NCBI RefSeq assembly: GCF_050947935.1
Contig: NZ_CP192010.1
Location: forward strand, 3,180,935-3,244,934
Length of the DNA: 64,000 nt
From: Dactylosporangium sp. CA-052675
GTDB lineage: Bacteria; Actinomycetota; Actinomycetes; Mycobacteriales; Micromonosporaceae
Reading direction: 5' to 3'
Shown: in pieces, positions 1 through 64,000 of the stretch
How the letters are laid out: each line of letters begins with the position of its first letter
How positions within the stretch are numbered: the first letter of the stretch is position 1
Program-made: the position numbers and the translations under genes
The notes under the pieces: model-generated
What the model was told of the DNA's origin: nothing
The model's database searches: none
What the model saw: only the letters and a program-made list of their open reading frames with translations

Positions 1-673
1 CCTGCGGCACATCACGGCGACGGGGTACGACCACAGCTGGTTCATCCTCACCCAGAAGATCATCGAGAAGGAGTTCGCGCTCTCGGGCTCCGAGCAGAAC
101 CCCGACCTCACCAACCGCAGCGTGCGCCAGGTCCTGCAGCGGGTGAAGAAGGGCGCGCCGGGTCCGGTCGAGGCGTTCAAGCAGCACGGCGCCGACTTCG
201 TCGTGGCCTCCACGCTCGACGAGCTCATCGCCGGGATGCGCCGCCTCGAGCCGGACGTGCCGCTCGACGCCGCGGCCGTCAAGGCCACCGTCGAGGCCCG
301 CGACCGCGAGATGACCAACACGTTCACGAAGGACGCGCAGATCACGGCCCTGCGCGGCGCCCGTTCGTACCGCGGCGACAAGCTCATCCGCGTCGCCTCC
401 CCGCACCGCCTGCTCGACCCGAAGGCCGGGCCGCTCATCGCCGTGCGCCTGAACATCCTGACCCGCAAGACCCTCGGCGGGCTGGAGACCGACCTCTCCG
501 GCCGGGTGCTGCGCGCCGACGGCACCCCGCTCCCCGGTGTGTACGCGGCCGGCGAGGTGGCCGGCTTCGGCGGCGGCGGCATGCACGGCTACAACTCGCT
601 GGAGGGCACGTTCCTGGGCGGCTGCCTCTTCTCGGGCCGCACGGCGGGCCGGGCCGCGTCCCAGGCGGTCTGA
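1..673 (+). CDS. FAD-binding dehydrogenase (fumarate reductase/3-ketosteroid dehydrogenase-like flavoprotein), C-terminal part; the 5' end lies outside the window
   Basis: Frame is open from position 2 to the TGA at 671-673. The C-terminal motif VYAAGEVAGFGGGGMHGYNSLEGTFLGGCLFSGRTAG is typical of this flavoprotein family. Confidence 0.6.
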   Translation, partial: LRHITATGYDHSWFILTQKIIEKEFALSGSEQNPDLTNRSVRQVLQRVKKGAPGPVEAFKQHGADFVVASTLDELIAGMRRLEPDVPLDAAAVKATVEARDREMTNTFTKDAQITALRGARSYRGDKLIRVASPHRLLDPKAGPLIAVRLNILTRKTLGGLETDLSGRVLRADGTPLPGVYAAGEVAGFGGGGMHGYNSLEGTFLGGCLFSGRTAGRAASQAV

Positions 674-803
674 CCGCGGCGCCGGTGGTGTCGGGCCGCA
701 TCCCGGGCGGTCTGATCGCGGCGCCGGTGGTGTCGGGCCGCAGGACGGGTCGGGCCGCGTCCCAAGCGGTCCGACCGCGGCGCCGGTAGCATCGGGTCGC
801 ATG
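651..803. repeat. about three imperfect tandem copies of a ~42-bp unit (core GGTCTGA(C/T)CGCGGCGCCGGTGGTGTCGGGCCGCA). The array spans the flavoprotein stop codon and the antiporter ATG.
   Basis: Direct reading of 651-700, 701-742 and 743-803; the third copy is the most degenerate. Confidence 0.55.
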
Positions 804-2141
804 CGACGACCGCCCCTCTCGGGCCTGCTGGCACTCGCGGCGACCGTCCCTGGCGTGGTCGTCGCGCTCGCCGGCGTCGAGGTCCCGGCGCCCGTCGCCG
901 CGCTCGTCTTCGGCGGCGCGATCGTCGGCGCCGCGTTCGTGCTGGCCTGGGCGGCCGAGGCGGCCCAGGTCGACGTGTCCGCCGGCCTGGCGGTCGCGGT
1001 CCTGGCCCTGATCGCGGTGCTCCCCGAGTATTCGGTCGACTTCGTCTTCACGTGGCGGGGCGGCGAGGCGGCGCGGCAGTGGGGCGCCGACTGCCGGCCG
1101 CCCGGCGGCGACGGCACCCCCGCCTGCTCGCTGGCGCTGGCCAACATGACGGGCGCCAACCGGATCCTGGTCGGCATCGGCTGGGTCGTCGTGGTGCTCA
1201 TCGCGTGGCGGCGCTCGAAGGAGCGCGGCATCACCCTCGGCCGCGCCGACGCCGTCCCGCTCGCGTTTCTCACGATCGCGTCGCTGTACTGCCTGATCCT
1301 GCCCTTCAAACGGACCCTCACGCTCTGGGACACCGCCGTGCTCGTGGCGGTCTTCGTCGCCTACAGCTGGCGGGTGTCACGGGCCCCGGCCGGGGAGCCG
1401 GAGCTGATCGGGCCCTCGGCGTGGGTCGGCAACCTGGCCAAGGTCCCGCGCCGCACCACGGTGATCGCCCTGTTCCTGGTCTCGGCCGCGGTCATCCTGC
1501 TCGCCGCCGAACCGTTCGCGGAGAGCCTGGTCGACACCGGCCGGCAGCTCGGCATCAGCCAGTTCCTGCTCGTGCAGTGGGTGGCGCCGCTCGCCTCGGA
1601 GGCGCCCGAGCTGCTGGTGGCCGGGTTGTACGCCTACCGCCTGCACACCACCGAGGCCCTCGGCGCGCTGGTGTCCTCGAAGGTCAACCAGTGGACGCTG
1701 CTGGTCGGCACGCTGCCGGTGGTCTTCGCCGCCTCCAGCCGCGGCTGGTCGGGGCTGCCGATCGAGCCGGCCCAGCGCGGCGAGCTGCTGCTGACCGCGG
1801 CCCAGTCGCTGCTCGCCATCGCGCTGCTGCTCGGGCTGACACTGAGCCTGCGGGCCGCGCTGGTGCTGCTCGGGCTGTTCCTGGTCCAGTTCGTGCTCGC
1901 CGCCGTGCTGCCGCGCGAGTACCACGACCGCGAGCTGGTCGCCCTCAGCGTCGTGTACCTCGCCCTGGCCGTCGTCACCGCGGTCCGCAAGCGCGCCTGC
2001 CTCGTGCCGATGCTGCGCGACGGGCTGCTCACGCGCTACTCCGACCTCGGCGGCGACATGCACTGCACCACGACCGGCGGCGGGCGGCTGCGGCTGCGGA
2101 CCCGCCTGCGGGCCGCGATGTCGGCGCATCCCAACGGCTGA
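801..2141 (+). CDS. CaCA-family Ca2+/cation (Na+/Ca2+-type) antiporter, polytopic membrane protein
   Basis: ATG at 801 is in frame with the long ORF. There are multiple hydrophobic helices and an alpha-repeat-like motif, GISQFLLVQWVAPLASEAPELLVAG. Confidence 0.6.
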   Translation: MRRPPLSGLLALAATVPGVVVALAGVEVPAPVAALVFGGAIVGAAFVLAWAAEAAQVDVSAGLAVAVLALIAVLPEYSVDFVFTWRGGEAARQWGADCRPPGGDGTPACSLALANMTGANRILVGIGWVVVVLIAWRRSKERGITLGRADAVPLAFLTIASLYCLILPFKRTLTLWDTAVLVAVFVAYSWRVSRAPAGEPELIGPSAWVGNLAKVPRRTTVIALFLVSAAVILLAAEPFAESLVDTGRQLGISQFLLVQWVAPLASEAPELLVAGLYAYRLHTTEALGALVSSKVNQWTLLVGTLPVVFAASSRGWSGLPIEPAQRGELLLTAAQSLLAIALLLGLTLSLRAALVLLGLFLVQFVLAAVLPREYHDRELVALSVVYLALAVVTAVRKRACLVPMLRDGLLTRYSDLGGDMHCTTTGGGRLRLRTRLRAAMSAHPNG

Positions 2142-2188
2142 TCACGGTCGGCGCGCGACCGGCTCGCACCTGCCGTACGCTGCCTCGC

Positions 2189-3685
2189 GTGACGGATCGA
2201 CGGCGGCTCACCAGCCAGCGGATCTTCGCGCTGACGATCGGCGCGCTGACCCTGCTCATCGCGCTCGGCTCGTGGGCCGGATACGCCTCGCTGGCCGACA
2301 CCACGCGGGTCTCCGACCGGCTGCAGCAGCGCATCTCCCCGGCCGCCACGGCCGTCGTCGAGCTCGGCGCGGCCCTCGTGGACCAGGAGACCGCCGTGCG
2401 GGGGTTCGTCCTGGCCCGCGAGCCGGACTTCCTCGCGCCGTACCAGGAGGGCGTCGCCACCGAGCGCCGCGTCGCCGACCGGCTGCGGACCCTGCTCGCC
2501 GACGAGCCGCACGCGCTGGAGCGCCTGGAGGCCATCGAGCGGGCGGCCGCCGGGTGGCGCACGGCGTACGCCGAGCCCCTCATCGCCGCCCCGGACTCCG
2601 GCTCGCCGCTGGTCATGTCGAGCAAGGCGGCGTTCGACGCGCTGCGCAACGACGTGAGCGTGCTGCAGCAGCGGGTCGACGAGGCCCGGGCGGCCGGGCG
2701 GCGGGCGCTGGACACCTCCCGTCACCGCCGCGACACCATCTTCGGCATCATCGTCGGCGGGCTGCTGCTGGGCCTGTTCGCGATCGCGGTCATGCTGCAG
2801 CGGCTGGTGCTGCGCCCGCTCGAGCAGCTGCAGACGTCGGTGCGCCGGGTCGCCGACGGGGACTTCGAGCACCACGTGCCGGCCGGCGGCCCGCCGGACC
2901 TGGCCGAGCTGGGATCCGACGTGGAGGCGATGCGGGAGCGGATCGTGACCGCGCTGGCCGAGAGCCGGGGACAGGAGGAGCGGCTGCGGCGCTCGAACTC
3001 CGACCTGGAGCAGTTCGCCTACGTCGCCAGCCACGACCTGCAGGAGCCGCTGCGCAAGATCGCGTCCTTCTGCCAGATGCTGCAGCGCCGGTACGCCGAG
3101 CAGCTCGACGACCGCGCCCGGCAGTACATCGCCTTCGCCGTCGACGGGGCGACCCGGATGCAGGCGCTCATCAACGACCTGCTCGCGTTCTCCCGGGTCG
3201 GCCGCGTCTACGACAACGTCACCGAGGTCGACCTGTCCGCCACGATGCGCCGGGTGCGCTCGGACCTCGAGGCCCGCATGCTCGACACCGACACCGTGCT
3301 GGAGTGCCCGGAGGACCTGCCCGTGGTCCAGGGCGATCCGACGCTGCTGGCGATGCTCTGGCAGAACCTCATCAGCAACGCCATCAAGTTCCGCAAGCCC
3401 GACACCCCGCCGCACATCGTCGTCGACCGGCAGGACGAGGACGGGTTCCACCGGTTCTCGGTGCAGGACAACGGCATCGGCATCGAGCCGCAGTTCGAGG
3501 ACAAGATCTTCGTGATCTTCCAGCGGCTGCATCCGCGCGACGTGTACCCGGGCACGGGCATCGGCCTGGCGATCTGCAAGCGGATCGTCGAGCACCACGG
3601 CGGCCGGATCTGGCTCGACCCCACCTACACCGGCGGCGCCCGCCTCTGCTTCACGCTGCCGGTCCCCGCCGCGGACCAGTCCTAG
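2189..3685 (+). CDS. sensor histidine kinase (CHASE3-like N-terminal sensor, TM, HAMP, HisKA, HATPase_c)
   Basis: GTG at 2189. There is an N-terminal TM helix and a CHASE3-like segment. The H-box is YVASHDLQEPLRKI and N/G-box residues are present (ISNAIKF, DNGIGI, GTGIGLAICKRIV). The long upstream extension in the ORF track (from 1052) is an alternative-frame artefact. Confidence 0.75.
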   Translation: MTDRRRLTSQRIFALTIGALTLLIALGSWAGYASLADTTRVSDRLQQRISPAATAVVELGAALVDQETAVRGFVLAREPDFLAPYQEGVATERRVADRLRTLLADEPHALERLEAIERAAAGWRTAYAEPLIAAPDSGSPLVMSSKAAFDALRNDVSVLQQRVDEARAAGRRALDTSRHRRDTIFGIIVGGLLLGLFAIAVMLQRLVLRPLEQLQTSVRRVADGDFEHHVPAGGPPDLAELGSDVEAMRERIVTALAESRGQEERLRRSNSDLEQFAYVASHDLQEPLRKIASFCQMLQRRYAEQLDDRARQYIAFAVDGATRMQALINDLLAFSRVGRVYDNVTEVDLSATMRRVRSDLEARMLDTDTVLECPEDLPVVQGDPTLLAMLWQNLISNAIKFRKPDTPPHIVVDRQDEDGFHRFSVQDNGIGIEPQFEDKIFVIFQRLHPRDVYPGTGIGLAICKRIVEHHGGRIWLDPTYTGGARLCFTLPVPAADQS

Positions 3686-4167
3686 CGGCACACCCCGTCC
3701 AGCACCAGCGCGATCGAGCGTTCGGCGTCGGCGGGGGCGCCGGACAGCATCGCGAAGAGCAGGGCCAGGTCCTCCGGCACGAGGTCGGGCCGCACCCGGC
3801 CCTGTTCCCGCGCGCGGCGCAGCGCGGGGGCCAGCGCCGCGGCCAGCCGCCGGTCGAGGCCGCCGGGCGCGGCGAGGAGCGGGCGCACGACCGCGTACAG
3901 GCGCAGGGCCGAGGCGAGCCGGTCCCGGAAGGCGCACGAGTCGTCGGCCTCGAGGCGGGCGAGCTGGTCGAGGACCACCGCGTCGACGAGGGTGGGCCGG
4001 TCGCGGAAGTGGCGGTACAGCGTCGCCTGCCCGACGCCGGCGCGCCGCGCGACCTCGGGCATCAGCACCCCGCCCCGGCTCAGCATCAGCTCGCCGGCCG
4101 CGCGCACGATCGCCGAGCGGTTGCGCTGCGCGTCGCGCCGCCGCGGCGTCGGGACCCCGTAGAGCAC
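3682..4167 (-). CDS. TetR-family transcriptional regulator
   Basis: GTG start at 4167. The N-terminal HTH is RNRSAIVRAAGELMLSRGGVLMPEVARRAGVGQATLYRHF. The stop overlaps the stop of the convergent kinase gene by 4 nt. Confidence 0.75.
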   Translation of the reverse strand: MLYGVPTPRRRDAQRNRSAIVRAAGELMLSRGGVLMPEVARRAGVGQATLYRHFRDRPTLVDAVVLDQLARLEADDSCAFRDRLASALRLYAVVRPLLAAPGGLDRRLAAALAPALRRAREQGRVRPDLVPEDLALLFAMLSGAPADAERSIALVLDGVCR

Positions 4168-4176
4168 CAGAGCATG

Positions 4177-4217
4177 TTACCGACCGGTAATGAGAATGTC
4201 ACGGCCTTCTCATTCTC
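4177..4217. promoter_or_regulatory. putative operator(s) in the TetR / CocE-hydrolase divergent region: a 14-bp palindrome TTACCGACCGGTAA (4177-4190) and an inverted repeat GAGAATG-N11-CATTCTC (4193-4217)
   Basis: Perfect dyad symmetry read directly; it lies 10 bp upstream of the TetR start codon. Confidence 0.4.
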
Positions 4218-4274
4218 GGAACGGGCTCCTAGGCTCCCGCCACCACGAAGCGCTACCCCGCCAGGAGCGTGCGC

Positions 4275-5825
4275 ATGACCCGTTCCCGCCCGACCATCGC
4301 CCTCGTCGCCGCCGCCGTCCTCGCCGCAGTCACCCTCCAGGCGCCGCCCGCCGCCGCGGCCGCGCCCACCACGAAGTTCGTCGACATCGCCGGAGCCGGC
4401 GGCGTCACCCTCAAGGCCAACGTCGTCGCCCCCGCCGACACCGCGAGGCACCCCGCGATCGTGTTCCCGTCCAGCTGGGGGCTCAACGACCTCGAATACC
4501 TCGCGCAGGCAAAGGCGCTGGCCGGGCGCGGGTACGTCGTCGTGTCCTACACCCCGCGCGGCTGGTGGGCCTCCGGCGGCGAGATCGACACCGCCGGGCC
4601 GCAGGACCTGGCCGACCTGTCGAAGATCGTCGACTGGACGATCGCGAACACCGCGGCCGACCCGGCCCGCATCGGCGCGGCCGGCGTCAGCTACGGCGCC
4701 GGGATCAGCCTGCTCGGGTCCGCGTTCGACCAGCGCATCCGCGCGGTCGTCATGATGAGCGGCTGGACCGACCTCGTCTACAGCCTCTACGGCGACAACA
4801 CCCGCCACCGGCAGTCCGCCGGGCTGCTGAGCCTCGCCGCGAGCCTGCTCGGCCACCCCGGCACCGACCTGAGCGGCAAGCTCGCCGACTTCAACGCCGA
4901 CCGCAACGTCGAGGAGGTGAAGGCCTGGGCCCGGGTGCGCTCGGCGGCCACGTACCTCGACGCCATCAACGCGAACAAGCCGGCCGTGATGATCGCGAAC
5001 GCGTGGGGCGACTCCTTCTTCCCGCCCGACCAGCTCGTGGACTTCTTCGGCCGGCTGCAGACCCCGAAGCGGCTCGAGCTGCGCCCCGGGGACCACGCGA
5101 TCGCCGAGTTCACCGGCATCCTGGGGCTGCCCAACGGCGCCTGGACGAGTCTGTACCGCTGGTTCGACCAGTACCTCGCCGGCGTGGACACGGGCATCGG
5201 CGCCGAAGCGCCGGTACAGCTGCAACCGCTGAACGCGGGGGCCGAGCAGTATGCGTCGTGGTCGGCGCTGAACACCTCGGTCCGGCGCTACGGGCTCGGC
5301 CCGGTCCGCCGCCTCGACGGCACCGGCCTGCTCGGCGGCGCCCCGAGCACCGGCTGGAGCAAGACGCTGCCGGGCGACCTCGACACCGTCGCGAACGGCG
5401 GCGTGGTGCTGCTGACCAACGGCGTCGGCGCGTTCACCGGCCAGCAGCCGCAGATCTGGCTGCCCGCGGTGGACCGGCTGCGCGCGGGCGTGTGGGCGTC
5501 GGAGCGGCCCGGTTCGGCGCTGCGCATCCGCGGCATCCCGCGGGTCCATCTGAACCTGGCCGGCACCCCGAAGGGGACGCTGATCGCGTACCTGTACGAC
5601 CTCGACAACCTCGGCAACGCCAAGCTCATCACGCACGCCCCGGTGTCCTGGAGCGGCGGCGGCTCCGTCGATGTGGCACTGTCCGCGACCGCGTACGACG
5701 TGCCGGCCGGCCACTCCCTGACCCTCGTCGTGGACACCACGGATCCGCTGTACTACGACGACAATGCCCTCGGCGCCACCGTGACCGTCGCGGGCGGATC
5801 ATATGCGGACGTGCCGATCCGGTAG
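4275..5825 (+). CDS. secreted CocE/NonD-family hydrolase (S15 X-Pro dipeptidyl-peptidase-like alpha/beta hydrolase)
   Basis: AGGAGC Shine-Dalgarno sequence 7 nt before the ATG at 4275. There is a signal peptide with an AAAAAP cleavage region. The nucleophile motif is GVSYGAG, and the C-terminal beta-sandwich is typical of this family. Confidence 0.7.
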   Translation: MTRSRPTIALVAAAVLAAVTLQAPPAAAAAPTTKFVDIAGAGGVTLKANVVAPADTARHPAIVFPSSWGLNDLEYLAQAKALAGRGYVVVSYTPRGWWASGGEIDTAGPQDLADLSKIVDWTIANTAADPARIGAAGVSYGAGISLLGSAFDQRIRAVVMMSGWTDLVYSLYGDNTRHRQSAGLLSLAASLLGHPGTDLSGKLADFNADRNVEEVKAWARVRSAATYLDAINANKPAVMIANAWGDSFFPPDQLVDFFGRLQTPKRLELRPGDHAIAEFTGILGLPNGAWTSLYRWFDQYLAGVDTGIGAEAPVQLQPLNAGAEQYASWSALNTSVRRYGLGPVRRLDGTGLLGGAPSTGWSKTLPGDLDTVANGGVVLLTNGVGAFTGQQPQIWLPAVDRLRAGVWASERPGSALRIRGIPRVHLNLAGTPKGTLIAYLYDLDNLGNAKLITHAPVSWSGGGSVDVALSATAYDVPAGHSLTLVVDTTDPLYYDDNALGATVTVAGGSYADVPIR

Positions 5826-5834
5826 AACGGGTGC

Positions 5835-7091
5835 ATGAACATCATCCGCACCGACCACGTCCTGGAGGTGCCGCTCGACCACGACGACCCCGCGGGCGAG
5901 ACCATCGCCGTCTACGCCCGCGAGGTCGTCGCCCCCGGCGGCGAGGACAAGCCGTGGCTGGTGTTCCTGCAGGGCGGCCCCGGCAGCGCCTCGCCGCGCC
6001 CGCTCGGCCGGGAGTCCTGGGTGGGGCGGGCCCTCGACGACTACCGGGTGCTGCTGCTCGACCAGCGCGGCACCGGCCGCTCGGCCCGCGTCAGCCGCCA
6101 CAGCGTCACGCGGCGCGGCGGCCCGCGGGCGCAGGCCGAGTACCTGTCGCACTTCCGCGCCGACAGCATCGTCCGCGACGCCGAGTGCTTCCGCCGCCAC
6201 CTGCTCGGCGAGGCCCGCTGGACGGTGCTGGGCCAGAGCTTCGGCGGCTTCTGCGCCGTCACCTACCTGTCGTTCGCCCCCGAAGGACTGCGCGAGGTGC
6301 TCATCACCGGCGGGCTGCCCGGGCTGCACGCGCGGGCCGAGGACGTCTACCGGCGCACCTACCCGCGCGTCGCGGCGCGCAACGCGGCCCACTACGCGCG
6401 CTACCCGGACGACGTCGAGGCCGTCCGCGCCATCGCCGAGCACCTGCGCGCCCACGACGTCCGGCTCCCCGACGGCGCCCCGCTGAGCGTGGAGGCCTTC
6501 CAGACGCTGGGCGTCGCGCTGGGCTCCAGCACCGGCTCCCACGAGCTGCACTACCTGACCGAGGACGCCTTCGAGGCCCCCGGTGTGCTCTCCGACGCCT
6601 TCCTCGCCGAGGTCCACCACCGCCTGAGCTACGCGACGCGGCCGGTCTTCCCGCTGCTGCACGAGCCCATCTACGGCCAGGGCCCGGGCGCCACCGCCTG
6701 GGCCGCGCATCGCCTGCGCGCGGAGCACCCCGAGTTCGACGCCCTGGCCACGGACGCCCCGGTCTACTTCACCGGCGAGATGACGTATCCGTGGCAGTTC
6801 GCCAACGACCCGGCGCTGGCCCCGCTGGGCGAGGCGGCCGAGCTGCTCGCGGCCCGCGACTCGTGGCCCCGCCTCTACGACCCGGCGGCCCTGGCCCGCA
6901 ACGAGATCCCGGTCGCGGCCGCGGTGTACCACGACGACATGTACGTCGACCGCGAGCTCTCCCTGGCCACCGCCGACGCGATCCGGGGCGCCCGCGTCTG
7001 GGTCACCGACGAGCACGAGCACGATGCCCTGCGGGTCAGCTCCGGCCCGGTGCTCGACCGCCTGATCGGCATGGTCCGCGGCGAGCGCTGA
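5835..7091 (+). CDS. alpha/beta hydrolase, proline iminopeptidase-like (S33 family)
   Basis: Motifs LQGGPGS, GQSFGG (nucleophile elbow) and LLLDQRGTGRS are present. Confidence 0.7.
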   Translation: MNIIRTDHVLEVPLDHDDPAGETIAVYAREVVAPGGEDKPWLVFLQGGPGSASPRPLGRESWVGRALDDYRVLLLDQRGTGRSARVSRHSVTRRGGPRAQAEYLSHFRADSIVRDAECFRRHLLGEARWTVLGQSFGGFCAVTYLSFAPEGLREVLITGGLPGLHARAEDVYRRTYPRVAARNAAHYARYPDDVEAVRAIAEHLRAHDVRLPDGAPLSVEAFQTLGVALGSSTGSHELHYLTEDAFEAPGVLSDAFLAEVHHRLSYATRPVFPLLHEPIYGQGPGATAWAAHRLRAEHPEFDALATDAPVYFTGEMTYPWQFANDPALAPLGEAAELLAARDSWPRLYDPAALARNEIPVAAAVYHDDMYVDRELSLATADAIRGARVWVTDEHEHDALRVSSGPVLDRLIGMVRGER

Positions 7092-7161
7092 CCCGGCTCG
7101 CGAACGCCCCGGGGCGGGCACCGGTCGGGTGCCCGCCCCGTCTCCTGATCCCCAGGAAGCT

Positions 7162-8388
7162 TCAGCGCCGCGGCTTCTGCGGCGCCCTCGGCCGCACGAG
7201 CGGCGGGCCCGCCGCGGCCAGGTCGCCCTGAACCGTGCGCAGTGCCTTCTTCGGCTGGTAGTTCGCGTCCCACAGGCAGCCGGCGCCCTCCGGCGGGCTC
7301 TTGAACCAGCCCGGGATCCACGAGTGCTTGTCGGTGAAGCCCCACACCGTGAACGACAGGCAGTGGGGGTTCATGAGGCACGCCTGGAGCAGGACGTGGT
7401 AGTTGTACGCCGCGGCCTGGTCGCGGGCGTTGAGGTCGGCGCCCGCCGCGTCCAGCGCCGGGTCGGACGCGTTCTTCAGCAGGCTGCGCGCGTCGACCTC
7501 GGTGAAGGCCACGGCCAGGCCGAGGTCGGTGAACCTCTGCAGCGCGTCGGCCACGGCGAGGACGTCGTAGTTGCCGTACTGGGTGCTGAGGTGGCCCTGG
7601 CTGCCGACGCCGTCGATCGGCACGCCCCGGGCGCGCAGCCCGCGGACCAGGTCGTAGACGAACCGGGTCTTGTCGCCGGGGCCGCCGTCGCCGAACGCCT
7701 CGATGTTGTAGTCGTTGTAGAACAGCAGCGCCTTCGGGTCGGCGGCGCGGGCCCAGCGGAAGGCGTCGGCGAGGTAGTCCGGGCCGAGCAGGTCGGCGAA
7801 CTTCTGCTTCAGCGAGCCGGTGTCGCCGCCGAGGTGGATCGCCGACGGGGTCTCCCACGGGTCGGAGACGGCCTCGTTGACCACGTCCCACTGCCAGATC
7901 CGGCCGCGGTAGCGGCTCACCACGTCGGTGATGTGCCGCTTGAGCAGGGCGCGCAGCTGCGGGCCGTCGATGGTGCCGTCCTGGATGCCGGTGCTGAGCC
8001 AGCCGGGGAGCTGGCTGTACCAGGCCAGGACGTGGCCGCGCACCTGCTGGTGGTTGCGCTCGGCGGCGGCGACGAACGCGTCGGCCGCGGCCCAGTCGTA
8101 GGTGCCGCGGGTGGGCTCCAGGCTCTCCCACTTCATCGCGTTCTCGGCGGTGACGGTGGAGAACTGTCCGTCCACCATGGACCGGTACTGCGGGTCGGCC
8201 GCGTCGGCGTAGGCGGCCGCGTCCACGGCGGTGCCGAACGCCAGGCCGTTGCGGGCGGCGAGCCCGCGCAGGCTCTGGTCCTGCGTCGCCGGCGGGCGGG
8301 GACCGCCGGCGGACGCGGCGACGCCGCCCAGCGTGGCCGCGACCACGGCCGCCAGAAGGCCGGCCGTGGCCATGCTGCGTAATGTCAT
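7162..8388 (-). CDS. secreted GH10 endo-1,4-beta-xylanase
   Basis: ATG at 8388 with GGAG about 7 nt upstream. There is a signal peptide. The motifs WDVVNEA and ITEVD, carrying the catalytic glutamates, are typical of GH10. Confidence 0.8.
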   Translation of the reverse strand: MTLRSMATAGLLAAVVAATLGGVAASAGGPRPPATQDQSLRGLAARNGLAFGTAVDAAAYADAADPQYRSMVDGQFSTVTAENAMKWESLEPTRGTYDWAAADAFVAAAERNHQQVRGHVLAWYSQLPGWLSTGIQDGTIDGPQLRALLKRHITDVVSRYRGRIWQWDVVNEAVSDPWETPSAIHLGGDTGSLKQKFADLLGPDYLADAFRWARAADPKALLFYNDYNIEAFGDGGPGDKTRFVYDLVRGLRARGVPIDGVGSQGHLSTQYGNYDVLAVADALQRFTDLGLAVAFTEVDARSLLKNASDPALDAAGADLNARDQAAAYNYHVLLQACLMNPHCLSFTVWGFTDKHSWIPGWFKSPPEGAGCLWDANYQPKKALRTVQGDLAAAGPPLVRPRAPQKPRR

Positions 8389-8403
8389 GAGGATGGCTCC
8401 CGA

Positions 8404-8417
8404 TTGTTTCGAAACAA
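8404..8417. promoter_or_regulatory. 14-bp palindrome TTGTTTCGAAACAA immediately upstream of the xylanase RBS
   Basis: Perfect dyad. The core TGTTTCGAAACA recurs at 12575-12586. Confidence 0.4.
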
Positions 8418-8491
8418 TTCCGGATTCGCCTTGAGACATCGACGCTATTGCCACACGAAAGGCGAGTCAACAAGCCTCCGTTATCGAAACA

Positions 8492-9702
8492 TCATTGGCG
8501 CGAAACCCGCTTGCTGATGATGTCGAAGGCGACCGCGGCGATCAGCACGAGGCCCTTGATGGCCTGCTGCCAGGCCGCGTCGACGCCGAGGATCGACAGG
8601 CCCATGTTGAGCACGCCCATGATGAGCGCGCCGATCACGGCCCCGGTGACCTTGCCGATGCCGCCGGTCACGGCCGTGCCGCCGATGAACGCGGCGGCGA
8701 TGGCGTCCAGTTCGTAGTTGGTGCCGGCGCCCGCGACACCGGCCCCGGCGCGGGAGGTGGTGACGACCGCGGCGACACCGGCCAGAATGCCCATGTTGAC
8801 GAAGATGAGGAAAGTTACACGCTTCGTCTTCACGCCCGAAAGTTTCGCCGCGGCGAGATTTCCGCCCATCGCGTAGATATGCCGGCCGAATACGGTGTTG
8901 CCCATGATGTACGTGTACAGAATGACGAGCGCGCCGACGATGACGAGCACGTTGGGGGTGCCGTCGGTGCTCTCGGCGAGCAGGTAGGTGATGTAGCCGA
9001 TGAGGGCCGTGAACACCACGAGCTTGCCGATGAACGCGGCCTGCGGCTCCAGGCGCAGGTCGTAGCGGATCAGCTCGCGGCGGGTGCGCAGCTGGAAGAA
9101 GGCCAGGCCGCCGATCGCCACGAGACCCACGAGCAGCGTCATGCCGTCGAGGTTGCCCACGAAGCCCAGCGCGTTGGGCAGCGACTTGGCCGCGATGGCG
9201 CCGAAGCCCTTGTCCTGCACCGGCACCGTCTGACTGACCGCGAGCACGGCCAGGCCCCGGAAGAGCAGCATGCCGCCCAGCGTCACGATGAAGGCGGGGA
9301 TGCCGACGTACGCGATCCAGAAGCCCTGCCAGCATCCGACGACGACGCCGATGACGATGGACGCGGCCACCGCCAGCGGCCACGGCCAGCCCCAGTGGGT
9401 GATCATCAGGGCGCAGACGCCGCCGATGAAGGCCACGATGGACCCGACCGACAGGTCGATGTGCTGGGCGACGATGACCATCACCATGCCGATCGCCAGG
9501 ATCAGCACGTAGGCGTTCTGCTGCACCAGCGCGGCGACGTTGTCGGGGTAGAGCAGGCGGCCGTCGGTCAGCACCTGGAACGTGACGACGATGGCGATCA
9601 GCACCGTCAGCATGCCGTACTGCCACAGGTTCTGCCCCAGATAGCCCCGCAGCGAGGACACCTCGGTGGGCTTCGTCTCCGGCGGCAGCGTCTCCACGGT
9701 GC

Positions 9703-9706
<4 letters not shown>
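8492..9706 (-). CDS. sugar ABC transporter permease (xylose/ribose-type, 404 aa)
   Basis: ATG at 9706 overlaps the ATPase stop codon (ATGA). The protein is hydrophobic with at least 9 TM helices. Confidence 0.8.
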
Positions 9707-11244
<1,538 letters not shown>

Positions 11245-11307
11245 GGGGCCTCCCGCGACAGTGGGCCGGGCCCGCGGCTGCGGACCCGGCCCGGTACGGC
11301 TGATCGG

Positions 11308-12429
11308 TTACAACCCCAGGTCTGAGGCTTTGAAGAAGCCGGAGTCGACGAGCTTCGACTTCACGTCGTCCTTCGTGACCACGACCGGCGGGAGGAGGTA
11401 GGAGGGGACGACCTTGACGCCGTTGTTGTACGTCTTGGTGTCGTTCGTCTCCACCGCGGTGCCCTTGGAGATCGCGTCGACCATCTTCGCGACCTGGTCG
11501 CCGAGGGTGCGGGTGTCCTTCCAGACCGTCATCGACTGCTTGCCGGCCAGGATGTTCTTGGTGTTGGCGAGGTCGGCGTCCTGGCCGGTGAGGGTCGGCC
11601 AGTCCGCGCCGGGCTTGTAGCCGTGCGAGTCCAGCGACTGCGCGATGCCCAGCGCGAGCGAGTCGTTCGGGGACAGCACGACGTCGACCTTCTTGCCGCC
11701 GGTGTAGAACGAGTTCAGGCGGTTGTCCATCTCGGCCTGCGCGCCCTCGGTCTTCCAGCCGTTGATCGAGACCGTCTTCCAGTCGTCGTTGCTGGCCAGC
11801 TTCTTGCCCGACGGGATGACCAGCTTGCCGCTGTCCACGTACTGCTTGAGCACGTCCCAGGCGCCGGCGAAGAAGAACTTGGCGTTGTTGTCGTCCGAGG
11901 AACCGGCGAACGGCTCGAGGTTGAACGGGCCCTTGCCCTGGTCCAGGCCCAGCTTGGACACGATGAACTGGCCCTGCAGCTGGCCGACCTTGTAGTTGTC
12001 GAAGGTCGCGTAGTAGTCCACGTTCGGGCTGGAGTTGATCAGGCGGTCGTAGGCGATGACCTTGACCTTCTTGTCCGCCGCCTGCTGCAGCACCGGGGCC
12101 AGCGCCGTGCCGTCGATCGAGGCGATGACCAGGATCTTCGCCTTGTCGTTGATCATGTTCTGGAGCTGGGTGATCTGCTGGTCGACCTTGTTGTCGGCGT
12201 ACTGCAGCGAGGTCTTGTAGCCGGCCTTCTTGAGCAGGTCCTCGAGGTGGGCCCCGTCGTTGTTCCAGCGCTCCAGGCTGCGGGTCGGCATCGCGATGCC
12301 GACCAGCGCCGGGCCGCTGTCGCCGCCGCCCCCGGCGTTGTCGTCGGAGCGGGTCTTGCTGCACGCCGACGTCGTGGCGAGCAGGGCAGCTAGAGCGGTG
12401 GCGGCCAGGACGCGGAGAGTCTTACCCAT
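11308..12429 (-). CDS. sugar ABC transporter substrate-binding lipoprotein (ChvE/xylose-binding-like)
   Basis: ATG at 12429 is preceded by AAAGGAGG. There is a lipobox, LLATTSAC. The periplasmic-binding fold is type I. Confidence 0.8.
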   Translation of the reverse strand: MGKTLRVLAATALAALLATTSACSKTRSDDNAGGGGDSGPALVGIAMPTRSLERWNNDGAHLEDLLKKAGYKTSLQYADNKVDQQITQLQNMINDKAKILVIASIDGTALAPVLQQAADKKVKVIAYDRLINSSPNVDYYATFDNYKVGQLQGQFIVSKLGLDQGKGPFNLEPFAGSSDDNNAKFFFAGAWDVLKQYVDSGKLVIPSGKKLASNDDWKTVSINGWKTEGAQAEMDNRLNSFYTGGKKVDVVLSPNDSLALGIAQSLDSHGYKPGADWPTLTGQDADLANTKNILAGKQSMTVWKDTRTLGDQVAKMVDAISKGTAVETNDTKTYNNGVKVVPSYLLPPVVVTKDDVKSKLVDSGFFKASDLGL

Positions 12430-12574
12430 CCCTGACGCCTCCTTTCGAGTCGGGAGGAGGGGGTGTGCGCGCAGGGTGCGGGGGTTTGTTATGGCCGCGA
12501 ACATACCTCCCCGGACCGGTGATCAGAGGTCACAGATCGATAACACCATGGTCAACTCCGTTGCCCCGCAACAT

Positions 12575-12586
12575 GTTTCGAAACAC
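12575..12586. promoter_or_regulatory. 12-bp palindrome TGTTTCGAAACA between the MarR gene and the ABC operon
   Basis: Perfect dyad with the same core as 8404-8417. It lies in a locally AT-rich stretch. Confidence 0.4.
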
Positions 12587-12627
12587 AGTCCTTTAGCTCT
12601 AATCTAAATAGTGCTAATGTACTTCCC

Positions 12628-13062
12628 GTGAGCGTGGATCTTCGGCAGGTCTTCGACGACCTGGTGCGGTTCGAGACCGATCTCTGGAACGGCGTCGACG
12701 CGCGCCTGCGGCAGGCCGGGGCCGTGCCCCTCGGGAGCCTCAACGTGCTGCAGGTGGTGGCCCGGACCGCGGACTGCCGCGTGAACGACATCGCCGACGC
12801 GCTGTCGATCACCATCGGCGGCGCGAGCCAGGCGGTCGACCGTCTGGTGACACGCGAGCTGCTGGCCCGCCGGCCGAACCCGGCCGACCGGCGATCGTCC
12901 ATTGTGGAGCTGACCGGCTCCGGCTCGGCCGCCCTCGAGGCCGCCGAGGAGATCTTCGACGCGGCGCTCGCCGAGTGGTTCGGCGGCGCGCTGACGGGTA
13001 GCGCCCTGCGCGGCTTCGCCCGCTCACTGTCCACCCTGCGCACCTGGAGGAAGCATGTCTGA
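12628..13062 (+). CDS. MarR-family transcriptional regulator
   Basis: GTG start; the winged-helix segment is LNVLQVVARTADCRVNDIADALSITIGGASQAVDRLV. Confidence 0.7.
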   Translation: MSVDLRQVFDDLVRFETDLWNGVDARLRQAGAVPLGSLNVLQVVARTADCRVNDIADALSITIGGASQAVDRLVTRELLARRPNPADRRSSIVELTGSGSAALEAAEEIFDAALAEWFGGALTGSALRGFARSLSTLRTWRKHV

Positions 13063-13981
13063 GGCACGAGCCGTCCGATTCGACACCTTCGGCGGCCCCG
13101 AGGTGCTCTACGTGACCGGGATCCCGATGCCGTCACCCGGACCGGGTGAGGTGGTCGTCGCCGTGCGCGCGGCCGGCATCAACCCGGGCGAGAGCGGGAT
13201 TCGCAGCGGGGCGCTGGAGTTCAAGTACCCCACCCGTCTCCCCTGCGGCGAGGGGAGCGACCTGGCGGGCGTCGTGACCGCGGTCGGCCCGGGGGTGACC
13301 GGCTTCGCGCCCGGCGACGAGGTGCTGGGCTTCTCCTGGACCCGCTCCAGCCACGCCACCCACACCGCCGTGCCGGTCACCCAGCTCATCCCCAAGCCGG
13401 CCGCGCTGTCGTGGGAGGTGGCCGGCGCCCTCTACGTGGTGGCCTGCACCGCCTACGCGGCCGTGCGCGCCGTCGGCGCCCGGGAGGGCGAGACGATCGC
13501 CGTGTCGGCCGCGGCCGGCGGCGTCGGCACCGTGACCGTCCAGCTGCTGCGCCACCTCGGCGCGCGGGTCCTGGCCATCGCCTCACCGTCCAACGCGGAC
13601 TGGCTCGCGGCCCGCGGCGCCACCCCGGTCCCCTACGGCGACGGCCTCGCGGACCGGCTGCGCGCGGCGGCGCCCGAGGGCATCGACGCCTTCATCGACC
13701 TGTTCGGGCCGCAGTACGTCGACCTGGCGCTCGAGCTGGGCGTCCCGAAGGACCGCGTCAACACCGTCATCGCTTTCGAGGCCGCGGCGCGCCTGGGCGT
13801 GCGGGCGGAGGGCAGCGAGGACGCGTCGACCGCGGACGTGCTGACGTACATGGCCGGCCTGGTGGCCGACGGCACCCTGGAGATCCCGATCGCCGGCACG
13901 TACGCGCTCGACGACGTGGCGAAGGCCTTCGAGGAGCTGGACCGCCGCCACACCCGCGGCAAGATAGTCCTGCTGCCGTGA
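13055..13981 (+). CDS. NADPH:quinone oxidoreductase / zinc-independent MDR-family dehydrogenase
   Basis: The Rossmann motif AAAGGVG is present and the protein has the MDR fold. The start overlaps the MarR stop by 8 nt. Confidence 0.75.
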   Translation: MSEARAVRFDTFGGPEVLYVTGIPMPSPGPGEVVVAVRAAGINPGESGIRSGALEFKYPTRLPCGEGSDLAGVVTAVGPGVTGFAPGDEVLGFSWTRSSHATHTAVPVTQLIPKPAALSWEVAGALYVVACTAYAAVRAVGAREGETIAVSAAAGGVGTVTVQLLRHLGARVLAIASPSNADWLAARGATPVPYGDGLADRLRAAAPEGIDAFIDLFGPQYVDLALELGVPKDRVNTVIAFEAAARLGVRAEGSEDASTADVLTYMAGLVADGTLEIPIAGTYALDDVAKAFEELDRRHTRGKIVLLP

Positions 13982-14017
13982 TCTCGGTGCTGACCCTGCC
14001 GATCGAGCGCTGCCGCG

Positions 14018-14268
14018 TGATGGCACACCTCGACGGCGACATCGTGGCGCCGGGCGACGGCGGCATCGACGTGTTCGAGACGCTGCTGCCGGTGAGCCGC
14101 TTCCTCGCGGGGCTGGCGCGATCATCGCAGTTTCCGCGTTCCAACTGCCGGTGCACGGATTGCCGCAATCCGCTCTCCACCACCGGGAGGGGGGTCGCTG
14201 CCGGCGCCCAGGTCGAAGCCGATGAGCGGATGCCGTTCGCCGTCCATCCGCATACGATCCACCGGTGA
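14018..14268 (+). CDS. hypothetical small protein (83 aa). Its stop overlaps the GTG start of the SUKH gene (GTGA).
   Basis: In-frame ATG at 14018; the call rests on the coupling geometry alone. Confidence 0.25.
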
Positions 14269-14780
14269 CTGTCGAGCATCGGGTGCTGCCGATCGCGCTG
14301 GAAAAGGCTCACAAGCTTGGATTTTTCGAGGATCACGATGGGCACGACTTCCAGCCGGATGCCGAGTTCGAGTGGTCGGTCGAAACCACCGAATGGTGGC
14401 GCGCGTGGACAGGTGATTCCGCTGTAGAAAGTGCGCCGCTGCGCGTCTTCGGAGTCGACGGCAGCGGTGGAAAGGCAGCCTTCTGGACCCGCTTGCCAGA
14501 CGCAGCCATCGAGACGCAACCCATCGTGTTCCTCGGTTCTGAGGGCGAGACTCGGGTCATCGCCCGCGACCTGGGCGACTACCTCTGGCTGCTGGCAAAC
14601 GGCGTCGGGCCATTGGAATCGGTCGACGGAATCCACCGCACTGCAGAGCCGCTGCCAGCGCTCGTGGCGCTCGCGCAGCAGTACACCGGCATCGCAACCC
14701 GCAGTCTTGAGGCGGTGATGGCAGCCGCCGGTTCCGAGCTCGCGGCCTTGACGGCCCTCATCGAATCGACCACGAGGTGA
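14265..14780 (+). CDS. SMI1/KNR4 (SUKH-superfamily) protein, a putative toxin-immunity-type protein
   Basis: W/G-rich motifs are present: EWWRAWTG, FGVDGSGG, IVFLGSEGETRVIARDLGDYLWLLANG. The gene is visibly AT-richer than its flanks. Confidence 0.5.
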   Translation: MTVEHRVLPIALEKAHKLGFFEDHDGHDFQPDAEFEWSVETTEWWRAWTGDSAVESAPLRVFGVDGSGGKAAFWTRLPDAAIETQPIVFLGSEGETRVIARDLGDYLWLLANGVGPLESVDGIHRTAEPLPALVALAQQYTGIATRSLEAVMAAAGSELAALTALIESTTR

Positions 14781-14922
14781 GCGAGCACCACTCGCGCGAC
14801 TGCATGGTCACAGCTGGGCCGGCGTCCGGATGTCCGCCGCGATCCGCGCGCTGCAGACCGTGACGGCCCAGCTGGCGGTTCCGCGCGGGATCTGCCGAAT
14901 TGCGTGCGCCTCTGAGATCCGG

Positions 14923-15384
14923 ATGTATACGTTGGCGTCCATGGGGACCGCGCCGTGGAAGGTTCGGCAGTACTGTTACTTCTGGCTGGCCAGCGAGGCG
15001 GTCACTGCTGGGCGGATCACGGAGCTTCTCGGGTTGGAACCGGATCGAATCGCCGTCATGGGAAGTCGGCGGACGTCGCCCCGGGTGGTCCCTGCCGCCC
15101 ATCGGTGGGAGATCAGCTGCCGGACGCACGGACGGATCGATGAACAAGTGTCCACCGTTCTCGCTCGCATCGCGCCCGCCGCCGACCGGGTGCGAGCCCT
15201 CGTCGATGGTGGCGATGTCGATGCGGGCCTCATGATGGTCCGCTGGTTCGACGATCCCGACGGCGGGTACGGCGCGATGGGCTGGTGGCTGACTCGCGAA
15301 CAGATCCAACTCCTCGCACGGATGGGCGCAACCGTCGAATCAGACGAATACGCAGGAGACTTCACGGCGCATTCGCCCCGGTGA
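14923..15384 (+). CDS. DUF4279-family protein
   Basis: The pattern RQYCYFWLASEAVTAGRITELLGLEPDRIAVMGSRRTSP...LMMVRWFDD...VESDEY matches this family as I recall it. The start could also be 14941. Confidence 0.5.
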   Translation: MYTLASMGTAPWKVRQYCYFWLASEAVTAGRITELLGLEPDRIAVMGSRRTSPRVVPAAHRWEISCRTHGRIDEQVSTVLARIAPAADRVRALVDGGDVDAGLMMVRWFDDPDGGYGAMGWWLTREQIQLLARMGATVESDEYAGDFTAHSPR

Positions 15385-15501
15385 CGCACTGATCTGCCGC
15401 GATTCGCTCACTACGCAACGTCATGACTTGAGGATCGTCCGGCTCACTGACATGCCGATGAGCGCGCACCCGACCACCCGCCGACCGTAGCAACCGACTG
15501 A

Positions 15502-16413
15502 TCAGGAGCAGTCGAATCGGTAGTCGAACGGCCGGTCAGGACAGCTCAAGCAGACGAACAAGTACATGCCGCCGACGTCGCCGAGCATCAAACCGGCCGG
15601 GTTCTGGATACGTCGCCATGGATGATGATCAGGGGCATCGAAGCCCCATCCGTCCATCGCCGGGCGGTCCTGCAGGGGGATCCAACGCTTCTCGTCGCCC
15701 CGACTGAACTCCCAGCTGGCCACCGTGATGAGATGCTCCATGGGCACGCCGCAGCCGCATGCCGGCCAGTCCGGCACCTGGGTCCAACCAGGATAGCCGC
15801 CCACCTTCGTACCGGAGGCGACCGCCAAGTCAGTCTCGTACTGCCAGCCGGTCTCCCGCTCGATCCGCGCGACGCTGTCCCTGATTTGCGACCAGACAAC
15901 CTCGGGCAGATCGCGGCTCGGGTACTCGGTGACGCGTTCCGGGTCCAAGACGCACGGGTCGGGCACGTACCGGGCGTCCGCCTCCTCGTCGGGCTCGGGC
16001 AACTCCTGCAGCCTGGCGCCGATATCAGCGCGGCGGCGCCACCTCAGTGCAGGTCGAGGCGAACTCCACGGTTGGTGATCGAACGGGCACCACAGCACCT
16101 GCAGCATGTCCGTGCCGGCGGGGAACGGAAGCTCGGGAAGGTCTTCAGCAAACAACTGCAACACCGGGACGAGCGGCACCTCGGCCTCGGATGGCTGGCG
16201 GTCGAGGTGGTCGTACGGTTCCGGCCCATCGCATATCGGCCAAGGTTCCTTCACCGGCCACAGCAGCGGACCCCCCATCGAACTCTGCTCGGCGGTCGGT
16301 GCTCCAAGCCTGGGATGCAGCCTTACGGTTGTCATGGCGAAAGGCACGACCTGCGGAAAGACTTCAGGTATGTCGATCGGGCTGGAAGCGGTGGTGCGCA
16401 CGGCGATGATCAT
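15502..16413 (-). CDS. DUF1963 (YwqG-like) family protein
   Basis: The motifs GGYPGWTQ...CGCG...MEHL and GDVGGMYLFVCLSC match this family. The start is either the ATG at 16413 (AGGGA upstream) or the ATG at 16335. Confidence 0.5.
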   Translation of the reverse strand: MIIAVRTTASSPIDIPEVFPQVVPFAMTTVRLHPRLGAPTAEQSSMGGPLLWPVKEPWPICDGPEPYDHLDRQPSEAEVPLVPVLQLFAEDLPELPFPAGTDMLQVLWCPFDHQPWSSPRPALRWRRRADIGARLQELPEPDEEADARYVPDPCVLDPERVTEYPSRDLPEVVWSQIRDSVARIERETGWQYETDLAVASGTKVGGYPGWTQVPDWPACGCGVPMEHLITVASWEFSRGDEKRWIPLQDRPAMDGWGFDAPDHHPWRRIQNPAGLMLGDVGGMYLFVCLSCPDRPFDYRFDCS

Positions 16414-16446
16414 ATGGCGATCCCTGGAGTCTGTGGCAACGCTTGA

Positions 16447-16707
16447 CTACCGGGCCACCACACTGACTCGCCAAGAAGCGCGGGTGACAATGTGGCGGTG
16501 ACCGATCGCGGACCTGAGTGAGGTCCAGGGCGCTGCGGTCATAAGGTTCTGGCGTTGACCCGGGGGCACCACGAGCCGGCGGCCCCACTTGTCGACATCC
16601 TCCCGATGCGCGGCGATGGAGGCGGCGACCTCGGCCTCCAACGCGGCGGCCGGCATCCGCCGTGCGCACTCCCGCACGATCTCGTCAATCAGCGACCCAC
16701 CCGCCAT
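16447..16707 (-). CDS. possible small ORF (86 aa), hypothetical
   Basis: ATG at 16707, at the edge of the AT-richer island. No recognisable motif. Confidence 0.2.
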   Translation of the reverse strand: MAGGSLIDEIVRECARRMPAAALEAEVAASIAAHREDVDKWGRRLVVPPGQRQNLMTAAPWTSLRSAIGHRHIVTRASWRVSVVAR

Positions 16708-16874
16708 CGACCCGGCCTCGCCGGCCGGGGCCAAGGTCGTACTCGTGGCGTTCGGGGTGGCTGGCGCGGCCTCATCCTGAGTGACCACCGTGAGCCCGGG
16801 CGTACCTTCCCGACCCGCGTTGGCGCTCGGGCCATACTCGAATTCCCGCCTCCGCCCAACACCCCTGCACGAGG

Positions 16875-18281
16875 TCAGGCCGGCCTGAAGGCGGACCGGG
16901 CGACCGCGCGGCGGACGGCCTCCAGGGATTCCTCGACGTCGGCCTCGTCCGTCGACCAGTTGCTCACCGACACGCGCAGGATCGCGCGGCCGCGCCACGT
17001 CGAGCCCGACATCCAGGCGCGGCCGTCCTCCAGCAGAGCGCGGGTCACCGCGGCGGTGCGCCCGTCGTCGCCGAACGCGGCGCAGACCTGCGTGAAGACG
17101 ACGTCGTTGAGCACCTCGGCGCCGTCGATCGCGGCGATGCCCTCGGCCAGCCGGCGGGCGTTGCGCGCGAATCCGTCGACCATCTCGGCGACCCCGCGCC
17201 GGCCCAGCGAGCGCAGCGCGGCCCACACCGGCACCCCGCGGGCGCGCCGGGACAGCTCGGGCACCTTCTCGAACGGGTCGGCCGGCCCGCCGGGGCCCGC
17301 GGGCTCGATGAGATAGCTGGCCCGCACGCCCATCGCGGCGCGCAGGGCCGAGGGGTCCGCGACGATCGAGATGCCGCAGTCGTACGGCACGTTCAGCGTC
17401 TTGTGCCCGTCCGTCGCCCACGAGTCGGCGCGCTCGAGGCCGGGCACGAGGTGGCGCAGCCGGGGCGACGCGGCGGCCCACAGCCCGAAGGCGCCGTCGA
17501 CGTGCACCCAGGCGCCGTGGCGGTGCGCGAGCTCGGCCGCCTCGCCGATCGGGTCGAACGATCCACTGTGGACGTTCCCGGCCTGCAGGCACACGATGGT
17601 GGGCTCGTCCCCGCCGGTGCGCAGCGCCTCGGCCAGCGCGTCCAGCCGGATGCGGCCCTGCTCGTCGGCGGCCACGGGCGTCGGGGCGCCCAGGCCGAGG
17701 TACCGCAGCGCCAGATCGAGCGTGTCGTGCCGCTCCTCGCCGACCAGCACGCGGATGCGCGGCGCCCCGAACAGCCCGTCGAAGTCGAGGTCCCAGCCCC
17801 GGCGCGCGAGCACGTGACGGCGCGCGGCGGCCAGGCCGGTGAAGTTGGCCATCGTGGCGCCGGTGACGAACCCGACGTCGGCCCCGGCGGGCAGCCCGAG
17901 CAGGTCGAGCACCCAGGCGCCGGCCGCCTCCTCCAGCGCCGCGGTCGCGGGCGTCGGGTACCGCATCGCGGCGTTCTGGTCCCAGGCGCTCACCAGCCAG
18001 TCGGCCCCGAGCGCGGCCGGGAGCGTGCCGCCGATCACCCAGCCGTAGAACCGGCCGGACGGCATCGCCATCAGCCCCGGCTCGGCCGAGCGGGCCAGCA
18101 GGTCCACGACCTCGGCCGGGTCGGACGGCTCCTCGGGCAGCGCCCCGCCGACGGCCGGCGCGAGCTGGTCGGCGTCGGCGCGCGGGGGCACGGACCGCCC
18201 GGCGAGCGAGGCCAGCCAGGCCCGGGCGTGCGAGTCGGCCGCGGCGAGGGCGGCGTCGTAGGCGTCCTTGTTCGCACTCAT
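16875..18281 (-). CDS. pyridoxal-phosphate-dependent decarboxylase (group II, aspartate-aminotransferase fold)
   Basis: The lysine region SWATDGHKTLNVPYDCG carries the PLP-binding lysine. The overall fold is type I. Confidence 0.75.
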   Translation of the reverse strand: MSANKDAYDAALAAADSHARAWLASLAGRSVPPRADADQLAPAVGGALPEEPSDPAEVVDLLARSAEPGLMAMPSGRFYGWVIGGTLPAALGADWLVSAWDQNAAMRYPTPATAALEEAAGAWVLDLLGLPAGADVGFVTGATMANFTGLAAARRHVLARRGWDLDFDGLFGAPRIRVLVGEERHDTLDLALRYLGLGAPTPVAADEQGRIRLDALAEALRTGGDEPTIVCLQAGNVHSGSFDPIGEAAELAHRHGAWVHVDGAFGLWAAASPRLRHLVPGLERADSWATDGHKTLNVPYDCGISIVADPSALRAAMGVRASYLIEPAGPGGPADPFEKVPELSRRARGVPVWAALRSLGRRGVAEMVDGFARNARRLAEGIAAIDGAEVLNDVVFTQVCAAFGDDGRTAAVTRALLEDGRAWMSGSTWRGRAILRVSVSNWSTDEADVEESLEAVRRAVARSAFRPA

Positions 18282-18427
18282 ACGTCCACTGTGCGCCCCG
18301 CGACACCCGCGGTGTCGAGATCCACCCGCAATCCCGCGGACCGTTTAGGATGGGTCGCAGCGTCGCGGTGTACCCGGCAAGCAGACCGCCGAGGGCATGG
18401 AGGCGCCGAACCCTACGAGGTCACCCC

Positions 18428-18820
18428 TTGTCCGAGTTCACCCCGCCGCGCGTCGCGGCCCTGGGGCACCAGCTCATCGAGATCCACCAGCACCTGCGGT
18501 CCCTGCTGGACGACATCGCCCGGCTTCCCGACTTCTCCCGCGAGCTGCGCGCGCACTGCCTCGCGTTCTGCGGCGCGCTCGACCGGCACCACACCGGCGA
18601 GGAGCGCGGCATGTTCCAGGTGCTCGCCGAGCGCCACCCCGGCCTGCGCGCCATCCTCGCCGAGCTGCGCCACGACCACGAGCAGATCGCCGCGCTCATC
18701 CGCCGCGTCGAGGCCGACCCCACCCGGGCCGAGCTTGCCGGGCTGGCCGCGGTGATGGAGTCGCACTTCACCTTCGAGGAGAAGCGCCTGACATCGGTAC
18801 TGAACGAGCTGACACCGTGA
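18428..18820 (+). CDS. hemerythrin-domain protein
   Basis: TTG at 18428; the motif HHTGEE and further H/E metal-ligand pattern are present. Alternative upstream starts are possible. Confidence 0.55.
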   Translation: MSEFTPPRVAALGHQLIEIHQHLRSLLDDIARLPDFSRELRAHCLAFCGALDRHHTGEERGMFQVLAERHPGLRAILAELRHDHEQIAALIRRVEADPTRAELAGLAAVMESHFTFEEKRLTSVLNELTP

Positions 18821-18834
18821 ACCGGGCGGACCTC

Positions 18835-19686
18835 CTAGGCCGTGTGGTCCCGCAGCGTCTGCCGCTGGCGGCCGAGCCCCTCGATCTCCAGCTCCATCAC
18901 GTCGCCCGCGCGCAGGTAGGGCTGGCCGGGCAGGCCCATCGCGACGCCGGCCGGCGTGCCGGTGTTGATGACGTCGCCCGGGTGCAGGACCATGAACTGG
19001 CTGACGTACCACACCAGGTGCGCGACGTCGAAGATCATGTCGGACGCGACCTCGTCCTGCCGCGCCTGGCCGTTGACCCAGGAGCGCAGCCGCAGCGCCG
19101 GCACGTCGAGGCCGTCCGCGGTCACCAGCCAGGGGCCGAGCGGGTTGAACGTCTCGCAGTTCTTGCCCTTGTCCCACTGGCCGAGGCGCTCGAGCTGGAA
19201 CTCGCGCTCGGAGACGTCGTTGCTCACGGCGTAGCCCGCGATGTGCGCGCCGGCGTCGGCGGGGCTGTCGAGGTACCGCGCCGCCGTCCCGATGACGACC
19301 GCGAGCTCGACCTCGTAGTCGGTCTTGACGCTGGCCTTCGGGATGCGCACGTCGTCGTCCGGCCCGACCACGGTGTCGGCCGCCTTCAGGAACACGATCG
19401 GCTCGCTGGGCGGCTCTGCCCCCGACTCGGCGGCGTGCCGGGCGTAGTTCTGCCCGATGCACACGATCTTGCCGATGTTCGCCACCGGCGCCCCGATGCG
19501 GGTGCCGGCGGGGACGTCGAGGCGGGGGAGGGTGCCGAGGGCGGCGCGGGCGCGGTCGAGGCCGCCGCCGGCCAGGAAGGCGCCGTCGATGTCGCCGGTG
19601 ACGGCCGACAGGTCCAGGTAGGTCCCGTCGTCGGCGACCACCACGGGCCGCTCCTCACCGGCGTTGCCGATCCGCGCAAGTCTCAT
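18835..19686 (-). CDS. fumarylacetoacetate hydrolase (FAH)-family protein
   Basis: ATG at 19686; the motifs DYEVELAVVIG and HPGDVINTGTPAGV are typical of FAH. Confidence 0.8.
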   Translation of the reverse strand: MRLARIGNAGEERPVVVADDGTYLDLSAVTGDIDGAFLAGGGLDRARAALGTLPRLDVPAGTRIGAPVANIGKIVCIGQNYARHAAESGAEPPSEPIVFLKAADTVVGPDDDVRIPKASVKTDYEVELAVVIGTAARYLDSPADAGAHIAGYAVSNDVSEREFQLERLGQWDKGKNCETFNPLGPWLVTADGLDVPALRLRSWVNGQARQDEVASDMIFDVAHLVWYVSQFMVLHPGDVINTGTPAGVAMGLPGQPYLRAGDVMELEIEGLGRQRQTLRDHTA

Positions 19687-19711
19687 GCCGGTCAAGCTAT
19701 GCCCGAGATGG

Positions 19712-20401
19712 TCAAGTGGTCAAGCCAATTGTCGTGACTCCCGCGGCGGCCGCGATGCGCCGGAGGTGCTCGGCCATCGCGGCGCGGGCGGCGTCGGGGT
19801 CGCGGCGGTCGATGGCCTCCACGATCGCGGCGTGCTCGGCCGCGGTGCGGCGCAGCACGCCCGGGCGGGTGGCGGTCACGGCCCGGCTCGCCCGGCCCAG
19901 CGCCGAGAGCGTCTGCAGCATCGTGGCGAGCAGCGCGTTGCCGGCCGCCTCCGCGATCAGGCGGTGCAGCGCCATGTCGGCGCTCACCCGGTCCGGCTCG
20001 GCCAGCGCCGCGCGCATCGCCGCGACCTGACCCGCGTCCGCGCGCGAGGCGGCGAGCGCGGCCAGGGCCGGCTCGATCAGCAGCCGCGCCTCGAACAGCT
20101 CGTCGAGCGTGCGGCCGCTGAGCGACATCACGAACTCCAGCGGCTCCAGCAGGGCCGCGGTGTCCAGGGCCGCCACGTAGGTCCCGGACCCGTGCCGGCT
20201 CTCCAGGATGTTCAGGCTGACCAGGGACCGGATCGTCTCGCGCAGCGTGGGCCGGCTGATGCGCAGCATCTCGCTGAGCTCCCGCTCGGCCGGCAGCCGC
20301 TGCCCGGGCACGAGCCGCCCGTCGACGATCATCTCCTGGATGAGCCGCACGGCCTCGGCGGCGGCGGAGGAGCGGTGGACCGGGGTGAACTCGGCGGTCA
20401 C
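19712..20401 (-). CDS. GntR-family (FadR/FCD subfamily) transcriptional regulator
   Basis: The N-terminal HTH is LPAERELSEMLRISRPTLRETIRSL and the C-terminal domain is helical. It sits 25 bp upstream of the FAH gene. Confidence 0.8.
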   Translation of the reverse strand: MTAEFTPVHRSSAAAEAVRLIQEMIVDGRLVPGQRLPAERELSEMLRISRPTLRETIRSLVSLNILESRHGSGTYVAALDTAALLEPLEFVMSLSGRTLDELFEARLLIEPALAALAASRADAGQVAAMRAALAEPDRVSADMALHRLIAEAAGNALLATMLQTLSALGRASRAVTATRPGVLRRTAAEHAAIVEAIDRRDPDAARAAMAEHLRRIAAAAGVTTIGLTT

Positions 20402-20921
20402 GGGTTTCTCCCAGATGACGTGGTGGCCTGGCCAGTTTAGGCGTATCCGCGGTTCGGCACCGGCTTCTGCCGCGACCGCAGGGAACTGCCCGATGGCCGT
20501 CTGCCGGAGTCGTTCGGCGCGACGGCGTTCCCGCAGCCGAGGCCGTTCGAGATCGGCTCGCCCGCCCGGCCGGACACGCCGCCCGAGACTCCCGCCGCGC
20601 CGGCGGTGTCGCCCGCGCCGGCCGCGCCGCGTGGGAAGGCGGCCCGCAGGGCCGGCCCGCGGCCGCTGGCTTCGACGCGGCCACGCTGCCGCTCGACGGG
20701 GTCACCGCCCGGGCCGGCTCGCGCGCGGGCGCGCGGGCGGCCCTCGGCCGAGGCCCGTTCCGGCTCACGCAGGGCACGCTCGCGTTCACCGCCGGCGGCG
20801 ACCTGGCCGTTCGCCGGTGGTGGTGCACGTGTACCCGCCCGCACGCCGGTACGGCGACGAAACCCGGGATGCCGCCGGTGACCGCGGTCCGCCCGACCCG
20901 AGGCCCGGCGGACCGCGGTGC

Positions 20922-22580
20922 TCACGAGCCGTCGACCTCGAGCTCGTAGATCCGCGTCGCGCCGTCGACCTGGTTCGGGGTGGTGACGCTCAGGCGCACG
21001 AACCGTGCGGCGCGCGCGGCGATCGCGTGGGTCGTCACGCCGTCGGTGTTCGCGGTCACGGTCGCCGCGGTACTCCACGTCGTGCCGTCGGTGCTCGTCG
21101 CGATGGTGAAGGCGCGGGTGTTGTACCCGCCCTGCTCCCCGCCCGCCGAGGCGTGGCGCACCACGAAGCGCCGCACGGTCCGCGCCGAGCCGAGGTCGAG
21201 CTGCAGGCTCGCCCCCGCGACCCCGCTGCACCACTTGCTGTTGCCGGACACGACCCCGTCGACGGCCTTCGCGGCCGCCTCGGCCGCGACGCACGGGGCC
21301 GAGCCGGTCGCCGCGGCGCCGAGCGCGAGGTCGGCGCCCGGGAAGGCGCCCGCCTCGTCGGCGATCGCGATGTCGTCGACGTAGCCGCGGAACGGCCCGG
21401 TGCCGCCCGGCCGGTCGAACCCGACGTCGATGCGCGACACCGTGCGGCCCGCGAGCCCGCCGAGGCCGACGCGCACGAGGTTCCACTGGTTCACCACGAG
21501 CCGCCCGCCCTCGCCCTGCCACTGCGGGTGGGCGCGCACCCCGTACTGGTCCACCGCCCCCGAGTCGCGCAGCGCCGAGCCGTCGGTGAACTGCAGGTCG
21601 ACGGCGACGAACGTGCCGGTCGCCTGCTGCGGGTAGATCCAGTACGACAGCACGCTGCTCGCGCCCAGGGGCAGGTCGGCGGCGTAGACGCGCTGGTAGG
21701 AGTACGACTGCGTGGCCGAGTTGTCGGAGCCGGAGTACAGCAGCGCGCTCGTGCCGCTGTGCGCGACCTCGGCCCGCGGGGAGGACTCGGCGGCGGTGAG
21801 GGCACAGCAGTACCCGCCGACGCCGACCGCCGCCGCCGCGCTGTCCGCCCACGTGGGGGCCGCGTCGGACGGCTCGAACGCGGTGGTGAACAGCGGCCAG
21901 TCGCGCCCGTCGCCGAGCACCGGCTCCAGCGCGGTGTACCAGCGCACGGCCATCTTCGCGTAGCCGGTGTCGTTGGGGTGCAGGGTGTCGTTGAGGTCGC
22001 CCGCGCTGAGCCCGCTCAGGTCCACGATCCGCGTGCGGGCCTTGCCGGACAGCACCCCGGGGATCGCGGCGTTGAACGTGGTGATCCGCGACTGGACGGT
22101 GGCGTCGAGCGCGGGCACGATCTTCGCGACCAGCACCGTGGCGGAGGGGCGGTCGGCGAGGACCTGGTCCACCAGGGCGCCGAGGCGCTGCGGGGCGGTG
22201 GCGACCTGGTAGTTCTGGTTCATGTCGTTGGTGCCGATGTGCAGCAGCACGACGTCGGGCTGGTAGGTCGCGAGCCAGCCGTCGATGTTCGCGGCGATCT
22301 GGTCGATGCGCCAGCCCGAGTGGCCCTCGTTGTCGGGGTCGGGCACGGCGCCGGACTGCTGCGAGCCGACGAAGTCCACGCCGAACCCGGCCTGGGTCGT
22401 GAGGCGGTTCCACAGCGCGGCGCGGTAGCTCGAGGTGGTGGCGCTGCCGACGCCCCAGGTGATCGAGTCGCCGAGCGGCATGATCTTGATCGGCCGGCCG
22501 GTGACGGCGGCCGTGGCGGCGTGGGCGGGCAGGGCGACGGCGGCGGCGAGTAGGAGGAGGGCGACGAGTAGGCGGCGCAT
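20922..22580 (-). CDS. secreted SGNH/GDSL hydrolase (carbohydrate esterase) with a C-terminal F5/8 type C (discoidin/CBM32-like) domain
   Basis: ATG at 22580 with GGAGG. There is a signal peptide. Block I is GDSITWG, with further blocks at GHSGW and PNDTGY. The C-terminal ~150 aa form a beta-sandwich. Confidence 0.7.
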   Translation of the reverse strand: MRRLLVALLLLAAAVALPAHAATAAVTGRPIKIMPLGDSITWGVGSATTSSYRAALWNRLTTQAGFGVDFVGSQQSGAVPDPDNEGHSGWRIDQIAANIDGWLATYQPDVVLLHIGTNDMNQNYQVATAPQRLGALVDQVLADRPSATVLVAKIVPALDATVQSRITTFNAAIPGVLSGKARTRIVDLSGLSAGDLNDTLHPNDTGYAKMAVRWYTALEPVLGDGRDWPLFTTAFEPSDAAPTWADSAAAAVGVGGYCCALTAAESSPRAEVAHSGTSALLYSGSDNSATQSYSYQRVYAADLPLGASSVLSYWIYPQQATGTFVAVDLQFTDGSALRDSGAVDQYGVRAHPQWQGEGGRLVVNQWNLVRVGLGGLAGRTVSRIDVGFDRPGGTGPFRGYVDDIAIADEAGAFPGADLALGAAATGSAPCVAAEAAAKAVDGVVSGNSKWCSGVAGASLQLDLGSARTVRRFVVRHASAGGEQGGYNTRAFTIATSTDGTTWSTAATVTANTDGVTTHAIAARAARFVRLSVTTPNQVDGATRIYELEVDGS

Positions 22581-22630
22581 CGGGAACCTCCAGGAGGGCA
22601 TGGTATCGACAAGCGTCGCTGCCGATCCGG

Positions 22631-22649
22631 GCTTTGTCAACCATTGACA
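22631..22649. promoter_or_regulatory. inverted repeat TTTGTCAA-CCA-TTGACAAA upstream of the SGNH esterase
   Basis: Perfect 8-bp arms, located 51-69 bp upstream of the start. Confidence 0.35.
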
Positions 22650-22840
22650 AAACCCGCTCCGTTCACGCCGGGTTCATGCGGCCGCGAGCTGATGTTCATC
22701 GATGTGATCGTGACGTGCGCCGCATTGTCGAGCCGCGGGTGGTCGGGGTCGCGGGCGGTTGTGCGGCACGTGCTAACGTCCGGCGACAGGTACCCCGACT
22801 CGACGCGGCACGCCGCCCTGACCTGCTGTGATGGGCCTAG

Positions 22841-23596
22841 ATGACGACCGTTCAACCACTGTTGGTGGTCAGCGTCCACGACGTGGCGCCCGCGACCGCC
22901 GACGAGACCGCGCGCTGGTGCGCCGACGCCGACGCGCTCGGCATCCCGGTCTCGCTGCTGGTGATCCCCGGGCCGTGGCGCGGGATGGCGCTGGCCGAGC
23001 ACGGCGACTACGCGGAGGTGCTGCGCGACCGCGCCGCCCGCGGCGACGAGCTCGTGCTGCACGGCTGGTGCCACCGGGCCGGGCCGGAGGGGCGCCCCGT
23101 GCGCCGCGCCGTCGGCCGGGCCGTGGCCCGTGGCGCCGCCGAGTTCGCCGCGCTCGACGAGCGGCAGGCCGCCCGCCGCCTCGGCGACGCCAAGGAGGTG
23201 CTCGACCGCCTCGGGCTGCGCACCGCCGGCTTCACCCCGCCGGGCTGGCTCGCCTCGCCGGCCGCCGAGCGGGCGCTGGCGGGGGCCGGCTTCCGGTACA
23301 CCACCGACCACTTCGGCGTGAAGGACCTCCGCGGCGCCGGCCCCACCCGGGCCCGGCGCGGGTTCGCGCTCTCGCATCGCCCCGGGGGCACCGGGGAACG
23401 GCTCGGCTCGGCCGTCCTGCGCGGCGGCGCGGCCTGGGCCACCCGCCGCCGCGGCCTGGTGCGCGTCGCGCTGCACCCCGACGACCTGCACCGGCCGCGC
23501 CTGCGCGACGACACGCTGCGGGCGATCGAGGGCGCGCTGAAGGCCGGCGCCCGCGCCACCACCTACGGCGCCGTCCTCGACGCGGCGGCGTCGTGA
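22841..23596 (+). CDS. DUF2334 polysaccharide-deacetylase-like protein
   Basis: The pattern LVVSVHDVAP...LLVIPGPW matches DUF2334. Confidence 0.55.
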   Translation: MTTVQPLLVVSVHDVAPATADETARWCADADALGIPVSLLVIPGPWRGMALAEHGDYAEVLRDRAARGDELVLHGWCHRAGPEGRPVRRAVGRAVARGAAEFAALDERQAARRLGDAKEVLDRLGLRTAGFTPPGWLASPAAERALAGAGFRYTTDHFGVKDLRGAGPTRARRGFALSHRPGGTGERLGSAVLRGGAAWATRRRGLVRVALHPDDLHRPRLRDDTLRAIEGALKAGARATTYGAVLDAAAS

Positions 23597-24696
23597 GGAT
23601 CGTCCAGCTCGCGAACTTCTACACGCCGGTCTCCGGGGGCTTGCGCACCTGCGTGGAGCAGACCGGGCGCGGCTACATCGCGGCCGGTCACGAGCGCGTC
23701 ACGCTGGTGCCCGGCACCGAGGACCGCGACATCACCCTGCCCGACGGCCGCCACCTCACCGTGCGCAGCCCGCTGCTGCCCGGCACGGGCGGCTATCGCG
23801 TGCTCACCGCCCGCCGCCGCGTGTGCGCGCTGCTGGACCGGGTCGAGCCCGACGTGCTGGAGGCCAACGACAAGCTCAGCATCTCCTGGCTCGCCCCGTG
23901 GGCACATTCCCGGGGTGTACCGCTGGTGCTGGTCTCGCACGAGCGCATCAACGCCATCCTGCGCACCCGGGTGCCGCGCTGGTTCCCGCTGGACTCCGCC
24001 GCCACCGCGGCCAACCGCCGCCTGCACCGGCTCGTCGACCACATCGTGCTCACGTCGGCCTTCTCCGCCGCCGAGTTCGAGGTCTTCGGCCGGGAGAAGA
24101 TCCACCGCGTCCCGCTCGGGGTGGACCTCGACACCTTCCGGCCGGTCGAGCGCGAGCCCGGCGTGCGCCTCGTGACCGTCAGCCGCCTGTCCACGGAGAA
24201 GCACCCGGAGCTGTCCATCGAGGCCCTGCGCGAGCTGCGCCGCCGCGGCGTGCCCGCCACCCTCGACGTGATCGGCACCGGCCCGCTGCAGCGCCGCCTG
24301 ACCCGTCTCGCCGAGGGGCTGCCGGTGCGCTTCCTCGGTCACGTGGCCGAGCGGGGCCGCCTCGCCGAGCTCGTGGCCGGCGCGGACATCTCGCTGTCGC
24401 CGTCCCCGGCCGAGACCTTCGGCCTGGCCACGCTGGAGTCCCTCGCGTGCGGCGTGCCGGTCGTGGTGCCGTCGAAGGGGGCCGCGGGTGAGCTGATCCT
24501 GCGGCCGGAGTCGGGCCGGGTCACCGACGGCACCGCGCACGCGCTGGCCGACGGCGTCGAGTCGCTGCTCAGCGCGGCGCCGCAGCGCCGTCGCTCGGAC
24601 GCGCGAGCGGTGGCGGAGCAGTTCCCGTGGTCGGCGACGGTCGGTGGTCTGCTGGAGGTGTTCGCCCGGGCGACCGGGCGCCAGCGCGTCCCGTAG
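23593..24696 (+). CDS. GT4-family glycosyltransferase
   Basis: GTG at 23593 overlaps the upstream stop (GTGA). A GT-B C-terminal motif, ETFGLATLESLACGVPVV, is present. Confidence 0.75.
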   Translation: MRIVQLANFYTPVSGGLRTCVEQTGRGYIAAGHERVTLVPGTEDRDITLPDGRHLTVRSPLLPGTGGYRVLTARRRVCALLDRVEPDVLEANDKLSISWLAPWAHSRGVPLVLVSHERINAILRTRVPRWFPLDSAATAANRRLHRLVDHIVLTSAFSAAEFEVFGREKIHRVPLGVDLDTFRPVEREPGVRLVTVSRLSTEKHPELSIEALRELRRRGVPATLDVIGTGPLQRRLTRLAEGLPVRFLGHVAERGRLAELVAGADISLSPSPAETFGLATLESLACGVPVVVPSKGAAGELILRPESGRVTDGTAHALADGVESLLSAAPQRRRSDARAVAEQFPWSATVGGLLEVFARATGRQRVP

Positions 24697-25525
24697 CGAG
24701 CAGCGCCACGCCGGCGACGAGCAGCGCCGCGACGACGACCTGGCTCCAGGGCCACCACAGGGCGCCGCGCCAGCCCGCGTGGAAGACGGTCGCGTCGAAC
24801 AGGGCGCTGGCGAGCGGGTCGGCGATGCTGATCGCGGTCAGCGCGGTCGGCAGCGAGCCCGCGGCGAACGCGTCCTGGATGAGCAGGGCGCTCGCCGTGG
24901 TCGAGGCGGCCAGGGCCAGGACCGACCAGTCGTGGGCCAGGCCCCGGACGCCGTCGCGGGCCAGCGTGTCGGTGACGAGCACGACGAACACGGCGGTCAG
25001 GCACGTGCACACGCCGGCCGCGACCCCGGCGAGCGCGCCGCGCAGGCGCGCCTCGGTGCGGGCCGGGAGCAGGTGCGCGACGGCGATGAACGCGACCGTC
25101 ACGGCCGCGGCGAGCCCCACCGCCGGGGGCACGTCGGTTCGCACGAGATCGTGCGGCACCGACGGGCGGGCCACGACCAGCAGCGCCAACCCGGCACACA
25201 CGGCGACGGTGCCGAGCCAGGCCGTGGCCCGTGGCCGCCGGACGGTCAGCAGCGCGAACAGCAGCTGCGACACCAGCAACGCCTGCACGATCGTGAGCGA
25301 TCCCAGGTGCAGCGCGAGCGCGTGGGCGGCGAAGGCGAACAGGTTGAGCACCCAGCCCGCCAGCCACCAGCGATCCCGTACGAGCGTGCGGATGAGCAGG
25401 AACACCCGCACGGGCAGCGCCCGGTCGTGCACATCCGGCGCGGCCCGGCGGGCCGCGCGCTGCTGCATGGCCGCCGAGAAGGCGAACATGGCGGCGGCCA
25501 GAACCGACAGCACGACAGCGAACAT
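24569..25525 (-). CDS. integral membrane protein of unknown function (about 8 TM)
   Basis: Long hydrophobic ORF. The start is ATG 25525 or ATG 25573. The 3' end overlaps GT4 by 128 bp and encodes a disordered Pro-rich tail. Confidence 0.4.
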   Translation of the reverse strand: MFAVVLSVLAAAMFAFSAAMQQRAARRAAPDVHDRALPVRVFLLIRTLVRDRWWLAGWVLNLFAFAAHALALHLGSLTIVQALLVSQLLFALLTVRRPRATAWLGTVAVCAGLALLVVARPSVPHDLVRTDVPPAVGLAAAVTVAFIAVAHLLPARTEARLRGALAGVAAGVCTCLTAVFVVLVTDTLARDGVRGLAHDWSVLALAASTTASALLIQDAFAAGSLPTALTAISIADPLASALFDATVFHAGWRGALWWPWSQVVVAALLVAGVALLATGRAGARSPGRTPPADHRPSPTTGTAPPPLARPSDGAAAPR

Positions 25526-25621
25526 GATCAGGGGTTGTACCGCAACCGCACGACCACCCGGCGACCGGCACATGGCCGCGCGGTGTTCACAGGAGTTGGG
25601 TTCAAGTTCTAGACTCAGCTC

Positions 25622-26119
25622 ATGCTCATCCGGCCATGGCAGACGGGCGACGAGCACCTCGTGGCGGCCGCCGAGCGGCACCTGTCCGCGCGCAGCATCG
25701 ACCGGCGCTTCTGCGTCGGCAGTGGCGGGCGGCTGCCCACGTTCTACCTGCGTCATCTGGAGGGCGGCCCGCGGCCGGAGTGGGACGCGCAGGTCGCGGT
25801 GGACGACGGCGGGCGGCTGTGCGGGTGGGCCGAGTACGGCCGCCGCCCCGCCTGTTCGCCCGCCGCCGACCTGGCCGTGCTGGTCGCCGACCCGTGGCAG
25901 CGCACCGGCCTGGCCACCGCGCTCGTGCGCGCCCTGGTGCCGCGCATGGCCGCGGCCGGCGTGCGCACCGTCCAGGCCGACGTGACCGGCGCCAACGCGG
26001 CCAGCAAGGGCCTGATCCGCGCCCTTGCCGGCCCCGGCCTGCGCCCGACCTACCAGGACGGGATGGTCCACTACGCCTTCGATCTGGCGGTCGTACCGTT
26101 CGCGCCGCTGACCGTCTGA
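25622..26119 (+). CDS. GNAT-family N-acetyltransferase
   Basis: The acetyl-CoA motif is WQRTGLATALVRAL. Confidence 0.6.
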   Translation: MLIRPWQTGDEHLVAAAERHLSARSIDRRFCVGSGGRLPTFYLRHLEGGPRPEWDAQVAVDDGGRLCGWAEYGRRPACSPAADLAVLVADPWQRTGLATALVRALVPRMAAAGVRTVQADVTGANAASKGLIRALAGPGLRPTYQDGMVHYAFDLAVVPFAPLTV

Positions 26120-29100
26120 CCCGCCGCCGCCGCCCGCTCGATCGCCGCCCCGACATCGCCGACCCGGTCCGCGAGCAGCCCGACCGCGCCGACGGCCCGG
26201 CTCATCGGGTCGTCCTCGGCCCCGCCGAGCGCCTGCGCCCGGCGATGGGCCGCCTTGACCTCCGCCCACCGCGCCGCCTGCTCGGGGGTGAGGCGGCCGC
26301 GCAGCTCGGCCAGCTTGAGCAGGTTCGCCTCGGCGCCGGTGGTGAGCGTCTGGGCCTCGCCGGCGTAGTGGTCGTCGATGACCGCCTCCAGCTCGGCGTC
26401 GTTCATGACCGGCACGACCCGCTCGGCGAGCTTGTTCATGTTGCGGTACGAGCCTTGCAGCAGGAACGGCGGCTCGGTGCGCGACGCGTCGGCCTGGGCC
26501 GCGGAGGCGATGTACGCGCGGTTGGCCGCCAGCACCACCTCCTGCACCCGCAGCAGCTTGCGCAGCACGGCGAGCATCCGGTCCACCTCGACCGCCGAGT
26601 ACGGGTGGGCGAGCTGGTCCGGCCGCACGGTGCCGTCGCCGCGGGCCAGCCGCACCAGCAGCTCGACGTCGCCGCGGTCCCGCGCCGACAGCGGGGCGAG
26701 GACGGTGTTGGAGGTCAGGGCGTTCTCGATGTAGCTCAGCGCGAACACCTCGTCCCGGCCGGTCAGCACGTCGCCGAGGTTCCACACGTCGGCGCGGTTG
26801 GCCAGCATGTCGGGGATCCGGAAGCGCTGCCCCGACTCGGTGTACGGGTTGCCGGCCATGCACACGGCGAACCGCTTGCCCCGCAGGTCGTACGTGCGCG
26901 TCCGGCCGTTCCAGACGCCCTCCATGCGCCGCTGGGCGTCGCACAGGGAGATGAACTTCTGCAGCAGCTCCGGCGAGGTGTGCTGGATGTCGTCGAGGTA
27001 CAGCAGGACGTTGTTGCCCATCTCCAGCGCGAAGTTGACCTTCTCGATCTCCAGCCGGGCGGTCGCGTTCGGCGCCTGCGCCGGGTCCAGCGACGTCACG
27101 TGGTGCCCGAGCGCCGGCCCGTTCACCTTGACGAACGCGAGCCCGAGGCGGCTGGCCACGTACTCCATCAGCGTCGTCTTGCCGTAGCCGGGCGGCGAGA
27201 TGAGCAGCAGCAGACCCATCTGGTCGGCCCGCTTCGCCTCGCCCGCCGCGCCCAGCTGCCGCGCCAGGTTGTCGCCGATCAGCGGCAGGTACACCTCGTC
27301 GAGCAGCCGGTTGCGCACGAACGCGCTCATCACCTTCGGCCGGCAGTCCTCCAGCCGCAGCCGCTCCCGCTCGCGCGCGGCCAGCTCGTTGCGGCGGCGC
27401 TGGTAGGCCCGGAAGGCCGGCACGCGTTCGAGCCGGAACCGCCGGGTGCGGGCGAGCACCTCGTCCAGCCGCAGCCGCATGCGGCGGCCCTCGATGCGTG
27501 GATGGGTGCCGAGCAGCCCCTCCACGGTCGCGGTGAGCTCGGCCGCCGACTCGCGCCGCGGCAGCCCGGAACCGCAGAGCACGACGGCGGCGGCCTCCTG
27601 GAGGTCCGGGCTGTCCGCAGCGAACGAGGTGAGCCACGCCGACACGAGCTGGCGGCGGGCGGCCAGATCGCCCTCGAGGGCCCGCAGGTCCGCCGCGAGC
27701 TCGTCGGACGGCACGGCCCGCCGGAAGCGGTCCAGCAACGCCCGCGCGCCCGCGCCGGTGACGAACCCGAAATCCGGCAGGGCCAACTCCTCGAACAGGT
27801 ATGCGGCGGCCGACGAGGACGAGCCCATGGCCGACTGCAGCTCCGCGCACAGCTCGCCGATCGCGTCCGAGGGCCCGAACGCCGCCCGGGCCCGGGCCAG
27901 CGACCGCGCCCGCCGGGTCCAGGCCGCTTTCGCCTCGTCGCCGGCCCCGAAAGCCCAGAACAGCTGCGCCTCGGCGCGATCCGCCCCCGGATGGCGCAGG
28001 AGCCCGGCACCGGCGTCCAGCCGCCGCAGGACCTCGAGGATCAGCGCCGCGTCGTGGTCGTGCACACCGCGCTCGTAGCCCTCGTCGTAGCGCTCGTCAG
28101 CCAGGCGCCGCACGGCCTGCAGGGATCCGCCTTCGGGCGCGACCTCCAGGGCCAGGGCGGCCAGGTGCTCGGCGCGGTACACCTCGGGCGACTCGGAGGC
28201 GACGAGCTGCCCCCAGAACGGGCGCGCCGCGGCGATCTGCGGGTCGTCCACCGGTGCGCGGTAGTCGGTCGCGGTCACGGTGAACGCCAGCCCGTCGCCG
28301 TGCGGCACGAGCGTGAGGTCGATCGGCTGGGTGTTGACGGCGAACCGGTGGCGGCCGAGGCGGATGAGGTCGGCCGAGCCGTCGAAGAGGTCGGTCCGGT
28401 CCCGCAGCAGCCGGCCGGCCTCCAGCCGGGCCCGCTGGACCCGCCCGTCCAGCTCCTCGGCGCGGACCTGGTCGCCCAACTCGCGCAGCTCGCCGGCCAG
28501 GCGGCGGACCCGCGCGACCATCGGGTCGGTCGTGAAGTACGTGTTGACCTCGTCGGCCGACGTCATGGCGGCGACCCGGCGCCCGACGCCGGCGAGGATC
28601 CGCTCGGCGGACTCGGCGAGCCGGTCGGCGCGGCGGGCCCGCTCGTCCAGCAGCGCCTGCCGGCGGGCCGAGAATGCCTCGTAGACGTCGGTGCGCCGGT
28701 CCGCGAGCCGGGCCAGGAAGTCCTCGGACTCGCCGAAGCGGGACTCCAGGTTCTCCAGCTGCAGCATGAGCCGGCCGAGCTGCTCGTCGCAGCGCTCGGG
28801 GGTGCCGGCGGCCGCGAGCGCGCCGGTGACCGCCTGCCCGAGCAGCGCGAACTCGGCCGCGAACTCGGCCCGCCCCTCGACGGCGAGCAGCTCGCGGCGG
28901 CGGGCGTCGAGGGTGGCCCGGGCCCGGTTGACGCCGCCGAGCACCTCGCCGATGCGGGCCAGGATGCCGACCCGGACGGTGGCGTCGGCGATCTCGAGGG
29001 AGCCGACCACCTCCGTGACGATCTGCAGCGCCTCCGCCTGCGCGGCCAGCCGCTCGCCGACCGGTCCCGCGTCGGCCACGGTCCGGATCGCCTCGGCGTC

Positions 29101-30966
29101 GGCGACCAGGCGCTCGACGTCGGTGTGGTAGGCGGCGAAGGCGTCCTCGTGCCGCAGGAACCGCACCGCCCGCTGGGCCGCCGCCGTGAGCTCCGCGCCG
29201 AGCCGGGCCCGCAGCGCGGCGACCCGCTCGGTGTCGACGTAGCGCAGCTCGGCCAGCGGCACCAGCGAGCCCTGGGCGCGGCGCAGGTCGGCCAGGCGCC
29301 GTACCCAGGCGTCGGTGTCGGCGGGCGTCTCGCCCTGGGAGCGGCGGATCAGCGACTCGATCCGCTCGCCCTGCGCGCCGAGGGCGGCGGCCGCCTCCTC
29401 GGTGAGCGCCTGCACCCGCTCGAACTCGCCGAGCACCTGCTCGGCGGTGTCGCGCAGCTCGGTGAGCGGGTGGCGCAGGTCGCCGAGGTCGGCCTCGCCG
29501 AGCCAGTGGTAGTGGTCGAAGGCGCGCCGGCACGCGGCGACGATCGCCTCGAAGACCGCCGCGGACGGGGCCATCTCGGCGACCATCCGGGCCACCGACA
29601 GGGCGTCGGAGATGCCGCGGACGAGGTCGGCGTTGCCCACCCGGTCCAGCGGCCCGGTCCCGAGCGGCTGGGCGGCGGCGTACGTGTCCGACTGGTACGG
29701 CGTCTGCCAGACCTGCATGGTGTGGACCCGGGCCGGCTCCTCGGACCCGGCCCGGAAGACCACGAGGGTTCCGTCGTCGAACAGCGAGTAGCCGTGGCAC
29801 ACGATCGGGTTCTCGACCGCCTTGCGGATGACGTTGTACGGCAGCAGCAGCGACCGGCCGTCGGCCCGCGCGTGGAAGACGTAGAGCACGTCCTCGCCGT
29901 TGACGGACCGGATCACGCGCTCGAACTCGAGCTCGGCCACGTCGGTGTCGAAGGTGCGGGCGACGCCGGTGGCCAGGTAGTACCCGCCGGGGAAGATCAG
30001 GCCCTGGTCCTCCGGCAGGCGCTGGCAGCCCTGGCCGATCCCGTCGAGCCGCACGACCGCCCGGGTCCTCGTGTTGAAGACCAGAAAGCGATAGGCGTCC
30101 TCCTTGTACGGCCTGATGCGCAGCAGCACCAGGGCGCCGACGCGCGCGTAGCTCACGTCGGCGTCGGCGAGGCTCTGCAGCGGCTCGTCGACCGGCTCCC
30201 GGTAGATGCCCTCGCCGGTCTCGGTGTTGTTCTCCACCTTGACGGTCAGGTCGCCGCCGACGGTCTCGACGAACACCACGTCCTCGATGGAGATGTGAGG
30301 GTGCCGGCCCAGGACGTGCCGCTCGCGGCCGACCGGCGTCCACTCGAAGTCGTGCGACGGCGGGAACACGTGGTCGCGCTCGCCCCGGTTGTCCACATAG
30401 GACACCGTGCCGTCCGCGCCGACGGTCCAGCGCAGCACCTTGATGTCGTCGGTGCGCGGCCCGGTCTGGAAGACGGCGAGGAGCTTGCCGTCGAGGCGGC
30501 GCAGCTGCAGCAGCCGGGTGTCGCGGTAGTACTTGTAGACCTCGCCGAAGTCGCGCAGCAGCCGCGGGTCGCGCAGCAGCGCGGCGTCGTCGTCGCCGGA
30601 CGGCCGGTCGAACCGGAACGCGTCGCCGTCGCGGGCGAAGCGGTGGACCGAGAACACGTCGTCGACCGTCGTCTCCGGCTTGAGGCCGATGAAGACGTTG
30701 TAGCCGAACAGCATCAGGCCGCCGACGGACACGATGTCGCGCGGGACGCAGTTGTGCTCGGTGCGGATGCGCTCGGTGCCCAGCAGCCGCAGCTGGGCGC
30801 CCCCGAACACCTCGGTCCGCCGCGCGTTGAGGGCCTCGGCCCGGCGCGTCAGCTCGGCCGCCTGGGCGGCGAGCCGGTCGCGCAGCACCTCGTAGGTGCC
30901 GGCGTCCAGGCCCGCCGCCGGGCCCGCCTCGGTCGTGTCGCTCACCGCCGCGGTCGCTTCCGTCAC
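26071..30966 (-). CDS. 1,631-aa protein with a C-terminal AAA+ (AAA_5/MoxR/dynein-like) ATPase module; function unknown
   Basis: The 4.9-kb ORF is uninterrupted. The GTG start at 30966 overlaps the flotillin stop. Walker A is ISPPGYGKTT, Walker B is VLLYLDD, and sensor-1 is AVCMAGNPY. Confidence 0.6.
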   Translation of the reverse strand: MTEATAAVSDTTEAGPAAGLDAGTYEVLRDRLAAQAAELTRRAEALNARRTEVFGGAQLRLLGTERIRTEHNCVPRDIVSVGGLMLFGYNVFIGLKPETTVDDVFSVHRFARDGDAFRFDRPSGDDDAALLRDPRLLRDFGEVYKYYRDTRLLQLRRLDGKLLAVFQTGPRTDDIKVLRWTVGADGTVSYVDNRGERDHVFPPSHDFEWTPVGRERHVLGRHPHISIEDVVFVETVGGDLTVKVENNTETGEGIYREPVDEPLQSLADADVSYARVGALVLLRIRPYKEDAYRFLVFNTRTRAVVRLDGIGQGCQRLPEDQGLIFPGGYYLATGVARTFDTDVAELEFERVIRSVNGEDVLYVFHARADGRSLLLPYNVIRKAVENPIVCHGYSLFDDGTLVVFRAGSEEPARVHTMQVWQTPYQSDTYAAAQPLGTGPLDRVGNADLVRGISDALSVARMVAEMAPSAAVFEAIVAACRRAFDHYHWLGEADLGDLRHPLTELRDTAEQVLGEFERVQALTEEAAAALGAQGERIESLIRRSQGETPADTDAWVRRLADLRRAQGSLVPLAELRYVDTERVAALRARLGAELTAAAQRAVRFLRHEDAFAAYHTDVERLVADAEAIRTVADAGPVGERLAAQAEALQIVTEVVGSLEIADATVRVGILARIGEVLGGVNRARATLDARRRELLAVEGRAEFAAEFALLGQAVTGALAAAGTPERCDEQLGRLMLQLENLESRFGESEDFLARLADRRTDVYEAFSARRQALLDERARRADRLAESAERILAGVGRRVAAMTSADEVNTYFTTDPMVARVRRLAGELRELGDQVRAEELDGRVQRARLEAGRLLRDRTDLFDGSADLIRLGRHRFAVNTQPIDLTLVPHGDGLAFTVTATDYRAPVDDPQIAAARPFWGQLVASESPEVYRAEHLAALALEVAPEGGSLQAVRRLADERYDEGYERGVHDHDAALILEVLRRLDAGAGLLRHPGADRAEAQLFWAFGAGDEAKAAWTRRARSLARARAAFGPSDAIGELCAELQSAMGSSSSAAAYLFEELALPDFGFVTGAGARALLDRFRRAVPSDELAADLRALEGDLAARRQLVSAWLTSFAADSPDLQEAAAVVLCGSGLPRRESAAELTATVEGLLGTHPRIEGRRMRLRLDEVLARTRRFRLERVPAFRAYQRRRNELAARERERLRLEDCRPKVMSAFVRNRLLDEVYLPLIGDNLARQLGAAGEAKRADQMGLLLLISPPGYGKTTLMEYVASRLGLAFVKVNGPALGHHVTSLDPAQAPNATARLEIEKVNFALEMGNNVLLYLDDIQHTSPELLQKFISLCDAQRRMEGVWNGRTRTYDLRGKRFAVCMAGNPYTESGQRFRIPDMLANRADVWNLGDVLTGRDEVFALSYIENALTSNTVLAPLSARDRGDVELLVRLARGDGTVRPDQLAHPYSAVEVDRMLAVLRKLLRVQEVVLAANRAYIASAAQADASRTEPPFLLQGSYRNMNKLAERVVPVMNDAELEAVIDDHYAGEAQTLTTGAEANLLKLAELRGRLTPEQAARWAEVKAAHRRAQALGGAEDDPMSRAVGAVGLLADRVGDVGAAIERAAAAGQTVSGANGTTARSKA

Positions 30967-33038
30967 CGCTGGGCCGCCGCCAGCGCCGCGACCGGCTTGT
31001 CGGCGATGCCGAGCCGGTGGGCCGTGTCGAGCAGGTCGCGCAGCTTGTCCCCGTCGGCGCCGCCGCGCTGGATCTGCTGGGCCAGGAACGCCGACAGCGT
31101 CAGGTTGGACACGTCGGCGGTGCTCATCGAGCCGAGCACCCGCCCGAGGTCGCCGACCAGGTCGCCCCGGCCGTCGAGGTAGGCGGCGCCGACGCTCTGC
31201 ACGACGTCGGAGTGCTGCACGAGCCCGTCGATGCTCTTGCCGAGCGTGATCGAGCCGAGCAGCTTGTCGAAGAACACGCCGTCGCCGCCGACGATGTCGA
31301 TGTTCGCCTTCTCCAGGCCCGCGGCCAGCACGTGCGCCTGCTGCTCGGCGACCTGCCGGTGCACGTCGATGCCGGCGAGGCGGACCTCCTTCTCCATCTC
31401 CAGGCGCAGGCGGTACTCCTCGTGCCCGCGGGTCGCGGAGTCCATCGCGGCGAGCGCGGCGGCCTTCTCGGTGAGCCCCTCGGCCTCGCCCTTGAGCTTG
31501 TCGCGCAGCGCGTCGGCGAGCGCGGACGCCTTCTCCCGCTCGACCGCGGCCTCGGCCAGGCCGGCCTTCTCGATCGTCTCGGCGCTCGCGACCGCCTTCT
31601 CGCGCTCGACCGCGGCCTCCGCCCGGCCGACCTTCTCGATCGCCTCGGCGTTGCGCTCGCGCACCTGCACGTCGGCCAGACCGGCCGCGGCCGCCTCGGC
31701 CTGCACGCCCTCGGCGAGCCGGATCTTGGCCCGGGCCTCCAGCTCCGCGGTCTGCTGGCGGGCCTCGGCCAGCACCAGCTCCTCGCGGGCCCTGAACTTC
31801 GCCGCCTGCTCCGCGGCCTCGGCCGCCTTGATCCCCTTGACCAGGTTCTCCTGCGCCTCCGCCTCGGCCGCGATGATGACCGCCTGGCGGGTGCGCTCGG
31901 CCTCCTCGACCACGCGGAGCCGCTTGATGTGCTCCTCCTGTTCGGCGACGGTCCGCTCGACCGCGATGCGCTCCCGGACGACCTCGGCGATGGCCCGCTT
32001 CTCGGCCTCGACCTCCTTGTCCTTGGCGATCGTGCTCAGCTCGGTCTCCCGCTGCCGGGCGATGACCTCGAGCATGCGGTCCTTCTCGATGCGCTCCGAC
32101 TCGATCGCGATGACCCGCTCGCGGTTCTTCTCGGCCACGGCGATCTCGCGCGACTTGTTCTCGTGCTGGATGCCGACCTGCTCGTCGGTGCGGATCTCGG
32201 CGGTCTGCGACTTGAGCCGCTCCTCGGCGCGCACCCGGGCGGTCTCGGCCTCCTCCCGCGCCCGCAGGATCGCGACCTCGCGCTGCTGCTTGATCTCCGC
32301 CTCGGCCTGCCGGCGCTCCAGCTCCAGGATCGCCTCGCGGGCGTCGACGTCCTGGCGCTTGATCTCCTTCTCCTCGGTGCGCCGGTACTCGTTCGTGCGC
32401 ACGTGCTCGATCGCGGTCAGCTCGGTGATCTTCCGGATGCCCTGGGCGTCGAGGATGTTGGCGTTGTCGAGGCTGTGCAGCGGCGTCTGCTCGAGGAAGT
32501 CGATCGCGGCGTCCTCGAGGCTGTAGCCGTTGAGGTCGGTGCCGATGACCCGGACGATCTGGTCGCGGAACTCGTCGCGCTTGGTGTAGAGGTCGACGAA
32601 GTCCAGCTGCTTGCCGACGGTCTTGAGCGCCTCGGAGAACTTGGCGTTGAACAGCTCCTGCAGGGTCTCCTGGTCGCTGGCGCGCACGGTGCCGATCGCC
32701 TGGGCGACCTTGATGACGTCCTCGACGGTCTTGTTGACCCGCACGAAGAACGAGATGCGGATGTCGGCCCGGATGTTGTCGCGGCAGATCAGCCCCTCCC
32801 GGCCGGTCCGCTCGATCTCGATCGTCTTGACCGAGATGTCCATGACCTCGGCCTTGTGCAGGACCGGCAGCACGACCGCGCCGGTGAACGTGACGTCGAC
32901 CTTGCTGACCTTGGAGATGATCAGCGCCTTGCCCTGCTCGATCTTGCGGAACAGCCGGCTGATGGCGATGAGCACGCCGATCGCGGCGAGCACGACCACG
33001 CCGAGCACGACGAGGAAGCCGGTGGTGAGAACGGTCAT
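30963..33038 (-). CDS. flotillin-family protein (SPFH/band-7 domain with long EA-rich coiled coil, FloT/YqiK-like)
   Basis: An N-terminal TM helix is followed by an SPFH domain and then about 350 aa of EAEKRA-type heptads. Confidence 0.8.
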   Translation of the reverse strand: MTVLTTGFLVVLGVVVLAAIGVLIAISRLFRKIEQGKALIISKVSKVDVTFTGAVVLPVLHKAEVMDISVKTIEIERTGREGLICRDNIRADIRISFFVRVNKTVEDVIKVAQAIGTVRASDQETLQELFNAKFSEALKTVGKQLDFVDLYTKRDEFRDQIVRVIGTDLNGYSLEDAAIDFLEQTPLHSLDNANILDAQGIRKITELTAIEHVRTNEYRRTEEKEIKRQDVDAREAILELERRQAEAEIKQQREVAILRAREEAETARVRAEERLKSQTAEIRTDEQVGIQHENKSREIAVAEKNRERVIAIESERIEKDRMLEVIARQRETELSTIAKDKEVEAEKRAIAEVVRERIAVERTVAEQEEHIKRLRVVEEAERTRQAVIIAAEAEAQENLVKGIKAAEAAEQAAKFRAREELVLAEARQQTAELEARAKIRLAEGVQAEAAAAGLADVQVRERNAEAIEKVGRAEAAVEREKAVASAETIEKAGLAEAAVEREKASALADALRDKLKGEAEGLTEKAAALAAMDSATRGHEEYRLRLEMEKEVRLAGIDVHRQVAEQQAHVLAAGLEKANIDIVGGDGVFFDKLLGSITLGKSIDGLVQHSDVVQSVGAAYLDGRGDLVGDLGRVLGSMSTADVSNLTLSAFLAQQIQRGGADGDKLRDLLDTAHRLGIADKPVAALAAAQR

Positions 33039-33078
33039 AAGAGCTCCTGTGTCCGGGGGTGGGTCCAGTTGGAGCGGG

Positions 33079-33654
33079 TCAGTTCGGGGTGGATCCGTCC
33101 GGGGTGGATCCGTTCGGGGCGGGGACGACCCAGAAGAACTCGCCGTCCCGGTCGTATTCGTAGATCACCGCGGGGCTGCCCGCGGCAAAGCTGTCGGCGC
33201 CGGTCTGGCGGACCTGGACGATCGCGCTGGAGCCGTCGTCGGCGGTGACCTCGGCCTGACCGAACGACTCGGTCACGGTCCCGGTGCGAATCACGCACGA
33301 CCGCCCGACGAACGCGGTGCGGGAGTCGCCGCCCGTCGCCGGGGTGAGCCGCCGCAGCGGGATCGCGGCCAGCCGCGCCGCGAGCCACCCGGCCGCCAGC
33401 GCGACCAGCAGCACGGCCACGCGCGGCAGGGCGCCGCGGACGACGGCCGAGCCGGCCAGGCTGACGAACCAGGCGACCGGCACGAGCACCGAGAGCCCGA
33501 CCGCGATCGGCGCCCCGAGCAGCCCGGCCCCGGCGTCGAGCAGGTCGGTGTCGGCGCCCCCGAGGAGCACGACGAGCCAGTACGCGATGACGACGGCGAG
33601 CAGGACGGTGAACAGGACGGTCGGGAAGCCGAGGATCGCGTCGAGAAACTCCAT
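33079..33654 (-). CDS. NfeD-like membrane protein (YqiJ/YuaF-type, C-terminal OB-fold)
   Basis: There are three TM helices and a beta-rich C-terminus. It lies 41 bp upstream of the flotillin gene. Confidence 0.6.
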   Translation of the reverse strand: MEFLDAILGFPTVLFTVLLAVVIAYWLVVLLGGADTDLLDAGAGLLGAPIAVGLSVLVPVAWFVSLAGSAVVRGALPRVAVLLVALAAGWLAARLAAIPLRRLTPATGGDSRTAFVGRSCVIRTGTVTESFGQAEVTADDGSSAIVQVRQTGADSFAAGSPAVIYEYDRDGEFFWVVPAPNGSTPDGSTPN

Positions 33655-33814
33655 CGGCCCGTCCCGTCCCCCTCCGCTCGTGTGTCCGCATGGTGACAGG
33701 CCGCGTCAAGACCATGTTCGCGACGGCGCGCGGGCCCGCACGCCGCCGACCGGGTTCCCGGACGACGCGACGGCGCCGGCCGTGGCGCTCGGCGAACGCC
33801 GCAATTCGGGCAAT

Positions 33815-33836
33815 CTTTCGCTGTATTCAGCGAAAG
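33815..33836. promoter_or_regulatory. inverted repeat CTTTCGCTG-TATT-CAGCGAAAG in the divergent promoter region between the NfeD operon and the PA14 gene
   Basis: Perfect 9-bp arms. Confidence 0.3.
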
Positions 33837-33989
33837 TTATCGACATCTGGACGGAAGTCCCCTAGCGTGTCGTGGCATATCGACGGTCGTCGGTTCCGCC
33901 AGTGCCGACGAACGCCCCGATGACCCGTGCCCGTCTTCGGCGAGCGCGCGCGGGAGTCCGTGACCGGCTCCTACCCCTTGGAGCGTTCC

Positions 33990-36900
33990 GTGAAGCGATG
34001 GACGACCCTCTTCGCCGTGCTGCTCGCGGGCGTCGGCCTGCTGCCGGCGATCCCCGCCGCGGCCGCGGTGCCACCGCAAGAGCCCGGCGTCACCCTGCGG
34101 GTCTTCGACCTGCAGACCCCGCAGAGCTCCATCTGCGTGCTCAAGTCCGGGCAGACGCCCAACGTCGACAAGCTCATGCCGACCGTCAACTGGACCAGCG
34201 CCGCCGACTTCGGCGGGCTGGAGGACTACTTCCAGGCCCAGGTCATCGGCAACGTCAGCATCCCCAGCGCCGGCACCTACGCGTTCCGGCTCACCAGCGA
34301 CGACGGCTCCCGCCTCGCCATCGACGGCGCCAACGTCATCAGCAACGACGGCCTGCACGGCGCGACCGCGGTCGAGGGCAGCGTCGCCCTCACGGCCGGC
34401 TACCACGCGCTGCGCATCGACTTCTTCGAGCGCACCGGCGGCCAGCAGTTGACCCTCGAGTGGCGCCCGCCGGGCTCGAGCGCCTACGCGCTGGTGCCGA
34501 ACTCGGTGCTGAGCACCGATGCCGGGGTCGTGCGCGTCACCGCCCCCGGGCGCAAGGAGTGCGAGGGATCCGCCGACTCGCCCGGCGACGGGCTGCCGCT
34601 GACGTCGCTGCACCCGGGGTACACCCTGACGAACCTGCGCCCGAACGGCTTCAACCCGCAGGTCAGCGCGATGGACTGGTTCCCCGACGGGCGTCTGGCC
34701 ATCGCGACCTGGGGCGGGAGCCTCAACACCACGGGCGAGGTCTACATCCTGCGCAACGTGACGGGCGCGACCTCGCCGTCGCAGGTGCAGTACACCCGGA
34801 TCGCCTCCGGACTGAAGGAGCCCATGGGACTCAAGATCGTCGACGGCGTCATCTACGTGTCGCAGAAGCACGAGCTGACCGAGCTCACCGACACCGACGG
34901 CGACGGGCAGATCGACCGCTACCGCACGGTCGCGACCTGGCCGTTCGACGGCAACTTCCACGAGTTCGGGTTCGGGCTGCTGTACCAGGACGGGTACTTC
35001 TACCTGAACCTGTCCGTCTCCATCAACCAGGGCGGCGCGACCACCGACCCGCAGGGCTCGCCGAACCGGGGCACCAGCCTGAAGATCAACCGCTCGACCG
35101 GCGCCGTGCAGTACGTCGCCGGCGGCCTGCGCACCCCCGACGGCATCGGCTGGGGACCGGCCGGGGAGCTGTTCGTGACCGACAACCAGGGCGGCTGGCT
35201 GCCGGCGTCGAAGCTGGTGCAGATCAAGCAGGACCGCTTCTTCGGCCACTACACCAACCCCGACGGCCCGTTCGACGGCCAGCCGGTCACCCAGCCCGTG
35301 CTGTGGCTGCCGCAGAACGAGATCGCCAACTCGCCGAGCACCCCGCTGGTGCTCCACAATGGACCGTACGCCGGGCAGCTGGCGTTCGGCGACGTGACGT
35401 ACGGCGGCATCCAGCGCGCCTCGCTGGAGCAGGTGAACGGCGAGTACCAGGGCGCGGTCTTCCGCATGACGCAGGGGCTCGAGATGGGCGTGCTGCGCAT
35501 CAGCGAGGGCCCCGACGGCGCGATCTACGCGGGCGGCCTCGGCGCCGGGGGCAACTGGGGCCAGGAGGGCAAGCTCACCTACGGCCTGCAGAAGATCACC
35601 CCGAACGGCACGAACGTCTTCGACTTCAAGGCGATGCGCGTCAAGCCCGGCGGCTTCGAGCTGGAGTACACCCAGCCGGTGTCGACCGAGACGGCGGCGC
35701 AGCTGGCCTCGCGCTACACGTTCAAGCAGTGGCGGTACGTCCCCACGCCGGCCTACGGCGGCCCCAAGGTCGACGAGGAGTCGCTCCAGGTCACCTCGGC
35801 GACGCTCTCGGCCGACCGGCTGAAGGTCACCGTCCAGGTCGCGGGCCTCAAGCCGGGCCGGGTCGTCCACGTGCGCTCGCCCCGGCCGTTCACCTCGACC
35901 ACGGGCCAGTCGCTGTGGAGCACCGAGGCCTGGTACACCCTCAACGCCCTCGCCGACGGCACGCTCCCGCCGACCGGCCAGCAGGAGGCCGAGTACTCGG
36001 GCCTGAGCGGCAGCGCGGGCGTCGCGACCGACCACAGTGGATACACCGGCACCGGCTTCGTGGCCGGGTTCGGCAACGCGGGCGCCGCGGCCACGTTCAG
36101 CGTCGCCGCGCCCAGCGCCGGCGCATACACCGTGGCGCTGCGGTTCAGCAACGGGCCCAACCCCTCCGCGGGGACGAAGACCGTCAGCCTGTACCTCAAC
36201 GGCGCCAAGGTGAAGCAGCTGTCCCTCGCGGACACGGGCAACTGGGACACCTGGGCGACGGCCACCGAGACGCTCCAGCTGCGCGCGGGCGGCAACGCGA
36301 TCGCCTACCGCGTGGACAGCGGCGACATCGGCCACGTCAACCTCGACAACATCACCGTCGCGCCGGCCGGCGGCGGGGGAGCGGCGGACCACACCGGCAC
36401 CATCACCGGCATCGGCGGCAAGTGCGTCGACGTCAGCAACGCCGGCACCGCCAACGGCACGAAGATCCAGCTGTGGACCTGCAACGGCTCAACCGCGCAG
36501 AGCTGGACCCGCACCGGCGACACGCTGCGCGCGCTGGGCAAGTGCCTGGACGTCGACAACGGGGGCACCGCGAACGGGACCAAGGTGCAGCTGTACGACT
36601 GCAACGGCTCGGCCGCCCAGGTGTGGCAGGCCGGGGCGAACGGCACCCTGCGCAACCCGCAGTCCGGCAGGGTGCTCGACGCGGCCGGGGGCGCCTCCGC
36701 CGACGGCACCCAGCTGCAGATCTGGGACGCGGCCGGGGTCGCGCAGCAGAGCTGGGTCCACAATGGAGCCTCGCGGGTGACCCTGTTCGACGGCGGCAGC
36801 CTCAACGCGTTCGCCAACGCCGACGGCACCGCCCCGACCTGGCCCGTCTCCGGCGGCTCGGCGGAGGTGCTGGGCGGGGACATCCGCACGAAGCAGGCGT

Positions 36901-37352
36901 ACGGCGACTTCAAGCTCCACGTCGAGTTCTGGCTGCCGAACCTCCCGGCCGACGTCACCGGCCAGGCCCGCGCGAACTCCGGCATCTACCTGCAGGACCG
37001 CTACGAGGTCCAGGTGCTCGACACCTACGGCAAGACCTCGCTGGCGAACAACGACTGCGGCGCCATCTACCTCAAGCGGGCGCCCGACAGCAATCCGGCA
37101 ACGGCGCCGGAGACCTGGCAGACGTACGACGTGACGTTCCGCGCGGCCCGCTGGAACGGCACCACGAAGACCGAGAACGCCCGGGTCACCCTCGTGTGGA
37201 ACGGCGTCACGGTGCACAACAACGTGGCCGTCGACGGGCCGACGGGCGCGGGTGCCGCCGAGAGCCCGGCGGCGCTGCCGATCCGCCTGCAGGACCATGG
37301 CGATCCCGGCGCGAACGTGCGCTACCGCAACATCTGGATCGAGCCCGTGTGA
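33990..37352 (+). CDS. secreted multidomain carbohydrate-active protein: PA14, SGL/PQQ-type sugar-dehydrogenase beta-propeller, CBM6/35-like, ricin-B (CBM13) lectin, DUF1080 (3-keto-disaccharide hydrolase-like)
   Basis: GTG at 33990 with GGAG. There is a signal peptide. Ricin-B QxW-type repeats are present (QLWTC, QLYDC, QIWD). The DUF1080 tail has the pattern GDFKLHVEFW...NSGIYLQDRYEVQVLD...NDCGAIY. Confidence 0.7.
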   Translation: MKRWTTLFAVLLAGVGLLPAIPAAAAVPPQEPGVTLRVFDLQTPQSSICVLKSGQTPNVDKLMPTVNWTSAADFGGLEDYFQAQVIGNVSIPSAGTYAFRLTSDDGSRLAIDGANVISNDGLHGATAVEGSVALTAGYHALRIDFFERTGGQQLTLEWRPPGSSAYALVPNSVLSTDAGVVRVTAPGRKECEGSADSPGDGLPLTSLHPGYTLTNLRPNGFNPQVSAMDWFPDGRLAIATWGGSLNTTGEVYILRNVTGATSPSQVQYTRIASGLKEPMGLKIVDGVIYVSQKHELTELTDTDGDGQIDRYRTVATWPFDGNFHEFGFGLLYQDGYFYLNLSVSINQGGATTDPQGSPNRGTSLKINRSTGAVQYVAGGLRTPDGIGWGPAGELFVTDNQGGWLPASKLVQIKQDRFFGHYTNPDGPFDGQPVTQPVLWLPQNEIANSPSTPLVLHNGPYAGQLAFGDVTYGGIQRASLEQVNGEYQGAVFRMTQGLEMGVLRISEGPDGAIYAGGLGAGGNWGQEGKLTYGLQKITPNGTNVFDFKAMRVKPGGFELEYTQPVSTETAAQLASRYTFKQWRYVPTPAYGGPKVDEESLQVTSATLSADRLKVTVQVAGLKPGRVVHVRSPRPFTSTTGQSLWSTEAWYTLNALADGTLPPTGQQEAEYSGLSGSAGVATDHSGYTGTGFVAGFGNAGAAATFSVAAPSAGAYTVALRFSNGPNPSAGTKTVSLYLNGAKVKQLSLADTGNWDTWATATETLQLRAGGNAIAYRVDSGDIGHVNLDNITVAPAGGGGAADHTGTITGIGGKCVDVSNAGTANGTKIQLWTCNGSTAQSWTRTGDTLRALGKCLDVDNGGTANGTKVQLYDCNGSAAQVWQAGANGTLRNPQSGRVLDAAGGASADGTQLQIWDAAGVAQQSWVHNGASRVTLFDGGSLNAFANADGTAPTWPVSGGSAEVLGGDIRTKQAYGDFKLHVEFWLPNLPADVTGQARANSGIYLQDRYEVQVLDTYGKTSLANNDCGAIYLKRAPDSNPATAPETWQTYDVTFRAARWNGTTKTENARVTLVWNGVTVHNNVAVDGPTGAGAAESPAALPIRLQDHGDPGANVRYRNIWIEPV

Positions 37353-37356
37353 GGGT

Positions 37357-38388
37357 TCAAGGGGCCAGGCGCTCGCTGAGCCAGGCCAGCGCGAGCGGGT
37401 AGCGGTACTCGATACCGCCGTGGCCGGCGTCGAACAGCTCGAAGTACACCTGCGGCTGTTTGACGCCGGCCGCGAGCACCCGGTCCAGGAACGCGGACGC
37501 GCCGAGGTCGAGGAAGTACTCGTCGCGGCGGCCGGCGTCGATCCAGATGCCACGCATCGAGCGCAGGGCCTCGGCGTACTGCGGCTTGGCGGCCATCACC
37601 ACCGGGTCGCGGTCGAGCCACCGCTGCCAGACCGGCGCAATCAGGGCGCCGTTGTCGTCGAACGGCATGCGGACCGTGCCGTCCTCGTCGGCCGAGTAGG
37701 CCGCCGCGTACGCGTAGAGCTCCAGCAGCTCGATGTCGCCGTCGCGCGGGATGCTGCGCTCGCGGAACTCCCGCAGGAACGCGTCGTAGGAGCCGCCGTA
37801 CTGGTCGCGCAGCTGCCGTGCCAGCCGCGGGAAGGCGGGCTGGTTGCTCACCTCGAACAGCGCGTCCCCGGCGTGGGTCGCGAGGGCGCCGAACACGTCG
37901 GGGCGCAGCATGGCGGTCACCATCGCGCCGTAGCCGCCGCTGGACTTGCCGCTGATGCCGCGGTGGTCGCGGCCGGCGAGGGTCCGGAACCGGCCGTCCA
38001 CGAAGGGCACGACCTCCTCGCAGAGGTACGTGTGGTAGCGCCCGGTCGCCGGCGAGTCGAGGAACTGGCTGCCCCCGAGCGCCGTCCAGGCGTCGAAGAA
38101 CACCACGATCGCGGGCGGCGCCTCCCCGCGGGCGAACATGGCGTCCATCAGCTCCGGGTAGGGCTGCCGGAAGGCGGGACGGTTCCACCACATGCCGAGA
38201 TGCCCGGTGTACCCCTGGCCCACGTAGACCGCGGGGTAGCGCCGCGACTCGTCCTCGTCGTAGCCGGGCGGCAGGTACACGAGCAGGGGCCGCTCGTGCG
38301 GATCCCCGAGCGGGTTGCCGCGCAGCACGGCACTGTCGACGACGAGCTCCTCGAAGCGCCCGGCCGGCTCGGATTTCCAGGGCAGCAT
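37357..38388 (-). CDS. esterase (PF00756 'putative esterase'/CE1-like alpha/beta hydrolase)
   Basis: The nucleophile motif is GKSSGG. The stop is 4 bp from the PA14 gene stop. Confidence 0.7.
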   Translation of the reverse strand: MLPWKSEPAGRFEELVVDSAVLRGNPLGDPHERPLLVYLPPGYDEDESRRYPAVYVGQGYTGHLGMWWNRPAFRQPYPELMDAMFARGEAPPAIVVFFDAWTALGGSQFLDSPATGRYHTYLCEEVVPFVDGRFRTLAGRDHRGISGKSSGGYGAMVTAMLRPDVFGALATHAGDALFEVSNQPAFPRLARQLRDQYGGSYDAFLREFRERSIPRDGDIELLELYAYAAAYSADEDGTVRMPFDDNGALIAPVWQRWLDRDPVVMAAKPQYAEALRSMRGIWIDAGRRDEYFLDLGASAFLDRVLAAGVKQPQVYFELFDAGHGGIEYRYPLALAWLSERLAP

Positions 38389-38436
38389 GCGTACCTCCAG
38401 TGCCTTCGCGGATCCCGGCGGCGCGACCCGCGCGCC

Positions 38437-38925
38437 TTCACCCTACGTCGGCCTGGATGTGGCGTGGCGGGTCCCCGGCCTCCTCCTGGATGTGGCGTGG
38501 GTTCCCCGGCCTTCTCCGGGCTGCGGCGTGGCGGCTCCCCGGCCTCGTCCGTGGCAGGCCTTGCTCCGGTGCTTGCCGGGGCGGGCGGTCGTCAGGCCGC
38601 GCCGAACGCCGCCCAGTCGACGAGCCGGCCGTCGAAGGTGCCGCCGTCGCGCAGGATGCTCGCGACGCCGTCGCGCAGCGGGACGCTCATCTCGCGCAGC
38701 TGGTTCGCGACCAGCGGCTCGAACATCGCCGGCCGCAGGTGCCACCACCGGGCCATCAGGCCGCGCCGAACGCCGCCCAGTCGACGAGCCGGCCGTCGAA
38801 GGTGCCGCCGTCGCGCAGGATGCTCGCGACGCCGTCGCGCAGCGGGACGCTCATCTCGCGCAGCTGGTTCGCGACCAGCGGCTCGAACATCGCCGGCCGC
38901 AAGTGCCACCACCAGGCCATCAGGT
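38437..38925. repeat. repeat-rich region. About 3 copies of a ~33-bp unit (CTGGATGTGGCGTGG...) lie at 38437-38560. A tandem direct duplication of ~165 bp (38595-38760 = 38761-38924, two mismatches) duplicates the 3' end of the downstream-called gene.
   Basis: Direct comparison of the two blocks. Confidence 0.65.
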
Positions 38926-39217
38926 GCTCCGGCCCGTAGCTGGACGGGTCGGCGAGCAGGTCGCGCCACTCGCCCCGCAGCGTCGGATACTCCTGCGGCA
39001 GCCGCTCCAGCACCCCGAACCAGTTTCCCCAGCTCACGACCATGAACAGCCGCAGCCGATCGCGGGCCCAGCGCAGCGCGGCATCGTTCCCGGCCGCGCC
39101 CGCGTCACGCAGGACGCCGGCCAGGTACTCCTCGACGACCGCGGCCGCACCGCTCACGTCGATCGTCCCGCGGTGGCGGATGGCGTCACGCAGCACGGCG
39201 AGTTCGGGATCGGGCAC
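38756..39217 (-). CDS. hypothetical protein (about 153 aa). Its last ~55 codons are duplicated in tandem just beyond its stop.
   Basis: In-frame GTG at 39217; the W-rich C-terminus is MAWWWHLRPAMFEP. There is no SD and the start is uncertain. Confidence 0.3.
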   Translation of the reverse strand: MPDPELAVLRDAIRHRGTIDVSGAAAVVEEYLAGVLRDAGAAGNDAALRWARDRLRLFMVVSWGNWFGVLERLPQEYPTLRGEWRDLLADPSSYGPEHLMAWWWHLRPAMFEPLVANQLREMSVPLRDGVASILRDGGTFDGRLVDWAAFGAA

Positions 39218-39681
39218 GGCGCCATTGTGCGCAGGCGCACACCCGGCATTGCATCGCCGTTCGGCCACTGTATTCCGGGATCGCCGTCGATTTTCGGCTC
39301 CCGCGTTCGCGACCCTGTGCTCGGCCGCCTGCCTGCGGTCCGCGCCCGGGCCTCCGCAATTCCTCGAGTCCTGGCGGCGCGTCGCAATGCGCGGTGCCTG
39401 CTGCCGCCGCTGCTCCGCCGCCTGCGGGGTGCCTGCTGCTGCTCGTCGCATGCGCGGTTCGTGCTCCTGCGGGCCGTCGCAATGCCCGGCTTTACCGCGA
39501 AATGTCGAAGCGGTTCGAGGTGAATATTTCAGTCTTTGTGCTCCATGAAGCAGCAGGTCAGAGCGCCTGTCGCGGGACATCGCGCCGCCCTGCATTTGAG
39601 CGCGTCGGCGGCGGTGCGTGACGATCCCCGTCCCGGGCGAGCCAGCCGCCCGGCTCGACCCGTACCCGGAGGAACATCGAC

Positions 39682-41145
39682 ATGAGCCTGCTCAAACGTC
39701 TGCCGCGCGGTCGCACCCTCGGGGTGGCCGGCGCCGTCGGGGCCCTCGTGGCCGGCGGCCTGATCCTGGCGCCGATGGTCAACGCGTCCGCCGCGTCGGG
39801 CTGCCGCGTCGCCTACACCACCAACCAGTGGCCCGGTGGCTTCACCGCGAACATCGCGATCACCAACCTCGGCGACCCGATCAGCGCGTGGACCCTCGGC
39901 TGGACGTTCGGCGACGCCGGGCAGAAGGTCGGCCAGGGGTGGTCGGCGACGTACACGCAGAGTGGTACCGCCGTCACCGCCAAGAGTCTGGACTACAACG
40001 GCAACCTCGGCACCGGCGGCTCGACGAGCATCGGGTTCAACGGGACGTGGACGGGCGCCAACCCGAATCCGGCCACGTTCACGCTCAACGGTGTCGCCTG
40101 CACCGGCACGGTCGGCACGCCGTCGCCGACGACCGCCTCGCCGAGCCCGTCCAGGAGCGTGAGCCCCAGCCCGAGCCGCAGCACCACGCCGCCTCCGCCG
40201 CAGGGGACCACGCCGCTGGCCATCAACGGGCAGTTGCACGTGTGCGGCGTGAATCTGTGCAACCAGTACAACAAGGCCATCCAGCTGCGCGGCATGAGCA
40301 CGCACGGCATCCAGTGGTTCGCGTCGTGCCTCAACAACGCCTCGCTGGACGTGCTCGCCAACGACTGGAAGGCCGATCTGCTGCGCATCGCCATGTACGT
40401 GCAGGAGCAGGGCTACGAGACGAACCCGTCGGGCTTCACCGCGCAGGTGAACAACTACGTGGACATGGCCGAGGCGCGCGGCATGTACGCGATCATCGAC
40501 TTCCACACGCTGACCCCCGGTGACCCGAACTACAACCTGGACCGGGCCAAGACCTTCTTCGCCTCCGTCGCCCAGCGCAACGCGAACAAGAAGAACGTCA
40601 TCTACGAGATCGCCAACGAGCCCAACGGCGTGAGCTGGCAGGGCATCAAGAGCTACGCCGAGACGGTCATCCCGGTCATCCGCGCGGCCGACCCGGACGC
40701 GGTCGTGATCGTGGGCACCCGCGGCTGGTCGTCGCTGGGCGTCTCCGACGGCTCGAACGAGTCCGAGATCGTGAACAACCCGGTGAACGCGACGAACATC
40801 ATGTACACGTTCCACTTCTACGCGGCCTCGCACAAGGACGACTACCGCGCGGTCGTGGCGCGGGCGGCCCGCTCGCTGCCGCTGTTCGTGACCGAGTTCG
40901 GCAGCGTCACCTACACCGGCGGCGGCACGGTCGACCTCGCGAGCACCGGCACCTGGCTGGACCTGCTCGACCAGAACAAGATCAGCTACGCGAACTGGAC
41001 GTACTCGGACGCGAACGAGAGCAGCGCGGCGTTCAAGTCCGGCACGTGCGCGGCGGGCTCGTACGCGAACGCGAACTCGCTGAGCGAGTCCGGCACGTAC
41101 CTGCGCAACCGCATCCGCACCGCGGACAACTTCCCGACGAGCTGA
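39682..41145 (+). CDS. secreted endoglucanase: CBM2 + Pro/Ser/Thr linker + GH5 catalytic domain
   Basis: There is a signal peptide. The CBM2 has conserved W and C residues (CRVAYTTNQWPGGF...NGVAC). GH5 motifs are present: NEP (acid/base) and TEFG (nucleophile). Confidence 0.8.
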   Translation: MSLLKRLPRGRTLGVAGAVGALVAGGLILAPMVNASAASGCRVAYTTNQWPGGFTANIAITNLGDPISAWTLGWTFGDAGQKVGQGWSATYTQSGTAVTAKSLDYNGNLGTGGSTSIGFNGTWTGANPNPATFTLNGVACTGTVGTPSPTTASPSPSRSVSPSPSRSTTPPPPQGTTPLAINGQLHVCGVNLCNQYNKAIQLRGMSTHGIQWFASCLNNASLDVLANDWKADLLRIAMYVQEQGYETNPSGFTAQVNNYVDMAEARGMYAIIDFHTLTPGDPNYNLDRAKTFFASVAQRNANKKNVIYEIANEPNGVSWQGIKSYAETVIPVIRAADPDAVVIVGTRGWSSLGVSDGSNESEIVNNPVNATNIMYTFHFYAASHKDDYRAVVARAARSLPLFVTEFGSVTYTGGGTVDLASTGTWLDLLDQNKISYANWTYSDANESSAAFKSGTCAAGSYANANSLSESGTYLRNRIRTADNFPTS

Positions 41146-41149
41146 ACCG

Positions 41150-41690
41150 GGCGAACACGCACGACCCCGGGCGAGCCCGCGCCCGCCCGGGGTGCAACCG
41201 CCCACGACCCGGGGCGAGCCCGTGCCTGCCCGGGGCGAGCCCGTGCCTGCCCGGGGCGAGCCCGTGCCTGCCCGGGGTGAACCGCCCACGGCCCGGGGCG
41301 TGCCCGCGCGCGACCTCGGGTGAACCGCCCGCGATCCCGGCCGAGCCCGCGCGACCTCGGGTGAATCATGCACGACCCCGGACGAGCCACGCATGCCCTC
41401 TGGCGAGCCGCGCCCGACCGGGTTGAGCGAACGAACAGCCGGGCCGGGCGGAGTGTGCAACGCCGCCCGGCCCGGCCGATCGGACGAGCCCTTGCACGCT
41501 GGGTGAGCGAATGCGCATCTGGGCGGCCGGTCCTGAGCCGGGTTGCGGTCGTGCACGGCCTTTGTGCGCGAACGGACAGCCTGGCCGGGCGGAGTGTGCA
41601 ACGCCGCCCGACCCGGCCGATCGAACGAGTCCTTGCACGCGCGGATGAGCGAACGGCGGCCGACCCGAACCGGCGGCCTGGACGCTCAGG
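41150..41690. repeat. degenerate tandem array (~8 units of ~21-36 bp, theme GTGAACCGCCC-N-CCCGGGGCGAGCCCGTGC, with 3 perfect 21-bp copies at 41216-41278). It is followed by two copies of a ~75-bp element carrying a 13-bp-stem hairpin, CCGGGCCGGGCGG-AGTGTGCAAC-GCCGCCCGGCCCGG.
   Basis: Direct reading. The array lies between the convergent cellulase and pnuC genes. Confidence 0.55.
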
Positions 41691-42414
41691 CGGGCTCCAG
41701 CGTCGGTGCCGCCGACCGGCGCTGGGGTCGCTCGCGGCGCGAGATGCGCAGCCAGACGGCGAAGCCCCACAGCACGAACCCCGCGTAGACGGCGTAGAGC
41801 ACGGCCGACGGGTAGTAGCGGAAGTGCAGCAGCTCCGGGACACCCACCAGGTCGACCGCGATCCAGCAGAGCCAGAAGTCCACGAATCCGCGCGCCATCG
41901 CGTACGTTGCGGCGATCGAGCCGACGAAGATCCAGGAGTCGGCGAGATAGTACCACCATGGCACGGGGAAGCCCGCGCCGACGGCCCGGAACACGTAGAA
42001 GCACGCGACCACGGCGACCGCCGACCCGGCCAGGAGCGCGAGCCGTTCGCCGCCCGATGCCCATCGCGGGTGTACCGCCGGGCCGCCGCCCGAGGACCGG
42101 TTCCGTTTCCAGCGCCACCAGCCGTACACGCTGGTGAGCACGAAGAACACCTGGCGCGAGGCCTGGCCGTACAGCGGCGTGGTCGCCCCCTCCGCGCCGG
42201 CCGCCTGCCCGACGAAGACGGTGAACAGCAGCAGGTTGCCCACGATCCCCACGGGCCAGGCCCACACGCTGCGGCGCAGCCCGAAGAGCGCCGACGCGAG
42301 CCCGAACGCGTTGCCCACGATCTCGCGGTAGCTGATCGACTGCCCGGTGGCGACCTGCCAGTGGGCGTCGTAGAAGCGATCGATCAAGTCGGCGAACCAG
42401 TGCACCAGCCGCAC
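41686..42414 (-). CDS. pnuC: nicotinamide riboside transporter PnuC
   Basis: GTG at 42414. The protein has about 7 TM helices and W-rich PnuC-type motifs (WWRW, VPWWYY). Confidence 0.65.
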   Translation of the reverse strand: MRLVHWFADLIDRFYDAHWQVATGQSISYREIVGNAFGLASALFGLRRSVWAWPVGIVGNLLLFTVFVGQAAGAEGATTPLYGQASRQVFFVLTSVYGWWRWKRNRSSGGGPAVHPRWASGGERLALLAGSAVAVVACFYVFRAVGAGFPVPWWYYLADSWIFVGSIAATYAMARGFVDFWLCWIAVDLVGVPELLHFRYYPSAVLYAVYAGFVLWGFAVWLRISRRERPQRRSAAPTLEPA

Positions 42415-42488
42415 GGTACAACTGCTGCGTTTTGCTCGTCGACCCCCGTGGTCAGTAACTTTTGCCCTATTTGTGCGTTTTATGCGGT

Positions 42489-44159
42489 GTGTGGTCCCTG
42501 CGCCTCGCCGCCGCGCTCGTCCTGCCCGCTCTCGCCACGCCGCTCGCCACGCCGGTTTTCGCCGCCGGACGCCCAGATACGATCACCCGATTCGCCGGTA
42601 CCGCCGGCCTCGCGCAACTGGCCGCAGACGCCCAAGGCGGCCTGGTCGCGGCGGATCCGAGCGGCGATCGAGTGGTGCGCATCGCGCCCGACGGTGCCGT
42701 GACGGAAGTGGCCGGCGGCCCGGAGCCGGCCCTCGACGCGCCCGAGGGCGTCGCGGTCGGGGCCGACGGCGCGGTGTACGTCAGCGACGCCCGTCACCGT
42801 GTCACGATGATCACGCCCGATGGACGAACGCGCACCGTGGCCGGCAGCGGTGTGGCCGGCGCCCCGGTGCCCGGCCCGGCGCTGTCCTCCCCGCTGAGTG
42901 CCCCGGCCGGCCTAGCCGTGGACCGCGCGGGCAACCTGTTCATCGCCGACGACCACGCGGTGCTGCGCGTTTCGCCCTCCGGCACGCTGTCCATCGCCGC
43001 CGACGCGACAGACTCGCGCACCGTCGCCGTCGACTCGCTCGGCAACCTGTACGTCTCCAGTCCCAACTGCGGCGTCGAGCGCATCGCAGCGGACGGCGTG
43101 CGGGTTGCGTACGCGGGGACGGGCTGCGGCCACCCGACACCCGGCCCGGCGCGCGAGTCGCGACTGGACGCGTTCGAGCACGTGAGCGTGGACGCTCGCG
43201 ACAATTTGGTGCTGGCCACGGACGGCGGGGCCGCGATCGTCGCGCCGGACGGCACGCTGAGCCTGCGCGGCGAGGGTGCGGGCGCTGTGCTCGGCAAGGA
43301 TGCTGACGGTGTGCGCGACGTCCGCGGCGAGGATGCCGGCGGTGCGCGCGGCGACGGCGTTGAAGGTGTGCGGGACGTGCGTGGCGAGGGTGCCGGCGGT
43401 GCGCGCGGCGAGGGAGTTGACGGTGTGCGCGAGGTGCGCGGTGAGGGCGTTGACGGTGTGCGCGAGGTGCGCGGTGAGGGCGTTGACGGTGTGCGCGACG
43501 TGCGCGGCGAGGGCGTTGATGGTGCGCGCGAGGTGCGCGGCGAGGGCGTTGACGGTGTGCGCGACGTGCGCGGTCAGGGTGTGCGCGGCGACGGCGTTGA
43601 CGGTGTGCGGGACTTGCGCGGTGAGGGTGCCGACGGTGCCCGCAGCGAGGATGCGCGCCGGCGGTCCGCAGTCGCGAGCTCGACCGGGGCGCTCTTCGTC
43701 GGCGATGTCGACGGCGTTGCCCGGATCGGCCCGGCCACACCGAGCCCGCCGCGGGATCTGCGCATCACGCCGCGCGATCGCTCACTCGAACTGTCGTTTC
43801 GCGCACCGCTGGACCCGGGGGCCGATCCGGTCACCGGTTACCAGGTCAGTCTCGACGGCGCCCAGACATGGCGGCCTCTCGAGACGGAGCCCGACGGGAA
43901 TCGGCTGACGGGTTCGGTCGCGGGGCTGGACAACGGTGTGCAGTATGCGGTGCTCGTATCTGCACGAAACGCCGCTGGGGTGTCGCCGGGCAGCGTCATT
44001 CTGCCGGCCGTGCCGGGCGCGGCGTTTCTGGCGGTGACCGGTACGGATGTGGCGGTGCTCGCGTGGGCCGGGGTGTTCGCGGTGTTGGTCGGCGTTGGGC
44101 TGGTGGTGGCCGGAGCGGTCGAGCCGGACTGCCTACCGCCCCGGACGCGGCGTTGCTGA
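42489..44159 (+). CDS. cell-wall-anchored surface protein: signal peptide, NHL-type beta-propeller repeats, internal degenerate tandem repeat, FN3 domain, C-terminal LAXTG sortase signal
   Basis: GTG at 42489 (TTG 42462 is an alternative). The C-terminus is LAVTG followed by a hydrophobic helix and RTRRC. Confidence 0.6.
   Translation: MWSLRLAAALVLPALATPLATPVFAAGRPDTITRFAGTAGLAQLAADAQGGLVAADPSGDRVVRIAPDGAVTEVAGGPEPALDAPEGVAVGADGAVYVSDARHRVTMITPDGRTRTVAGSGVAGAPVPGPALSSPLSAPAGLAVDRAGNLFIADDHAVLRVSPSGTLSIAADATDSRTVAVDSLGNLYVSSPNCGVERIAADGVRVAYAGTGCGHPTPGPARESRLDAFEHVSVDARDNLVLATDGGAAIVAPDGTLSLRGEGAGAVLGKDADGVRDVRGEDAGGARGDGVEGVRDVRGEGAGGARGEGVDGVREVRGEGVDGVREVRGEGVDGVRDVRGEGVDGAREVRGEGVDGVRDVRGQGVRGDGVDGVRDLRGEGADGARSEDARRRSAVASSTGALFVGDVDGVARIGPATPSPPRDLRITPRDRSLELSFRAPLDPGADPVTGYQVSLDGAQTWRPLETEPDGNRLTGSVAGLDNGVQYAVLVSARNAAGVSPGSVILPAVPGAAFLAVTGTDVAVLAWAGVFAVLVGVGLVVAGAVEPDCLPPRTRRC
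43290..43640. repeat. intragenic ~30-bp (10-aa: GEGVDGVR(D/E)VR) tandem repeats, about 11 copies
   Basis: Nearly identical units are seen at 43410-43560. Confidence 0.6.
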
Positions 44160-44720
44160 CTGCCGGACCGGAGACGGCGTTGCTGACGGCTGACCGGAGG
44201 CGGCGTTGCTGACGGCTGACCCGGGCGCGGTGTTGCTGACGGCCGGCCCGGACGCGGCGTTGCTGACGGTGAGGGCGGGCTCGTTCGGAACACAGCGCGC
44301 CCTACACCGCGGCGCCGGCCGAGTCCGGCTCGGAATTTGGGTGACCGACATGCCGCTGGTGGAACGGGATGGAACGCGGATGTAGGGGAGTCCGGTCAGC
44401 CCCCTGACCCGGCACGGCGGCCCGCGTGCATGTCTACCGCCTCGATGTCCGGGCGGGACCGGACCCGCCGGTGGCCCGTCCGGGATCGGTCGGTCCAGGG
44501 CCACCGGCTGGGCGACCACCGCCGTGCTCGTGGGCGACCGGCGCCGTTTCCGCCGGTCACCGACGCCGGATTCCCGCACTGTCCGTTGCCCGAATCAGGG
44601 CGGCAATGGTAGCGCCGGCGACGTTTCGGACGGTCGCCGACGGCGAATCCCCGCACTGTCCGTTGCCCGAATCAGGGCGGCAACGGTAGCGCCGGCGACG
44701 CATCGGCCGGTCACCGACGC
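44150..44720. repeat. two tandem-repeat blocks upstream of the EAL gene. About 5 copies of a ~27-bp unit (GGCGTTGCTGACGGCTGACC...) start at the surface-protein stop. About 2.3 copies of a ~62-bp unit (ATTCCCGCACTGTCCGTTGCCCGAATCAGGGCGGCAATGGTAGCGCCGGCGACG...) follow.
   Basis: Direct reading. Confidence 0.55.
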
Positions 44721-44878
44721 CGGTCGGGGCCGGGCCGCCTTCCTGCCCGTGGGCTGTCCCACCCCGCGCGGAGGCCGAAGTCGGCCCCGGCGGAACCGGC
44801 GGTCGCCGGCGCACGACCGCAGCGACCGATTTGCCGGTTTTAGTCGCATTAGTGGCGACCGGGGCCGACAATCGACGG

Positions 44879-46159
44879 GTGGAGCAACTGGATAGTGGTG
44901 GCGGTACGACCGCGCATGTCGGGCGGCAGCCGATCTACGACCGGGAAGGGGCCGTTGTCGCCTACGAGCTGTTGTTTCGGGCCGGCACCGATGCTTTGAG
45001 CGCTGCGCGCACGGACGATCACGCGACCGCGCGTGTTCTTGTCGCGGCGTTCACCGAGTTCGGTCTCGAAGAGCTTACCGGCGGCAAGGTGTGCTTCCTC
45101 AACGTCACCAAGTCGTTCCTGACCGGGATGCTGCCGCTGCCGTTCGACTACAGCCAGGCCGTGCTCGAAGTGCTCGCCAGCGTCGAGGTCGACGAACAGC
45201 TCGTGGCCGGGCTGACGGTGTTGTCCGAACGTGGTTTTACGCTCGCGATCGATCACTTCGTGTGCGGCGGGCCCCGCGAGGTACTGCTGCCGCTGGTCAG
45301 CTACGTGAAGGTCGACATGCTCGCGGCCGACGAGGCCGGGGTGCGCGCGTGTGTGGAGCTCTGCCGGCGGTACCCCCACCTGCAGCTCGTCGCGGTGCGC
45401 CTCGAAAGCACGGAGTCGCTGCGGCTCGCCTTCGAGCTCGGGTTCGACCTGTTCCAGGGGCACATTCTCGGCCGGCCGCATGTCGACACGACCTCGGCGC
45501 TCGCGCCGGGCAGGCTCGCGCGGCTGCGGCTGCTCGCCGCGCTCACGGCGGACGACGTGGACCTCGACGAGGTCGTGGCGCTCGTCGGCCAGGATGCCGG
45601 GTTGAGCATGCGCGTGTTGCGCGCGACGAACGCGGCCACGTTCGGACTGAAACGGACGGTCACATCGGTGCGCGAGGCGATCGTCGCGATGGGCCTGAAC
45701 CGGCTGCGTCAATGGGTCACGCTGATGCTCGTCTCCGACCTCACCACCGCCGACCACGAACAACTCGCGCGCATCCTGGTCCGGGCACGGCTGTGCCAGC
45801 TGCTCGTGGACTCGCCCGAGTTCGCGGGCGCCGCGGGGCAGGGCGATGCGGCGTACCTGGGCGGTTTGCTCTCGGCCGTCGCCGACCACTTCGCGGTCCC
45901 GGTCGACGAGATCGTCGCCGGCCTGCCGCTGGGCCCGGAACTGGGCGGGGCGCTGCGCGCGGGGGACGGCCCGCTGGGCGCGATCCTGCACGCGGCGCGC
46001 GCCTACACCGACCCGGACCCGGACAACGACCACGGCGAGCCGGGCGCGATCGTCGCCGCATACCTCTCCGCCCTGCGCTGGACCAACGGCGTCCTCGGGG
46101 AGCTGAGCCAGGAGATCCCCGACCGCGCCGAGGAGCGCCTGCACGCCCTCGCCGGCTGA
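44879..46159 (+). CDS. EAL-domain (c-di-GMP phosphodiesterase-type) + HDOD-domain protein
   Basis: An RQPIYD start motif is present. EAL-domain acidic residues appear in the DHFVCG and KVDM contexts. The C-terminal HDOD helical domain is present. Confidence 0.65.
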   Translation: MEQLDSGGGTTAHVGRQPIYDREGAVVAYELLFRAGTDALSAARTDDHATARVLVAAFTEFGLEELTGGKVCFLNVTKSFLTGMLPLPFDYSQAVLEVLASVEVDEQLVAGLTVLSERGFTLAIDHFVCGGPREVLLPLVSYVKVDMLAADEAGVRACVELCRRYPHLQLVAVRLESTESLRLAFELGFDLFQGHILGRPHVDTTSALAPGRLARLRLLAALTADDVDLDEVVALVGQDAGLSMRVLRATNAATFGLKRTVTSVREAIVAMGLNRLRQWVTLMLVSDLTTADHEQLARILVRARLCQLLVDSPEFAGAAGQGDAAYLGGLLSAVADHFAVPVDEIVAGLPLGPELGGALRAGDGPLGAILHAARAYTDPDPDNDHGEPGAIVAAYLSALRWTNGVLGELSQEIPDRAEERLHALAG

Positions 46160-46175
46160 GCCGTCACCCGATTCC

Positions 46176-46255
46176 GCACCGCCGCGCCGCCGCGCCGCCG
46201 CACCGCCGCGCCGCCGCGCCGCCGCGCCGCCGCGCCGCCGCGCCGCCGCACCGGC
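46176..46255. repeat. (CCGCCGCG/CA)n simple-sequence repeat, about 9 units
   Basis: Direct reading. Confidence 0.5.
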
Positions 46256-46360
46256 CGATGCCGATGCCGATGCGTACGGCAGGTCGGGACGACGAAGGCG
46301 GCCGCACCGGGAGGTTCCTGCCGGCCGGGCGAAGATCTGCCCCGGGTGGAAGACGAAGGC

Positions 46361-46389
46361 GGGCGCACCGGGAGGTTCCCGGTGCGCCC
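46361..46389. terminator. perfect 13-bp-stem hairpin GGGCGCACCGGGA-GGT-TCCCGGTGCGCCC between the convergent EAL gene and the lectin gene (putative bidirectional terminator)
   Basis: Perfect complementarity with T-containing flanks. Confidence 0.45.
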
Positions 46390-46420
46390 GATCTGCGTTG
46401 TGGTGTTCAGACCGCTACGG

Positions 46421-48520
46421 TCACAGGCCGACCCGGTTGCTGGCCGAGATCGACACACGGGACCACCATGCGAAGTTGTTCGTGTTCACGGTGGTCTGGA
46501 CCCGGTGCCAGATCTGGCCGTCGCCACCGACGGCAAAGACCTCGATCAGCCCGTCCTCGCGCTTGAAGAGCGTGGGGTTGCTGTAGATGAGGCCGCTCAG
46601 GTTCTCCCATGCGGTCCACGAGCCCGGGTCGGACGTCGAGGACTGCTTGATCGACCACAGGTTGTCGTCCTGGCCGCGGCCCATGATGACGACCGTGCCG
46701 TCGTCATTCTGGGTCAGTGCCAGCGCGTGCAGGTACTTCGGCGAGCCCACCGGGACCCACCAGGCGAACGAGCCGTCGCTGTTCTGCAGGCGGTACCAGA
46801 TCGAGTGGTCGCCGCCGACGACGAACACCTGCAGCCGGCCGTTGTTGTTCAGCACGGCGACCGGCTCGCTGTAGATGAGTCCGCCCAGGTTCGTCCAGGC
46901 GCCCCAGGTGCCGTCGACGGCCTGGACACTGGTGTATAGGTTGTTGTTCGCCCCGCGCGCGAACATCTGCGGGCGGCCGTCGCTGTTGCGCACGATCGGA
47001 CCCGACATCTTGATCGTCGCGCCCGGCGCCACGTAGAGGTCGAGGCGCAGGTTCCGGGCGGTGCCGTCCGGGTCGACACCCGCCGCGACCAGCGCGTGGT
47101 TCGTCGCGGCGAGGTCGCTCGGGATGGCGACCGACTGGGTGAAGTCACCGCTGGCATCGGTGATGACGCTGCCCACCTGGACCGGGGTCGAGTACATCGT
47201 GAGGATCACCGTGGAGTACGGCGCGTAGCCGGACCCCTTGATGGTGATCTGCTGTCCCGGCTCGGCGGCGTTGATCGGTCCGGCGTCGGTGGTGAGCGGC
47301 GCGTCCGCCGTCGGTGCCGCCGGCGGTGTCGCCGGTGCCGTCGGCGTGACGGAGTTGGACGCCGCGCTCGGCGCCGAGTTGCCGACGGCCGACTGGGCCA
47401 CCACCGTGACGGTGTAGGACTCGCCCGCGTTCGCGCCGAGGACGCAACTGGTGTCGGTCTTGGCCTTTGTGGAGCAGGTGGCCGGGCCCGGGTTCGCCGT
47501 CACCGTGTACCCGGTGACCGGCGAGCCGTTCTCGGTCGGTGCCGTCCACGTCACCTGGATCGAAGACACGCCCGCCGTGACGGTCGGTGCTGCCGGTGCG
47601 TCCGGCGCGCTCCCCGGCGCGGGGGTCACGGTCAGCGTCGCCGCGCTGGTGGTCACGCTACCGATCGAGTTCTGGAACACCGCACGGTACTGCGCGCCGT
47701 TCTGCTGTTCATTCGCGGTGAACGTCAGCGTCGGGCTCGTCTGGCCGCTCATGTCGGTCCAGCTGCCGTTCAGGAGCTTCTCCTGCCACGTGACCGTCGG
47801 GGTCGGGTGGCCCGAGGCCGCCGCCGTGAACGTGGCCGTGCCGCCGGCGTTGCGCGACTGCGCGAGCGGCTGCGTCGTCACCACCGGCGCCGCCGTGTAG
47901 GCGAACATGTTGTCGTTGTTGGACGTGCCACCCGGCGCGGTGACCACGATCGCGGCGTCGCCGGCGGCGTGCGCCGGGGTGGTGACCTTGAGGCTGGTGG
48001 CGCTGATCGGCGTCAGGCCGGTGCCGACCGTGCCGCCGAAGGTGACCTTGGTGGCGCCGGTCAGGCCGGTGCCGGTGATGGTCACCTCGGTACCTCCGGC
48101 CGCCGGGCCGGTCGCCGGTGCCACGCCCGCCACCGTCGGCGCGGCCACGTAGGTGTACGCCACCGAGCCGTCAGACGTGCCGTCGGGCGTGGTCACCTCG
48201 ATCGCGGCGTCGCCGGCGGCGTGCGCCGGGGTGGTCACCTTGAGGCTGGTGGCGGTGACCGCCGTCAGGCCGGTCCCGGGCGTGCCGTCGAAGGTGACCG
48301 CGGTGGTGCCGGTCAGGTCGGTGCCGGTGATGGTCACCTCGGTACCGCCGGCCAGCGGTCCGGCCGCCGGTGAGACATCGGTTACCGCCGGTGCCGGTGC
48401 TGCGTGCGCGGGTGCGGCCACCGCGACAGTCGCCGCGGTAAGGGCGAGGGCCAGCGCGGTGCCGGCCCAGGTTCGTCCGCGGGCTACCGGTCTCCTCCGG
48501 ATGTTCGTCGTTGCGAACAC
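46421..48520 (-). CDS. secreted protein: 2x IPT/TIG, Ig-like, FN3, and a C-terminal tectonin/PLL-like W-rich beta-propeller lectin repeat
   Basis: GTG at 48520 with GGGGGA. There is a signal peptide. Two near-identical TIG units are present (VTITGT.LTG...). The C-terminus carries repeated G..W.AW.NLGG/IWYR blades. Confidence 0.6.
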   Translation of the reverse strand: MFATTNIRRRPVARGRTWAGTALALALTAATVAVAAPAHAAPAPAVTDVSPAAGPLAGGTEVTITGTDLTGTTAVTFDGTPGTGLTAVTATSLKVTTPAHAAGDAAIEVTTPDGTSDGSVAYTYVAAPTVAGVAPATGPAAGGTEVTITGTGLTGATKVTFGGTVGTGLTPISATSLKVTTPAHAAGDAAIVVTAPGGTSNNDNMFAYTAAPVVTTQPLAQSRNAGGTATFTAAASGHPTPTVTWQEKLLNGSWTDMSGQTSPTLTFTANEQQNGAQYRAVFQNSIGSVTTSAATLTVTPAPGSAPDAPAAPTVTAGVSSIQVTWTAPTENGSPVTGYTVTANPGPATCSTKAKTDTSCVLGANAGESYTVTVVAQSAVGNSAPSAASNSVTPTAPATPPAAPTADAPLTTDAGPINAAEPGQQITIKGSGYAPYSTVILTMYSTPVQVGSVITDASGDFTQSVAIPSDLAATNHALVAAGVDPDGTARNLRLDLYVAPGATIKMSGPIVRNSDGRPQMFARGANNNLYTSVQAVDGTWGAWTNLGGLIYSEPVAVLNNNGRLQVFVVGGDHSIWYRLQNSDGSFAWWVPVGSPKYLHALALTQNDDGTVVIMGRGQDDNLWSIKQSSTSDPGSWTAWENLSGLIYSNPTLFKREDGLIEVFAVGGDGQIWHRVQTTVNTNNFAWWSRVSISASNRVGL

Positions 48521-48765
48521 TTTCCCCCCGTACAGGTGTTGGAGCGGCGCCTGGTGTCGCTCGTTCTCCCCGAACGTAGATCAACAATGGATGCCTGTTG
48601 CGATACTCCGCCGGATCGCACCCGAAGCACTGGTCTCCCACGCGTCGGCGATGCACAAGCTGCTCCCTTCGTACGGTGGGCCCGCGTCGCAACGCGCGTA
48701 CCGAGAGGCGTCGATGGGCCCGGGCCGGCCGGGCAACGCCGCCATGACACCCCGATCCGATCGGT

Positions 48766-49035
48766 TCACAGGATTTCGGAGCTGCCGGCGGGCGGGCCGT
48801 CGTGCGCAAGCGCGGCAGGTAGGTCGCCGGTGAGGTAGCGCTGCACGGTCGGGCCGATCGCGGCGATCAGCTGCGCCGGTGGTGCGGAGGCGACCGGTTC
48901 CACTTTGACGATGTAGCGGACCATGACCAGGCCGACGATTTGGGTGACGACCAGCGAGGTCCGCATGGGTGCCTCGGACTCGTCGAGATCAGCCCGCCCA
49001 TGTTCGGGATTCGCAGTCCTCCACACGAGCGCCAT
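48766..49035 (-). pseudogene. remnant resembling the C-terminal half of a TetR-family regulator (the HTH part is absent)
   Basis: An 89-aa ORF with a TetR_C-like helix pattern. No room exists upstream for the HTH before cheW. Confidence 0.25.
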
Positions 49036-49269
49036 AGGGCGGCGCCGTCGTCCGCGGATGCGGCACCGCGATCGCGGCCACCGCCAGCACGGCGAGGCCG
49101 GCAGGACCCGCCACCGGCGATGCCGACCCGAATCCGGGCGAGACCCGCGGGCGGACCAGGACCAGCAGCGCCGCCGGGACGCTTCGCGGTGCCGGAAACG
49201 CTACAGACCGGCCCCGGCGCGCCGATCAGCCGGAAGGACGAGATCCTTTCGCACAGAACGGGCAGGCCG

Positions 49270-49806
49270 GTGAGTGTCACCCATACCGCCACCGAGGACG
49301 CGGAGCACCCCGGCGGACTCGAGGCCGGGCGATACCTGACGTTCACGCTGCACGGCGAGGCGTACGCGCTGGACATCTTCCACGTCATCGAGATCATCGA
49401 GTATCGGACGCTGACCGCGGTGCCGATGGCGCCGGACTTCGTGCGCGGGGTGATCAACCTGCGCGGGCGGGCGGTGCCCGTCGTCGACCTGGGCATCCGG
49501 TTCGGCCAGGGTGCCACGGCCGTTGCCCGGCGCACCAGCATCATCATCGTGCGCAGCGGTGACGCCGGCGGCACCGACGGCCAGGACGTCGGGATCCTCG
49601 TCGACATGGTGAACAAGGTCGTCGGGTTCGGCCCCGGCGACGTCGAGCCGCCGCCGACGTTCGGCACGGGCATCCAGCCCGAGTTCATCAGCGGCATGGC
49701 CCGCCGCGAGCACGACTTCATCATCGTGCTCGACCTGGAGCGGGTCCTGTCGCCGGCCGAGTTCGCCGCGCTGTCCCGGGCCGGCCGCGAGGACGACGGC
49801 CCGTGA
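49270..49806 (+). CDS. cheW: chemotaxis coupling protein CheW
   Basis: The CheW domain is YLTFTLHGEAYALDIFHVIEII...GVINLRGRAVPVVDL. The start is uncertain: GTG 49270 or ATG 49120. Confidence 0.7.
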   Translation: MSVTHTATEDAEHPGGLEAGRYLTFTLHGEAYALDIFHVIEIIEYRTLTAVPMAPDFVRGVINLRGRAVPVVDLGIRFGQGATAVARRTSIIIVRSGDAGGTDGQDVGILVDMVNKVVGFGPGDVEPPPTFGTGIQPEFISGMARREHDFIIVLDLERVLSPAEFAALSRAGREDDGP

Positions 49807-50636
49807 CCGGGTCGCTGGAGGCGCCACCGGAGATCACCGGCGCCGACTTCGCCGCGATCAGTGCGCTCCTGCAGCAGCGGACCGGCATCCGGCTCCAGCC
49901 GGGCAAGGAGACGCTCGTCATGGGGCGGCTCAGCCGGCGGCTGCGGCAGCTTGGGGTCGGCGGCTACGACGAGTACGTCCGGCTGCTGCACGCCCCCGAC
50001 GGCCGCGAGCTGCGCCAGGCGATCGACCTGCTCACGACCAACGAGACGTCGTTCTTCCGCGAGCCGCAGCACTTCGACTACCTGCGCGACGTGATCGTGC
50101 CCGCGCACCGGCCGGGGCGCATGTTCCGGCTGTGGAGCGCGGCCAGCTCCAGCGGCGAAGAGGCGTACACGGCCGCGATGGTCCTGCTGGAGCGGCCCCC
50201 GGCCGGCGGCTGGGAGATCCTCGGCACCGACATCTCGACCCGGATCGTGACCGGGGCGCGCCGCGGGCTCTACCCGCTGGAGTCGGCCGGGCGGATCCCG
50301 CCGGAGCTGCTGCGCCGGTACTGGCTCAAGGGCCGCGACGAGTACGCCGGGCTGATGGCGGCCGGCTCGACACTGCGGGAGCGGGTCGCGTTCCGGCACG
50401 CCAACCTGCTCGACGACCTGAGCGACCTGGGCCTGTTCGACGTCATCATGCTGCGCAACGTCATGATCTACTTCGACCAGCCGACGAAGGTGGCGCTGGT
50501 CGCGCGACTGCAGAAGATGCTGTACCCCGAGGGTCACCTCATCGTGAGCCTGTCCGAGACGCTCAACGGCATCCCGTCGCGGCTGCGGATGATCCGCCCG
50601 TCGATCTACCGGCTCCCGGCGGGCACGCGTGACTGA
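49803..50636 (+). CDS. cheR: chemotaxis protein methyltransferase CheR
   Basis: GTG overlaps the cheW stop (GTGA). There is an SAM-MTase fold and the N-terminal CheR helical domain. Confidence 0.85.
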   Translation: MTGSLEAPPEITGADFAAISALLQQRTGIRLQPGKETLVMGRLSRRLRQLGVGGYDEYVRLLHAPDGRELRQAIDLLTTNETSFFREPQHFDYLRDVIVPAHRPGRMFRLWSAASSSGEEAYTAAMVLLERPPAGGWEILGTDISTRIVTGARRGLYPLESAGRIPPELLRRYWLKGRDEYAGLMAAGSTLRERVAFRHANLLDDLSDLGLFDVIMLRNVMIYFDQPTKVALVARLQKMLYPEGHLIVSLSETLNGIPSRLRMIRPSIYRLPAGTRD

Positions 50637-51099
50637 CGACGTGTTCCTGTACCCGGGCGGGTTCCACTTCGCGTGCGCCGGAACCCGCATCTCGACGCTG
50701 CTGGGCTCGTGCGTGGCCGTCTGCCTGTGGCATCCGCGGCGGCGCATCGGCGGTATGTGCCACTTCATGCTGCCCAGCCGCCACCGTGGCCCGGGCACGC
50801 CGGGCGACGGCCGCTACGCCGACGGGGCGTTCGAGCTGTTCCTGCGGGAGCTGGCGCGGACCGGGACGAGGCCCGCGCAGTACCGGACGAAGATCTTCGG
50901 CGGCGGCGCGCAGCTGACCGAGGGCGAGGTCGCCGGCGCCAACGTGGCGGCCGGGCTGGCGCTGCTGGACCGGCACGGCTTCGCGGCCCCGACGGGGGAC
51001 GTCGGCGGCGGCGGGGCGCGGTTCCTGCGCTTCGACCTGGCCACCGGGGACGTGTGGGTGCGCCGCAACGAGCGCTTCGAGCTGGACGTGGCGTCGTGA
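50629..51099 (+). CDS. cheD: chemoreceptor glutamine deamidase CheD
   Basis: The motif [10 protein letters not shown] carries the catalytic cysteine. The start overlaps the cheR stop. Confidence 0.8.
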
Positions 51100-52124
51100 G
51101 CATCCGCACGCTCATCGTGGACGACTCGGCCGTCGTGCGCCAGGTGCTGTCGGCCGTGCTCGGCGCGGCGCCGGGCATCGAGGTCATCGGCGCGGCCGGC
51201 GACCCGCTGCGCGCCATGACCCTGATGCAGCGCAGCTGGCCGGACGTGATCGTGACGGACATCGAGATGCCGGGCATGGACGGCCTGGCGTTCGTCAAGC
51301 AGGTGATGTCGATCCGGCCGACGCCGATCGTGGTGTGCTCCTCGCTCGTCGGCCCGGGCGCGCGGGCCGGGCTGGAGGCGCTCGCCGCGGGCGCGGTCGC
51401 CGCCGTCGCCAAGCCGGCGAGCGGGCTGAAACGGTACCTCCAGGACGACAGCGGCCACATCGTGCCGGCCGTGCGCGCCGCGGCGGCGGCCACGGCGCGG
51501 CGCCCGCAGCGTCCGGCGGCCCGTCTGGCGGAACCGGCGCGCACGCCCGGCCGCGGGGAGCGGCGGGTCGTGGCCATCGGCACGTCGACCGGCGGCACCC
51601 AGGCGCTCGAACGCGTCCTCACCGCGCTGCCGGCCCGCCCGCCGGCCGTCGTCGTCGTGCAGCACATGCCGGAGAAGTTCACGGCCGCGTTCGCCGAACG
51701 GATGAACGCGCTGTGCGCGGTCGAGGTGCGCGAGGCCGCCGACGGCGACCGGGCCCGCGACGGCCTGGTGCTCGTCGCGCCCGGCGGCCGGCACCTGGAG
51801 TTGCTGAGCGACCCGCTGGCCGGCTACCGGGTGCGGGTCTTCGACGGCCCGCCGGTCAACCGGCACCGCCCGTCCGTCGACGTGCTGTTCCGCTCGGTGG
51901 CCAGGGCGGCGGGCCCGGACGCGCTGGGCGTGATCATGACCGGCATGGGCGACGACGGTGCCCGCGGCCTGCTGGAGATGCGCCGCGCCGGTGCCGCGAC
52001 CGTCGCCCAGGACGAGGCCACGTGTGTCGTGCACGGCATGCCGAAGGAGGCCGTGGCGATCGGCGCCGTCGAGCGCGAGGTACCGCTTCCCGCGATTGCT
52101 GAGGTGATCCGTAACCATGGCTGA
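51096..52124 (+). CDS. cheB: chemotaxis response regulator protein-glutamate methylesterase CheB
   Basis: The N-terminal REC domain carries the DIEMPGMDG phospho-acceptor region. The C-terminal methylesterase has GTSTGG. Confidence 0.85.
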
Positions 52125-53148
52125 GGTCTGGTACGTCATTGTGGCCCTGCTGGTGGGCCTGGGGATCGGCTTCGCGGCCGGCCGGCGCCGCCCGGCACCG
52201 CCGCCGTCGCCCGGCACGGCTCCGGACGCGTTCCGCCGCGGCGTGGGCGAGTTCGCCGAGGCGGTGGCGCCGGTGTGGTCGGCCCAGATCGAGTCGTCGC
52301 GGGCGCAGATGGAGTCCGGGATCGGCGCCGTCACCCAGCAGTTCAGCCAGATCGTCGACAACGTCGACGCGGTCCTGGCCTCCTCGGCCGACGCGCTCGG
52401 CCCGCACGGCGGCGGCGCGGCGTCCTTCGACCGCGGCCGGGAGCGCCTCGGCAACGTCGTGCACACCCTGGACAACGCGATGCGGGCCAAGCGCCAGGCC
52501 GTGCACGATCTGGCCGGGCTCGCCGGGTTCAACGACGAGCTCAAGCGGATGACCGCGGACGTGGCCCAGATCGCCGCCCAGACGAACCTGCTGGCCCTCA
52601 ACGCCTCGATCGAGGCGGCCCGGGTCGGCGCGGCCGGCGCCGGCTTCGGCGTCGTGGCGCTGGAGGTCCGGCGGCTGGCCGACCGGTCGCTGCAGACGTC
52701 GGAGCAGATGGCCGAGAAGGTCGGCGGCATCGGCTCGGCCATCGCGGGGGTCCTGGCCGGCGCGGAGGGCGACGCGGAGCGCGAGAGCGTCGCGGTGGCC
52801 CGGGCCAACGACGACGTCCAGGAGGTCATCGACGACCTGCAGCAGGTCGTCGATCGGTCGCGGGAGTCCTCGCAGCGGCTGGAGCGGGCGGCGGTCGAGA
52901 TCCGCTCGTCGATCTCCGACGCGATGGTGAGCCTGCAGTTCCAGGACCGGGTCGGCCAGGTGCTGCAGCACCTGGAGGACAACATCAAGAGCCTTCCCCG
53001 CCACGTCGCCGAGGCTCCGGACGCCGGGCCGCAGGCGCAGAAGCTCCTGTCCGAACTCGAGCGTACGTACACCATGCAGGGGGAGCTGCAGGCGCACCGA
53101 ACCGGTGCGGCGATCGAGGCTCCCACCTCAGAGATCACGTTCTTCTAG
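52117..53148 (+). CDS. short methyl-accepting-chemotaxis-like protein: one N-terminal TM helix + MCP signalling domain, no ligand-binding or HAMP domain
   Basis: The highly conserved tip motif [34 protein letters not shown] is present. Confidence 0.65.
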
Positions 53149-53161
53149 AAAGGCGGCACGC

Positions 53162-53530
53162 ATGTCCAAGACCGTTCTGATCGTCGATGACTCGGCCTCG
53201 GTACGACAGGTCGTCACGATCGCGCTGAAGGGCGCCGGTTACGAGGTCATCGATGCCGTCGACGGCCAGGACGCGCTGCGCAAGCTCGCCGGCAAGCGGG
53301 TCCACCTGATCATCTCGGACGTCAACATGCCCAACATGGACGGCATCACCCTGGTCGGCGAGGTCCGCAAGCAGCCCGACCACCGGTTCACGCCGATCAT
53401 CATGCTGACCACCGAGTCGCAGGAGGAGAAGAAGCGGCAGGCGCAGGCGGCCGGGGCGAAGGCGTGGGTCACCAAGCCGTTCCAGCCGGCGCAGATGCTC
53501 GCCGCCGTGTCGAAGCTGATCGCTCCGTGA
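53162..53530 (+). CDS. cheY: CheY-like single-domain response regulator
   Basis: REC residues are present: DD, D in ISDVNMPNMDG, T in MLTT, K in KPF. Confidence 0.8.
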   Translation: MSKTVLIVDDSASVRQVVTIALKGAGYEVIDAVDGQDALRKLAGKRVHLIISDVNMPNMDGITLVGEVRKQPDHRFTPIIMLTTESQEEKKRQAQAAGAKAWVTKPFQPAQMLAAVSKLIAP

Positions 53531-53814
53531 CCGGCCCGGTGCCGGCCCGGCTGGAGATCGAGGGCGAGCTGACCATCATCTCGGCGGCCGAGCACCACGA
53601 GCGGCTGCTGCGCTTCCTCACCGGCGGCCCGGACCTGGAGATCGGGCTGGCGGGCGTGATCGAGCTGGACACCGCCGGGCTGCAGGTGCTGCTGATGGCC
53701 CGGCGCGAGGCGCGGCGGCGGGAACTGCGGCTGCGGCTGAGCGATCACAGCCCGGCCGTGCGCGATGTGCTGGCGCTGGCGTGGCTGACCCCGGACCTGG
53801 AGGCGGTGGTATGA
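53527..53814 (+). CDS. STAS-domain protein (anti-sigma-factor-antagonist-like)
   Basis: GTG overlaps the cheY stop. The pattern LEIEGELTI...LDLAGVIELDTAGLQVLL is typical of SpoIIAA-like STAS. Confidence 0.55.
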   Translation: MTGPVPARLEIEGELTIISAAEHHERLLRFLTGGPDLEIGLAGVIELDTAGLQVLLMARREARRRELRLRLSDHSPAVRDVLALAWLTPDLEAVV

Positions 53815-55985
53815 ACGACGACGACTTCCGCGATGCCCTGGACACGTTCCTCACCGAGGCCCGCGAGCTGGTACAGGACTTCGAGGAGGGGCTGCTGGAG
53901 CTCGAGTCCGCGCCCGACGGGCCGGAGGCGGTCCGGGCATTGTTCCGCGCGATGCACACGCTGAAGGGCTCCGCCGGGCTGTTCGGGCTGCACCACCTGG
54001 TGTCCTTCACGCACGTGCTCGAGTCGGTCCTCGACGAGCTGCGCGAGGGCCGGCTGCAGGTCAGCGCCGGGCTGGTGAGCGCGCTGCTGCCCTGCGCGGA
54101 CCACATCACCGCCCTGGTCGACGGGGTCGCCGAGGGCCGGCAGGAGCCGACCGCGGCCGAGCAGGAGGCGAGCGCGCGGCTGCTCGCCGGGCTGGCGCCG
54201 TACCAGGCCGGCGCCGTGTCGCCGCCGCATCCGGCCCCGGCCCCGTCCTCCGGGCCGCGCACCTGGCTGCTGAGCATCTGGTTCGGGCCGGACTGCCTGC
54301 GCAACGGGATGGATCCGCTGTCGTTCGTGCGGTACCTCGCCCGAATGGGTACCGTCACCCGCCTGGCGACCCGCACCGACGCCCTGCCACGGGCCGACGA
54401 GGCCGACCCCGAGGTGTGCTACCTCGGCTTCGACCTGGAGTTCACGAGCGACGCGTCGAAGGCCGACATCGAGAGCGTCTTCGAGTTCGTCCGCGACGAC
54501 AGCACGATCCGCATCCTGCCCTCTGACGAGGCCGCCGAGGTCATCGCGGCTCTGGAGGAGGAGGACCGGCTCGGTGACCTGCTGCGCCGCGGTGGGGTCG
54601 TCACCGACCGGGAGCTGGCCGAGGCGCTGGCCAAGCAGCACGCGGGGGAGTCGGCGGGCCGCCCGCTCGGCGAGATCCTGGTCGAGGAGCAGATCGTCCA
54701 GCGGCCGGTGGTCGAGGCGGCGCTGAGCAAGCAGCGCAAGACCGCCGAGAGCCGGGTGCAGGACACCCAGACGATCCGGGTGTTCGCCTCCCGGCTGGAC
54801 CGGCTCATCGACCTCGTCGGGGAGCTGGTGATCGCCCAGTCCGGGGTCGCGCTGGTCGACGGGCACTCCGAGGAGCAGGCGCACGTACTGCGGCTGGTCG
54901 AGGAGGTCCGCCACACCGCCCTGTCGCTGCGGATGGTGCCGATCGGCACCACGCTGCGCCGCTTCGAGCGGGTGGTCCGCGACGTGTGCGTCGAGCTCGG
55001 TAAGGACGTCGACCTGGTGATCACCGGCGGCGACGCGGAGATGGACAAGGCGCTCGTGGAGCGCATCGGCGACCCGCTGACGCACCTGGTCCGCAACGCC
55101 CTCGACCACGGCATCGAGACCCGCGAGGAGCGCGAGCGGCTCGGCAAGCCGCCCCGGGGCCGGCTGGCGCTCAACGCGTCGCACGACGCCGGCAGCATCG
55201 TCATCGAGATCTCCGACGACGGCCGCGGGCTGGACCGCGAGCGCATCCTCGCCAAGGCCGTGGAGCGGGGCCTGGTCGCGCGCGGCGACACGCTGAGCGA
55301 CCAGGAGGTCTACGCCCTCATCTTCGAGCCGGGCTTCTCCACCGCCGAGACCGTGTCCAACCTCTCCGGCCGCGGCGTCGGCATGGACGTCGTCCGCGGC
55401 GCCGTCACCGCGCTGCGCGGCAGCATCGACGTGCAGACCACCCCCGGCGCCGGCACGGTGATGCAGATCCGGCTGCCGCTGACCCTCGCGATCATCGACG
55501 GGTTCCTGGTCTGCGTCGGCGACACGTACTTCATCGTCCCGCTGGACCGGGTCGTGGAGTGCGTGGAACTGCCGGCCGGGGCGAGCGGGCGGCAGTTCAT
55601 GGACCTGCGTGAGCAGGCGCTGCCGTTCGTACGGCTGCGTGAGGTGTTCGGCCTCGGCGGGCAGCCGCCGCGCCGGCAGAGCGTCGTCGTCGTCGAGCAC
55701 GCCGGGCAGCGCGCCGGGCTCGTCGTCGACCAGCTCCTCGGCCAGTCGCAGACGGTCATCAAGCCGCTCGGCAAGCTCTTCCAGGATGTGCGGTGCGTCG
55801 GCGGGTCGACGATCCTCGGCAACGGCAGCATCGCGCTGATCCTCGACATCGACGCGCTGGTCTCGCAGTACATCGCGCGCGACCGGCGCGCTCAGAACCG
55901 GTCGAACTTGCTCTCGTCGATGGGGGACATGTCCTCGGCCGAGCGGCTCGCCCCGGCCGGGACCAGCGCGGGCGCCGGGCGCTGA
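53811..55985 (+). CDS. cheA: chemotaxis histidine kinase CheA
   Basis: ATG overlaps the STAS stop (ATGA). The HPt domain has [12 protein letters not shown]. Downstream are the dimerisation domain, HATPase_c (GRGVGMDVV) and the CheW-like domain. Confidence 0.85.
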
Positions 55986-57583
55986 GCCCGGCCGTTGCCG
56001 CCGCCGGTGCGGTGCGCGCCGCGCTCGTAGGAGGCGGGCAGGGCCGGGGGCCGCCCCGCCCGGTTCTGGTCGGTGACGAAGAACGTCATCATGTCCTGCA
56101 GCTGGTGGGTCTGCGCCGCCATCTGCTCGGCGGTGGCGGCCAGCTCCTCGCTGGACGACGCGGTCTGCTCGGTGACCTTCCCGATCTGGGTCATGGCGAT
56201 GTTGATCTGGCGCACGCCGGTGGCCTGCTCGCTGCTGGCCGCCGCGATCTCCTGCACCAGGTCGGACGTGCGGGTGATGCTCGGGATGATCTCGCTGAGC
56301 AGGCTGCCGGCCCGCTCGGCGGTCTGCACGCTGCCGGCCGCGAGCTGGCTGATCTCCTGCGCGGCGATCTGGCTGCGCTCGGCGAGCTTGCCGACCTCGG
56401 TGGCCACCACCGCGAAGCCCTTGCCGTGTTCGCCGGCCCGTGCCGCCTCGATCGTGGCGTTGAGCGCCAGCATGTTGGTCTGGAACGCGATGTCGTCGAT
56501 GATGCTGATCTTGCTGGTGATCTGCTTCATCGCGTCGACGGTGCGCTGCACCGCGTCGCCGCCCTGGTCGGCCTCGGTCGCGGCCTGCGTGGCGATGCTC
56601 TCGGTGGTGGTGGCGTTCTCGCTGTTCTGGCTGATGCTGGCGGTCATCTGCTCCATGCTGGCGGTGGTCTCCTCGACGCTGGCCGCCTGCTCGGTCGCGG
56701 CCTGCGACAGGCTCTGCGACGCGCCGCTGATCTGGTTGGAGGCGTTGGCGAGCTGGTGTGTGGAGTCGATGACCGTGCGGACCGTCTCGGAGAGGCGGTC
56801 CAGGGCGCTGTTGAGGGCGGTACCCATCCGGCCGACCTCGTCCTGGCTGTTGACCGCCAGACGCTGGTCGAGCCGGCCCTGCGCGAGCCCGGTGAGCACG
56901 GCGACGGTCTCGCGCAGCGGGCGGGACACGGCCCGGACCACCATCGTCACCATGCCGAACGTGATGACGATGGCGACCAGGGTCAGCGCGAGCAGCAGCA
57001 GCCGGGCGGTGCCGTAGTCGCGCTTGGACTCGTCCAGCGCGGCCTGCGCCGCGGCGTTCTGCCGCTCGACCAGGCTGCCGATTGCCGTGGACAGGCGCTG
57101 CGCGATCGGGTCGACCTCCTCGCGGCTGATCCGGTTGTACTCCGTGTAGTTGTTCGCCCGCGCGGCCGGGATCGACTTGCCGTTGAGCACCTTCTGGTAC
57201 TCCGACCAGGCCGCCTCGAACGCGGCGCGGTCCGCCTTGGAGGCCGTGTCGGTGTTCTTGCCCGCGTACGCCTGCCAGCTCTGGTTGAGCCCGGCGACCG
57301 CGTCGGTGATCTTCTGCTCGGCGGCCGCGGTCTCGGCGTCGCCCTGGGCCAGGGCCAGGCCGCGGACCTGGAAGCGGACCTGCAGATAGTCCCCGGCGAC
57401 GTCGTCGAGGATCTGCACGGACTGCAGGTTGCGGTGGTACAGCGCGTTGAGGCGGTCCTGGCTGCCGCCGAGGTAGAACAGCCCGATCAGGCCGACCGCG
57501 GCCAGCAGGGCGCACACCACGATGGCGACGATGCGGAGCTTCCACGCGACGGACACGTTGCGGAATGCGGACCCGATACTCAC
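55892..57583 (-). CDS. methyl-accepting chemotaxis protein (periplasmic 4HB-type sensor, HAMP, MCP signalling domain)
   Basis: GTG at 57583 with GGGGGGAG. There are two TM helices. The tip motif [25 protein letters not shown] is present. The 3' end overlaps cheA by 94 bp. Confidence 0.8.
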
Positions 57584-57778
57584 AGCTGCTGCTCCCCCCG
57601 GACGGCGCACTTCAACCACATCAATCGGACCCGGGCCACTTCACCTGAGCGTTCTGCCGCCGAGTCATGGGCGGGGGATCGGTTGCGAGCGTGCGACCGG
57701 GTGCGGCAACGACGCGCGCCCATCCTCGGCTGCCTCGTCCGGCGGACCTGCGGTCCGTCGTTCAGCCGGATCCGTCGC

Positions 57779-59150
57779 TCAGCCGGAACGGGGTGCGGCC
57801 GCTGCTGCGTCGGTGCGGGCGATCGGGATGGTGGCCAGCAGCGATGTGCCGGCGCCGGGCGGGCTGGTGATGGTCAGCCGCCCGCCGAGGGTCTCGACGC
57901 GGTCGCGCAGGCCGGTGAGCCCGGATCCGCGGGCAGGGTCGGCGCCGCCGATGCCGTCGTCGTGGATGGCGAGGCGGAGGGTGTCGGCGTCGGTGGTCAC
58001 GGTGATCTGGACGACGGAGGCGTGTGCGTGTCTGGCCGCGTTCGTCAATGATTCGGACACGAGGTAGTACGCGGCGGTCTCGATCGTCGAGGACAGCCGG
58101 CGGTCGGTGTCGACGTGCATCTCGACGGGGGTCGCCGATCTGCGGGCGAGCGCCCTGAGCGCCGGTTTGAGGCCGCCGGTGGCCAGCACCGACGGGTGGA
58201 TGCCCCGGGCGAGCTCTCGCAGATCCGCTATGACCTCGTTGAGGCTCGCCACCGCATGGACGATCTCCGAGCGCATCTGCTCGGGTGCGGTGCCGGTGCC
58301 GGCCGCCTGGGCCGCGCGCAGTTCGAGGCCGATCGCGATGAGGTGTTGCTGGGCGCCGTCGTGCAGGTCGCGTTCGATGCGCTGGCGTGCCTCGTCGGCC
58401 GCGGCGGCGATACGGGCGCGGGATGCGATGAGCTGGGCCCGGTTGTCCGCGTTGGTGAGCGCGGCCTGCAGCAGCGACGACAGCGGTGGGACGACCCGCT
58501 GGCGCAGCCGCTGTACGTGTCGCTCGGGCGTCCCGGCGGGCACGTGCAGGGTCCCGAGCAGGGTGTTGCCGTGCCGCAGGGGGAAGGCCAACGATTGCCC
58601 ATCCGGTTGGGCCGATCCGCGATCTATCGCCGCCGGGTGCGTCGGCTCGCAGGTCGATCGTCGCGGCCGGCAGGTCGAGCGCATGCGCGATGTGCCGGCC
58701 CGCCGCCCGCAGGGCCGCGGTGAGGTCATCGGTGTTCAGCAGCAGCTGTGCCAGGTCCGCGGTGAGGTCGGACTCCTGGGCCCGCGCGGCGCGCAGCCGG
58801 GACAGGTCGGCCAGCGTGCCACTCGCCAGCGCGACGATGACGAACACGGCAAGCTGCACGACGTCGCGGACGTCGGAGTCGACCAGGTTCCCGATCGGAT
58901 GGACGTAGAACACGGTGAACAGCAGGACGCTTGCCAGCGCCGTCGCGATCCCCAGCCACAGCCCCCAGACGATCGAGACCGCCACGACGCCGAGCAGGTA
59001 GACCACGCTTGGCGACGACTGCTTCGTGAACGTCTCGATCGGATCGACGAGCACTGTCTCGGCCGCGAGGATGAGCGCGGCGACCGCGATCCCCAGCCAC
59101 CGCGACGGAGGCTCCGGCCGTACCAGCACTGACAGGAGACCAGCCCGCAT
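57779..59150 (-). pseudogene. sensor histidine kinase (DUF4118 membrane domain, GAF-like region, HisKA_3 + HATPase_c) split into two frames by an apparent single-base frameshift near 58600-58730
   Basis: The N-terminal frame (59150->) carries the DUF4118-like 4-TM region. The C-terminal frame (->57779) carries the DLHDGAQQHL H-box and the HATPase domain. The two frames overlap across about 130 nt. Confidence 0.5.
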
Positions 59151-59385
59151 AACGCCACTTTAGTCCGATTCCGGTGACGAGGCCGCGGCTGCGCATGGCG
59201 TCGGACCGGCCCGATGACGCGGTGCGGGCCGGCATCCGCCGCCCGAGGGTGGTCTTCGTGATGAACCCGGCGTGTGCGGCAACCCGGCTGCGGCGAACCG
59301 GTCCGCTGCGCATCACCGGGCAGCAGAAATCACCCCGGGCTCCGGCCGGGTCACGGATGCTTTCCGGTCGGCGGTCACCGCGGTC

Positions 59386-61072
59386 CGGCTAGCCTCGGTC
59401 TTTCGTTATCAGTCGATCATGGCGGCCGGGAGCGGCTTTTTGATCTTTGCTCAGGTTGGTGGGCCGCGTGGGCGTGCTGAAATTCCGGCGCGTTGGCCGG
59501 TTTCCTCCGTGGGTGTCGACGCGATCGGGTGCGGGTGTCAGCCGGTTGGGCGTGGGAGCCCGTTGAGTCGGGTGAACGCGGTGGCTAGATCTGTTGCCCA
59601 TGGCCAGGTTTCGGCGATTCGGAGCCGGGTTTGGCGGGCGGTGTGGGTGATGCGTGCGGCGACGTGCAGGAGTCGGTAGCGCAGCTTCTTCGGTTCGGCG
59701 GTCGCGAGGGCCCCGTTGAGGAGGAGCATCTGGGTCCAGGCGAGCAGGTCGATGCCGGTGAGGGCGAGTTGCAGCCAGGCCTGGTTGATGGCGAAGACGC
59801 GGGACGGGAACCGGCCGAAGCCGGTGTCCTTGCCGGTGCGGATGCGGTCCTCGACGCGGGCGTGGCCGCGGTGGCGGGCCTCGAGGAACTGGGTGCTGCC
59901 GTTGCCGGGTGGGGTGTCGGTGGCGAACACCTGATGGCGGAGGCCTTCGACGGTGTCGAACAGCGACAGTTGCGCGCCGGGGTGCGGCTCTTCGCGACGG
60001 ACGATGAACCGGGTGCCGGGTGGGTAGCCGTCGTCTGGGACGAGGCCGGTCAGTTCGCAGATGTCGGCGCCGTCGCGGGGTTCACCGTCGCCGTCGAGGG
60101 CCGGCACCCATGGCAGGTGCTGTTTGGCGGTGAGGATGGCCTGGCGGATCGGTTCGGTGATCGCGACGCCGACGGAGAACCGGGCGTCGACTCCCTGTTT
60201 GCGGAGGCTGCGGATGTGGGTGAGCAGGCCGTGGGTGCAGCCGGCGGAGTCCGATCGGATCAGGATCGGGGTGCCGTGGCGCATGTGGTCGGGGATCTGG
60301 GTGAGGGCGTCGTCCAGGACGGTGATGTGATCGGCGGTGGTGTTCGACCCGGCCCGGCCCTCACGTAATAGCCCGGACAGCGCTTCGCGGGTGTTGTCCA
60401 GGAAGCAGAACAGCGGGTGGTAGCCGAAATTCTTCTTCCAGGTCGGGGTTGCTGCTTCTTTCTCGGAGTGGCAGATCACGATGGAGGCGTCCAGGTCGAG
60501 GGTCAGGCCCGGGATGGGCAGGCCGGCGGCCGTGGTCTGCGGCAGCCCGCCGTGTGTGTCGATCCGTTGTGCCCACGCGATGTCGCGTGCTTGCGCTCGC
60601 GCAGCGGCCAGCCGGCGCAGTACCGCGCTGTCCATGATGGACAACAGTCGCCACGCGGTCGGGTCCGACGCGACGGGCCCGAACAACGCCGCCTGGTCTC
60701 GGATTACGGCCAGGTCCGAGATCGTTTCGCCGCCGTCGGCGAGCGTCACCGCCAGGTCGACCGCGATCCGGCCCGGGTCGTGGCCGCCGCGACGCTGCCG
60801 CAACCCGGCGAGGGCATCACTGCACGCGCCGGTCAGACCGGTCACATCGGCGATGTCGGTGAGCAGGCGCGCACCGGCATGACCGACGACGCCACGACCG
60901 TCGGCGGACACCACAATCCTCGGACGCGTTCCGGTACGCTTCACCATGCAGGTGCCCTCCGGGCGGGATGGACAAGGACCCTCGACAAGTCCTATCTTCC
61001 CAGCTCAGACGGCACCTGTTCCCATTCGAACCAGCATGTGGGCAGCCCTTAACGAATGACCCGGGCTAGGCT
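59386..61072 (-). mobile_element. IS1380-family insertion sequence (~1.69 kb) with imperfect terminal inverted repeats (left GGCTAGCCTCGGTCTTTCGTTA; right, reverse-complemented, GCCTAGCCCGGGTCATTCGTTA)
   Basis: A single DDE transposase ORF is flanked by IR-like ends. I could not identify a target-site duplication with confidence. Confidence 0.55.
59538..60947 (-). CDS. IS1380-family DDE transposase
   Basis: The 469-aa protein has the N-terminal pattern VKRTGTRPRIVVSADGRGVVGHAGARLL typical of actinobacterial IS1380-family transposases. Confidence 0.7.
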   Translation of the reverse strand: MVKRTGTRPRIVVSADGRGVVGHAGARLLTDIADVTGLTGACSDALAGLRQRRGGHDPGRIAVDLAVTLADGGETISDLAVIRDQAALFGPVASDPTAWRLLSIMDSAVLRRLAAARAQARDIAWAQRIDTHGGLPQTTAAGLPIPGLTLDLDASIVICHSEKEAATPTWKKNFGYHPLFCFLDNTREALSGLLREGRAGSNTTADHITVLDDALTQIPDHMRHGTPILIRSDSAGCTHGLLTHIRSLRKQGVDARFSVGVAITEPIRQAILTAKQHLPWVPALDGDGEPRDGADICELTGLVPDDGYPPGTRFIVRREEPHPGAQLSLFDTVEGLRHQVFATDTPPGNGSTQFLEARHRGHARVEDRIRTGKDTGFGRFPSRVFAINQAWLQLALTGIDLLAWTQMLLLNGALATAEPKKLRYRLLHVAARITHTARQTRLRIAETWPWATDLATAFTRLNGLPRPTG

Positions 61073-61282
61073 GAACCGCATCCGGCCCGGCCTGTCGCCG
61101 GCTTCGACACTCCGCGATCAGCTCCTGGTCGCGCCGCGATGACCCGCCGCGCCCGATCGACGCTCACCTTGGCGAGCGGCCGCTGGAATCTCGCGGCCGC
61201 TGCTTTCACGCGATGCTGCGAACACCTGTCACACATAGCAGTCAATCGATACCGCGCGGACAGAATTGGAACGACACGTGCC

Positions 61283-61585
61283 ATGAAACTCACGCCCAGG
61301 GAAATCGACAAGCTGACGGTGCTCACGCTGGCCCAGATCGCTCAGGCCCGCCGGGCGAAGGGGCTGAAGCTCAACCATCCCGAAGCCGTGGCGGTGATCT
61401 GCGCGGCGGCGCTGGAGGGTGCCCGGGAGGGCAAGACGGTCGAGGACGTGCTGACCGACGCGCGGTCGGTGTTGAGCAAGGCCGACGTGATGGAGGGCGT
61501 CGCCGACCTGGTCCCGTTCGTCCAGGTCGAGGCGGTCTTCACCGACGGCAGCCGGCTGGTCACGGTACACACCCCGATCCAGTAG
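61283..61585 (+). CDS. ureA: urease gamma subunit
   Basis: The sequence [39 protein letters not shown] is canonical for UreA. Confidence 0.85.
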
Positions 61586-61663
61586 CGGCACAGCGGACGG
61601 GAATTGACGGCCGCCGGGAACGGGCGGCAGGCCAGGAACGGACAGTAGGAACGGAGGGCCAGA

Positions 61664-62206
61664 ATGCCGAATCCCGAACACAAGGACAGCAGTCACAAGT
61701 CGATCCGGCCGATCGGCGGCTACGTGCTCGCGGAGGACCCGGTGGAGCTCAACGCCGGCCGGCCGGTCTCGACGCTCGAGGTCGTCAATACGGGGGACCG
61801 GCCCGTTCAGGTCGGTTCGCACTACCACTTCTACGAGGTCAATCGCTGCCTCGAGTTCGACCGTGACGCCGCGTTCGGGCGGCGGCTGGACATTCCGGCG
61901 ACCACCGCCGTGCGCTTCGAGCCGGGCGACAAGAAGACCGTGGACCTCGTGCCGTTCGGCGGCAAGCAGCGGGTGTCCGGGTTCAACGGGCTGGTGGACG
62001 GCTGGGCCGGCACCGGCGATGCCGTCGGATATCAGCCCGAGCGGGCCGCGGCGGCGGCCCGGGCCACCATGCGCGGCTTCAAGTCCCGGCCCGCCGCGGA
62101 GTCCCAGAAGAAGGAACCCCAGTCCCGGCCCGCAGCGGAGTCTCAGAAGAAGGAACCCCAGTCCCGGCCCGCCGCGGAGTCCCAGAAGAAGGAACCCCAG
62201 GAGTGA
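61664..62206 (+). CDS. ureB: urease beta subunit with an unusual C-terminal extension carrying 3 tandem copies of [13 protein letters not shown]
   Basis: The UreB core is [15 protein letters not shown]...[12 protein letters not shown] 39-bp repeat is present three times at 62085-62201. Confidence 0.8.
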
Positions 62207-63921
62207 GCCGCATATCCCGGAGCCAGTACGCCGACCTGTACGGTCCGACGCTCGGCGACAAGATCCGGCTGGGCAACACCGACTTGTATGTCGAGATCGA
62301 ACGGGACCTGCGGGTCCTGGGCGACGAGGCCGTCTACGGCGGCGGCAAGACCCTGCGCGACGGCATGGGCATCGACAGCGGGCTGTCCAGCGCCGGCGGC
62401 GCGCTCGATCTCGTCATCACCAACGTCACGATCGTCGATGCGGTGATGGGGGTCGTCAAGGCGGACGTCGGGGTCAAGGACGGCCGCATCGTCGGCGCCG
62501 GCAAGGCGGGCAACCCCAGCACGATGGACGGCGTCACGCCGGACCTGGCCGTGGGCCCGGGCACCGAGGCGATCTCCGGCGAGCACCTCATCCTGACCGC
62601 GGCCGGCATCGACGCGCACGTGCACTACATCTCGCCGCAGCAGGTGTACGACGCGCTCAGCAACGGCATCACCACCCTGTGGGGCGGCGGCGTCGGCCCG
62701 ACGGACGGCACCAACGGCACCACGATCTCCCCGGGGGTGTGGAACCTGCACACCATGATGCGGGCCGTCGAGGATCTCCCGATCAACTTCGGGTTCCTGG
62801 GGAAGGGAAGCTGCTCCTCGCGCGGCCCGCTCGACGAGCAGATCATCGCCGGCGCGGCCGGGCTCAAGATCCACGAGGACTGGGGCGCGACGCCCGCTGT
62901 GATCCGGGCCGCGCTGCGCGCCGCCGACGACTTCGACGTCCAGATCAGCCTGCACACGGACACGCTCAACGAGAGCGGATACGTCGAGGACACCATCGCG
63001 GCGTTCGAGGGCCGCACGATCCACACCTTCCACACCGAGGGCGCGGGCGGCGGGCACGCGCCGGACATCATCAAGGTCGCGGGTCAGCGCAACGTCCTGC
63101 CGAGCTCGACGAACCCGACGCTGCCGTACGGGGTCAACTCCCAGTCCGAGCTGTTCGACATGATCATGTTCTGTCACAATCTCAACCCGCGGATCCCCTC
63201 GGACGTCGCGTTCGCCGAGAGCCGGGTCCGGCCCGAGACGATGGCCGCCGAGAACGTCCTGCACGACCTCGGCGCCATCTCGATGATCTCCAGCGACAGC
63301 CAGGCGATGGGGCGGGTGGGCGAGAGCTTCCTGCGCGCTGTCCAGCTCGCGCAGGCCATGAAGGAAGCCCGGGGCAAGCTCGAGGAGGACTCGCCCGACA
63401 ACGACAACTTCCGCGTCCTGCGGTACCTCGCGAAGGTGACCATCAACCCGGCCATCACCCAGGGCGTGGCCCACGTGCTGGGCTCGATCGAGCCGGGCAA
63501 GCTCGCCGACCTCGTGCTGTGGGAGCCGGCCTTCTTCGGCGCCAAACCGAAGCTGGTCCTCAAGGGCGGCATCGTCAGCTGGGCGGCCGCCGGCAGCTCG
63601 GACGCGTCGCTGCCGCTGACCGAGCCCGTCATCTACAAGCCGATGTTCGGGGCGACCGGCTCGGCGCTGTCGCAGAGCTGCGTGACGTTCGTGTCGCGGG
63701 CCGGCCACGAGGCCGGCGTCGCCGCCAAGCTCGGCCTGCGGCGGCAGGTCATGCCGGTGCAGGGCACGCGCTCGCTGACCAAGCGGGACATGGTGCGCAA
63801 CGACCTCACTCCGCGGATCGACGTGGACCCGGAGACCTTCGCCGTCAAGGTCGACGGCGTGCATGCCACCGTGCCGCCGGCCTCGTCGCTGTCCATGAAC
63901 CAGTTGTACTTCTTCAGCTGA
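62203..63921 (+). CDS. ureC: urease alpha subunit
   Basis: The GTG start overlaps the ureB stop. Canonical motifs are present: the nickel-ligand residues in GIDAHVHY, the carbamylated-lysine region, and MVCHNL-type flap residues (MFCHNL). Confidence 0.9.
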
Positions 63922-63962
63922 TGCCGGCGCGCACGCTGATGGTGCCGTGATGCGGAGGGAAC

Positions 63963-64000
63963 ATGTTCGTCGAATCTGTGTTGGGCAACGCCGCCGAGCC
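63963..64000 (+). CDS. start of the next ure-operon gene (possibly an accessory gene, ureF/ureG); truncated by the window end
   Basis: An ATG at 63963 follows ureC by 41 bp; only 12 codons are visible. Confidence 0.25.
   Translation, partial: MFVESVLGNAAE

Follow-up and report, generated by a model that had tools for sequence, protein, structure and literature searches.

The locus analysed here raises the question of whether three small genes that separate two conserved neighbours in Dactylosporangium sp. CA-052675 form an acquired set of orphan immunity genes. An earlier note had described positions 14018-16707 of the window (the whole stretch of 64,000 nucleotides) as an AT-richer, horizontally acquired cassette of SUKH, DUF4279 and DUF1963 immunity-type genes without a toxin. 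The features on which our analysis rests are the following.

13055..13981, forward strand: left flank, zinc-type alcohol dehydrogenase / quinone oxidoreductase gene, ADH_N/ADH_zinc_N domains, syntenic in relatives
13983..16888, no strand: strain-specific variable segment (islet), from blastn, tblastn synteny and the 123-bp empty site in L011
14220..14264, forward strand: conserved leader of ORF1, from DNA homology, with the TANNNT hexamer TACGAT at 14253-14258, 6 nt before the GTG
14265..14780, forward strand: ORF1, 171 aa, GTG start, candidate divergent SUKH-like (SMI1/KNR4-like) protein, from below-threshold profile matches of its relatives and its NCBI name
14829..14911, forward strand: GC-rich hairpin element of ~65-80 nt in the ORF1-ORF2 spacer, with two strong copies in L001
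14941..15384, forward strand: ORF2, 147 aa from M38 (mechanical ORF start 14830), DUF4279 / FdL-Imm5, Pfam E 2.4e-15, homologues of 146-147 aa
15502..16413, reverse strand: ORF3, 303 aa from ATG or 299 aa from GTG 16401, YwqG/DUF1963 (TYPP), from its fold, GGYP...Q and CxC + CxxC
16509..16826, reverse strand: 5' fragment of an IS256-family transposase gene, roughly 105 codons, truncated on the ORF3-facing side, at the right edge of the islet
16875..18281, reverse strand: right flank, PLP-dependent decarboxylase gene, Pyridoxal_deC domain, syntenic in relatives with 80-98% amino-acid identity

Comparison with close relatives by tblastn synteny and blastn revealed that six Dactylosporangium genomes (L008-L013) keep both flanks, in the order PLPdeC...QOR-MarR-sugar SBP, and lack ORF1-3 at this site. 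The domains of the two flanking proteins agree with their earlier description as a quinone oxidoreductase and a PLP decarboxylase. Homology to the DNA of these relatives ends at the stop codon of the oxidoreductase gene, or in one relative at 14068, and restarts at 16889-16906, inside the 3' end of the decarboxylase gene. Synteny thus places the strain-specific segment at ~13983 (or 14069) to 16888, about 2.9 kb, so that the location proposed earlier holds and its exact ends do not. Those earlier ends adjoin start codons, namely the ATG at 14020 of an 82-codon ORF and the ATG at 16707 of the transposase-fragment ORF. At the same gap, L011 has an empty site of 123 bp, L012 a 5.2-kb BCKDH-type operon, L010 and L013 a TetR regulator and a membrane protein, and L008 other small ORFs. 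Judged by these gene orders, the decarboxylase-oxidoreductase gap is an intergenic hot spot of variation in Dactylosporangium. Neither flanking direct repeats nor an integrase were found at the islet, and a tRNA scan detected no tRNA gene there.

The base composition points in the same direction. GC drops to 0.62-0.69 over ~14100-16650, compared with 0.74-0.80 in the flanking genes, which confirms the AT-richer island; the AT-rich string quoted earlier lies at 14314-14342. However, total GC alone is insufficient to single out the island, since the sugar-ABC operon at 8.5-12.5 kb is equally low in total GC but has a normal GC3 of 0.96. GC3 is the sharper signal of foreign composition: it is 0.75 in ORF1, 0.76 in ORF2 and 0.80 in ORF3, versus 0.91-0.99 in the neighbours, while the median over 44 window ORFs is 0.95. 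A trace of a mobility gene lies at the right edge, where the transposase fragment is 55-58% identical to annotated IS256 transposases in tblastn. In a blastn search against plasmids, 121 records matched the segment; they are headed by Streptomyces plasmids carrying ORF3 homologues, and the fragment itself matched with 71.6% identity over 16612-16826 (E 1e-17). Mycobacteriophage transposases were matched as well, the sole phage DNA match to the segment. An IS256-family element probably aided the insertion. Absence from six relatives at a conserved site, the empty site, atypical GC3, the IS256 fragment, and ORF2 homologues in other genera near mobile genes together make it well supported that the islet is a horizontally acquired insert, as had been suggested. 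As such it is an ordinary accessory islet, and such islets are common.

Are the three genes functional? Their dN/dS values (0.23-0.28 for ORF1, 0.11-0.20 for ORF2 and 0.15-0.21 for ORF3) indicate purifying selection on all of them. A conserved leader precedes each gene, and in it a TANNNT hexamer stands 6-7 nt ahead of the start codon. Homology to three loci with ORF1 homologues (L088, L002, L093) starts ~45 nt upstream of the ORF1 start, and the ORF2 leader, with TACGTT (14928-14933) 7 nt before the ATG, is conserved in four genera. From this arrangement, leaderless mRNAs are likely for all three genes. The 82-codon ORF at 14020-14268, which ends in a stop codon overlapping the start of ORF1 (GTGA), was also considered as a gene or toxin fragment. 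It was rejected because it has no Pfam match and its conservation is limited to the last ~24 codons, which are kept as leader DNA in front of ORF1 homologues. That the three genes have lost their function and are drifting into decay as remnants of an old insertion is very improbable: the adjoining transposase is truncated and a promoter/terminator scan found sigma-70 type promoter and terminator signals no better than in shuffled sequence, but the three frames are intact and full-length compared with their homologues, under the constraint and with the leaders described above.

ORF2 is clearly a DUF4279 protein on its profile match. It fits PF14106 with an E value of 2.4e-15 and 57.3 bits (cut-off 25) over profile positions 2-114 of 116, and the same domain is present in all close homologues. 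DUF4279 is the predicted immunity family FdL-Imm5 of polymorphic toxin systems (PMC9424270), and in Salmonella a DUF4279 gene is paired with an Rhs-Ntox33 toxin, downstream of the toxin gene (PMC13304343). ORF2 resembles the described proteins in its full-length match and its similar size of ~147 aa; it differs in that the described genes follow a toxin gene, whereas ORF2, with ORF1 upstream, and its homologues in three contexts (L089, L090, L091) have no toxin beside them. Relatives with 81-86% identity occur in other genera, including Nocardioides outside the Micromonosporaceae. One homologue adjoins an IS110 transposase, and another lies in an AICE-like region with RepSA, HTH_17 excisionase-like and AcrVA2-like genes.

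Such neighbours bear on a different explanation, in which mobile elements carried the three genes as cargo that inhibits or modulates host proteins other than polymorphic toxins (anti-defence, anti-restriction or other inhibitors) and that was left behind after its carrier decayed. The IS256 fragment at the islet edge would fit as well. As scaffolds, the SUKH and TYPP folds bind proteins in general, and viruses employ them too (US22 in the case of SUKH), which again would suit such cargo. Yet PADLOC and PHROGs gave no matches, phage DNA was matched at the transposase alone, and family-level literature ties DUF4279 and SUKH to toxin immunity. We regard this explanation as unlikely, though it is the least unlikely of the alternatives.

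The SUKH assignment of ORF1 is weak. The exact sequence is labelled 'SMI1/KNR4 family protein' in NCBI (Dactylosporangium sp. CA-052675), but ORF1 matches no curated SUKH model (PF09346 or related), nor any Pfam or NCBIfam family at E<=1. Among its relatives, SMI1_KNR4 was matched below threshold by 10 of 38 and 15 of 45 (best E 3.3e-4), and SUKH_6 by 3 of 45. A Foldseek search of the PDB with the ORF1 model gave nothing significant, and hhalign of the ORF1 family against one SUKH-4 protein detected no relation, a single-protein comparison that is uninformative. The only PDB-sequence profile matches were to Photorhabdus beta-propeller lectins; this relationship was rejected as a local resemblance caused by a short, repeated hairpin motif (29-36 residues). 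The family comprises at least 792 clusters at 50% identity, lies outside Pfam coverage and differs from the SUKH superfamily by a motif of its own (FG.DG.GG..A.W...QP.VFLGSEGE..V.A..L.D.LWLLA.G.GP.E). Known SUKH immunity proteins (SMI1/KNR4, PF09346; B. subtilis YobK, V. parahaemolyticus RhsPI) thus differ from ORF1, which lacks both a curated-model match and an adjacent toxin; the gene upstream is the oxidoreductase, and no toxin adjoins ORF1 homologues in five contexts. Two observations count for immunity. In a sister strain (L001), ORF1 relatives lie among predicted immunity genes (SUKH-4 and a weak DMP19-like match) together with a DUF4253 gene, and elsewhere the ORF1 domain is fused to DUF4265, HAD_SAK_2 or TPR domains.

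ORF3 has no Pfam or NCBIfam match in a direct scan, although 37 of 40 of its relatives match PF09234 at E<=1 (best 6.6e-8). The top PDB match of the family profile is YwqG (E 0.016), and the protein shows the duplicated strand-swapped beta-barrel fold seen in 1PV5. The GTG start at 16401 agrees with the N-termini of homologues. TYPP proteins are marked by a GGxP motif and a conserved Gln, to which paired Cys motifs may be added (PMC4275035), and ORF3 has all of them: G205, G206, Y207, P208 and Q212 are invariant or near-invariant, C219xC221 and C288xxC291 are invariant, and the first repeat carries G47 G48 P49. Within the TYPP superfamily (Tsr4, YwqG, PDCD2L, PDCD2) it stands apart by only 17% identity to YwqG, below Pfam detection, and by an actinobacterial clade with eight invariant Cys and a His. 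Of the three family names proposed earlier, then, DUF4279 holds for ORF2 and YwqG/DUF1963 for ORF3 by fold and motifs, whereas ORF1 fails the curated SUKH models.

An immunity role for ORF3 is unsupported. Streptomyces and Dactylosporangium members of its family share 50% identity with 56 invariant columns, a degree of conservation that differs from the rapid diversification usual in immunity proteins and counts against such a role. The B. subtilis ywqG gene presumably neighbours the LXG locus, as the earlier note stated. In the literature that we found, the YwqG/TYPP domain is described as chaperone-like or as mediating protein interactions (PMC4275035, PMC7736825), and no experiment or paper gave YwqG/DUF1963 an immunity role. 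One could therefore ask whether the genes serve the physiology of their own cell, with ORF3 as a dedicated chaperone (like PDCD2/Tsr4 for uS5) and ORF1 as an SMI1/KNR4-type regulatory adaptor, and no inter-bacterial conflict. Eukaryotic TYPP relatives are experimentally shown chaperones (PMC7736825); in addition, the ORF3 family shows high conservation, with Cys, His, Trp and Gln residues that do not vary, and is stably placed in two Micromonospora genomes. Against this stand the strain-specific segment with its foreign codon usage, its absence from close relatives at the site, gene contexts that differ in every genome inspected, and the statement of Burroughs & Aravind that there is no evidence for bacterial TYPP proteins in ribosome biogenesis. 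We consider a purely physiological role doubtful, somewhat more so than the mobile-cargo explanation.

A cognate toxin was not detected. As noted earlier, there is no large upstream toxin gene: toxin domains were present in none of the 37 window proteins screened, nor in the 283-bp leader, and the islet has neither a toxin gene nor a C-terminal piece of one beside it, nor any gene for secretion. ORF1 and ORF2 form two immunity-type genes in tandem, with no link to a toxin within the window. The same holds for 12 homologue contexts, in which no toxin is directly adjacent; the nearest toxin-like gene encodes an RHS protein ~2 kb from the ORF3 homologue in L004. An ORF3 homologue lying close to a PLP decarboxylase gene in Streptomyces chilikensis (L007) was judged a coincidence, since the orientation differs and one gene lies between. 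The three genes were all present where expected, ORF1 and ORF2 (from 14830 or 14941) on the forward strand and ORF3 on the reverse strand. However, they occur together in none of the 12 other genomic contexts (fetched flanks up to 6-8 kb) and in none of the 93 fetched loci, and since they never co-occur, they are a mosaic and not the conserved cassette that had been proposed. By family membership, orphan immunity is plausible for ORF1 and ORF2; the immunity label is thus reasonable for the DUF4279 and SUKH-like proteins and without basis for the YwqG/TYPP protein.

The hairpin element in the ORF1-ORF2 spacer suggested another way in which the mosaic might have arisen. Copies with 82-89% identity occur in the small-gene cluster of L001, one upstream of the SUKH-4 gene and one at a second site; an Rfam search found nothing relevant. 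Two further candidate copies in the window were not supported, one at 14193-14235 (CM E 0.06) and one at 15393-15460, which neither CM nor nhmmer detected. On this basis the gap might be a cassette-capture hot spot of Micromonosporaceae, integron- or AID-like, in which single immunity-type genes with their own leaderless promoters are gained and swapped by recombination at ~70-nt GC-rich hairpins. Besides the position of the hairpin and its copies in L001, the stretch over which the ORF2 module matches three other genera begins and ends near element-like sequences, and the two best marginal nhmmer matches adjoin ORF1 and ORF2 homologues (L093, L090). But the window holds one solid hairpin copy and a recombinase was not found nearby, and we consider such capture very improbable.

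Acquired interbacterial defence (AID) clusters of Bacteroidales are orphan immunity gene clusters. Like them, the islet carries horizontally acquired genes of immunity type that vary between strains and lack a cognate toxin; two heterogeneous ones stand in tandem, separated by a repeated intergenic element. It differs in having two to three genes, no recombinase, one solid repeat copy, an actinomycete host and an immunity role that is predicted.

Taken together, we favour, with a probability of about 0.55, a mosaic foreign insert, probably IS256-aided, of three independently mobile genes, ORF1 and ORF2 most likely acting in orphan immunity and ORF3 in partner binding. A ~2.9-kb foreign mosaic entered the PLP decarboxylase-quinone oxidoreductase hot spot, probably assisted by an IS256-family element, since truncated. 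It brought in three unrelated accessory genes, each moving independently with its own short leader and kept by purifying selection. ORF1 and ORF2 would be stand-alone cytoplasmic binders that may neutralise toxin domains injected by competitors. ORF3 would be a zinc-binding YwqG/TYPP beta-barrel, with C219, C221, C288 and C291 as its predicted zinc ligands, whose conserved pocket may hold a protein partner, either for toxin neutralisation or for a chaperone-type function.

For YwqG-type genes, the analysis implies that an immunity label is unwarranted without evidence. As it stands, the locus is mainly a record of an intergenic hot spot whose content varies among Dactylosporangium genomes. If ORF1 and ORF2 neutralise toxins, it would be another case of soil actinomycetes stocking orphan immunity genes via horizontal transfer, and it would provide a testable function for a large SUKH-like clade outside Pfam.

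Family matches bore out that the islet, a strain-specific segment at ~13983-16888, has an oxidoreductase gene on one side and a PLP decarboxylase gene on the other, as an earlier note made from the sequence alone had claimed. It is built as follows:

13055-13981, +, zinc-type dehydrogenase / quinone oxidoreductase, left flank of the three ORFs
14265-14780, +, ORF1, 171 aa
14829-14911, +, GC-rich hairpin element of ~65-80 nt in the ORF1-ORF2 spacer
14830-15384, +, ORF2; homologues measure 146-147 aa, with conservation from M38 (14941)
15502-16413, -, ORF3, 303 aa; a GTG at 16401 gives 299 aa, the length of most homologues
16509-16826, -, IS256-family transposase gene reduced to a 5' fragment, placed between the decarboxylase and ORF3, within the strain-specific segment and truncated towards ORF3
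16875-18281, -, PLP-dependent decarboxylase, right flank of the three ORFs

For the synteny comparison that the earlier note had proposed, GTDB genomes were scanned with the decarboxylase, yielding six Dactylosporangium loci (L008-L013) with 80-98% identity. All six kept the gene order decarboxylase ... (oxidoreductase) - MarR - sugar-binding protein, with the oxidoreductase lost in two strains, and ORF1, ORF2 and ORF3 were absent from these conserved surroundings in every case. Homology of the relatives' DNA to the window stops at 13979-13982 (in one relative at 14068) and restarts at 16889-16906. The content of the gap differs among strains:

CA-092794 (L011): 123 bp only, an empty site
CA-139066 (L012): 5.2-kb operon of the Lrp + branched-chain keto-acid dehydrogenase type
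CS-047395 (L010) and D. salmoneum (L013): TetR regulator and membrane protein
NPDC000244 (L008), the closest strain: other small ORFs without Pfam matches, up to the contig end

Therefore, the decarboxylase-oxidoreductase gap is a variable hot spot. The 2.9-kb content found in the window is specific to CA-052675.

The reported drop in base composition was confirmed, with a GC of 0.62-0.69 at ~14100-16650 versus 0.74-0.80 in the flanking genes (0.72 for the window overall). However, a low total GC is not confined to the islet: the sugar-ABC operon at 8.5-12.5 kb has comparable values (0.65-0.68). The codon-usage profile, likewise suggested by the earlier note, separates the two: GC3 is 0.75 in ORF1, 0.76 in ORF2 and 0.80 in ORF3, versus 0.96 in the ABC genes, 0.91-0.99 in the immediate neighbours and a median of 0.95 among 44 window ORFs. 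Hence it is foreign codon usage, rather than amino-acid content, that lowers the GC of the islet.

Traces of mobility were found next to ORF3. Translated on the minus strand, 16509-16719 reads as the N-terminus of an IS256-family transposase, to which annotated transposases are 55-58% identical. In nucleotide comparisons, 16612-16826 aligned with a gene annotated as an IS256 transposase on a Rhodococcus plasmid (71.6%, E 1e-17) and also with transposases borne by mycobacteriophages. A plasmid search with the islet segment gave 121 matching records, the top-listed being ORF3 homologues. We looked for a tRNA gene, an integrase and a flanking direct repeat at the islet and found none. Horizontal acquisition, as previously proposed, is well supported by the strain-specific segment, the empty site in L011, the low GC3 and the IS256 fragment. 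The fragment had gone unmentioned, yet the end coordinate first given for the island, 16707, is its ATG.

For ORF2, the proposed DUF4279 assignment held, with a full-length domain match (Pfam, E 2.4e-15). Relatives with 81-86% identity occur in Micromonospora chalcea, Krasilnikovia and Nocardioides, always with a GC3 of 0.70-0.72 and in low-GC surroundings. Neighbours of ORF2 homologues at three loci were:

L091: AICE replication gene RepSA, excisionase-like gene, AcrVA2-like gene
L090: IS110 transposase
L089: dehydrogenase

DUF4279 is the predicted immunity family FdL-Imm5 (PMC9424270), and in Salmonella it is reported to follow an Rhs-Ntox33 toxin gene (PMC13304343); we found no experimental proof of DUF4279 immunity in the literature.

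The SUKH assignment of ORF1 is weak. The exact sequence carries the NCBI name 'SMI1/KNR4 family protein', and SMI1_KNR4 is the sole recurrent Pfam signal in its family (at least 792 clusters at 50% identity), although sub-threshold (10 of 38 and 15 of 45 members, best E 3.3e-4); SUKH_6 matched 3 of 45 members. ORF1 itself matches no curated model in Pfam or NCBIfam. Its family shares the motif FG.DG.GG..A.W...QP.VFLGSEGE..V.A..L.D.LWLLA.G.GP.E. A 70%-identical homologue in the sister strain NPDC000244 lies within a small-gene cluster with SUKH-4, DUF4253 and a weak DMP19-like match, a context that fits the SUKH-type assignment. Two islet genes belong to toxin-immunity-linked families, ORF2 securely and ORF1 weakly.

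ORF1-like domains are also fused to DUF4265, HAD_SAK_2 or TPR regions (P0311, P0331, P0328, P0334, P0338), and DUF4265 and HAD_SAK_2 are encoded as genes of their own close to an ORF1 homologue (L002, 10262-10501) and an ORF3 homologue (L007, 7020-7595). These fusions and neighbours may point to small-gene families that travel together in a loose network. Residues ~68-110 of ORF1 (window ~14466-14594) form a strand-turn-strand motif conserved in the family, QPVVFLGSEGE.GVVA..L.D.LWLL. In profile searches this motif repeatedly matched Photorhabdus PLL/PHL lectins at the blades of their beta-propellers, with E-values as low as 5e-8 (summed over repeats); we judged this to be a local motif resemblance.

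For ORF3, the DUF1963/YwqG assignment holds for the family, although ORF3 itself has no DUF1963 match and yielded only UPF0167 in Pfam (E 0.22). Membership is indicated by several lines: DUF1963 was matched by 37 of 40 family members (best 6.6e-8; UPF0167 by 12 of 40), YwqG was the best PDB match of the family profile, and the alignment contains the signatures that Burroughs & Aravind gave for TYPP domains (PMC4275035), namely GGYP (205-208), Q212 and the paired cysteines C219xC221 and C288xxC291. Four further cysteines and H113 are invariant. Conservation in the family is strong, Streptomyces and Dactylosporangium members sharing ~50% identity, and homologues occur in varying contexts on chromosomes and Streptomyces plasmids. 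A protein-interaction or chaperone-like role has been proposed, while nothing was found to indicate that bacterial members act in ribosome biogenesis (PMC4275035); PDCD2, a eukaryotic relative, serves as a dedicated uS5 chaperone (PMC7736825). We found no paper that calls YwqG an immunity protein. ORF3 is described here as a predicted YwqG/TYPP protein-binding module, and no evidence of immunity was found for it. In Dactylosporangium sp. CS-033363 (L004; 419-6166, 8001-8900), a 77%-identical homologue is separated by ~2 kb, with RNase_T and APH genes, from a DUF6531-RHS repeat protein of 1915 aa; no other toxin-type gene was seen near the inspected homologues.

Each islet gene has its own leader of ~45-55 nt, whose sequence is conserved in homologues from other genera, and a TANNNT hexamer sits 6-7 nt ahead of the likely start:

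14253-14258, +, TACGAT, ORF1
14928-14933, +, TACGTT, ORF2
16409-16414, -, TATGAT, ORF3

This arrangement suggests three independent, possibly leaderless, transcription units. To judge from dN/dS versus homologues (ORF1 0.23-0.28, ORF2 0.11-0.20, ORF3 0.15-0.21), all three genes are functional.

The hairpin element is the most unusual by-product of the analysis. It is 89% and 82% identical to two intergenic stretches of the sister-strain small-gene cluster (L001, 11778-11862 and 5115-5199; 101.7 and 85 bits), one of them just upstream of the SUKH-4 gene and folding at -53 kcal/mol (z -3.95). Marginal partial matches adjoin ORF1 and ORF2 homologues of other genera (L093, E 0.036; L090, E 0.26). 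The element belongs to no Rfam family and has no second solid copy within the window. It could offer a thin hint of cassette-type mobilisation.

The absence of a large upstream toxin gene was upheld: the 283 bp ahead of ORF1 matched no protein family, and there was no toxin domain among 37 screened window proteins, a set with partial coverage of the small ORFs and of the sequence past 40 kb. These proteins comprise metabolic enzymes, transport and regulatory proteins, glycoside hydrolases, lectin-domain proteins, an ATPase (DUF3686/AAA) and a few without family match. The ATPase (26071-30966, -) has 1631 aa and combines DUF3686 ('ATPase involved in DNA repair') with DUF7902 and AAA domains; its gene overlaps by 4 bp with that of a 691-aa protein without Pfam match (30963-33038, -; GC3 1.00), and together they might constitute a two-gene system. 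At 22828-24696 (+), a family 4 glycosyltransferase with a somewhat low GC3 of 0.82 has an additional match to the 'GT4-conflict' Pfam model (E 1.2e-12).

Of the reading as an orphan immunity cassette, immunity stays plausible by family for ORF1 and ORF2, but a conserved cassette is not supported. In 12 other contexts of close homologues (five of ORF1, three of ORF2, four distinct ones of ORF3), we saw no neighbours shared with the window and no two of the three genes together. The islet is a mosaic: its three accessory genes are independent of one another. Islets of such type are common in actinomycete genomes.

Follow-up and report, generated by a model that had tools for sequence, protein, structure and literature searches.

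Does a giant ATPase encoded directly behind a flotillin gene belong to the flotillin, and if so, what would it do there? The question is raised by a 64,000-nt stretch of DNA from Dactylosporangium sp. CA-052675 (the window), in which genes for an apparently NfeD-like membrane protein (gene 1), a flotillin (gene 2) and a large soluble ATPase (gene 3) follow each other on the minus strand. A preliminary description of the locus proposed an undescribed membrane-associated system with the ATPase as constant third member; the pairing of ATPase and flotillin is borne out by the analysis reported here, the novelty of the system is not.

The locus and its coding frames

The three co-directional ORFs, already recognized in the preliminary description, were each judged to be the true coding frame by their GC3, which is 0.96 for gene 1 (33079..33654, minus strand, 191 aa), 0.99 for gene 2 (30963..33038, minus strand, 691 aa) and 0.98 for gene 3 (26071..30966, minus strand, 1631 aa), as against 0.58–0.76 for overlapping alternative ORFs. 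Long spurious ORFs do arise in high-GC DNA, an 1848-aa ORF on the strand opposite to gene 3 (GC3 0.76) being one example, and the 4.9-kb ORF of gene 3 might likewise be a chance frame or a fusion of several genes through sequencing errors. Its GC3 of 0.92–1.00 in each 100-codon block, without exception, shows no trace of gene fusion or frameshift, and together with the full-length collinear homologues found in hundreds of clusters (see below) it refutes such an artefact, to which we assign practically no chance; the AF2 models of the protein are confident, too.

Genes 1 and 2 are separated by 40 nt (not 41, as first given), and a GGAG ribosome-binding site (33044..33047, minus strand) lies 5 nt before the flotillin ATG. 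The flotillin stop codon (TGA, 30963-30965) overlaps a GTG (30964-30966) in the context GGTGA; this GTG is the furthest-upstream in-frame start of gene 3 and its putative initiation codon, and the GTGA overlap reported before (30963..30966, minus strand) can be read directly from the sequence. The region upstream of gene 1 (33655..33926, minus strand) is common to a divergent PA14 gene and presumably contains the promoter of the operon; a scan of it for the sigma-70 consensus yielded no promoter, which says little for an actinomycete of 72% GC. The preliminary description was also right in calling the flanking genes unrelated: gene 3 shares its last 49 nt with a convergent GNAT gene (25622-26119), and the divergent neighbour encodes an 1141-aa protein with PA14, CBM35, ricin and 3-keto-disaccharide-hydrolase domains.

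The NfeD-like protein and the flotillin

The product of gene 1 is assigned, with moderate confidence, to the YqiJ/YuaF-type NfeD-like membrane proteins. TM-like windows are located within residues 1–100, and the predicted layout is three to four TM helices followed by a C-terminal beta/OB-like domain. At the gathering score the protein matches neither Pfam NfeD (PF01957) nor YqiJ_N or YqiJ_OB, and one of 23 orthologues has sub-threshold matches to YqiJ_N (E=0.004) and NfeD (E=0.03). Against a profile of the 23 orthologues, E. coli YqiJ was aligned by hhalign over 136 columns (probability 86%, E=4.9e-6); the best PDB match of the gene 1 profile, on the C-terminal domain, was B. subtilis YuaF (2k14, E=0.3).

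Homology identifies the product of gene 2 as a YqiK-type flotillin/SPFH protein, the predicted layout being an N-terminal membrane anchor, the SPFH domain, a long Ala/Glu-rich coiled coil and a C-terminal tail. E. coli YqiK shares 29% identity with it over 453 aa in BLASTP (E=3e-37), covering anchor, SPFH domain and coiled coil, and hhalign aligns the two over residues 1–470 (probability 99.9%, E=2e-34). In direct searches no Pfam family was matched by the window protein itself; PF01145 is present in orthologues at 75–80% identity and in remote syntenic flotillins, and close homologues, many of them with PF01145, are named flotillin/YqiK. Both labels, “flotillin” and “NfeD-like”, thereby rest on comparisons more sensitive than direct Pfam search. 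The single hydrophobic anchor (residues 1–33, maximum KD19 of 3.23) is followed by basic residues, from which the bulk of the flotillin is predicted to be cytoplasmic.

The arrangement of genes 1 and 2, whose products are homologous to YqiJ and YqiK, is that of the two-gene modules yqiJ-yqiK of E. coli and yuaF-floT of B. subtilis; unlike the window, E. coli yqiJK has no downstream ATPase gene. The flotillins differ as well: that of the window has 691 aa, YqiK 553 aa, and the last 220 residues or so of the former (residues 470–691) are not aligned to the C-terminus of YqiK by hhalign. This tail, conserved among ATPase-linked flotillins, gave no Pfam match to the C-terminal flotillin domain (Flot, PF15975).

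The giant ATPase

The giant protein had been held to belong to no assignable family, which proved incorrect. Profile matches place it clearly in a family defined by Pfam DUF3686, DUF7902 and a C-terminal AAA+ module: PF12458 (DUF3686) is matched with 736.4 bits (cutoff 25, E=1.2e-221) by residues 38–487 over profile positions 1–448 of 448, PF25472 (DUF7902) with 103.7 bits (cutoff 26) by residues 608–692, and Pfam AAA with 27.5 bits. The family comprises more than 6000 homologues (919 representatives at 50% clustering), usually of 1600–1900 aa, so that 1631 aa is a normal length, and gene 3 can be aligned over its whole length with 60 diverse members. It is catalogued, yet uncharacterised: NCBI labels it “DNA repair ATPase” in thousands of genomes, which appears to be an unsupported mislabel, and some sources call some members “MoxR-like ATPase”.

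No TM segment was found in the protein by hydrophobicity windows. According to the AF2 model, residues 60–421 (29704..30789, minus strand), the core of DUF3686, would fold into a beta-propeller; the region is all-beta, with pLDDT mostly above 90, and Foldseek matches it to the propellers of paraoxonase, prolyl oligopeptidase, Ski8 and tricorn (probability 0.96–1.0). Long antiparallel helical, spectrin-like bundles are predicted for residues 445–855 (28402..29634, minus strand), which include DUF7902 (608–692), and a small beta domain (867–905) followed by further helical bundles for residues 867–1199 (27370..28368, minus strand) up to the AAA+ core; within this stretch the conservation profile is lowest at residues 1001–1150. 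Residues 1220–1580 (26227..27309, minus strand; pLDDT 92.7) are modelled as an AAA+ module with a pre-sensor-1 beta-hairpin, a lid and a C-terminal helical extension. Fold searches with these domains returned generic module matches only.

The AAA+ module contains a Walker A motif, SPPGYGKTT (27172-27198, minus strand), and a Walker B motif, LLYLDD (26989-27006, minus strand). K1263, D1325-D1326, the sensor-1 residue N1373, R1391, R1496 and R1508 are conserved in 60–61 of 61 diverse members; as judged from its sequence, the ATPase retains the complete set of motifs for nucleotide binding and hydrolysis. The Walker B motif ends in DD in place of DE, possibly an indication that hydrolysis is slow and switch-like.

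Classical AAA proteins lack a pre-sensor-1 beta-hairpin and possess an aromatic motif in pore loop 1 and a second region of homology. Gene 3 is placed outside this clade (Vps4, Cdc48/p97, FtsH) by the hairpin, which the model places at residues 1347–1360, directly before the sensor-1 strand, by the non-classical Foldseek matches of the module (RuvB, CbbQ/NorQ of the MoxR type, MCM, Skd3 and Lon, E about 1e-6) and by the lack of an aromatic-hydrophobic-Gly pore-loop motif between Walker A and B; matches to Rix7 and VCP at the sequence level cover the Walker A region only. The nearest solved AAA+ cores are those of RuvB and the MoxR-type proteins CbbQ and NorQ (target TM up to 0.59), a likeness restricted to the core of roughly 250 residues. 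About 1200 N-terminal residues of the window protein lie beyond it, and in contrast to MoxR-type systems there is neither a VWA partner gene nor a helix-2 insert evident in the model.

Conservation of the three-gene unit

Upstream DNA is included in 84 comparison loci, and in every one of them a flotillin homologue is encoded 5′ of the giant ATPase gene and in the same orientation; the loci come from at least six phyla (Actinomycetota, Myxococcota, Clostridia, Deinococcota, Pseudomonadota and Bacteroidota among the groups represented) and go down to 26% identity. This applies to 76 of 76 GTDB loci, where the flotillin gene is directly 5′, to six of six remote contexts (Vibrio, Niabella and metagenomes; 26–37% identity), and to Pseudomonas pQBR103 and a Deinococcus megaplasmid. 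In none of these loci does the giant gene occur without a flotillin gene upstream, which strongly supports the constant partnership put forward in the preliminary description. The identities of flotillin and ATPase to the window proteins co-vary over 83 loci (Pearson r=0.95); the two are inherited as a pair, and the gene order of the cassette is conserved across phyla. The NfeD-like gene is found 5′ of the flotillin gene in 71 of the 84 loci; in 13 Streptomyces loci it is missing, and flotillin and ATPase are still there. Apart from the cassette itself, clustering of the ORFs in these loci revealed no universally recurrent neighbour.

Co-translation of flotillin and ATPase had been deduced from the GTGA overlap. 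The overlap is real; as a property of the system co-translation does not hold, since only about 10 comparison loci share the −4 arrangement of the window. In about 25 loci the gap is −8 to +11 nt, in Streptomyces and remote taxa it is 40–260 nt, and tight translational coupling is lineage-specific.

Relation to a published operon

The system is not undescribed. An operon of YqiJ/YuaF, a band-7/flotillin and a protein with beta-propeller, coiled-coil and AAA+ domains was reported by Ravi et al. 2024 (mSystems 9:e00847-23, PMC11237479; preprint 2020), together with an “abbreviated operon” form that lacks PspA; the published operon agrees with the window in the order of the genes and in the domains of which each of the three proteins is built (text and Table S3). 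The example given there is the neighbourhood of Dokdonia donghaensis ANH61663.1, whose ATPase is, by its architecture and by analogy to the Bacteroidota locus L086, most likely a DUF3686 protein: L086 (CesT_Tir, PspA, ..., YqiJ-like, flotillin, ..., DUF3686) matches the full version of the operon, which has a CesT/Tir-PspA dyad, whereas the window is PspA-less like the abbreviated form. Ravi et al. proposed assembly and dynamics of sub-membrane complexes together with PspA, and chaperone-like assembly roles; the operon is treated in one paragraph, which gives no Pfam identity, structure or quantification (PMC11237479). Comparative genomics has accordingly pointed to the three-gene system before, as a probable module of membrane stress, and no member of it has been experimentally studied so far; in full-text literature searches neither DUF3686 nor “DNA repair ATPase” combined with flotillin or SPFH gave a match.

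PspA/IM30 and TelA recur beside the cassette in non-actinomycete loci. A PspA/IM30 gene adjoins it in three lineages (loci L086, L087 and L089), in the first two of which a CesT/Tir or DUF2170 gene is found alongside, and a TelA gene does so in L081, L084/85 and L091. Neither the window nor any of 80 close loci contains PspA or TelA near the cassette, and the CesT/Tir-PspA dyad (sought within the whole 64 kb of the window) and a phospholipase D gene are likewise missing from them; the link to envelope stress therefore rests on distant relatives.

What the ATPase may do

The locus represents a widespread envelope-associated operon in its stand-alone, “abbreviated” form, and the ATPase probably, if by no means certainly, works on the flotillin scaffold or on the proteins in it. 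Solved SPFH proteins form membrane-attached scaffolds or cages. The flotillin, anchored at its N-terminus, would oligomerise into such a structure with its bulk in the cytoplasm, and the NfeD-like partner would join it through the C-terminal OB-like domain. The ATPase, which most likely works on the cytoplasmic side of the membrane, acting on the flotillin assembly or together with it, could oligomerise via its AAA+ module and dock via propeller and helical arms (gene order suggests a physical interaction of the two proteins); ATP would then be used to assemble, disassemble or reshape the scaffold, or proteins in it, in membrane stress or repair. The earlier proposal of a flotillin-scaffolded mechano-enzyme remains plausible in this respect, as the giant has no TM segment, the flotillin is predicted to be mainly cytoplasmic, and the two are paired; the part concerning phage defence is unsupported (see below).

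A more specific and quite tentative version is that the giant might be a dedicated ATP-driven assembly/disassembly machine for flotillin cages that does for SPFH proteins what Vps4 does for ESCRT-III or NSF for SNAREs; the propeller and spectrin-like arms would grip the coiled-coil wall or the cap, and a non-classical, RuvB/MoxR-like AAA+ ring with Walker B DD would power opening and closing of microdomains in envelope stress. If so, flotillin scaffolds would be actively recycled in these bacteria; no SPFH protein is known to be regulated in this way. The concept of a dedicated AAA+ ATPase beside a membrane-shaping polymer is that of Vps4/CdvC with ESCRT-III/PspA-family polymers; the window ATPase differs in having no MIT domain and belonging to another AAA+ clade, and the adjacent polymer is an SPFH protein instead of ESCRT-III. 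Given the non-classical clade and the lack of an obvious aromatic pore loop, Vps4-like threading cannot simply be assumed.

The flotillin might instead be a platform that recruits the ATPase and keeps it confined, the substrates lying outside the flotillin, for instance membrane proteins that are damaged or unfolded, or polymers of PspA/IM30. HflK/C-FtsH, in which an SPFH cage encloses an AAA+ protease of the cytoplasmic membrane and is functionally tied to it, is a literature precedent by analogy, although FtsH is membrane-embedded, of the classical AAA clade and equipped with a protease domain, whereas the window ATPase is soluble, has a RuvB/MoxR-like core and no such domain, and HflK/C faces the periplasm, unlike the predicted orientation of the window flotillin. 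Beta-propellers are typical substrate- or partner-binding modules, and the PspA/IM30 genes adjoining the cassette in three lineages and the chaperone-like roles proposed by Ravi et al. (PMC11237479) fit this idea. We nevertheless consider it rather unlikely: no protease or other effector domain is part of the ATPase or encoded close to it, most loci have no linked candidate client gene, and the strict one-to-one pairing and co-variation with the flotillin are explained no less well by direct partnership.

That gene 3 really serves DNA repair, as its names in Pfam and NCBI imply, is highly improbable; apart from the name, for which no paper was found in the full-text searches, there is a general AAA+ resemblance to MCM and RuvB, the latter confined to the generic core (TM 0.2–0.37), whereas Pfam detected no DNA-binding or nuclease domain, and the linkage is to membrane-protein genes, with PspA or TelA in several lineages, repair genes never being recurrent neighbours. 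An anti-phage or abortive-infection system built from a membrane scaffold and a large NTPase is improbable, too. The gene 3 protein is large and multidomain, its family is spread over many phyla and occasionally found on megaplasmids such as pQBR103; but the PADLOC-DB 2.0 matches of the three proteins are P-loop-only (IetA, about 30 residues, E=0.002–0.007), no PHROG is matched, and Pfam reveals no nuclease, toxin or other effector domain. The gene is absent from all of 50,697 phage records; among 72,556 plasmid records it occurs in 13, most of which are chromids or mislabelled chromosomes. Around the window cassette there are carbohydrate enzymes, not defence genes, and among actinomycete chromosomes gene 3 is conserved at more than 70% identity across many genera, which suggests stable vertical inheritance.

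The operon and its reading frames

All three genes of the operon lie on the minus strand and encode, in this order, a small NfeD-like protein (191 aa; 33079–33654), a flotillin (691 aa; 30963–33038) and a large ATPase (1631 aa; 26071–30966). At the GC content of the window (~72–75%) plain ORF lists are full of spurious frames, so GC at the codon positions was used to judge them. Third-position GC (GC3) is 0.96 for the first gene, 0.99 for the second and 0.98 for the third, and remains at 0.92–1.00 in each 100-codon block of the 4.9-kb ATPase ORF; alternative ORFs overlapping the three genes, including an antisense one of 1848 aa, have a GC3 of 0.58–0.76. At 30963–30966 (GGTGA), the flotillin stop codon overlaps a GTG, the first one in frame with the large ORF, and the end of the first gene is separated by 40 nt from the flotillin ATG, 5 nt upstream of which lies a GGAG. 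The co-directional arrangement with its stop/start overlap is thereby confirmed, and an artefact explanation for the operon is extremely improbable. The antisense ORFs opposite the ATPase and flotillin genes (25636–31182, plus strand, 1848 aa; 31017–33248, plus strand, 743 aa), with a GC3 of ~0.76 and a GC1 of 0.96, were discarded as high-GC artefacts. A comparable antisense ghost ORF is present within the flotillin gene of 39 comparison loci.

The neighbouring genes are, as had been stated in the preliminary description, unrelated. The ATPase gene shares its last 49 nt with a convergent gene for a GNAT acetyltransferase (25622–26119, plus strand); the ~30 C-terminal residues of the ATPase encoded at this end are unconserved (column conservation 0.15) and modeled with low pLDDT. 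On the other side, a divergent gene (33927–37352, plus strand) encodes a secreted multidomain protein of 1141 aa with PA14, DUF7133, CBM35/CBM6, ricin-B lectin, and 3-keto-disaccharide hydrolase domains. Further neighbours encode carbohydrate-active enzymes and regulators. Carbohydrate-active genes are also plentiful in the wider window; among them are those for a GH5 cellulase (with CBM2), a GDSL lipase (with F5/8-C) and an esterase. A scan for sigma-70 promoters and intrinsic terminators was uninformative at the GC content of the window.

Family assignment of the encoded proteins

In the preliminary description the large protein could be assigned to no characterised family from sequence alone. 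It does belong to a family, with a match to the whole Pfam model DUF3686 (“ATPase involved in DNA repair”; 736 bits, residues 38–487) and further Pfam matches to DUF7902 (residues 608–692) and AAA/AAA_5 (residues 1253–1377). More than 6,000 homologs are present in a protein collection clustered at 90%, nearly all of them named “DNA repair ATPase” by NCBI, and the N-terminal 700 residues alone match 919 clusters (1.84 billion representatives searched). Full-length members consistently comprise 1600–1900 aa. The window is closest to Dactylosporangium species, whose large protein is 97% identical, and homologs more than 70% identical are found across many actinomycete genera.

Neither flotillin nor the small protein gave usable matches when scanned directly against Pfam and NCBIfam, probably due to their coiled-coil and transmembrane composition; therefore, profile and pairwise comparisons with YqiJ and YqiK of E. 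coli were used. Over 453 residues, flotillin shares 29% identity with YqiK (E = 3e-37); the profile of its family matches that protein with 99.9% probability (residues 1–470), and its close homologs are annotated as flotillin/YqiK, many of them carrying PF01145. Its only anchor lies at the N terminus, with basic residues after it, so that, by the positive-inside rule, the bulk of the protein would be located in the cytoplasm. The C-terminal 220 residues, which do not align with YqiK, might be an ATPase-docking domain, but failure to align with one YqiK sequence supports this weakly.

The small protein has three to four hydrophobic segments and a C-terminal β-rich domain. It falls below the threshold of the Pfam NfeD and YqiJ models, and a 23-sequence profile of its family matches E. 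coli YqiJ with an hhalign probability of 86% (E = 4.9e-6). Among 177,635 PDB sequences, its best match, with an E-value of only 0.3, falls on the expected domain of YuaF from Bacillus subtilis, where this protein is the NfeD partner to FloT. From the YqiJ/YuaF and YqiK matches it follows that the first two genes are an NfeD-flotillin pair of the yqiJ-yqiK type; unlike in the window, there is no ATPase gene downstream of yqiJ-yqiK in E. coli K-12.

Conservation of the flotillin-ATPase pair

One genome of each GTDB species was scanned with a degenerate pattern, which yielded 584 confirmed relatives. The 80 best loci were retained; these are mostly from actinomycetes, and also from Myxococcus and from deltaproteobacterial, Clostridia, proteobacterial and Thermoanaerobaculia metagenome-assembled genomes. 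Four of the 80 start at the ATPase gene; in each of the 76 with upstream DNA a flotillin homolog (52–80% identical) is encoded directly upstream on the same strand. As all 80 are at least 51% identical, remote representatives (26–37% identity) from Vibrio, Niabella, Flammeovirga or metagenome bacteria were examined as well, and all six contexts contain a gene for a small protein (~190–215 aa), followed by one for a flotillin homolog (~650–690 aa) and that of the ATPase. These remote flotillins are full-length homologs of the one in the window (E-values of 1e-51 to 1e-173). Two plasmids carry the triad as well: pQBR103 of Pseudomonas fluorescens and a megaplasmid of Deinococcus. The proposal that the ATPase is an obligate partner of flotillin within a conserved triad is thus well founded; the only break in the flotillin-ATPase pair among the 84 loci with upstream DNA is a gene for a β-lactamase-fold protein (439 aa) in a Niabella-type locus (L086, 6662–7981).

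When all ORFs in the loci were clustered, only the three operon families recurred universally. The identities of flotillin and ATPase to the proteins of the window co-vary (83 loci, Pearson r = 0.95), which shows that the two are co-inherited and by itself does not demonstrate their interaction. By profile HMM, a YqiJ-like gene is located upstream of that for flotillin in 71 of the 84 loci. Those without it are 13 Streptomyces loci (L039, L048, L049, L050, L054, L060, L061, L066, L067, L070, L075, L078, and L079); there, a divergent gene for a regulator of ~352 aa, whose family recurs in 29 loci, abuts the flotillin gene (region ~1–1.5 kb upstream of flotillin). The flotillin-ATPase pair, which is conserved and usually accompanied by the YqiJ-like third gene, can therefore persist without its NfeD partner and is, in this sample, stricter than the textbook pair of NfeD and flotillin.

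Translational coupling, inferred for the window from the overlapping stop and start codons, did not prove to be a conserved property: an overlap of the 4-nt type occurs in 10 loci only, in ~25 the spacing is −8 to +11 nt, and in Streptomyces and all remote taxa flotillin and ATPase genes are 40–260 nt apart. Two atypical family members, P0374 and P0304, were rejected as counter-examples lacking flotillin, because one is encoded on a contig without upstream DNA and the other on low-coverage sequence with the giant gene split. On a metagenome contig of 5× coverage (L092, 8001–15100), a family member is encoded in two products, one of 1345 aa (NfeD1b_N, DUF3686, DUF7902) and one of 982 aa (AAA); the N-terminal NfeD1b_N could reflect a fusion of NfeD with the ATPase or merely frameshift errors.

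Gene neighbourhoods and previous description

No other gene is linked to the cassette in the window or in the 80 close loci. Outside the actinomycetes, genes related to envelope stress recur beside it: in Niabella, genes for CesT/Tir and PspA/IM30 are located directly upstream, and on a metagenome contig those for DUF2170 and PspA/IM30 directly downstream. On pQBR103 of P. fluorescens SBW25 (L089, record 85112–97641) the cassette is directly preceded by a cluster encoding PspA/IM30, rhomboid, DUF2491, DUF350, DUF1190, and glutathionylspermidine-synthase-like proteins, which we take to resemble the yjfIJKLMC cluster of E. coli. An MvaT/MvaU-family gene follows the ATPase gene in this locus. Three unrelated contexts have a gene for TelA (PF05816, toxic-anion-resistance family) just downstream of the ATPase gene or near it (L081, 13001–14221; L084/L085, 13502–14608; L091, 6309–7406). 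Linkage to both PspA/IM30 and TelA is thus a repeated feature outside the actinomycetes.

The system had been presented as undescribed, which it is not: according to Ravi et al. 2024 (mSystems 9:e00847-23, PMC11237479; preprint 2020), the operon, including a 3TM YqiJ/YuaF protein, is among the neighbourhoods linked to PspA, and “related abbreviated operons” of these genes alone occur widely and could act together with a PspA encoded at another site. In Table S3 of that paper, a Dokdonia operon is given as YqiJ/YuaF, Band-7 + coiled-coil + flotillin, and β-propeller + coiled-coil + AAA-ATPase, which is the gene order and architecture of the window and is reproduced by the Bacteroidota locus L086; the Dokdonia ATPase would accordingly be a DUF3686 member. 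The link to TelA is not mentioned in their operon description. Full-text literature searches for DUF3686, and for “DNA repair ATPase” with flotillin or SPFH, returned nothing, nor did those on flotillin and AAA+ in Streptomyces, SPFH on pQBR103, or PspA-flotillin-TelA-AAA; in general SPFH reviews and surveys an associated large ATPase goes unmentioned. The operon of the window is, therefore, no discovery of a new system but another member of one so far described only computationally.

Predicted structure of the ATPase

Confident models of the ATPase were generated with AlphaFold2 from a 66-sequence alignment (pLDDT 85.8 for residues 1–1200, 92.7 for residues 1000–1631). They predict an N-terminal helix (residues 24–54), an all-β domain (60–421), very long helices spanning ~400 residues (445–855), a small β domain (867–905), helical bundles (931–1199), and an AAA+ α/β core with lid and helical C-terminal extension (~1220–1620). 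As a hydrophobic segment is absent, the protein is soluble; it has large protein-interaction modules and its set of catalytic motifs is intact, being essentially invariant across 61 diverse family members. This set includes Walker A (SPPGYGKTT), the sensor-1 residue N1373, and the arginines R1391, R1496, and R1508. Walker B (residues 1321–1326; window 26989–27006) reads hhhhDD, not the usual Asp-Glu, in 60 of the 61, which hints at an unusual, possibly slow or switch-like, chemistry of ATP hydrolysis. The structurally nearest AAA+ cores are those of RuvB, the MoxR proteins CbbQ and NorQ, MCM, Skd3, and Lon (E ~1e-6). Directly before the sensor-1 strand the model contains a β-hairpin (residues 1347–1360), which, by the usual AAA+ classification, places the ATPase outside the classical Vps4/Cdc48/FtsH clade.

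Possible functions

The database name implies a true DNA-repair ATPase, and the Pfam description says the same; we regard such a function as highly improbable, the name being a systematic mis-annotation which has spread to thousands of genomes without supporting evidence. A role in phage defence, one of those raised in the preliminary description, did not find support either: the ATPase is encoded in none of 50,697 phage records and, of 72,556 plasmid records, in only 13, which for the most part are megaplasmids, chromids or wrongly labelled chromosomes, and the operon proteins have no real match in PADLOC or PHROGs, which makes this role very unlikely.

We rather lean towards the ATPase being a flotillin-coupled, membrane-proximal component of an envelope-maintenance module. 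Flotillin would form a cytoplasm-facing, membrane-anchored oligomeric scaffold, like the SPFH proteins of solved structure; the ATPase may oligomerise and dock on this scaffold via its propeller and helical arms. Under membrane stress, ATP might drive it to build, dismantle or reshape the scaffold or the clients of the latter. The narrower idea that it specifically remodels flotillin cages is tentative and, taken alone, rather unlikely. The main rival, in which flotillin is no more than a scaffold from which the ATPase acts on other clients, in the manner of HflK/C and FtsH, is likewise doubtful, and a little more so. Vps4-like threading should not simply be assumed, given that the AAA+ clade is non-classical, that no aromatic pore loop is obvious, and that the DD of Walker B is invariant.

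How flotillin/SPFH scaffolds assemble, open, and turn over is a question in bacteria and eukaryotes alike on which the pair bears: all the loci examined, from many phyla, have flotillin genetically tied to an ATPase of 1,600 residues, which makes the latter a concrete candidate, open to testing, for an energy-dependent regulator of these scaffolds. The operon is found in tractable carriers such as Streptomyces, Vibrio, Proteus, and Deinococcus, and on the Pseudomonas plasmid pQBR103, a well-studied environmental megaplasmid which offers a ready experimental handle.

Follow-up and report, generated by a model that had tools for sequence, protein, structure and literature searches.

What does a giant ATPase do when its gene lies directly behind that of a flotillin, and has it anything to do with DNA repair, as the name given to such proteins implies? 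The question arises from a 64,000-nucleotide stretch of the genome of Dactylosporangium sp. CA-052675 (the window, hereafter), in which an open reading frame at 26071..30966 on the minus strand, the third gene of a cassette, starts with GTG and encodes 1,631 aa. The GC content at its three codon positions (0.77/0.48/0.98, i.e. a GC3 of 0.98) matches the coding expectation at 73% genome GC, so that the gene claimed in the original prediction can be taken as real. A longer overlapping frame on the plus strand (25636-31182, with 0.96/0.52/0.76) was rejected as a shadow ORF. The protein has no transmembrane segment (its highest 19-residue Kyte-Doolittle hydropathy mean is 1.57) and is therefore cytoplasmic and soluble. 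More than 6,230 homologs were found, the best of which, from Dactylosporangium sp. CA-139114, is 97% identical; identity is about 72% to Streptomyces homologs and 70-75% across the actinomycete genera sampled, dropping to 27% among the 74 full-length family members compared. The ATPase is a typical member of a family of giant ATPases that is widespread in bacteria and is found beside a gene for flotillin, a membrane scaffold.

The first gene of the cassette (33079..33654, minus strand, GC3 0.96) encodes a small YqiJ/YuaF-like 3-TM protein of 191 aa, in which three hydrophobic segments are accompanied by a C-terminal beta-rich soluble domain. It gave no Pfam match, its hhalign comparison with E. 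coli YqiJ is weak (E=1.2e-3, probability 20%), and YqiJ_N stayed below threshold in three of five distant orthologs; by sequence the relation to YqiJ/YuaF is marginal, while size, position and topology fit. The second gene (30963..33038, minus strand, GC3 0.99) encodes a YqiK/FloT-type flotillin of 691 aa, in which a membrane segment at the N-terminus is followed by an SPFH/Band-7 domain, a long helical region rich in Glu and Ala, and a C-terminal domain. NCBIfam FloT matches its residues 52-307 (E=1.5e-4), Pfam Band_7 is matched in 6 of 19 orthologs (best E=1e-9), and the flotillin profile aligns with E. coli YqiK over 293 columns (hhalign, probability 99.7%, E=3e-25); judged by these matches, the partner of the ATPase is a genuine flotillin. 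The flotillin stop codon overlaps the GTG start of the ATPase gene by 4 nt (GTGA) and, going by this overlap, the ATPase is translationally coupled to the flotillin.

Essentially every one of the 80 sampled actinomycete loci has the genes in the order small protein, flotillin, ATPase: the flotillin gene lies upstream of the ATPase gene in 78 (the other two end at contig edges), and in 73 the small-protein gene was detected directly upstream of that for flotillin. The genes around the cassette are not conserved, any one flanking family being common to at most 18 of the 80 loci. The triad recurs in each of the seven full-length loci that were examined from distant groups (Bacteroidota, Gammaproteobacteria, Deinococcota and metagenomic contigs), i.e. 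those of Flavobacterium litorale, Sphingobacterium deserti, Agaribacterium, a MAG, another metagenomic contig, the Pseudomonas plasmid pQBR103 and Deinococcus. The partners proved orthologous in each of the three distant loci checked, namely Agaribacterium, Flavobacterium and a metagenomic contig (E=6e-31, 9e-20 and 6e-7, respectively, for the small-protein profile); the distant flotillin orthologs of three loci gave E=5e-225, 7e-213 and 3e-92. The context therefore supports the predicted scaffold-bound ATPase, both through the 4-nt coupling to a YqiK-type flotillin and through a pairing that is conserved across phyla. In five of the seven distant loci PspA lies within the same cluster, usually with CesT/Tir or DUF2170. 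A tblastn search found no PspA, CesT or TelA homologs in the 64-kb window, which means that any PspA link here would act in trans. Individual loci hold further genes: between flotillin and ATPase, Flavobacterium litorale encodes a protein of 586 aa that matches SMC_N weakly and below threshold (E=2.9e-6), and in Agaribacterium AbiJ_NTD4, a deaminase gene and one with an FRG domain are among the downstream neighbours.

The association of ATPase and flotillin is not new, as it was published computationally in 2024 (PMC11237479). In a comparative genomics study in mSystems, Ravi et al. 2024 (Ravi, Anantharaman, Aravind, Gennaro et al.; PMC11237479) described the same operon, with that of Dokdonia donghaensis, adjoining PspA ANH61663.1, as an example, and proposed ATP-dependent membrane dynamics or a chaperone-like role; the account comes without Pfam identifiers, structure or experiment. 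The published operon and the window cassette have the same gene order and appear to agree in the three proteins and in the architecture of the ATPase, which is given there as 'beta-propeller + coiled-coil + AAA+ ATPase' (PMC11237479). The cassette of the window corresponds to the 'abbreviated' form that the same authors mention, from which the CesT/Tir-PspA dyad of the full form is absent (PMC11237479). The Flavobacterium and Sphingobacterium loci are arranged as published (an opposite-strand HTH gene, then CesT/Tir, PspA, 3-TM protein, flotillin and ATPase; PMC11237479), and their ATPases are homologous to that of the window over the whole length.

The roughly 1,200 aa upstream of the AAA+ module had been described as having no assignable motifs, which is contradicted by two Pfam matches, both to models of unknown function. 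DUF3686 (PF12458) occupies residues 38-487 (29506..30855, minus strand; profile 1-448 of 448, E=1.2e-221, 736.4 bits versus a gathering cutoff of 25) and DUF7902 (PF25472) residues 608-692 (28891..29145, minus strand; profile 1-85 of 85, E=5.9e-30, 103.7 bits versus a cutoff of 26), which makes the ATPase identical to the Pfam architecture DUF3686 + DUF7902 + AAA. In AlphaFold2 models, run on two separate halves of the monomer, the DUF3686 region consists of an N-terminal helix and a beta-rich domain whose strands come in groups of four across residues 60-421 (pLDDT 50-80, with 308-389 unmodelled), in agreement with the beta-rich N-terminal ~430 aa of the original prediction. Foldseek searches with this domain returned weak propeller matches (GH43, prolyl oligopeptidase and the clathrin terminal domain, at E values of at least 0.05) and an hhalign self-comparison found no internal sequence repeat in the DUF3686 region; the domain is probably beta-propeller-like, though the assignment is weak. 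The helical stalk that includes DUF7902 (residues 440-858, 28393..29649, minus strand) is modelled as helices of 48-58 residues that resemble antiparallel bundles, and residues 431-1180 contain 18.5% A, 12.8% R and 12.7% L, so that the Ala/Arg/Leu-rich helical middle was likewise recovered. Residues 860-1165 gave no Pfam match in the six family members checked. Within them lies a small beta insert (residues 867-905, 28252..28368, minus strand; strands in the AlphaFold2 model) with a conserved LGxHRFxVN motif, of which G871 and F875 are at least 95% conserved among the 74 full-length members. A second helical domain (931-1131) holds a GVHDxDA motif (residues 967-973, 28048..28068, minus strand) inside the longer RYxEGYxKGVHDxDA; its G967, H969, D970 and D972 are at least 95% conserved in the same 74 members, down to 27% overall identity.

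The ATPase has one P-loop module alone, an AAA+ match at residues 1253-1377 within an alpha/beta core of about residues 1205-1400 (26767..27354, minus strand; Pfam AAA and AAA_5, AlphaFold2, with modelled alpha/beta elements at about 1250-1400), where conservation within the family is highest (column mean 0.65-0.78). The label 'AAA_5-like' held in so far as AAA_5 passes its cutoff, if marginally (25.4 bits versus 22), but classical AAA (PF00004) scores higher (27.5 bits, cutoff 21.2). The catalytic motifs, all on the minus strand, were found where they had been placed (within nt 26,800-27,300), at residues 1258-1375 or nt 26842-27195: Walker A PPGYGKTT with K1263 (residues 1258-1265, 27172..27195), Walker B LLYLDD with D1325 and D1326 (residues 1321-1326, 26989..27006) and the sensor-1 strand CMAGNPY with N1373 (residues 1369-1375, 26842..26862). 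The family signatures GYGKT[TS], hhYhDD and AGNP, which belong at about residues 1250-1400 of a protein of 1,600-1,900 aa, occur at 1260, 1321 and 1371. Among the 74 full-length members scanned, GYGKT[TS] is present in 73, [AGS]GNP in 72 (AGNP is at least 95% conserved) and hhYhDD in most, with DE never seen among the members that match the latter pattern. R1391 (26794..26796, minus strand), at least 95% conserved in the invariant NRAD motif, is a candidate arginine finger from its position relative to sensor 1; NRADVWNL is conserved enough to be used as a genome-scan pattern. The C-terminal lid and tail (residues 1401-1631, 26074..26766, minus strand) form helices to about residue 1620 in the AlphaFold2 model (pLDDT 75-95 for 1400-1570, falling at the extreme C-terminus), in keeping with the helical tail that was predicted. 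In the lid region lies QGSYR (residues 1504-1508, 26443..26457, minus strand), with all five residues at least 95% conserved, which we take to resemble the GxSxR sensor-2 motif of MoxR-type and sigma54-type AAA+ proteins; by this likeness R1508 is a candidate sensor-2 arginine. That K1263, D1325/D1326, N1373, R1391 and R1508 are at least 95% conserved at identities down to 27% argues for an active ATPase.

In the AlphaFold2 model a beta-hairpin (residues 1347-1360) directly precedes the sensor-1 strand, and the secondary structure between beta2 and alpha2 (residues 1283-1300), where a helix-2 insert of the MoxR/AAA_5 clade would be expected, is ambiguous. Foldseek against the PDB matched the AAA+ core to RuvB (1.9e-6), NorQ (5.8e-6) and CbbQ (4e-5), and also to MCM, ClpX and ClpB-NBD2; among these best fold matches, RuvB, NorQ, MCM and ClpX carry a pre-sensor-1 hairpin. 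The hairpin and the likeness to the ring-formers RuvB, NorQ/CbbQ, MCM and ClpX were counted in favour of a ring machine.

Very likely, the ATPase acts at the membrane, together with the flotillin/YqiJ module, and not in DNA repair. A DNA repair ATPase, e.g. an SMC/Rad50/RecN-like protein whose long helical region bridges DNA, is extremely unlikely, even though 'DNA repair ATPase' is the NCBI product name of nearly all named homologs, exactly as the original prediction had anticipated. The name appears to be an echo of the Pfam text for DUF3686 ('ATPase involved in DNA repair'): the literature searches found no experimental source for it, nor, on DUF3686, PF12458 and flotillin with 'DNA repair ATPase', an experimental characterisation of any member. 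RuvB is the top Foldseek match and weakly matches the Walker A region, but this likeness is confined to the generic AAA+ core, for which NorQ, CbbQ, MCM and ClpX score about equally. The 586-aa neighbour in Flavobacterium litorale, with its sub-threshold SMC_N match, also speaks for repair; the ATPase itself has no SMC_N, nuclease, helicase or DNA-binding match in profile searches (including Pfam), DUF3686 and DUF7902 being the sole family-specific matches, which bears out the earlier view that it is not a repair enzyme. No canonical SMC or dynamin family was found over the whole length. An SMC/Rad50/RecN type was rejected on the missing SMC_N or ABC match and on the single C-terminal AAA+ module, where a split ABC-type N-/C-terminal head around a coiled coil would be expected, and a dynamin-like protein on the missing dynamin/GTPase profile match and the beta-rich DUF3686 N-terminus. 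Moreover, the genes that invariably adjoin that of the ATPase encode membrane proteins, joined in other phyla by PspA. In a second rival explanation the ATPase serves a conflict system (anti-phage or other) as its motor or sensor, and flotillin and the small membrane protein are the membrane effectors; defence systems often include giant NTPases that have propeller and helical arms. Weak PADLOC matches (E=0.002-0.03; IetA and mad8 over Walker A, ZorF elsewhere in the AAA+ domain), the downstream genes in Agaribacterium and the family copy on the megaplasmid pQBR103 point in the same direction. PADLOC gives nothing beyond these weak matches, however: in PADLOC-DB v2 no match is significant, the best being IetA (E=0.0018) over 29 Walker A residues, and the flotillin has none. 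There were no matches in 50,697 phage records and 13 in 72,556 plasmid records, mostly megaplasmids, chromids or chromosome-sized records; no defence genes flank the cassette in the window, and it is PspA, an envelope-stress protein, that recurs as a partner. The 70-75% identity across actinomycete genera argues for stable purifying selection instead of the rapid turnover typical of defence genes, and a role in defence is very unlikely.

Two further explanations have a low probability each. In one of them, which we consider improbable, the protein is a MoxR-type (AAA_5) maturation chaperone for cofactor insertion or client activation, like NorQ/NorD, CbbQ/CbbO or RavA/ViaA, with flotillin as no more than a docking platform. 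The AAA_5 match barely over threshold and the places of NorQ and CbbQ among the best structural matches fit this, and are points of likeness to MoxR/AAA_5 proteins (NorQ, CbbQ, RavA) and midasin/dynein; the pre-sensor-1 hairpin of the MoxR/AAA_5 clade is present in the AlphaFold2 model. The stretch from sensor 1 to the Arg finger, NPYTESGQRFRIPDMLANRA, presumably resembles the MoxR pattern NPxExxG...LPxAxxDR, and some homologs carry the JGI label 'MoxR-like ATPase'. On the other hand, the Walker A half aligns best to classical AAA (Rix7, VCP and Rpt subunits), Walker B is DD and not DE, the AAA module is single and nothing in MoxR proteins corresponds to the 1,200-residue N-terminal arm. Nor does the triad have a VWA/MIDAS partner in any locus examined, no such gene being found near the cassette in the window or at a conserved position in the 80 actinomycete and seven distant loci. 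Quite unlikely, too, is a mainly structural, spectrin-like sub-membrane scaffold in which the AAA+ module is a nucleotide-regulated oligomerisation switch and not a motor. 

The best explanation overall, towards which the balance tips slightly, is that of an oligomeric AAA+ machine which, as the soluble ATPase subunit of a conserved three-gene membrane module, would remodel flotillin/PspA membrane assemblies. Its specific mechanism as a remodeller is put forward tentatively, as somewhat less than an even bet, and we infer ring assembly, mechanochemistry, flotillin binding, the substrate and the stress role alike. The DD of Walker B, where DE is usual, speaks against it, as it could mean slow or regulated hydrolysis and so a switch in place of a motor. 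The C-terminal AAA+ domains would assemble into a ring, probably a hexamer, from which the 1,200-residue arm of each protomer would project outward as a propeller-like beta head on an antiparallel helical-bundle stalk. The arms would contact the flotillin assembly at the cytoplasmic face of the membrane, and flotillin scaffolds would be assembled, turned over or taken apart by the power of ATP hydrolysis; in PspA-linked lineages, PspA/ESCRT-III-like scaffolds may be acted upon in the same way when the envelope is stressed or the membrane is being repaired. A narrower version, in which the protein is a dedicated ATP-driven assembly/disassembly machine for flotillin (SPFH) cages, seems rather unlikely. 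Under it, flotillin or the YqiJ-like protein would be engaged through the invariant RYxEGYxKGVHDxDA motif of the arm, the ATPase would be the first AAA+ remodeller specific to SPFH proteins to be known from any organism, and bacterial flotillin scaffolds would be actively cycled, like ESCRT-III by Vps4, and not be passive raft markers.

An SPFH scaffold is likewise paired with an AAA+ ATPase in FtsH-HflK/C, where the SPFH cage encloses the AAA+ protease (PMC13220708 and general knowledge). FtsH, however, is anchored in the membrane, is a member of the classical AAA clade and has a protease domain, whereas the window ATPase is soluble, has no protease domain and carries, unlike FtsH, the 1,200-residue arm with its probable propeller and its helices; there is no homology beyond the AAA+ fold. 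The proposed role would resemble that of Vps4 acting on ESCRT-III, also an AAA+ ATPase tied to membrane-remodelling polymers. PspA is a member of the ESCRT-III superfamily, and the tie of the present family to it is genomic (through the five of seven distant loci). Compared with Vps4, the window ATPase has no MIT domain, and its model has the pre-sensor-1 hairpin that is absent from Vps4; it differs from both Vps4 and the PspA-associated AAA+ proteins in that its obligate partner is flotillin and not PspA.

The ATPase gene (26071-30966, minus strand; GTG start, 1,631 aa) is the third and last of three co-directional genes. The product of the first of these (33079-33654, minus strand), 191 aa in length, combines three hydrophobic segments with a C-terminal domain rich in beta structure; that of the second (30963-33038, minus strand), 691 aa in length, contains a membrane segment at its N-terminus and an extended helical region rich in Glu and Ala. 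The 691-aa protein has no Pfam match of its own, and its identification as a flotillin follows from its orthologs (6 of 19 match Band_7, best E=1e-9), from NCBIfam FloT (E=1.5e-4) and from a profile match to E. coli YqiK (99.7% probability, E=3e-25). The small protein resembles E. coli YqiJ marginally (E=1.2e-3), and Pfam YqiJ_N was matched below threshold by three of five distant orthologs; the profiles of both partners gave no matches among PDB sequences. The flotillin stop codon and the ATPase start overlap (GTGA), i.e. the two genes are coupled.

Genome scanning yielded matches in at least 597 species genomes, and the best 80 loci, which are from actinomycetes without exception, were analysed. 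The flotillin gene lies immediately 5' of the ATPase gene in 78 of them (the remaining two end at contig ends), while the small protein was detected in 73. Upon clustering of the flanking ORFs, the triad (i.e. small protein, flotillin and ATPase) comprised the only conserved genes, any other family occurring in at most 18 loci. Among the actinomycete genera sampled, the ATPase is 70-75% identical over 1,600 residues.

Distant members were found through a representative library, which yielded 1,385 cluster representatives of the ATPase family at E<=1e-3, and through a further search for homologs that started from a member of 27% identity, which extends the family to Bacteroidota, Gammaproteobacteria and Planctomycetota. 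The triad recurs in every one of the seven full-length distant loci that were inspected, those of Flavobacterium litorale (L081), Agaribacterium (L082), a metagenomic contig (L083), Sphingobacterium deserti (L084), a MAG (L085), the Pseudomonas plasmid pQBR103 (L088) and Deinococcus actinosclerus (L089), and profile searches confirmed the orthology of the partners in the three loci tested (L081-L083). The linkage of the flotillin and ATPase genes spans at least four phyla. In five of the seven loci PspA is found within the cluster, mostly alongside CesT/Tir or DUF2170 and in some cases also with DUF350, DUF4178, spermine synthase or glutathionylspermidine synthase genes; in one (L083) TelA takes its place. 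Homologs of PspA, CesT or TelA are absent from the 64-kb window.

Some of the loci outside the window have peculiarities of their own. In the Flavobacterium locus, a gene for a 586-aa P-loop protein (L081 5228-6988), with a weak SMC_N match below threshold (E=2.9e-6), is located between the flotillin and ATPase genes, and nothing comparable is present in the window or the other loci. Two truncated members of ~1,040 aa (P0310, L086 8001-11123, and P0311) contain DUF3686 and DUF7902 without the AAA+ module; the locus of the former lacks flotillin and small-protein neighbours, and lies near Por-secretion-tail proteins, an integrase and an RHS/Tc toxin gene. The cluster on pQBR103 of Pseudomonas fluorescens SBW25 (record 85112-97641), a well-studied megaplasmid of 425 kb, encodes PspA, rhomboid, DUF2491, DUF350, DUF1190 and glutathionylspermidine synthase, together with the small protein, the SPFH protein and the giant ATPase, and this full cluster would be a convenient experimental system.

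At the GC content of the window (~73%), the codon-position GC of the ATPase reading frame (0.77/0.48/0.98) is the pattern of a true gene, which is why the frame is considered real; its closest database match, from Dactylosporangium sp. CA-139114, is 97% identical, which makes the source of the window a Dactylosporangium-like actinomycete. A plus-strand ORF of 1,848 aa that spans the whole ATPase gene (25636-31182) was rejected as a high-GC shadow ORF based on its codon-position GC (0.96/0.52/0.76). In 45 of the 80 related loci, a comparable antisense ORF of ~150 aa lies inside the flotillin gene. Convergent with the ATPase gene, with 3' ends overlapping by 49 nt, is a gene for a 165-aa GNAT acetyltransferase (25622-26119, plus strand). 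By analogy with B. subtilis, where the GNAT gene yuaI comes after yuaF-floT, it was considered as a fourth component of the cassette, and rejected because it occurs in none of the 80 related loci, so that the likeness to yuaF-floT-yuaI is coincidental.

The architecture of the ATPase was derived from two AlphaFold2 models, which used alignments of 40 homologs as input and cover residues 1-1200 (mean pLDDT 74) and 1150-1631 (mean pLDDT 76). These place an N-terminal helix at residues 22-54, beta strands at 60-421 (without confident modelling at 308-389), long helices of 48-58 residues each at 440-858 (pLDDT 80-92), a small beta insert at 867-905, a second helical domain at 931-1131, a long connecting helix at ~1167-1202, the AAA+ alpha/beta core at ~1250-1400 and a helical lid and tail up to residue ~1620; a transmembrane segment is not predicted. 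The beta-rich N-terminus and the helical tail of the original prediction are recovered here, as is its Ala/Arg/Leu-rich middle (18.5% Ala, 12.8% Arg and 12.7% Leu over residues 431-1180). That middle is helical in the model as well, but it resembles a stack of antiparallel bundles more than the coiled coil that had been suggested. It had been thought that the ~1,200 residues before the AAA+ module lack assignable motifs, which proved incorrect, as Pfam locates DUF3686 (PF12458) at residues 38-487 (E=1.2e-221) and DUF7902 (PF25472) at 608-692 (E=5.9e-30), both being family models of unknown function. Full-length members (1,600-1,900 aa) form one continuous alignment across residues 20-1195, and no NCBIfam model matched the ATPase at its cutoff. 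With Foldseek, residues 1-1200 gave nothing at E<0.01 in the PDB, and the weak matches (beta-propellers and dynein heavy chains) were left out of the evidence. Profile self-comparison with hhalign found no blade repeats in DUF3686 either, so that a propeller reading depends on how the strands are arranged in a model of mediocre quality, together with the description in the literature.

Within the second helical domain lies the nearly invariant motif RYxEGYxKGVHDxDA (residues 959-973; GVHDxDA at 967-973, nt 28048-28068, minus strand), with conservation of at least 95% for G967, H969, D970 and D972 across the family, despite an overall identity of 27%. It has no Pfam match and may serve in binding or catalysis. 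GVHDxDA had suggested an HD-phosphohydrolase, an idea that is unsupported; Pfam is empty over residues 860-1165 in six diverse family members.

Walker A (PPGYGKTT, residues 1258-1265, nt 27172-27195), Walker B (LLYLDD, 1321-1326, nt 26989-27006) and sensor-1 (CMAGNPY, 1369-1375, nt 26842-26862), all on the minus strand, were found where they had been predicted. In Pfam, the module matches classical AAA with 27.5 bits and AAA_5 with 25.4 bits, both barely past the thresholds. In the AlphaFold2 model, a beta-hairpin (residues 1347-1360) directly precedes the sensor-1 strand, and the top Foldseek structures are RuvB (1.9e-6), NorQ (5.8e-6), CbbQ (4e-5), MCM, ClpX and ClpB-NBD2, i.e. the modelled fold is best matched by AAA+ proteins that form rings and belong to the pre-sensor-1-hairpin group. 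PDB sequence searches with the protein and the family profile gave no matches beyond the Walker A segment in Rix7, VCP, RuvB and Rpt3, and were set aside as uninformative on function. The catalytic motifs are intact: across 74 aligned full-length members, diverging down to 27% identity, K1263, D1325, D1326 and N1373 are each at least 95% conserved, as are R1391 in an NRAD motif (candidate arginine finger) and QGSYR at 1504-1508 (candidate sensor-2). The ATPase is thus probably an active enzyme. The Walker B pattern hhYhDD has Asp-Asp in all matching members and Asp-Glu in none, which may point to slow or regulated ATP hydrolysis; its LDDIQH is similar to the Walker B box of DnaA.

The best-supported reading of the ATPase is that of an enzyme for scaffold turnover. 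Its AAA+ domains would assemble as a ring, from which the arms (the ~1,200 residues N-terminal to the module) would contact the flotillin assembly on the cytoplasmic side of the membrane, and ATP hydrolysis would power the turnover of the flotillin scaffold; where PspA is linked, PspA scaffolds would likewise be turned over under envelope stress. A MoxR-type client chaperone, with NorQ and CbbQ among the structural matches, is considered unlikely, and a structural scaffold that is switched by nucleotide equally so.

A defence system is more doubtful still. PADLOC returned weak matches only, mostly noise from the Walker A region plus a ZorF fragment, and the family is neither mobile nor phage-associated, with no matches among 50,697 phage records and 13 among 72,556 plasmid records (chiefly megaplasmids, chromids and chromosome-sized records). 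Least probable of all is a genuine DNA repair enzyme, for which the database name speaks. The ATPase matched no profile for SMC, dynamin, nucleases, helicases or DNA binding, and domain, PDB and Foldseek searches did not find a canonical family such as SMC or dynamin over its whole length. The genomic context instead supports the predicted scaffold-bound ATPase. 'DNA repair ATPase' is a product name for which no evidence was found, yet it has propagated to thousands of entries.

The operon and its architecture were already published in 2024, the window adding one further ordinary ortholog. Ravi, Anantharaman, Aravind, Gennaro et al. (mSystems 2024, PMC11237479) described operons joining CesT/Tir-PspA and three further genes, and proposed that these act in ATP-dependent membrane dynamics and in chaperone-like assembly; their Dokdonia donghaensis operon has the same layout as the Flavobacterium and Sphingobacterium loci. 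Literature on DUF3686/PF12458, or on flotillin with 'DNA repair ATPase', was not found, nor was experimental work on the ATPase. The conserved lock between flotillin and ATPase provides a concrete handle for experiments, namely a partner that consumes energy and lends itself to mutation (K1263A, D1326N) and purification.

A gene divergent from the cassette (33927-37352, plus strand) encodes a 1,141-aa protein with PA14, CBM35/CBM6, ricin-type lectin and 3-keto-disaccharide hydrolase domains, which is probably a secreted glycan-acting enzyme with no relation to the cassette. The window contains no tRNA genes, and its positions 8001-16000, with a GC content of 0.66-0.68 versus 0.70-0.76 in the rest, may be a horizontally acquired segment.

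Follow-up and report, generated by a model that had tools for sequence, protein, structure and literature searches.

A conserved chemosensory operon of a widespread, barely studied type in Dactylosporangium encodes a CheA with an MshEN_N-type module

Organization of the chemosensory operon

The window, the 64,000-nt stretch of the Dactylosporangium sp. CA-052675 chromosome that was analysed, contains a complete chemosensory operon of a widespread, barely studied type (Table 1). The gene order cheW-cheR-cheD-cheB-short MCP-cheY-STAS-cheA, proposed earlier in a sequence-only reading, was confirmed by Pfam and NCBIfam assignments and by the junctions read from the sequence. Adjacent genes overlap by 4 nt (cheW/cheR), 8 nt (cheR/cheD), 4 nt (cheD/cheB), 8 nt (cheB/short MCP), 4 nt (cheY/STAS) and 4 nt (STAS/cheA). 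The STAS gene is translationally coupled to both of its neighbours, cheY and cheA. The chain of 4-8-nt overlaps described in that reading therefore holds at six junctions but not between the short MCP and cheY, which are separated by a gap of 13 nt. The convergent full-length MCP was also borne out, and the 3' ends of its gene and cheA overlap by 94 nt. As previously stated, flagellar genes are lacking, none being present among the 47 window gene products scanned.

The start of cheW had been placed at ATG 49120, which is probably too early because the coding GC3 signature begins only at 49270 (GC3 0.95 and GC2 0.46 downstream of 49270, compared to 0.76 and 0.72 in 49120-49269). GTG 49270 is most likely the start codon. 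Orthologues of cheW in actinomycete loci are 56-92% identical. In CheY all the catalytic residues are present, and the position of Y106 is occupied by an aromatic residue, W101. The upstream gene formerly read as EAL/HDOD encodes an HDOD protein, its EAL match being partial and below the Pfam cut-off. Use of this neighbour in interpreting the operon is not supported, as it is not syntenic, with one weak match only in 83 loci.

Table 1. Features of the chemosensory operon and its surroundings in the window
Feature	Position	Strand	Evidence
HDOD protein gene	44831-46159		Pfam; partial EAL match 27.1 vs 31.3 bits
cheW, 178 aa	49270..49806	+	Pfam CheW 2.3e-35
cheR methyltransferase	49803..50636	+	Pfam CheR_N and CheR
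cheD deamidase	50629..51099	+	Pfam CheD 1.2e-16; NCBIfam PRK13498 7e-48
cheB methylesterase, REC and CheB_methylest	51096..52124	+	NCBIfam PRK00742 407 bits, above cut-off
Short MCP (sMCP), 343 aa	52117..53148	+	Pfam MCPsignal only
CheZ-like motif QFQDRVGQ of sMCP, residues 274-281	52936..52959	+	Orthologue invariance; hhalign; sub-threshold Pfam CheZ
Invariant extreme C-terminus EITFF of sMCP	53131..53145	+	Orthologue conservation; always followed by stop codon
cheY, single-domain response regulator, 122 aa	53162..53530	+	Pfam Response_reg 3.8e-28
STAS-only protein, 95 aa	53527..53814	+	Pfam STAS_2 3.7e-16
cheA, 724 aa, P1 - P2-like - MshEN_N - P3 - P4 - P5	53811..55985	+	
CheA P2-like beta-alpha-beta-beta-alpha-beta domain, about residues 151-240	54261..54530	+	
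CheA MshEN_N-type predicted c-di-GMP-binding module, residues 253-308, two tandem 24-residue motifs	54567..54734	+	
Full-length receptor 4HB-HAMP-MCPsignal, class 34H	55892..57619	-	Pfam; alignment to Tar
Receptor C-terminal pentapeptide KFDRF	55895-55909	-	Sequence

Conservation and class of the operon

The same gene order is found at 29 further actinomycete loci and so is not a chance arrangement. The full-length receptor, too, is syntenic in actinomycete loci. The module short MCP-cheY-STAS-cheA is common to zoosporic actinomycetes and many beta- and gammaproteobacteria. Among the 73 informative loci, i.e. related loci with enough DNA upstream, the short MCP, cheY and STAS genes all lie upstream of cheA in 63. 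Several loci of Undibacterium and Parachitinimonas have no short MCP. The STAS gene directly precedes cheA in 70 of the 73, which upholds the earlier view of a non-canonical Che pathway with an integral STAS gene; since STAS is conserved before cheA, the possibility raised with it, that STAS homologues are not conserved in orthologous clusters, does not hold. Among the proteins of the module, CheY is conserved best, its median identity to non-actinomycete orthologues being 74%, and the P2-like and MshEN region of CheA is encoded in at least 502 species genomes.

Alignment of the window receptor to E. coli Tar (36H) shows two gaps of 7 residues, symmetric about the hairpin tip. Both this receptor and those of the Methylomonas clusters are 14 residues (7+7) shorter than Tar, and their tails read KFDRF or QFERF; the xFxRF tail is also found in Actinoplanes and Methylomonas receptors. 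Receptors of class 34H have been tied to the F8 class (PMC7184735; PMC11253619), so the operon most likely belongs to F8, as assigned by receptor class alone. Against this label, F7 stage-1 clusters likewise hold STAS genes (PMC7184735). The F7 stage-1 clusters of Vibrio cholerae (cluster III) and Methylomicrobium alcaliphilum (Ortega et al. 2020, PMC7184735) share with the window the order cheY-cheA...cheR-cheD-cheB and STAS ('anti-sigma factor antagonist') genes within the cluster, and share PAS/poly-HAMP receptors with proteobacterial relatives of the window module. They differ in having STAS before cheY, then a second STAS and a serine phosphatase, and 36H receptors, whereas the window operon has a single STAS between cheY and cheA, no phosphatase gene and 34H receptors.

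The short MCP carries a CheZ-like motif

The earlier description of the short MCP as sensor-less is correct, a Pfam scan finding no ligand-binding or HAMP domain, but it overlooked a conserved C-terminal module. The protein consists of an N-terminal TM helix, a full-length signalling hairpin of 34H size and this module, which follows the hairpin. Its AF2 model has the TM helix at residues 2-23, the hairpin at 35-299, two short helices and a disordered tail, and the family profile aligns over positions 37-270 to MCP hairpins of known structure, Tm1143 among them. Conservation of the family extends across phyla, and a P1-like Hpt domain is found naturally fused to one member (P0383).

The QFQDRVGQ motif sits near the membrane-proximal end of the C-arm helix. 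All 35 orthologues compared, at 28-75% identity, keep Q274, D277, R278 and Q281 and also Y318, F342 and F343, while I340 is nearly invariant. In hhalign alignments, FQDxxGQ falls on F141-Q147 of E. coli CheZ, a stretch that holds the catalytic residues D143 and Q147 (34-37 columns, P about 0.01-0.04, probability below 4%). Pfam CheZ matches the short MCP with E=0.0024 and 18.2 bits against a cut-off of 30.7, and is the most recurrent weak Pfam match among C-terminal fragments of the family (5/22); a search of PDB sequences with the C-terminal profile recovered no CheZ chain. The reported absence of cheZ, cheC and cheX accordingly stands by family models, but with this weak match on a CheZ-like motif.

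The motif helix continues for ~18 residues to its end and is followed by a linker and the conserved C-terminal peptide (consensus [ED]-I-[TS]-F-F-COOH), which is disordered in the AF2 model; we take this layout to parallel that of CheZ in 1KMI. In both proteins, a helical hairpin that dimerises into a four-helix bundle bears FQDxxGQ[VI], including D-x3-Q, on its C-terminal helix; a flexible linker comes next, and the chain closes with a conserved peptide whose last residue is Phe. Their overall sequence similarity is not significant, their tails differ (EITFF versus DSLGF) and, unlike CheZ, the short MCP bundle is a genuine MCP signalling domain and has a CheA/CheW-binding tip. From these sequence features we infer that the short MCP may be an array-resident CheY-P phosphatase.

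CheA contains an MshEN_N-type module

The window CheA, 98% identical to that of Dactylosporangium thailandense, carries an MshEN_N-type module between its P2-like domain and P3. The NCBIfam model NF053729 scores above its cut-off on this protein and matches 12 of 12 orthologues, and the region gives profile matches to PilF, PilB and MshE. As in the MshEN domains of the MshE, PilF and PilB ATPases and NfrB (PMC5013675), tandem 24-residue xLGxx(L/I/V)... motifs and a four-helix unit are present; identity to these domains is 31-32% and the CheA model superposes on them at 1.8-2.6 Å rmsd. Unlike them, the unit lies inside a CheA between P2 and P3, with a longer spacer, and the two motifs of the window protein depart from the relaxed 24-residue consensus at one position each (R at position 7; Q at position 10). 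In proteobacterial CheA orthologues, the leading Arg is absent from motif I. Binding of c-di-GMP by CheA is not assured, because of these deviations and the missing Arg. The same architecture was catalogued in 2016 for Aeromonas veronii CheA, under 'Actinobacteria, Proteobacteria' (Wang et al. 2016, Suppl. Table 4; PMC5013675), and we found no biochemical study of it in the literature. A link of the operon to c-di-GMP, suggested earlier, is plausible through this module and not through the neighbouring gene.

Catalytic or structural roles of the two elements

The short MCP could instead be only a structural, array-organising receptor or a methylation sink, non-catalytic, with QFQDRxxQ and ITFF serving bundle packing or CheR/CheB tethering. 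Its MCP hairpin is normal and complete, and its similarity to CheZ lies under every threshold. The C-arm of the ordinary 34H MCP of the window, whose bundle ends in 'MMTFF', also stops where the motif starts; as the motif F coincides with that C-arm end, part of the motif may be structural. We nevertheless consider a purely structural role doubtful: D277 and Q281 are invariant at CheZ-like D-x3-Q spacing, which even divergent variants with a KIELF tail keep, the EITFF tail departs from the x[FWY]xx[FWY] pattern of the pentapeptides on the cluster's own receptors, and the cluster is otherwise without any phosphatase. Similarly, the CheA insert might be a degenerate relic, a helical linker that has lost c-di-GMP binding, as the deviation in each window motif, the proteobacterial loss of the motif I Arg and a spacer of 8-14 residues (against 5 in MshE) would suggest. 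This seems rather unlikely given that neither motif varies at its Gly, Leu and Gln positions across 18 sequences (55-83% identity to the window CheA), that the NCBIfam match exceeds its cut-off, that the model superposes on ligand-bound domains and that the relaxed published motif occurs twice in twelve Actinoplanes-type loci.

The STAS protein and partner switching

The STAS protein has the conserved motif D-T-A-G, in which Ala occupies the place of the canonical phospho-Ser. At this SpoIIAA/RsbV phospho-serine site, immediately ahead of the conserved Gly, at least 90% of 30 orthologues have Ala. By analogy, the protein resembles rhizobial CheS rather than a partner-switching output. CheS, likewise a STAS-only protein, binds both CheA and CheY1 (PMC12654446; PMC8429497) and speeds signal termination. 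In Sinorhizobium meliloti and Agrobacterium, this small protein is likewise encoded beside cheY and cheA in clusters without cheZ. As judged by description, it differs in lying before cheY1 in an F7 alphaproteobacterial operon with a second CheY as phosphate sink, whereas the window operon has one CheY only.

The sequence-only reading had suggested that the pathway may signal through partner switching rather than, or in addition to, motor control. In such a model the STAS protein would be an anti-sigma-factor antagonist and the output partner switching on a sigma factor, as proposed for F7 stage-1 clusters, which have two such genes and a serine phosphatase (PMC7184735). The STAS fold, a weak TIGR00377 anti-sigma-antagonist match (32 bits against a 53-bit cut-off) and an ECF sigma gene 4 kb downstream in one Actinoplanes locus are consistent with this. 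However, the phosphorylatable Ser is replaced by Ala, and neither the window nor the annotated related loci contain a gene for an RsbW-type kinase, a PP2C phosphatase or a conserved sigma factor. The STAS gene is always placed between cheY and cheA and overlaps both at start and stop codons, an arrangement that points to a stoichiometric partner of CheY and CheA. The MshEN module of CheA and the CheZ-like motif of the short MCP make partner switching improbable as well. The operon probably does not signal in this way, and we regard a sigma-factor output as very improbable.

Relation to motility

Most actinomycete genera carrying the cluster form motile spores (Dactylosporangium, Actinoplanes, Couchioplanes, Catenuloplanes, Cryptosporangium, Planomonospora and Virgisporangium). 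This would fit an ordinary motility pathway, in which CheY-P binds the zoospore flagellar switch, the cluster is one of the chemotaxis systems steering swimming, and the STAS protein, short MCP and MshEN insert modulate it with no separate output. The catalytically complete CheY with its aromatic W101, the complete adaptation set and the pentapeptide-bearing receptors also favour it. Actinoplanes missouriensis, however, has three che clusters, of which cluster-1 adjoins flagellar genes (PMC11522434). Its separate cluster-2 (AMIS_68680-68770) has ten genes, like its orthologue in Actinoplanes sp. NBC_00393. Sporangium formation, dehiscence, flagellation and swimming arrest were all unaffected when cluster-2 was deleted (PMC11522434). 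By gene number and order, and through another Actinoplanes genome, we infer that the window operon is of the cluster-2 type.

In Pseudomonas syringae pv. tomato, cluster II/che1 (PMC11253619; PMC5088630) likewise has a 34H receptor with C-terminal pentapeptide, CheA, CheW, CheY and CheR; the papers describe no STAS gene, short MCP or MshEN insert, and the comparison is by description and F8 class only. This studied F8 case is not a chemotaxis driver and is linked to biofilm and c-di-GMP phenotypes (PMC11253619; PMC5088630): the kinase is dispensable for chemotaxis, and the CheY1 mutant swims as wild type, cheY1 grouping with cheY genes untied to flagellar motility. Together with the lack of flagellar genes in the window, these points make an ordinary motility pathway unlikely.

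Proposed pathway

The explanation that we favour overall, at slightly better than even confidence, is a conserved complete chemosensory pathway, most likely of class F8, with a c-di-GMP input at CheA, a short MCP phosphatase and a CheS-like STAS protein. The 34H receptors, CheW and CheA would form arrays in which CheA phosphorylates the single-domain CheY, and CheR, CheB and CheD, tethered via the pentapeptide, would adapt the receptors. The short MCP would join the array through its normal hairpin tip, and its D-x3-Q site and ITFF docking peptide may serve to dephosphorylate CheY-P there, which would explain the absence of cheZ, cheC and cheX. The STAS protein may be a small CheA/CheY-binding accessory that tunes phosphotransfer, and not an anti-sigma antagonist. 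Binding of c-di-GMP to the MshEN module of CheA would alter kinase output or P1/P2 delivery, and second messenger and chemoreceptor signals would thus be integrated at the kinase.

Organization of the che operon

The sequence-only reading had described a che operon with an embedded STAS gene and a short, 'sensor-less' MCP (sMCP), and GC3 frame analysis, Pfam and NCBIfam searches and the gene junctions confirm it with small corrections. From cheW onwards, consecutive genes overlap by 4, 8, 4 and 8 nt, cheY follows after a gap of 13 nt, and the two remaining junctions are overlaps of 4 nt each. The start of cheW had been placed too early, at 49120; the GC3 pattern of coding sequence sets in at the GTG at 49270, which is therefore most likely the start. 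The observation that the window lacks flagellar genes was borne out: the 47 gene products scanned include none. The 3' ends of cheA and of the convergent MCP gene overlap by 94 nt on opposite strands (55892-55985). The C-terminal tail of CheA, which is specific to Dactylosporangium, is encoded opposite the pentapeptide-bearing tail of this MCP, and the antisense overlap may account for the apparent conservation of the CheA tail in this genus. The coordinates are presented in the table below.

Features of the che operon and of other genes in the window
Feature	Position	Strand	Evidence or remark
cheW	49270-49806	+	GC3 frame analysis, Pfam/NCBIfam
cheR	49803-50636	+	GC3 frame analysis, Pfam/NCBIfam
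cheD	50629-51099	+	GC3 frame analysis, Pfam/NCBIfam
cheB	51096-52124	+	GC3 frame analysis, Pfam/NCBIfam
sMCP (343 aa, MCPsignal only)	52117-53148	+	GC3 frame analysis, Pfam/NCBIfam
cheY	53162-53530	+	GC3 frame analysis, Pfam/NCBIfam
STAS-only protein (95 aa)	53527-53814	+	GC3 frame analysis, Pfam/NCBIfam
cheA (724 aa)	53811-55985	+	GC3 frame analysis, Pfam/NCBIfam
Convergent 4HB-HAMP-MCP	55892-57619	-	Pfam
HisKA_3/HATPase_c kinase (301 aa, without sensor domain)	57779-58684	-	adjoins transposase
DDE_Tnp_1_4 transposase	59538-60845	-	
Operon: DUF3686 ('ATPase involved in DNA repair')/DUF7902/AAA protein (1631 aa), then 691-aa and 191-aa proteins without Pfam match	26071-33654	-	
GH10 xylanase	7162-8454		
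PA14/CBM35/CBM6/ricin/3-keto-disaccharide hydrolase protein	33927-37352		
CBM2-GH5 cellulase	39682-41145		
ureABC operon	61283-63921		to window edge

Distribution and conservation

The window CheA shares 98% identity with its Dactylosporangium thailandense counterpart. Orthologues with 60-68% identity are present in Actinoplanes, Couchioplanes, Catenuloplanes, Cryptosporangium, Planomonospora and Virgisporangium, and orthologues with 54-56% identity in Methylomonas and Undibacterium. When one genome per species was searched for the family-specific region of CheA, at least 502 genomes gave a match; the 80 best loci were fetched and compared by tblastn with the window proteins. The actinomycete order cheW-cheR-cheD-cheB-sMCP-cheY-STAS-cheA was found in 29 complete loci. 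In beta- and gamma-Proteobacteria, including Thiomonas, Gallionella, Sideroxydans, Rhodoferax, Thauera and Methylotuvimicrobium among others, the order is a circular permutation, namely sMCP-cheY-STAS-cheA-(MCPs)-cheW-cheR-cheD-cheB. The STAS gene lies directly before cheA in 70 of the 73 loci with enough upstream DNA, and the sMCP, cheY and STAS genes all precede cheA in 63 of them.

CheY is the most conserved protein of the sMCP-cheY-STAS-cheA module, with a median identity of 74% between the window and its non-actinomycete orthologues (loci L021-L083); for CheA, STAS and sMCP it is 52%, 45% and 37%, respectively, and 37-57% overall for the others. This suggests that the CheY surface is constrained by several simultaneous binding partners. 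The window has a G+C content of 72% and the base composition of the che cluster is like that of the rest, therefore any transfer is old. Some fetched loci are variants: cheY-STAS-cheA occurs without a QFQD-type sMCP in the fetched flanks of L041, L047, L049, L058 and L069 (Undibacterium and Parachitinimonas loci), and two other Undibacterium genomes (L031 and L033) carry an sMCP variant with QYQDRVSQ. A 4.7 kb contig named 'Leptospira sp. 96542' (JARJFC010000132.1, L045) contains a module of betaproteobacterial type with a CheY 70% identical to that of the window, which is probably assembly contamination.

The short MCP and its C-terminal module

The sMCP matches MCPsignal in Pfam (6e-21) and possesses a signalling hairpin with the conserved tip; its profile aligns with solved MCPs over the complete hairpin of about 235 residues (2.9e-27). 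In actinomycetes at least, the bundle is preceded by a TM helix, apart from which neither Pfam nor the AF2 model revealed a sensor or HAMP input module. N-terminal HAMP_2 domains are present in other relatives (P0341 and P0379). The name given in the databases is uniformly 'methyl-accepting chemotaxis protein'.

The hairpin is followed by a module that is kept across phyla. It comprises the invariant motif LQFQDRxxQ (Q274, D277, R278 and Q281), the conserved H285, Y318-T-M and H327 and, after a flexible linker, an invariant extreme C-terminus [ED]I[TS]FF-COOH, as observed in 35 orthologues and the AF2 model. In this model (pLDDT 74) the long C-arm helix contains the motif some 18 residues before its end and is followed by two short helices and a disordered tail. 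The D-x3-Q pair is also kept in divergent relatives in which the tail is changed to KIELF; two loci with this tail have a divergent CheY, as co-variation of tail and CheY would predict, but the conserved CheY is missing from one ITFF locus as well.

Clustered at 50% identity, the carriers of the C-terminal module form at least 575 clusters. The 150 best of these nearly all have the module at the extreme C-terminus, mostly in proteins of 330-450 aa, and include no stand-alone (non-MCP) carrier; short carriers among the matches are taken to be fragments. MCPsignal was detected in seven of the eight carriers scanned, the eighth being a 1,983-aa partial match without a Pfam domain. In P0383, a metagenomic representative of 447 aa, a CheA-P1-like Hpt domain (with its His in 'HAIHAIKRSAG') is fused N-terminally to an sMCP part with the motif QFQDRVSQ and a DITFF tail, which hints at a functional tie to phosphotransfer.

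Resemblance of the short MCP to CheZ

CheZ of Pfam (PF04344) was the only recurrent weak match, obtained with the whole sMCP and with 5 of 22 C-terminal fragments. At 18.2 bits (E=0.0024) against a gathering score of 30.7, the sMCP falls outside the CheZ family. The motif MAQDFQD143LTGQ147VI of E. coli CheZ corresponds to LQFQDRxxQ, and D277 and Q281, both invariant in the 35 orthologues, align on D143 and Q147. Comparison by hhalign with E. coli CheZ and with a five-sequence CheZ alignment from E. coli and plasmid-borne genes aligned the two motifs exactly with weak statistics (P 0.01-0.04, 34-37 columns, probability <4%). Since these alignments cover the motif only and a search of PDB sequences with the sMCP C-terminal profile returned no CheZ, homology to CheZ was rejected, and what we claim is a resemblance in motif and layout, not family membership. 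CheZ is composed of a catalytic helix, a flexible linker and a C-terminal CheY-binding peptide (1KMI). The predicted layout of the sMCP is parallel, with a motif-bearing helix, a linker and a conserved C-terminal peptide, and the sequence of its tail is unlike that of the CheZ peptide.

From the conservation of the C-terminal module, the CheZ-like motif and layout and the Hpt fusion, we tentatively propose the sMCP as a candidate array-resident CheY-P phosphatase, a role to which we give somewhat less than an even chance. The candidate, which the motif and the layout support, is undescribed as far as the literature and database names show. The sMCP would join the array via its normal MCP tip, and would bear a CheZ-type D-x3-Q active site together with a C-terminal peptide for CheY docking.

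A predicted c-di-GMP-binding domain in CheA

Residues 253-308 of CheA match NCBIfam NF053729 ('c-di-GMP-binding domain, MshE-related') above the cut-off of 38 bits, with 39.9 bits for the whole protein and 43.0 bits for the excised region, and the family is matched by all 12 CheA orthologues searched (E<=1e-3). The region contains two tandem 24-residue motifs, and 18 sequences agree without exception at the Gly, Leu and Gln positions of both. Compared to the published relaxed MshEN consensus ([RKPN]hGxxhhxx[GAS]hhxxxxhxxxhxx[QNKRYWST], two in tandem), the window motifs show one deviation each; both match fully in 12 Actinoplanes-type loci, and the first residue of motif I is absent from proteobacterial orthologues. 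Among solved structures, the profile of the region matched PilF (4.6e-13), PilB (1e-5) and MshE (1.6e-3). The AF2 model of residues 150-314 (pLDDT 87.8) has two parts, a beta-alpha-beta-beta-alpha-beta domain and then a helical unit, and the predicted four-helix MshEN fold is superposable on ligand-bound MshEN_N domains. The family match, profile matches and model therefore give the architecture P1-P2-MshEN_N-P3-P4-P5. CheA is thus a predicted c-di-GMP receptor, and these comparisons point to a c-di-GMP-gated CheA. The presence of MshEN in CheA has already been catalogued by Wang et al. 2016 (PMC5013675); our literature search found no biochemical follow-up of this architecture.

The STAS protein as a putative adaptor

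Partner switching through the STAS protein had been suggested as the output of the operon. The protein consists of a STAS_2 domain only and has the STAS fold (Pfam STAS_2 3.7e-16, STAS 2.3e-10), with the motif (E/D)-x-D-T-A-G-(L/V)-Q conserved in 30 orthologues. The residue before the Gly, the counterpart of SpoIIAA Ser58 and RsbV Ser56, is Ala in at least 90% of these orthologues instead of Ser or Thr, and the Thr preceding it is not invariant. Neither near the operon in the window nor in the annotated loci of Methylomonas and Actinoplanes was there an RsbW-type kinase or anti-sigma factor, a PP2C phosphatase or a conserved sigma factor. Because of the Ala at the phospho-site and the lack of such linked partners, partner switching appears unlikely, although it may still occur with partners encoded elsewhere in the genome. 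The HisKA_3 kinase downstream was rejected as a STAS kinase, being a NarL-type histidine kinase fragment beside an IS element at a position that is not conserved.

The closest functional precedent is rhizobial CheS, a STAS-only che-operon product which binds CheA and CheY1 and speeds signal termination (PMC12654446; PMC8429497). Like CheS, the window protein is a small STAS-only protein whose gene lies next to cheY and cheA in a che operon without cheZ, and this analogy points to a CheS-like adaptor.

Receptor class and chemosensory class

The convergent window MCP differs from E. coli Tar (class 36H) by gaps of 7+7 residues, symmetric about the hairpin tip, as do the giant PAS/poly-HAMP receptors of the Methylomonas cluster; all of them therefore belong to class 34H. 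Their C-termini carry an xFxRF pentapeptide (KFDRF or QFERF). The NCBIfam matches for CheA, CheB and CheR are generic only. Class 34H receptors have been tied to the F8 class (PMC7184735; PMC11253619), and we infer from the receptor class and this literature, not from class HMMs, that the cluster is of the F8 class. The F8 kinase of P. syringae is dispensable for chemotaxis and affects biofilm traits (PMC11253619), and the function of this F8-type system was termed 'a mystery' in earlier work (PMC5088630). Actinoplanes missouriensis has three che clusters, of which cluster-1 adjoins flagellar genes; cluster-2 consists of ten genes, and its deletion left sporangia, flagellation and the arrest of swimming unaffected (PMC11522434). 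Ten genes are also present in the orthologous Actinoplanes locus (L003).

Neighbouring genes

A link to the upstream HDOD/partial-EAL gene had also been proposed. This gene is not syntenic in other loci, and it was therefore rejected as a part of the system. In many beta-Proteobacteria a MASE3-PAS-PAS-(GAF)-HisKA_3-HATPase kinase and a REC-GerE (NarL-type) regulator are located immediately upstream of sMCP-cheY-STAS-cheA (L042:3984-7341, and equivalent positions in, for example, L027, L039, L050 and L082); this pair is a candidate for transcriptional control of the cluster. The IS element may have cut short the window kinase at the 3' side of the operon, and no partner response regulator was found between it and the transposase. 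The genes around the che operon are typical of a plant-polymer-degrading soil actinomycete.

Implications

To our knowledge, chemosensory classes outside that of E. coli are mostly black boxes, and we know of no mechanism or output assigned to the F8 type. The cluster is real and represents a chemosensory type that is widespread and conserved and has yet to be characterised functionally. The c-di-GMP-gated CheA to which our comparisons point is already catalogued as an architecture, and the receptor-fold phosphatase is the new proposal. In the combined reading, three parts would make up one self-contained 'kinase + phosphatase + second-messenger gate' array module: the sMCP as a new type of CheY-P phosphatase, a CheA that binds c-di-GMP directly, and the STAS protein as a CheS-like adaptor. 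Horizontal transfer would have carried this module between Proteobacteria and zoosporic actinomycetes; we consider it rather unlikely that all parts of this reading hold.

E. coli places its phosphatase at the kinase by binding of CheZ to CheA-short. If the sMCP is a phosphatase, it would represent a second, independent way of doing so, and would explain signal termination in single-CheY clusters without cheZ, cheC and cheX. Known routes of c-di-GMP into chemosensory arrays are PilZ adaptors or receptors; direct binding by CheA, if true, would give the sessile/motile second messenger a short route into the array at the kinase. Actinoplanes missouriensis is genetically tractable and a che cluster-2 deletion strain exists. 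The module occurs in at least 502 species genomes, and iron-oxidisers and methanotrophs are among its hosts along with zoosporic actinomycetes.
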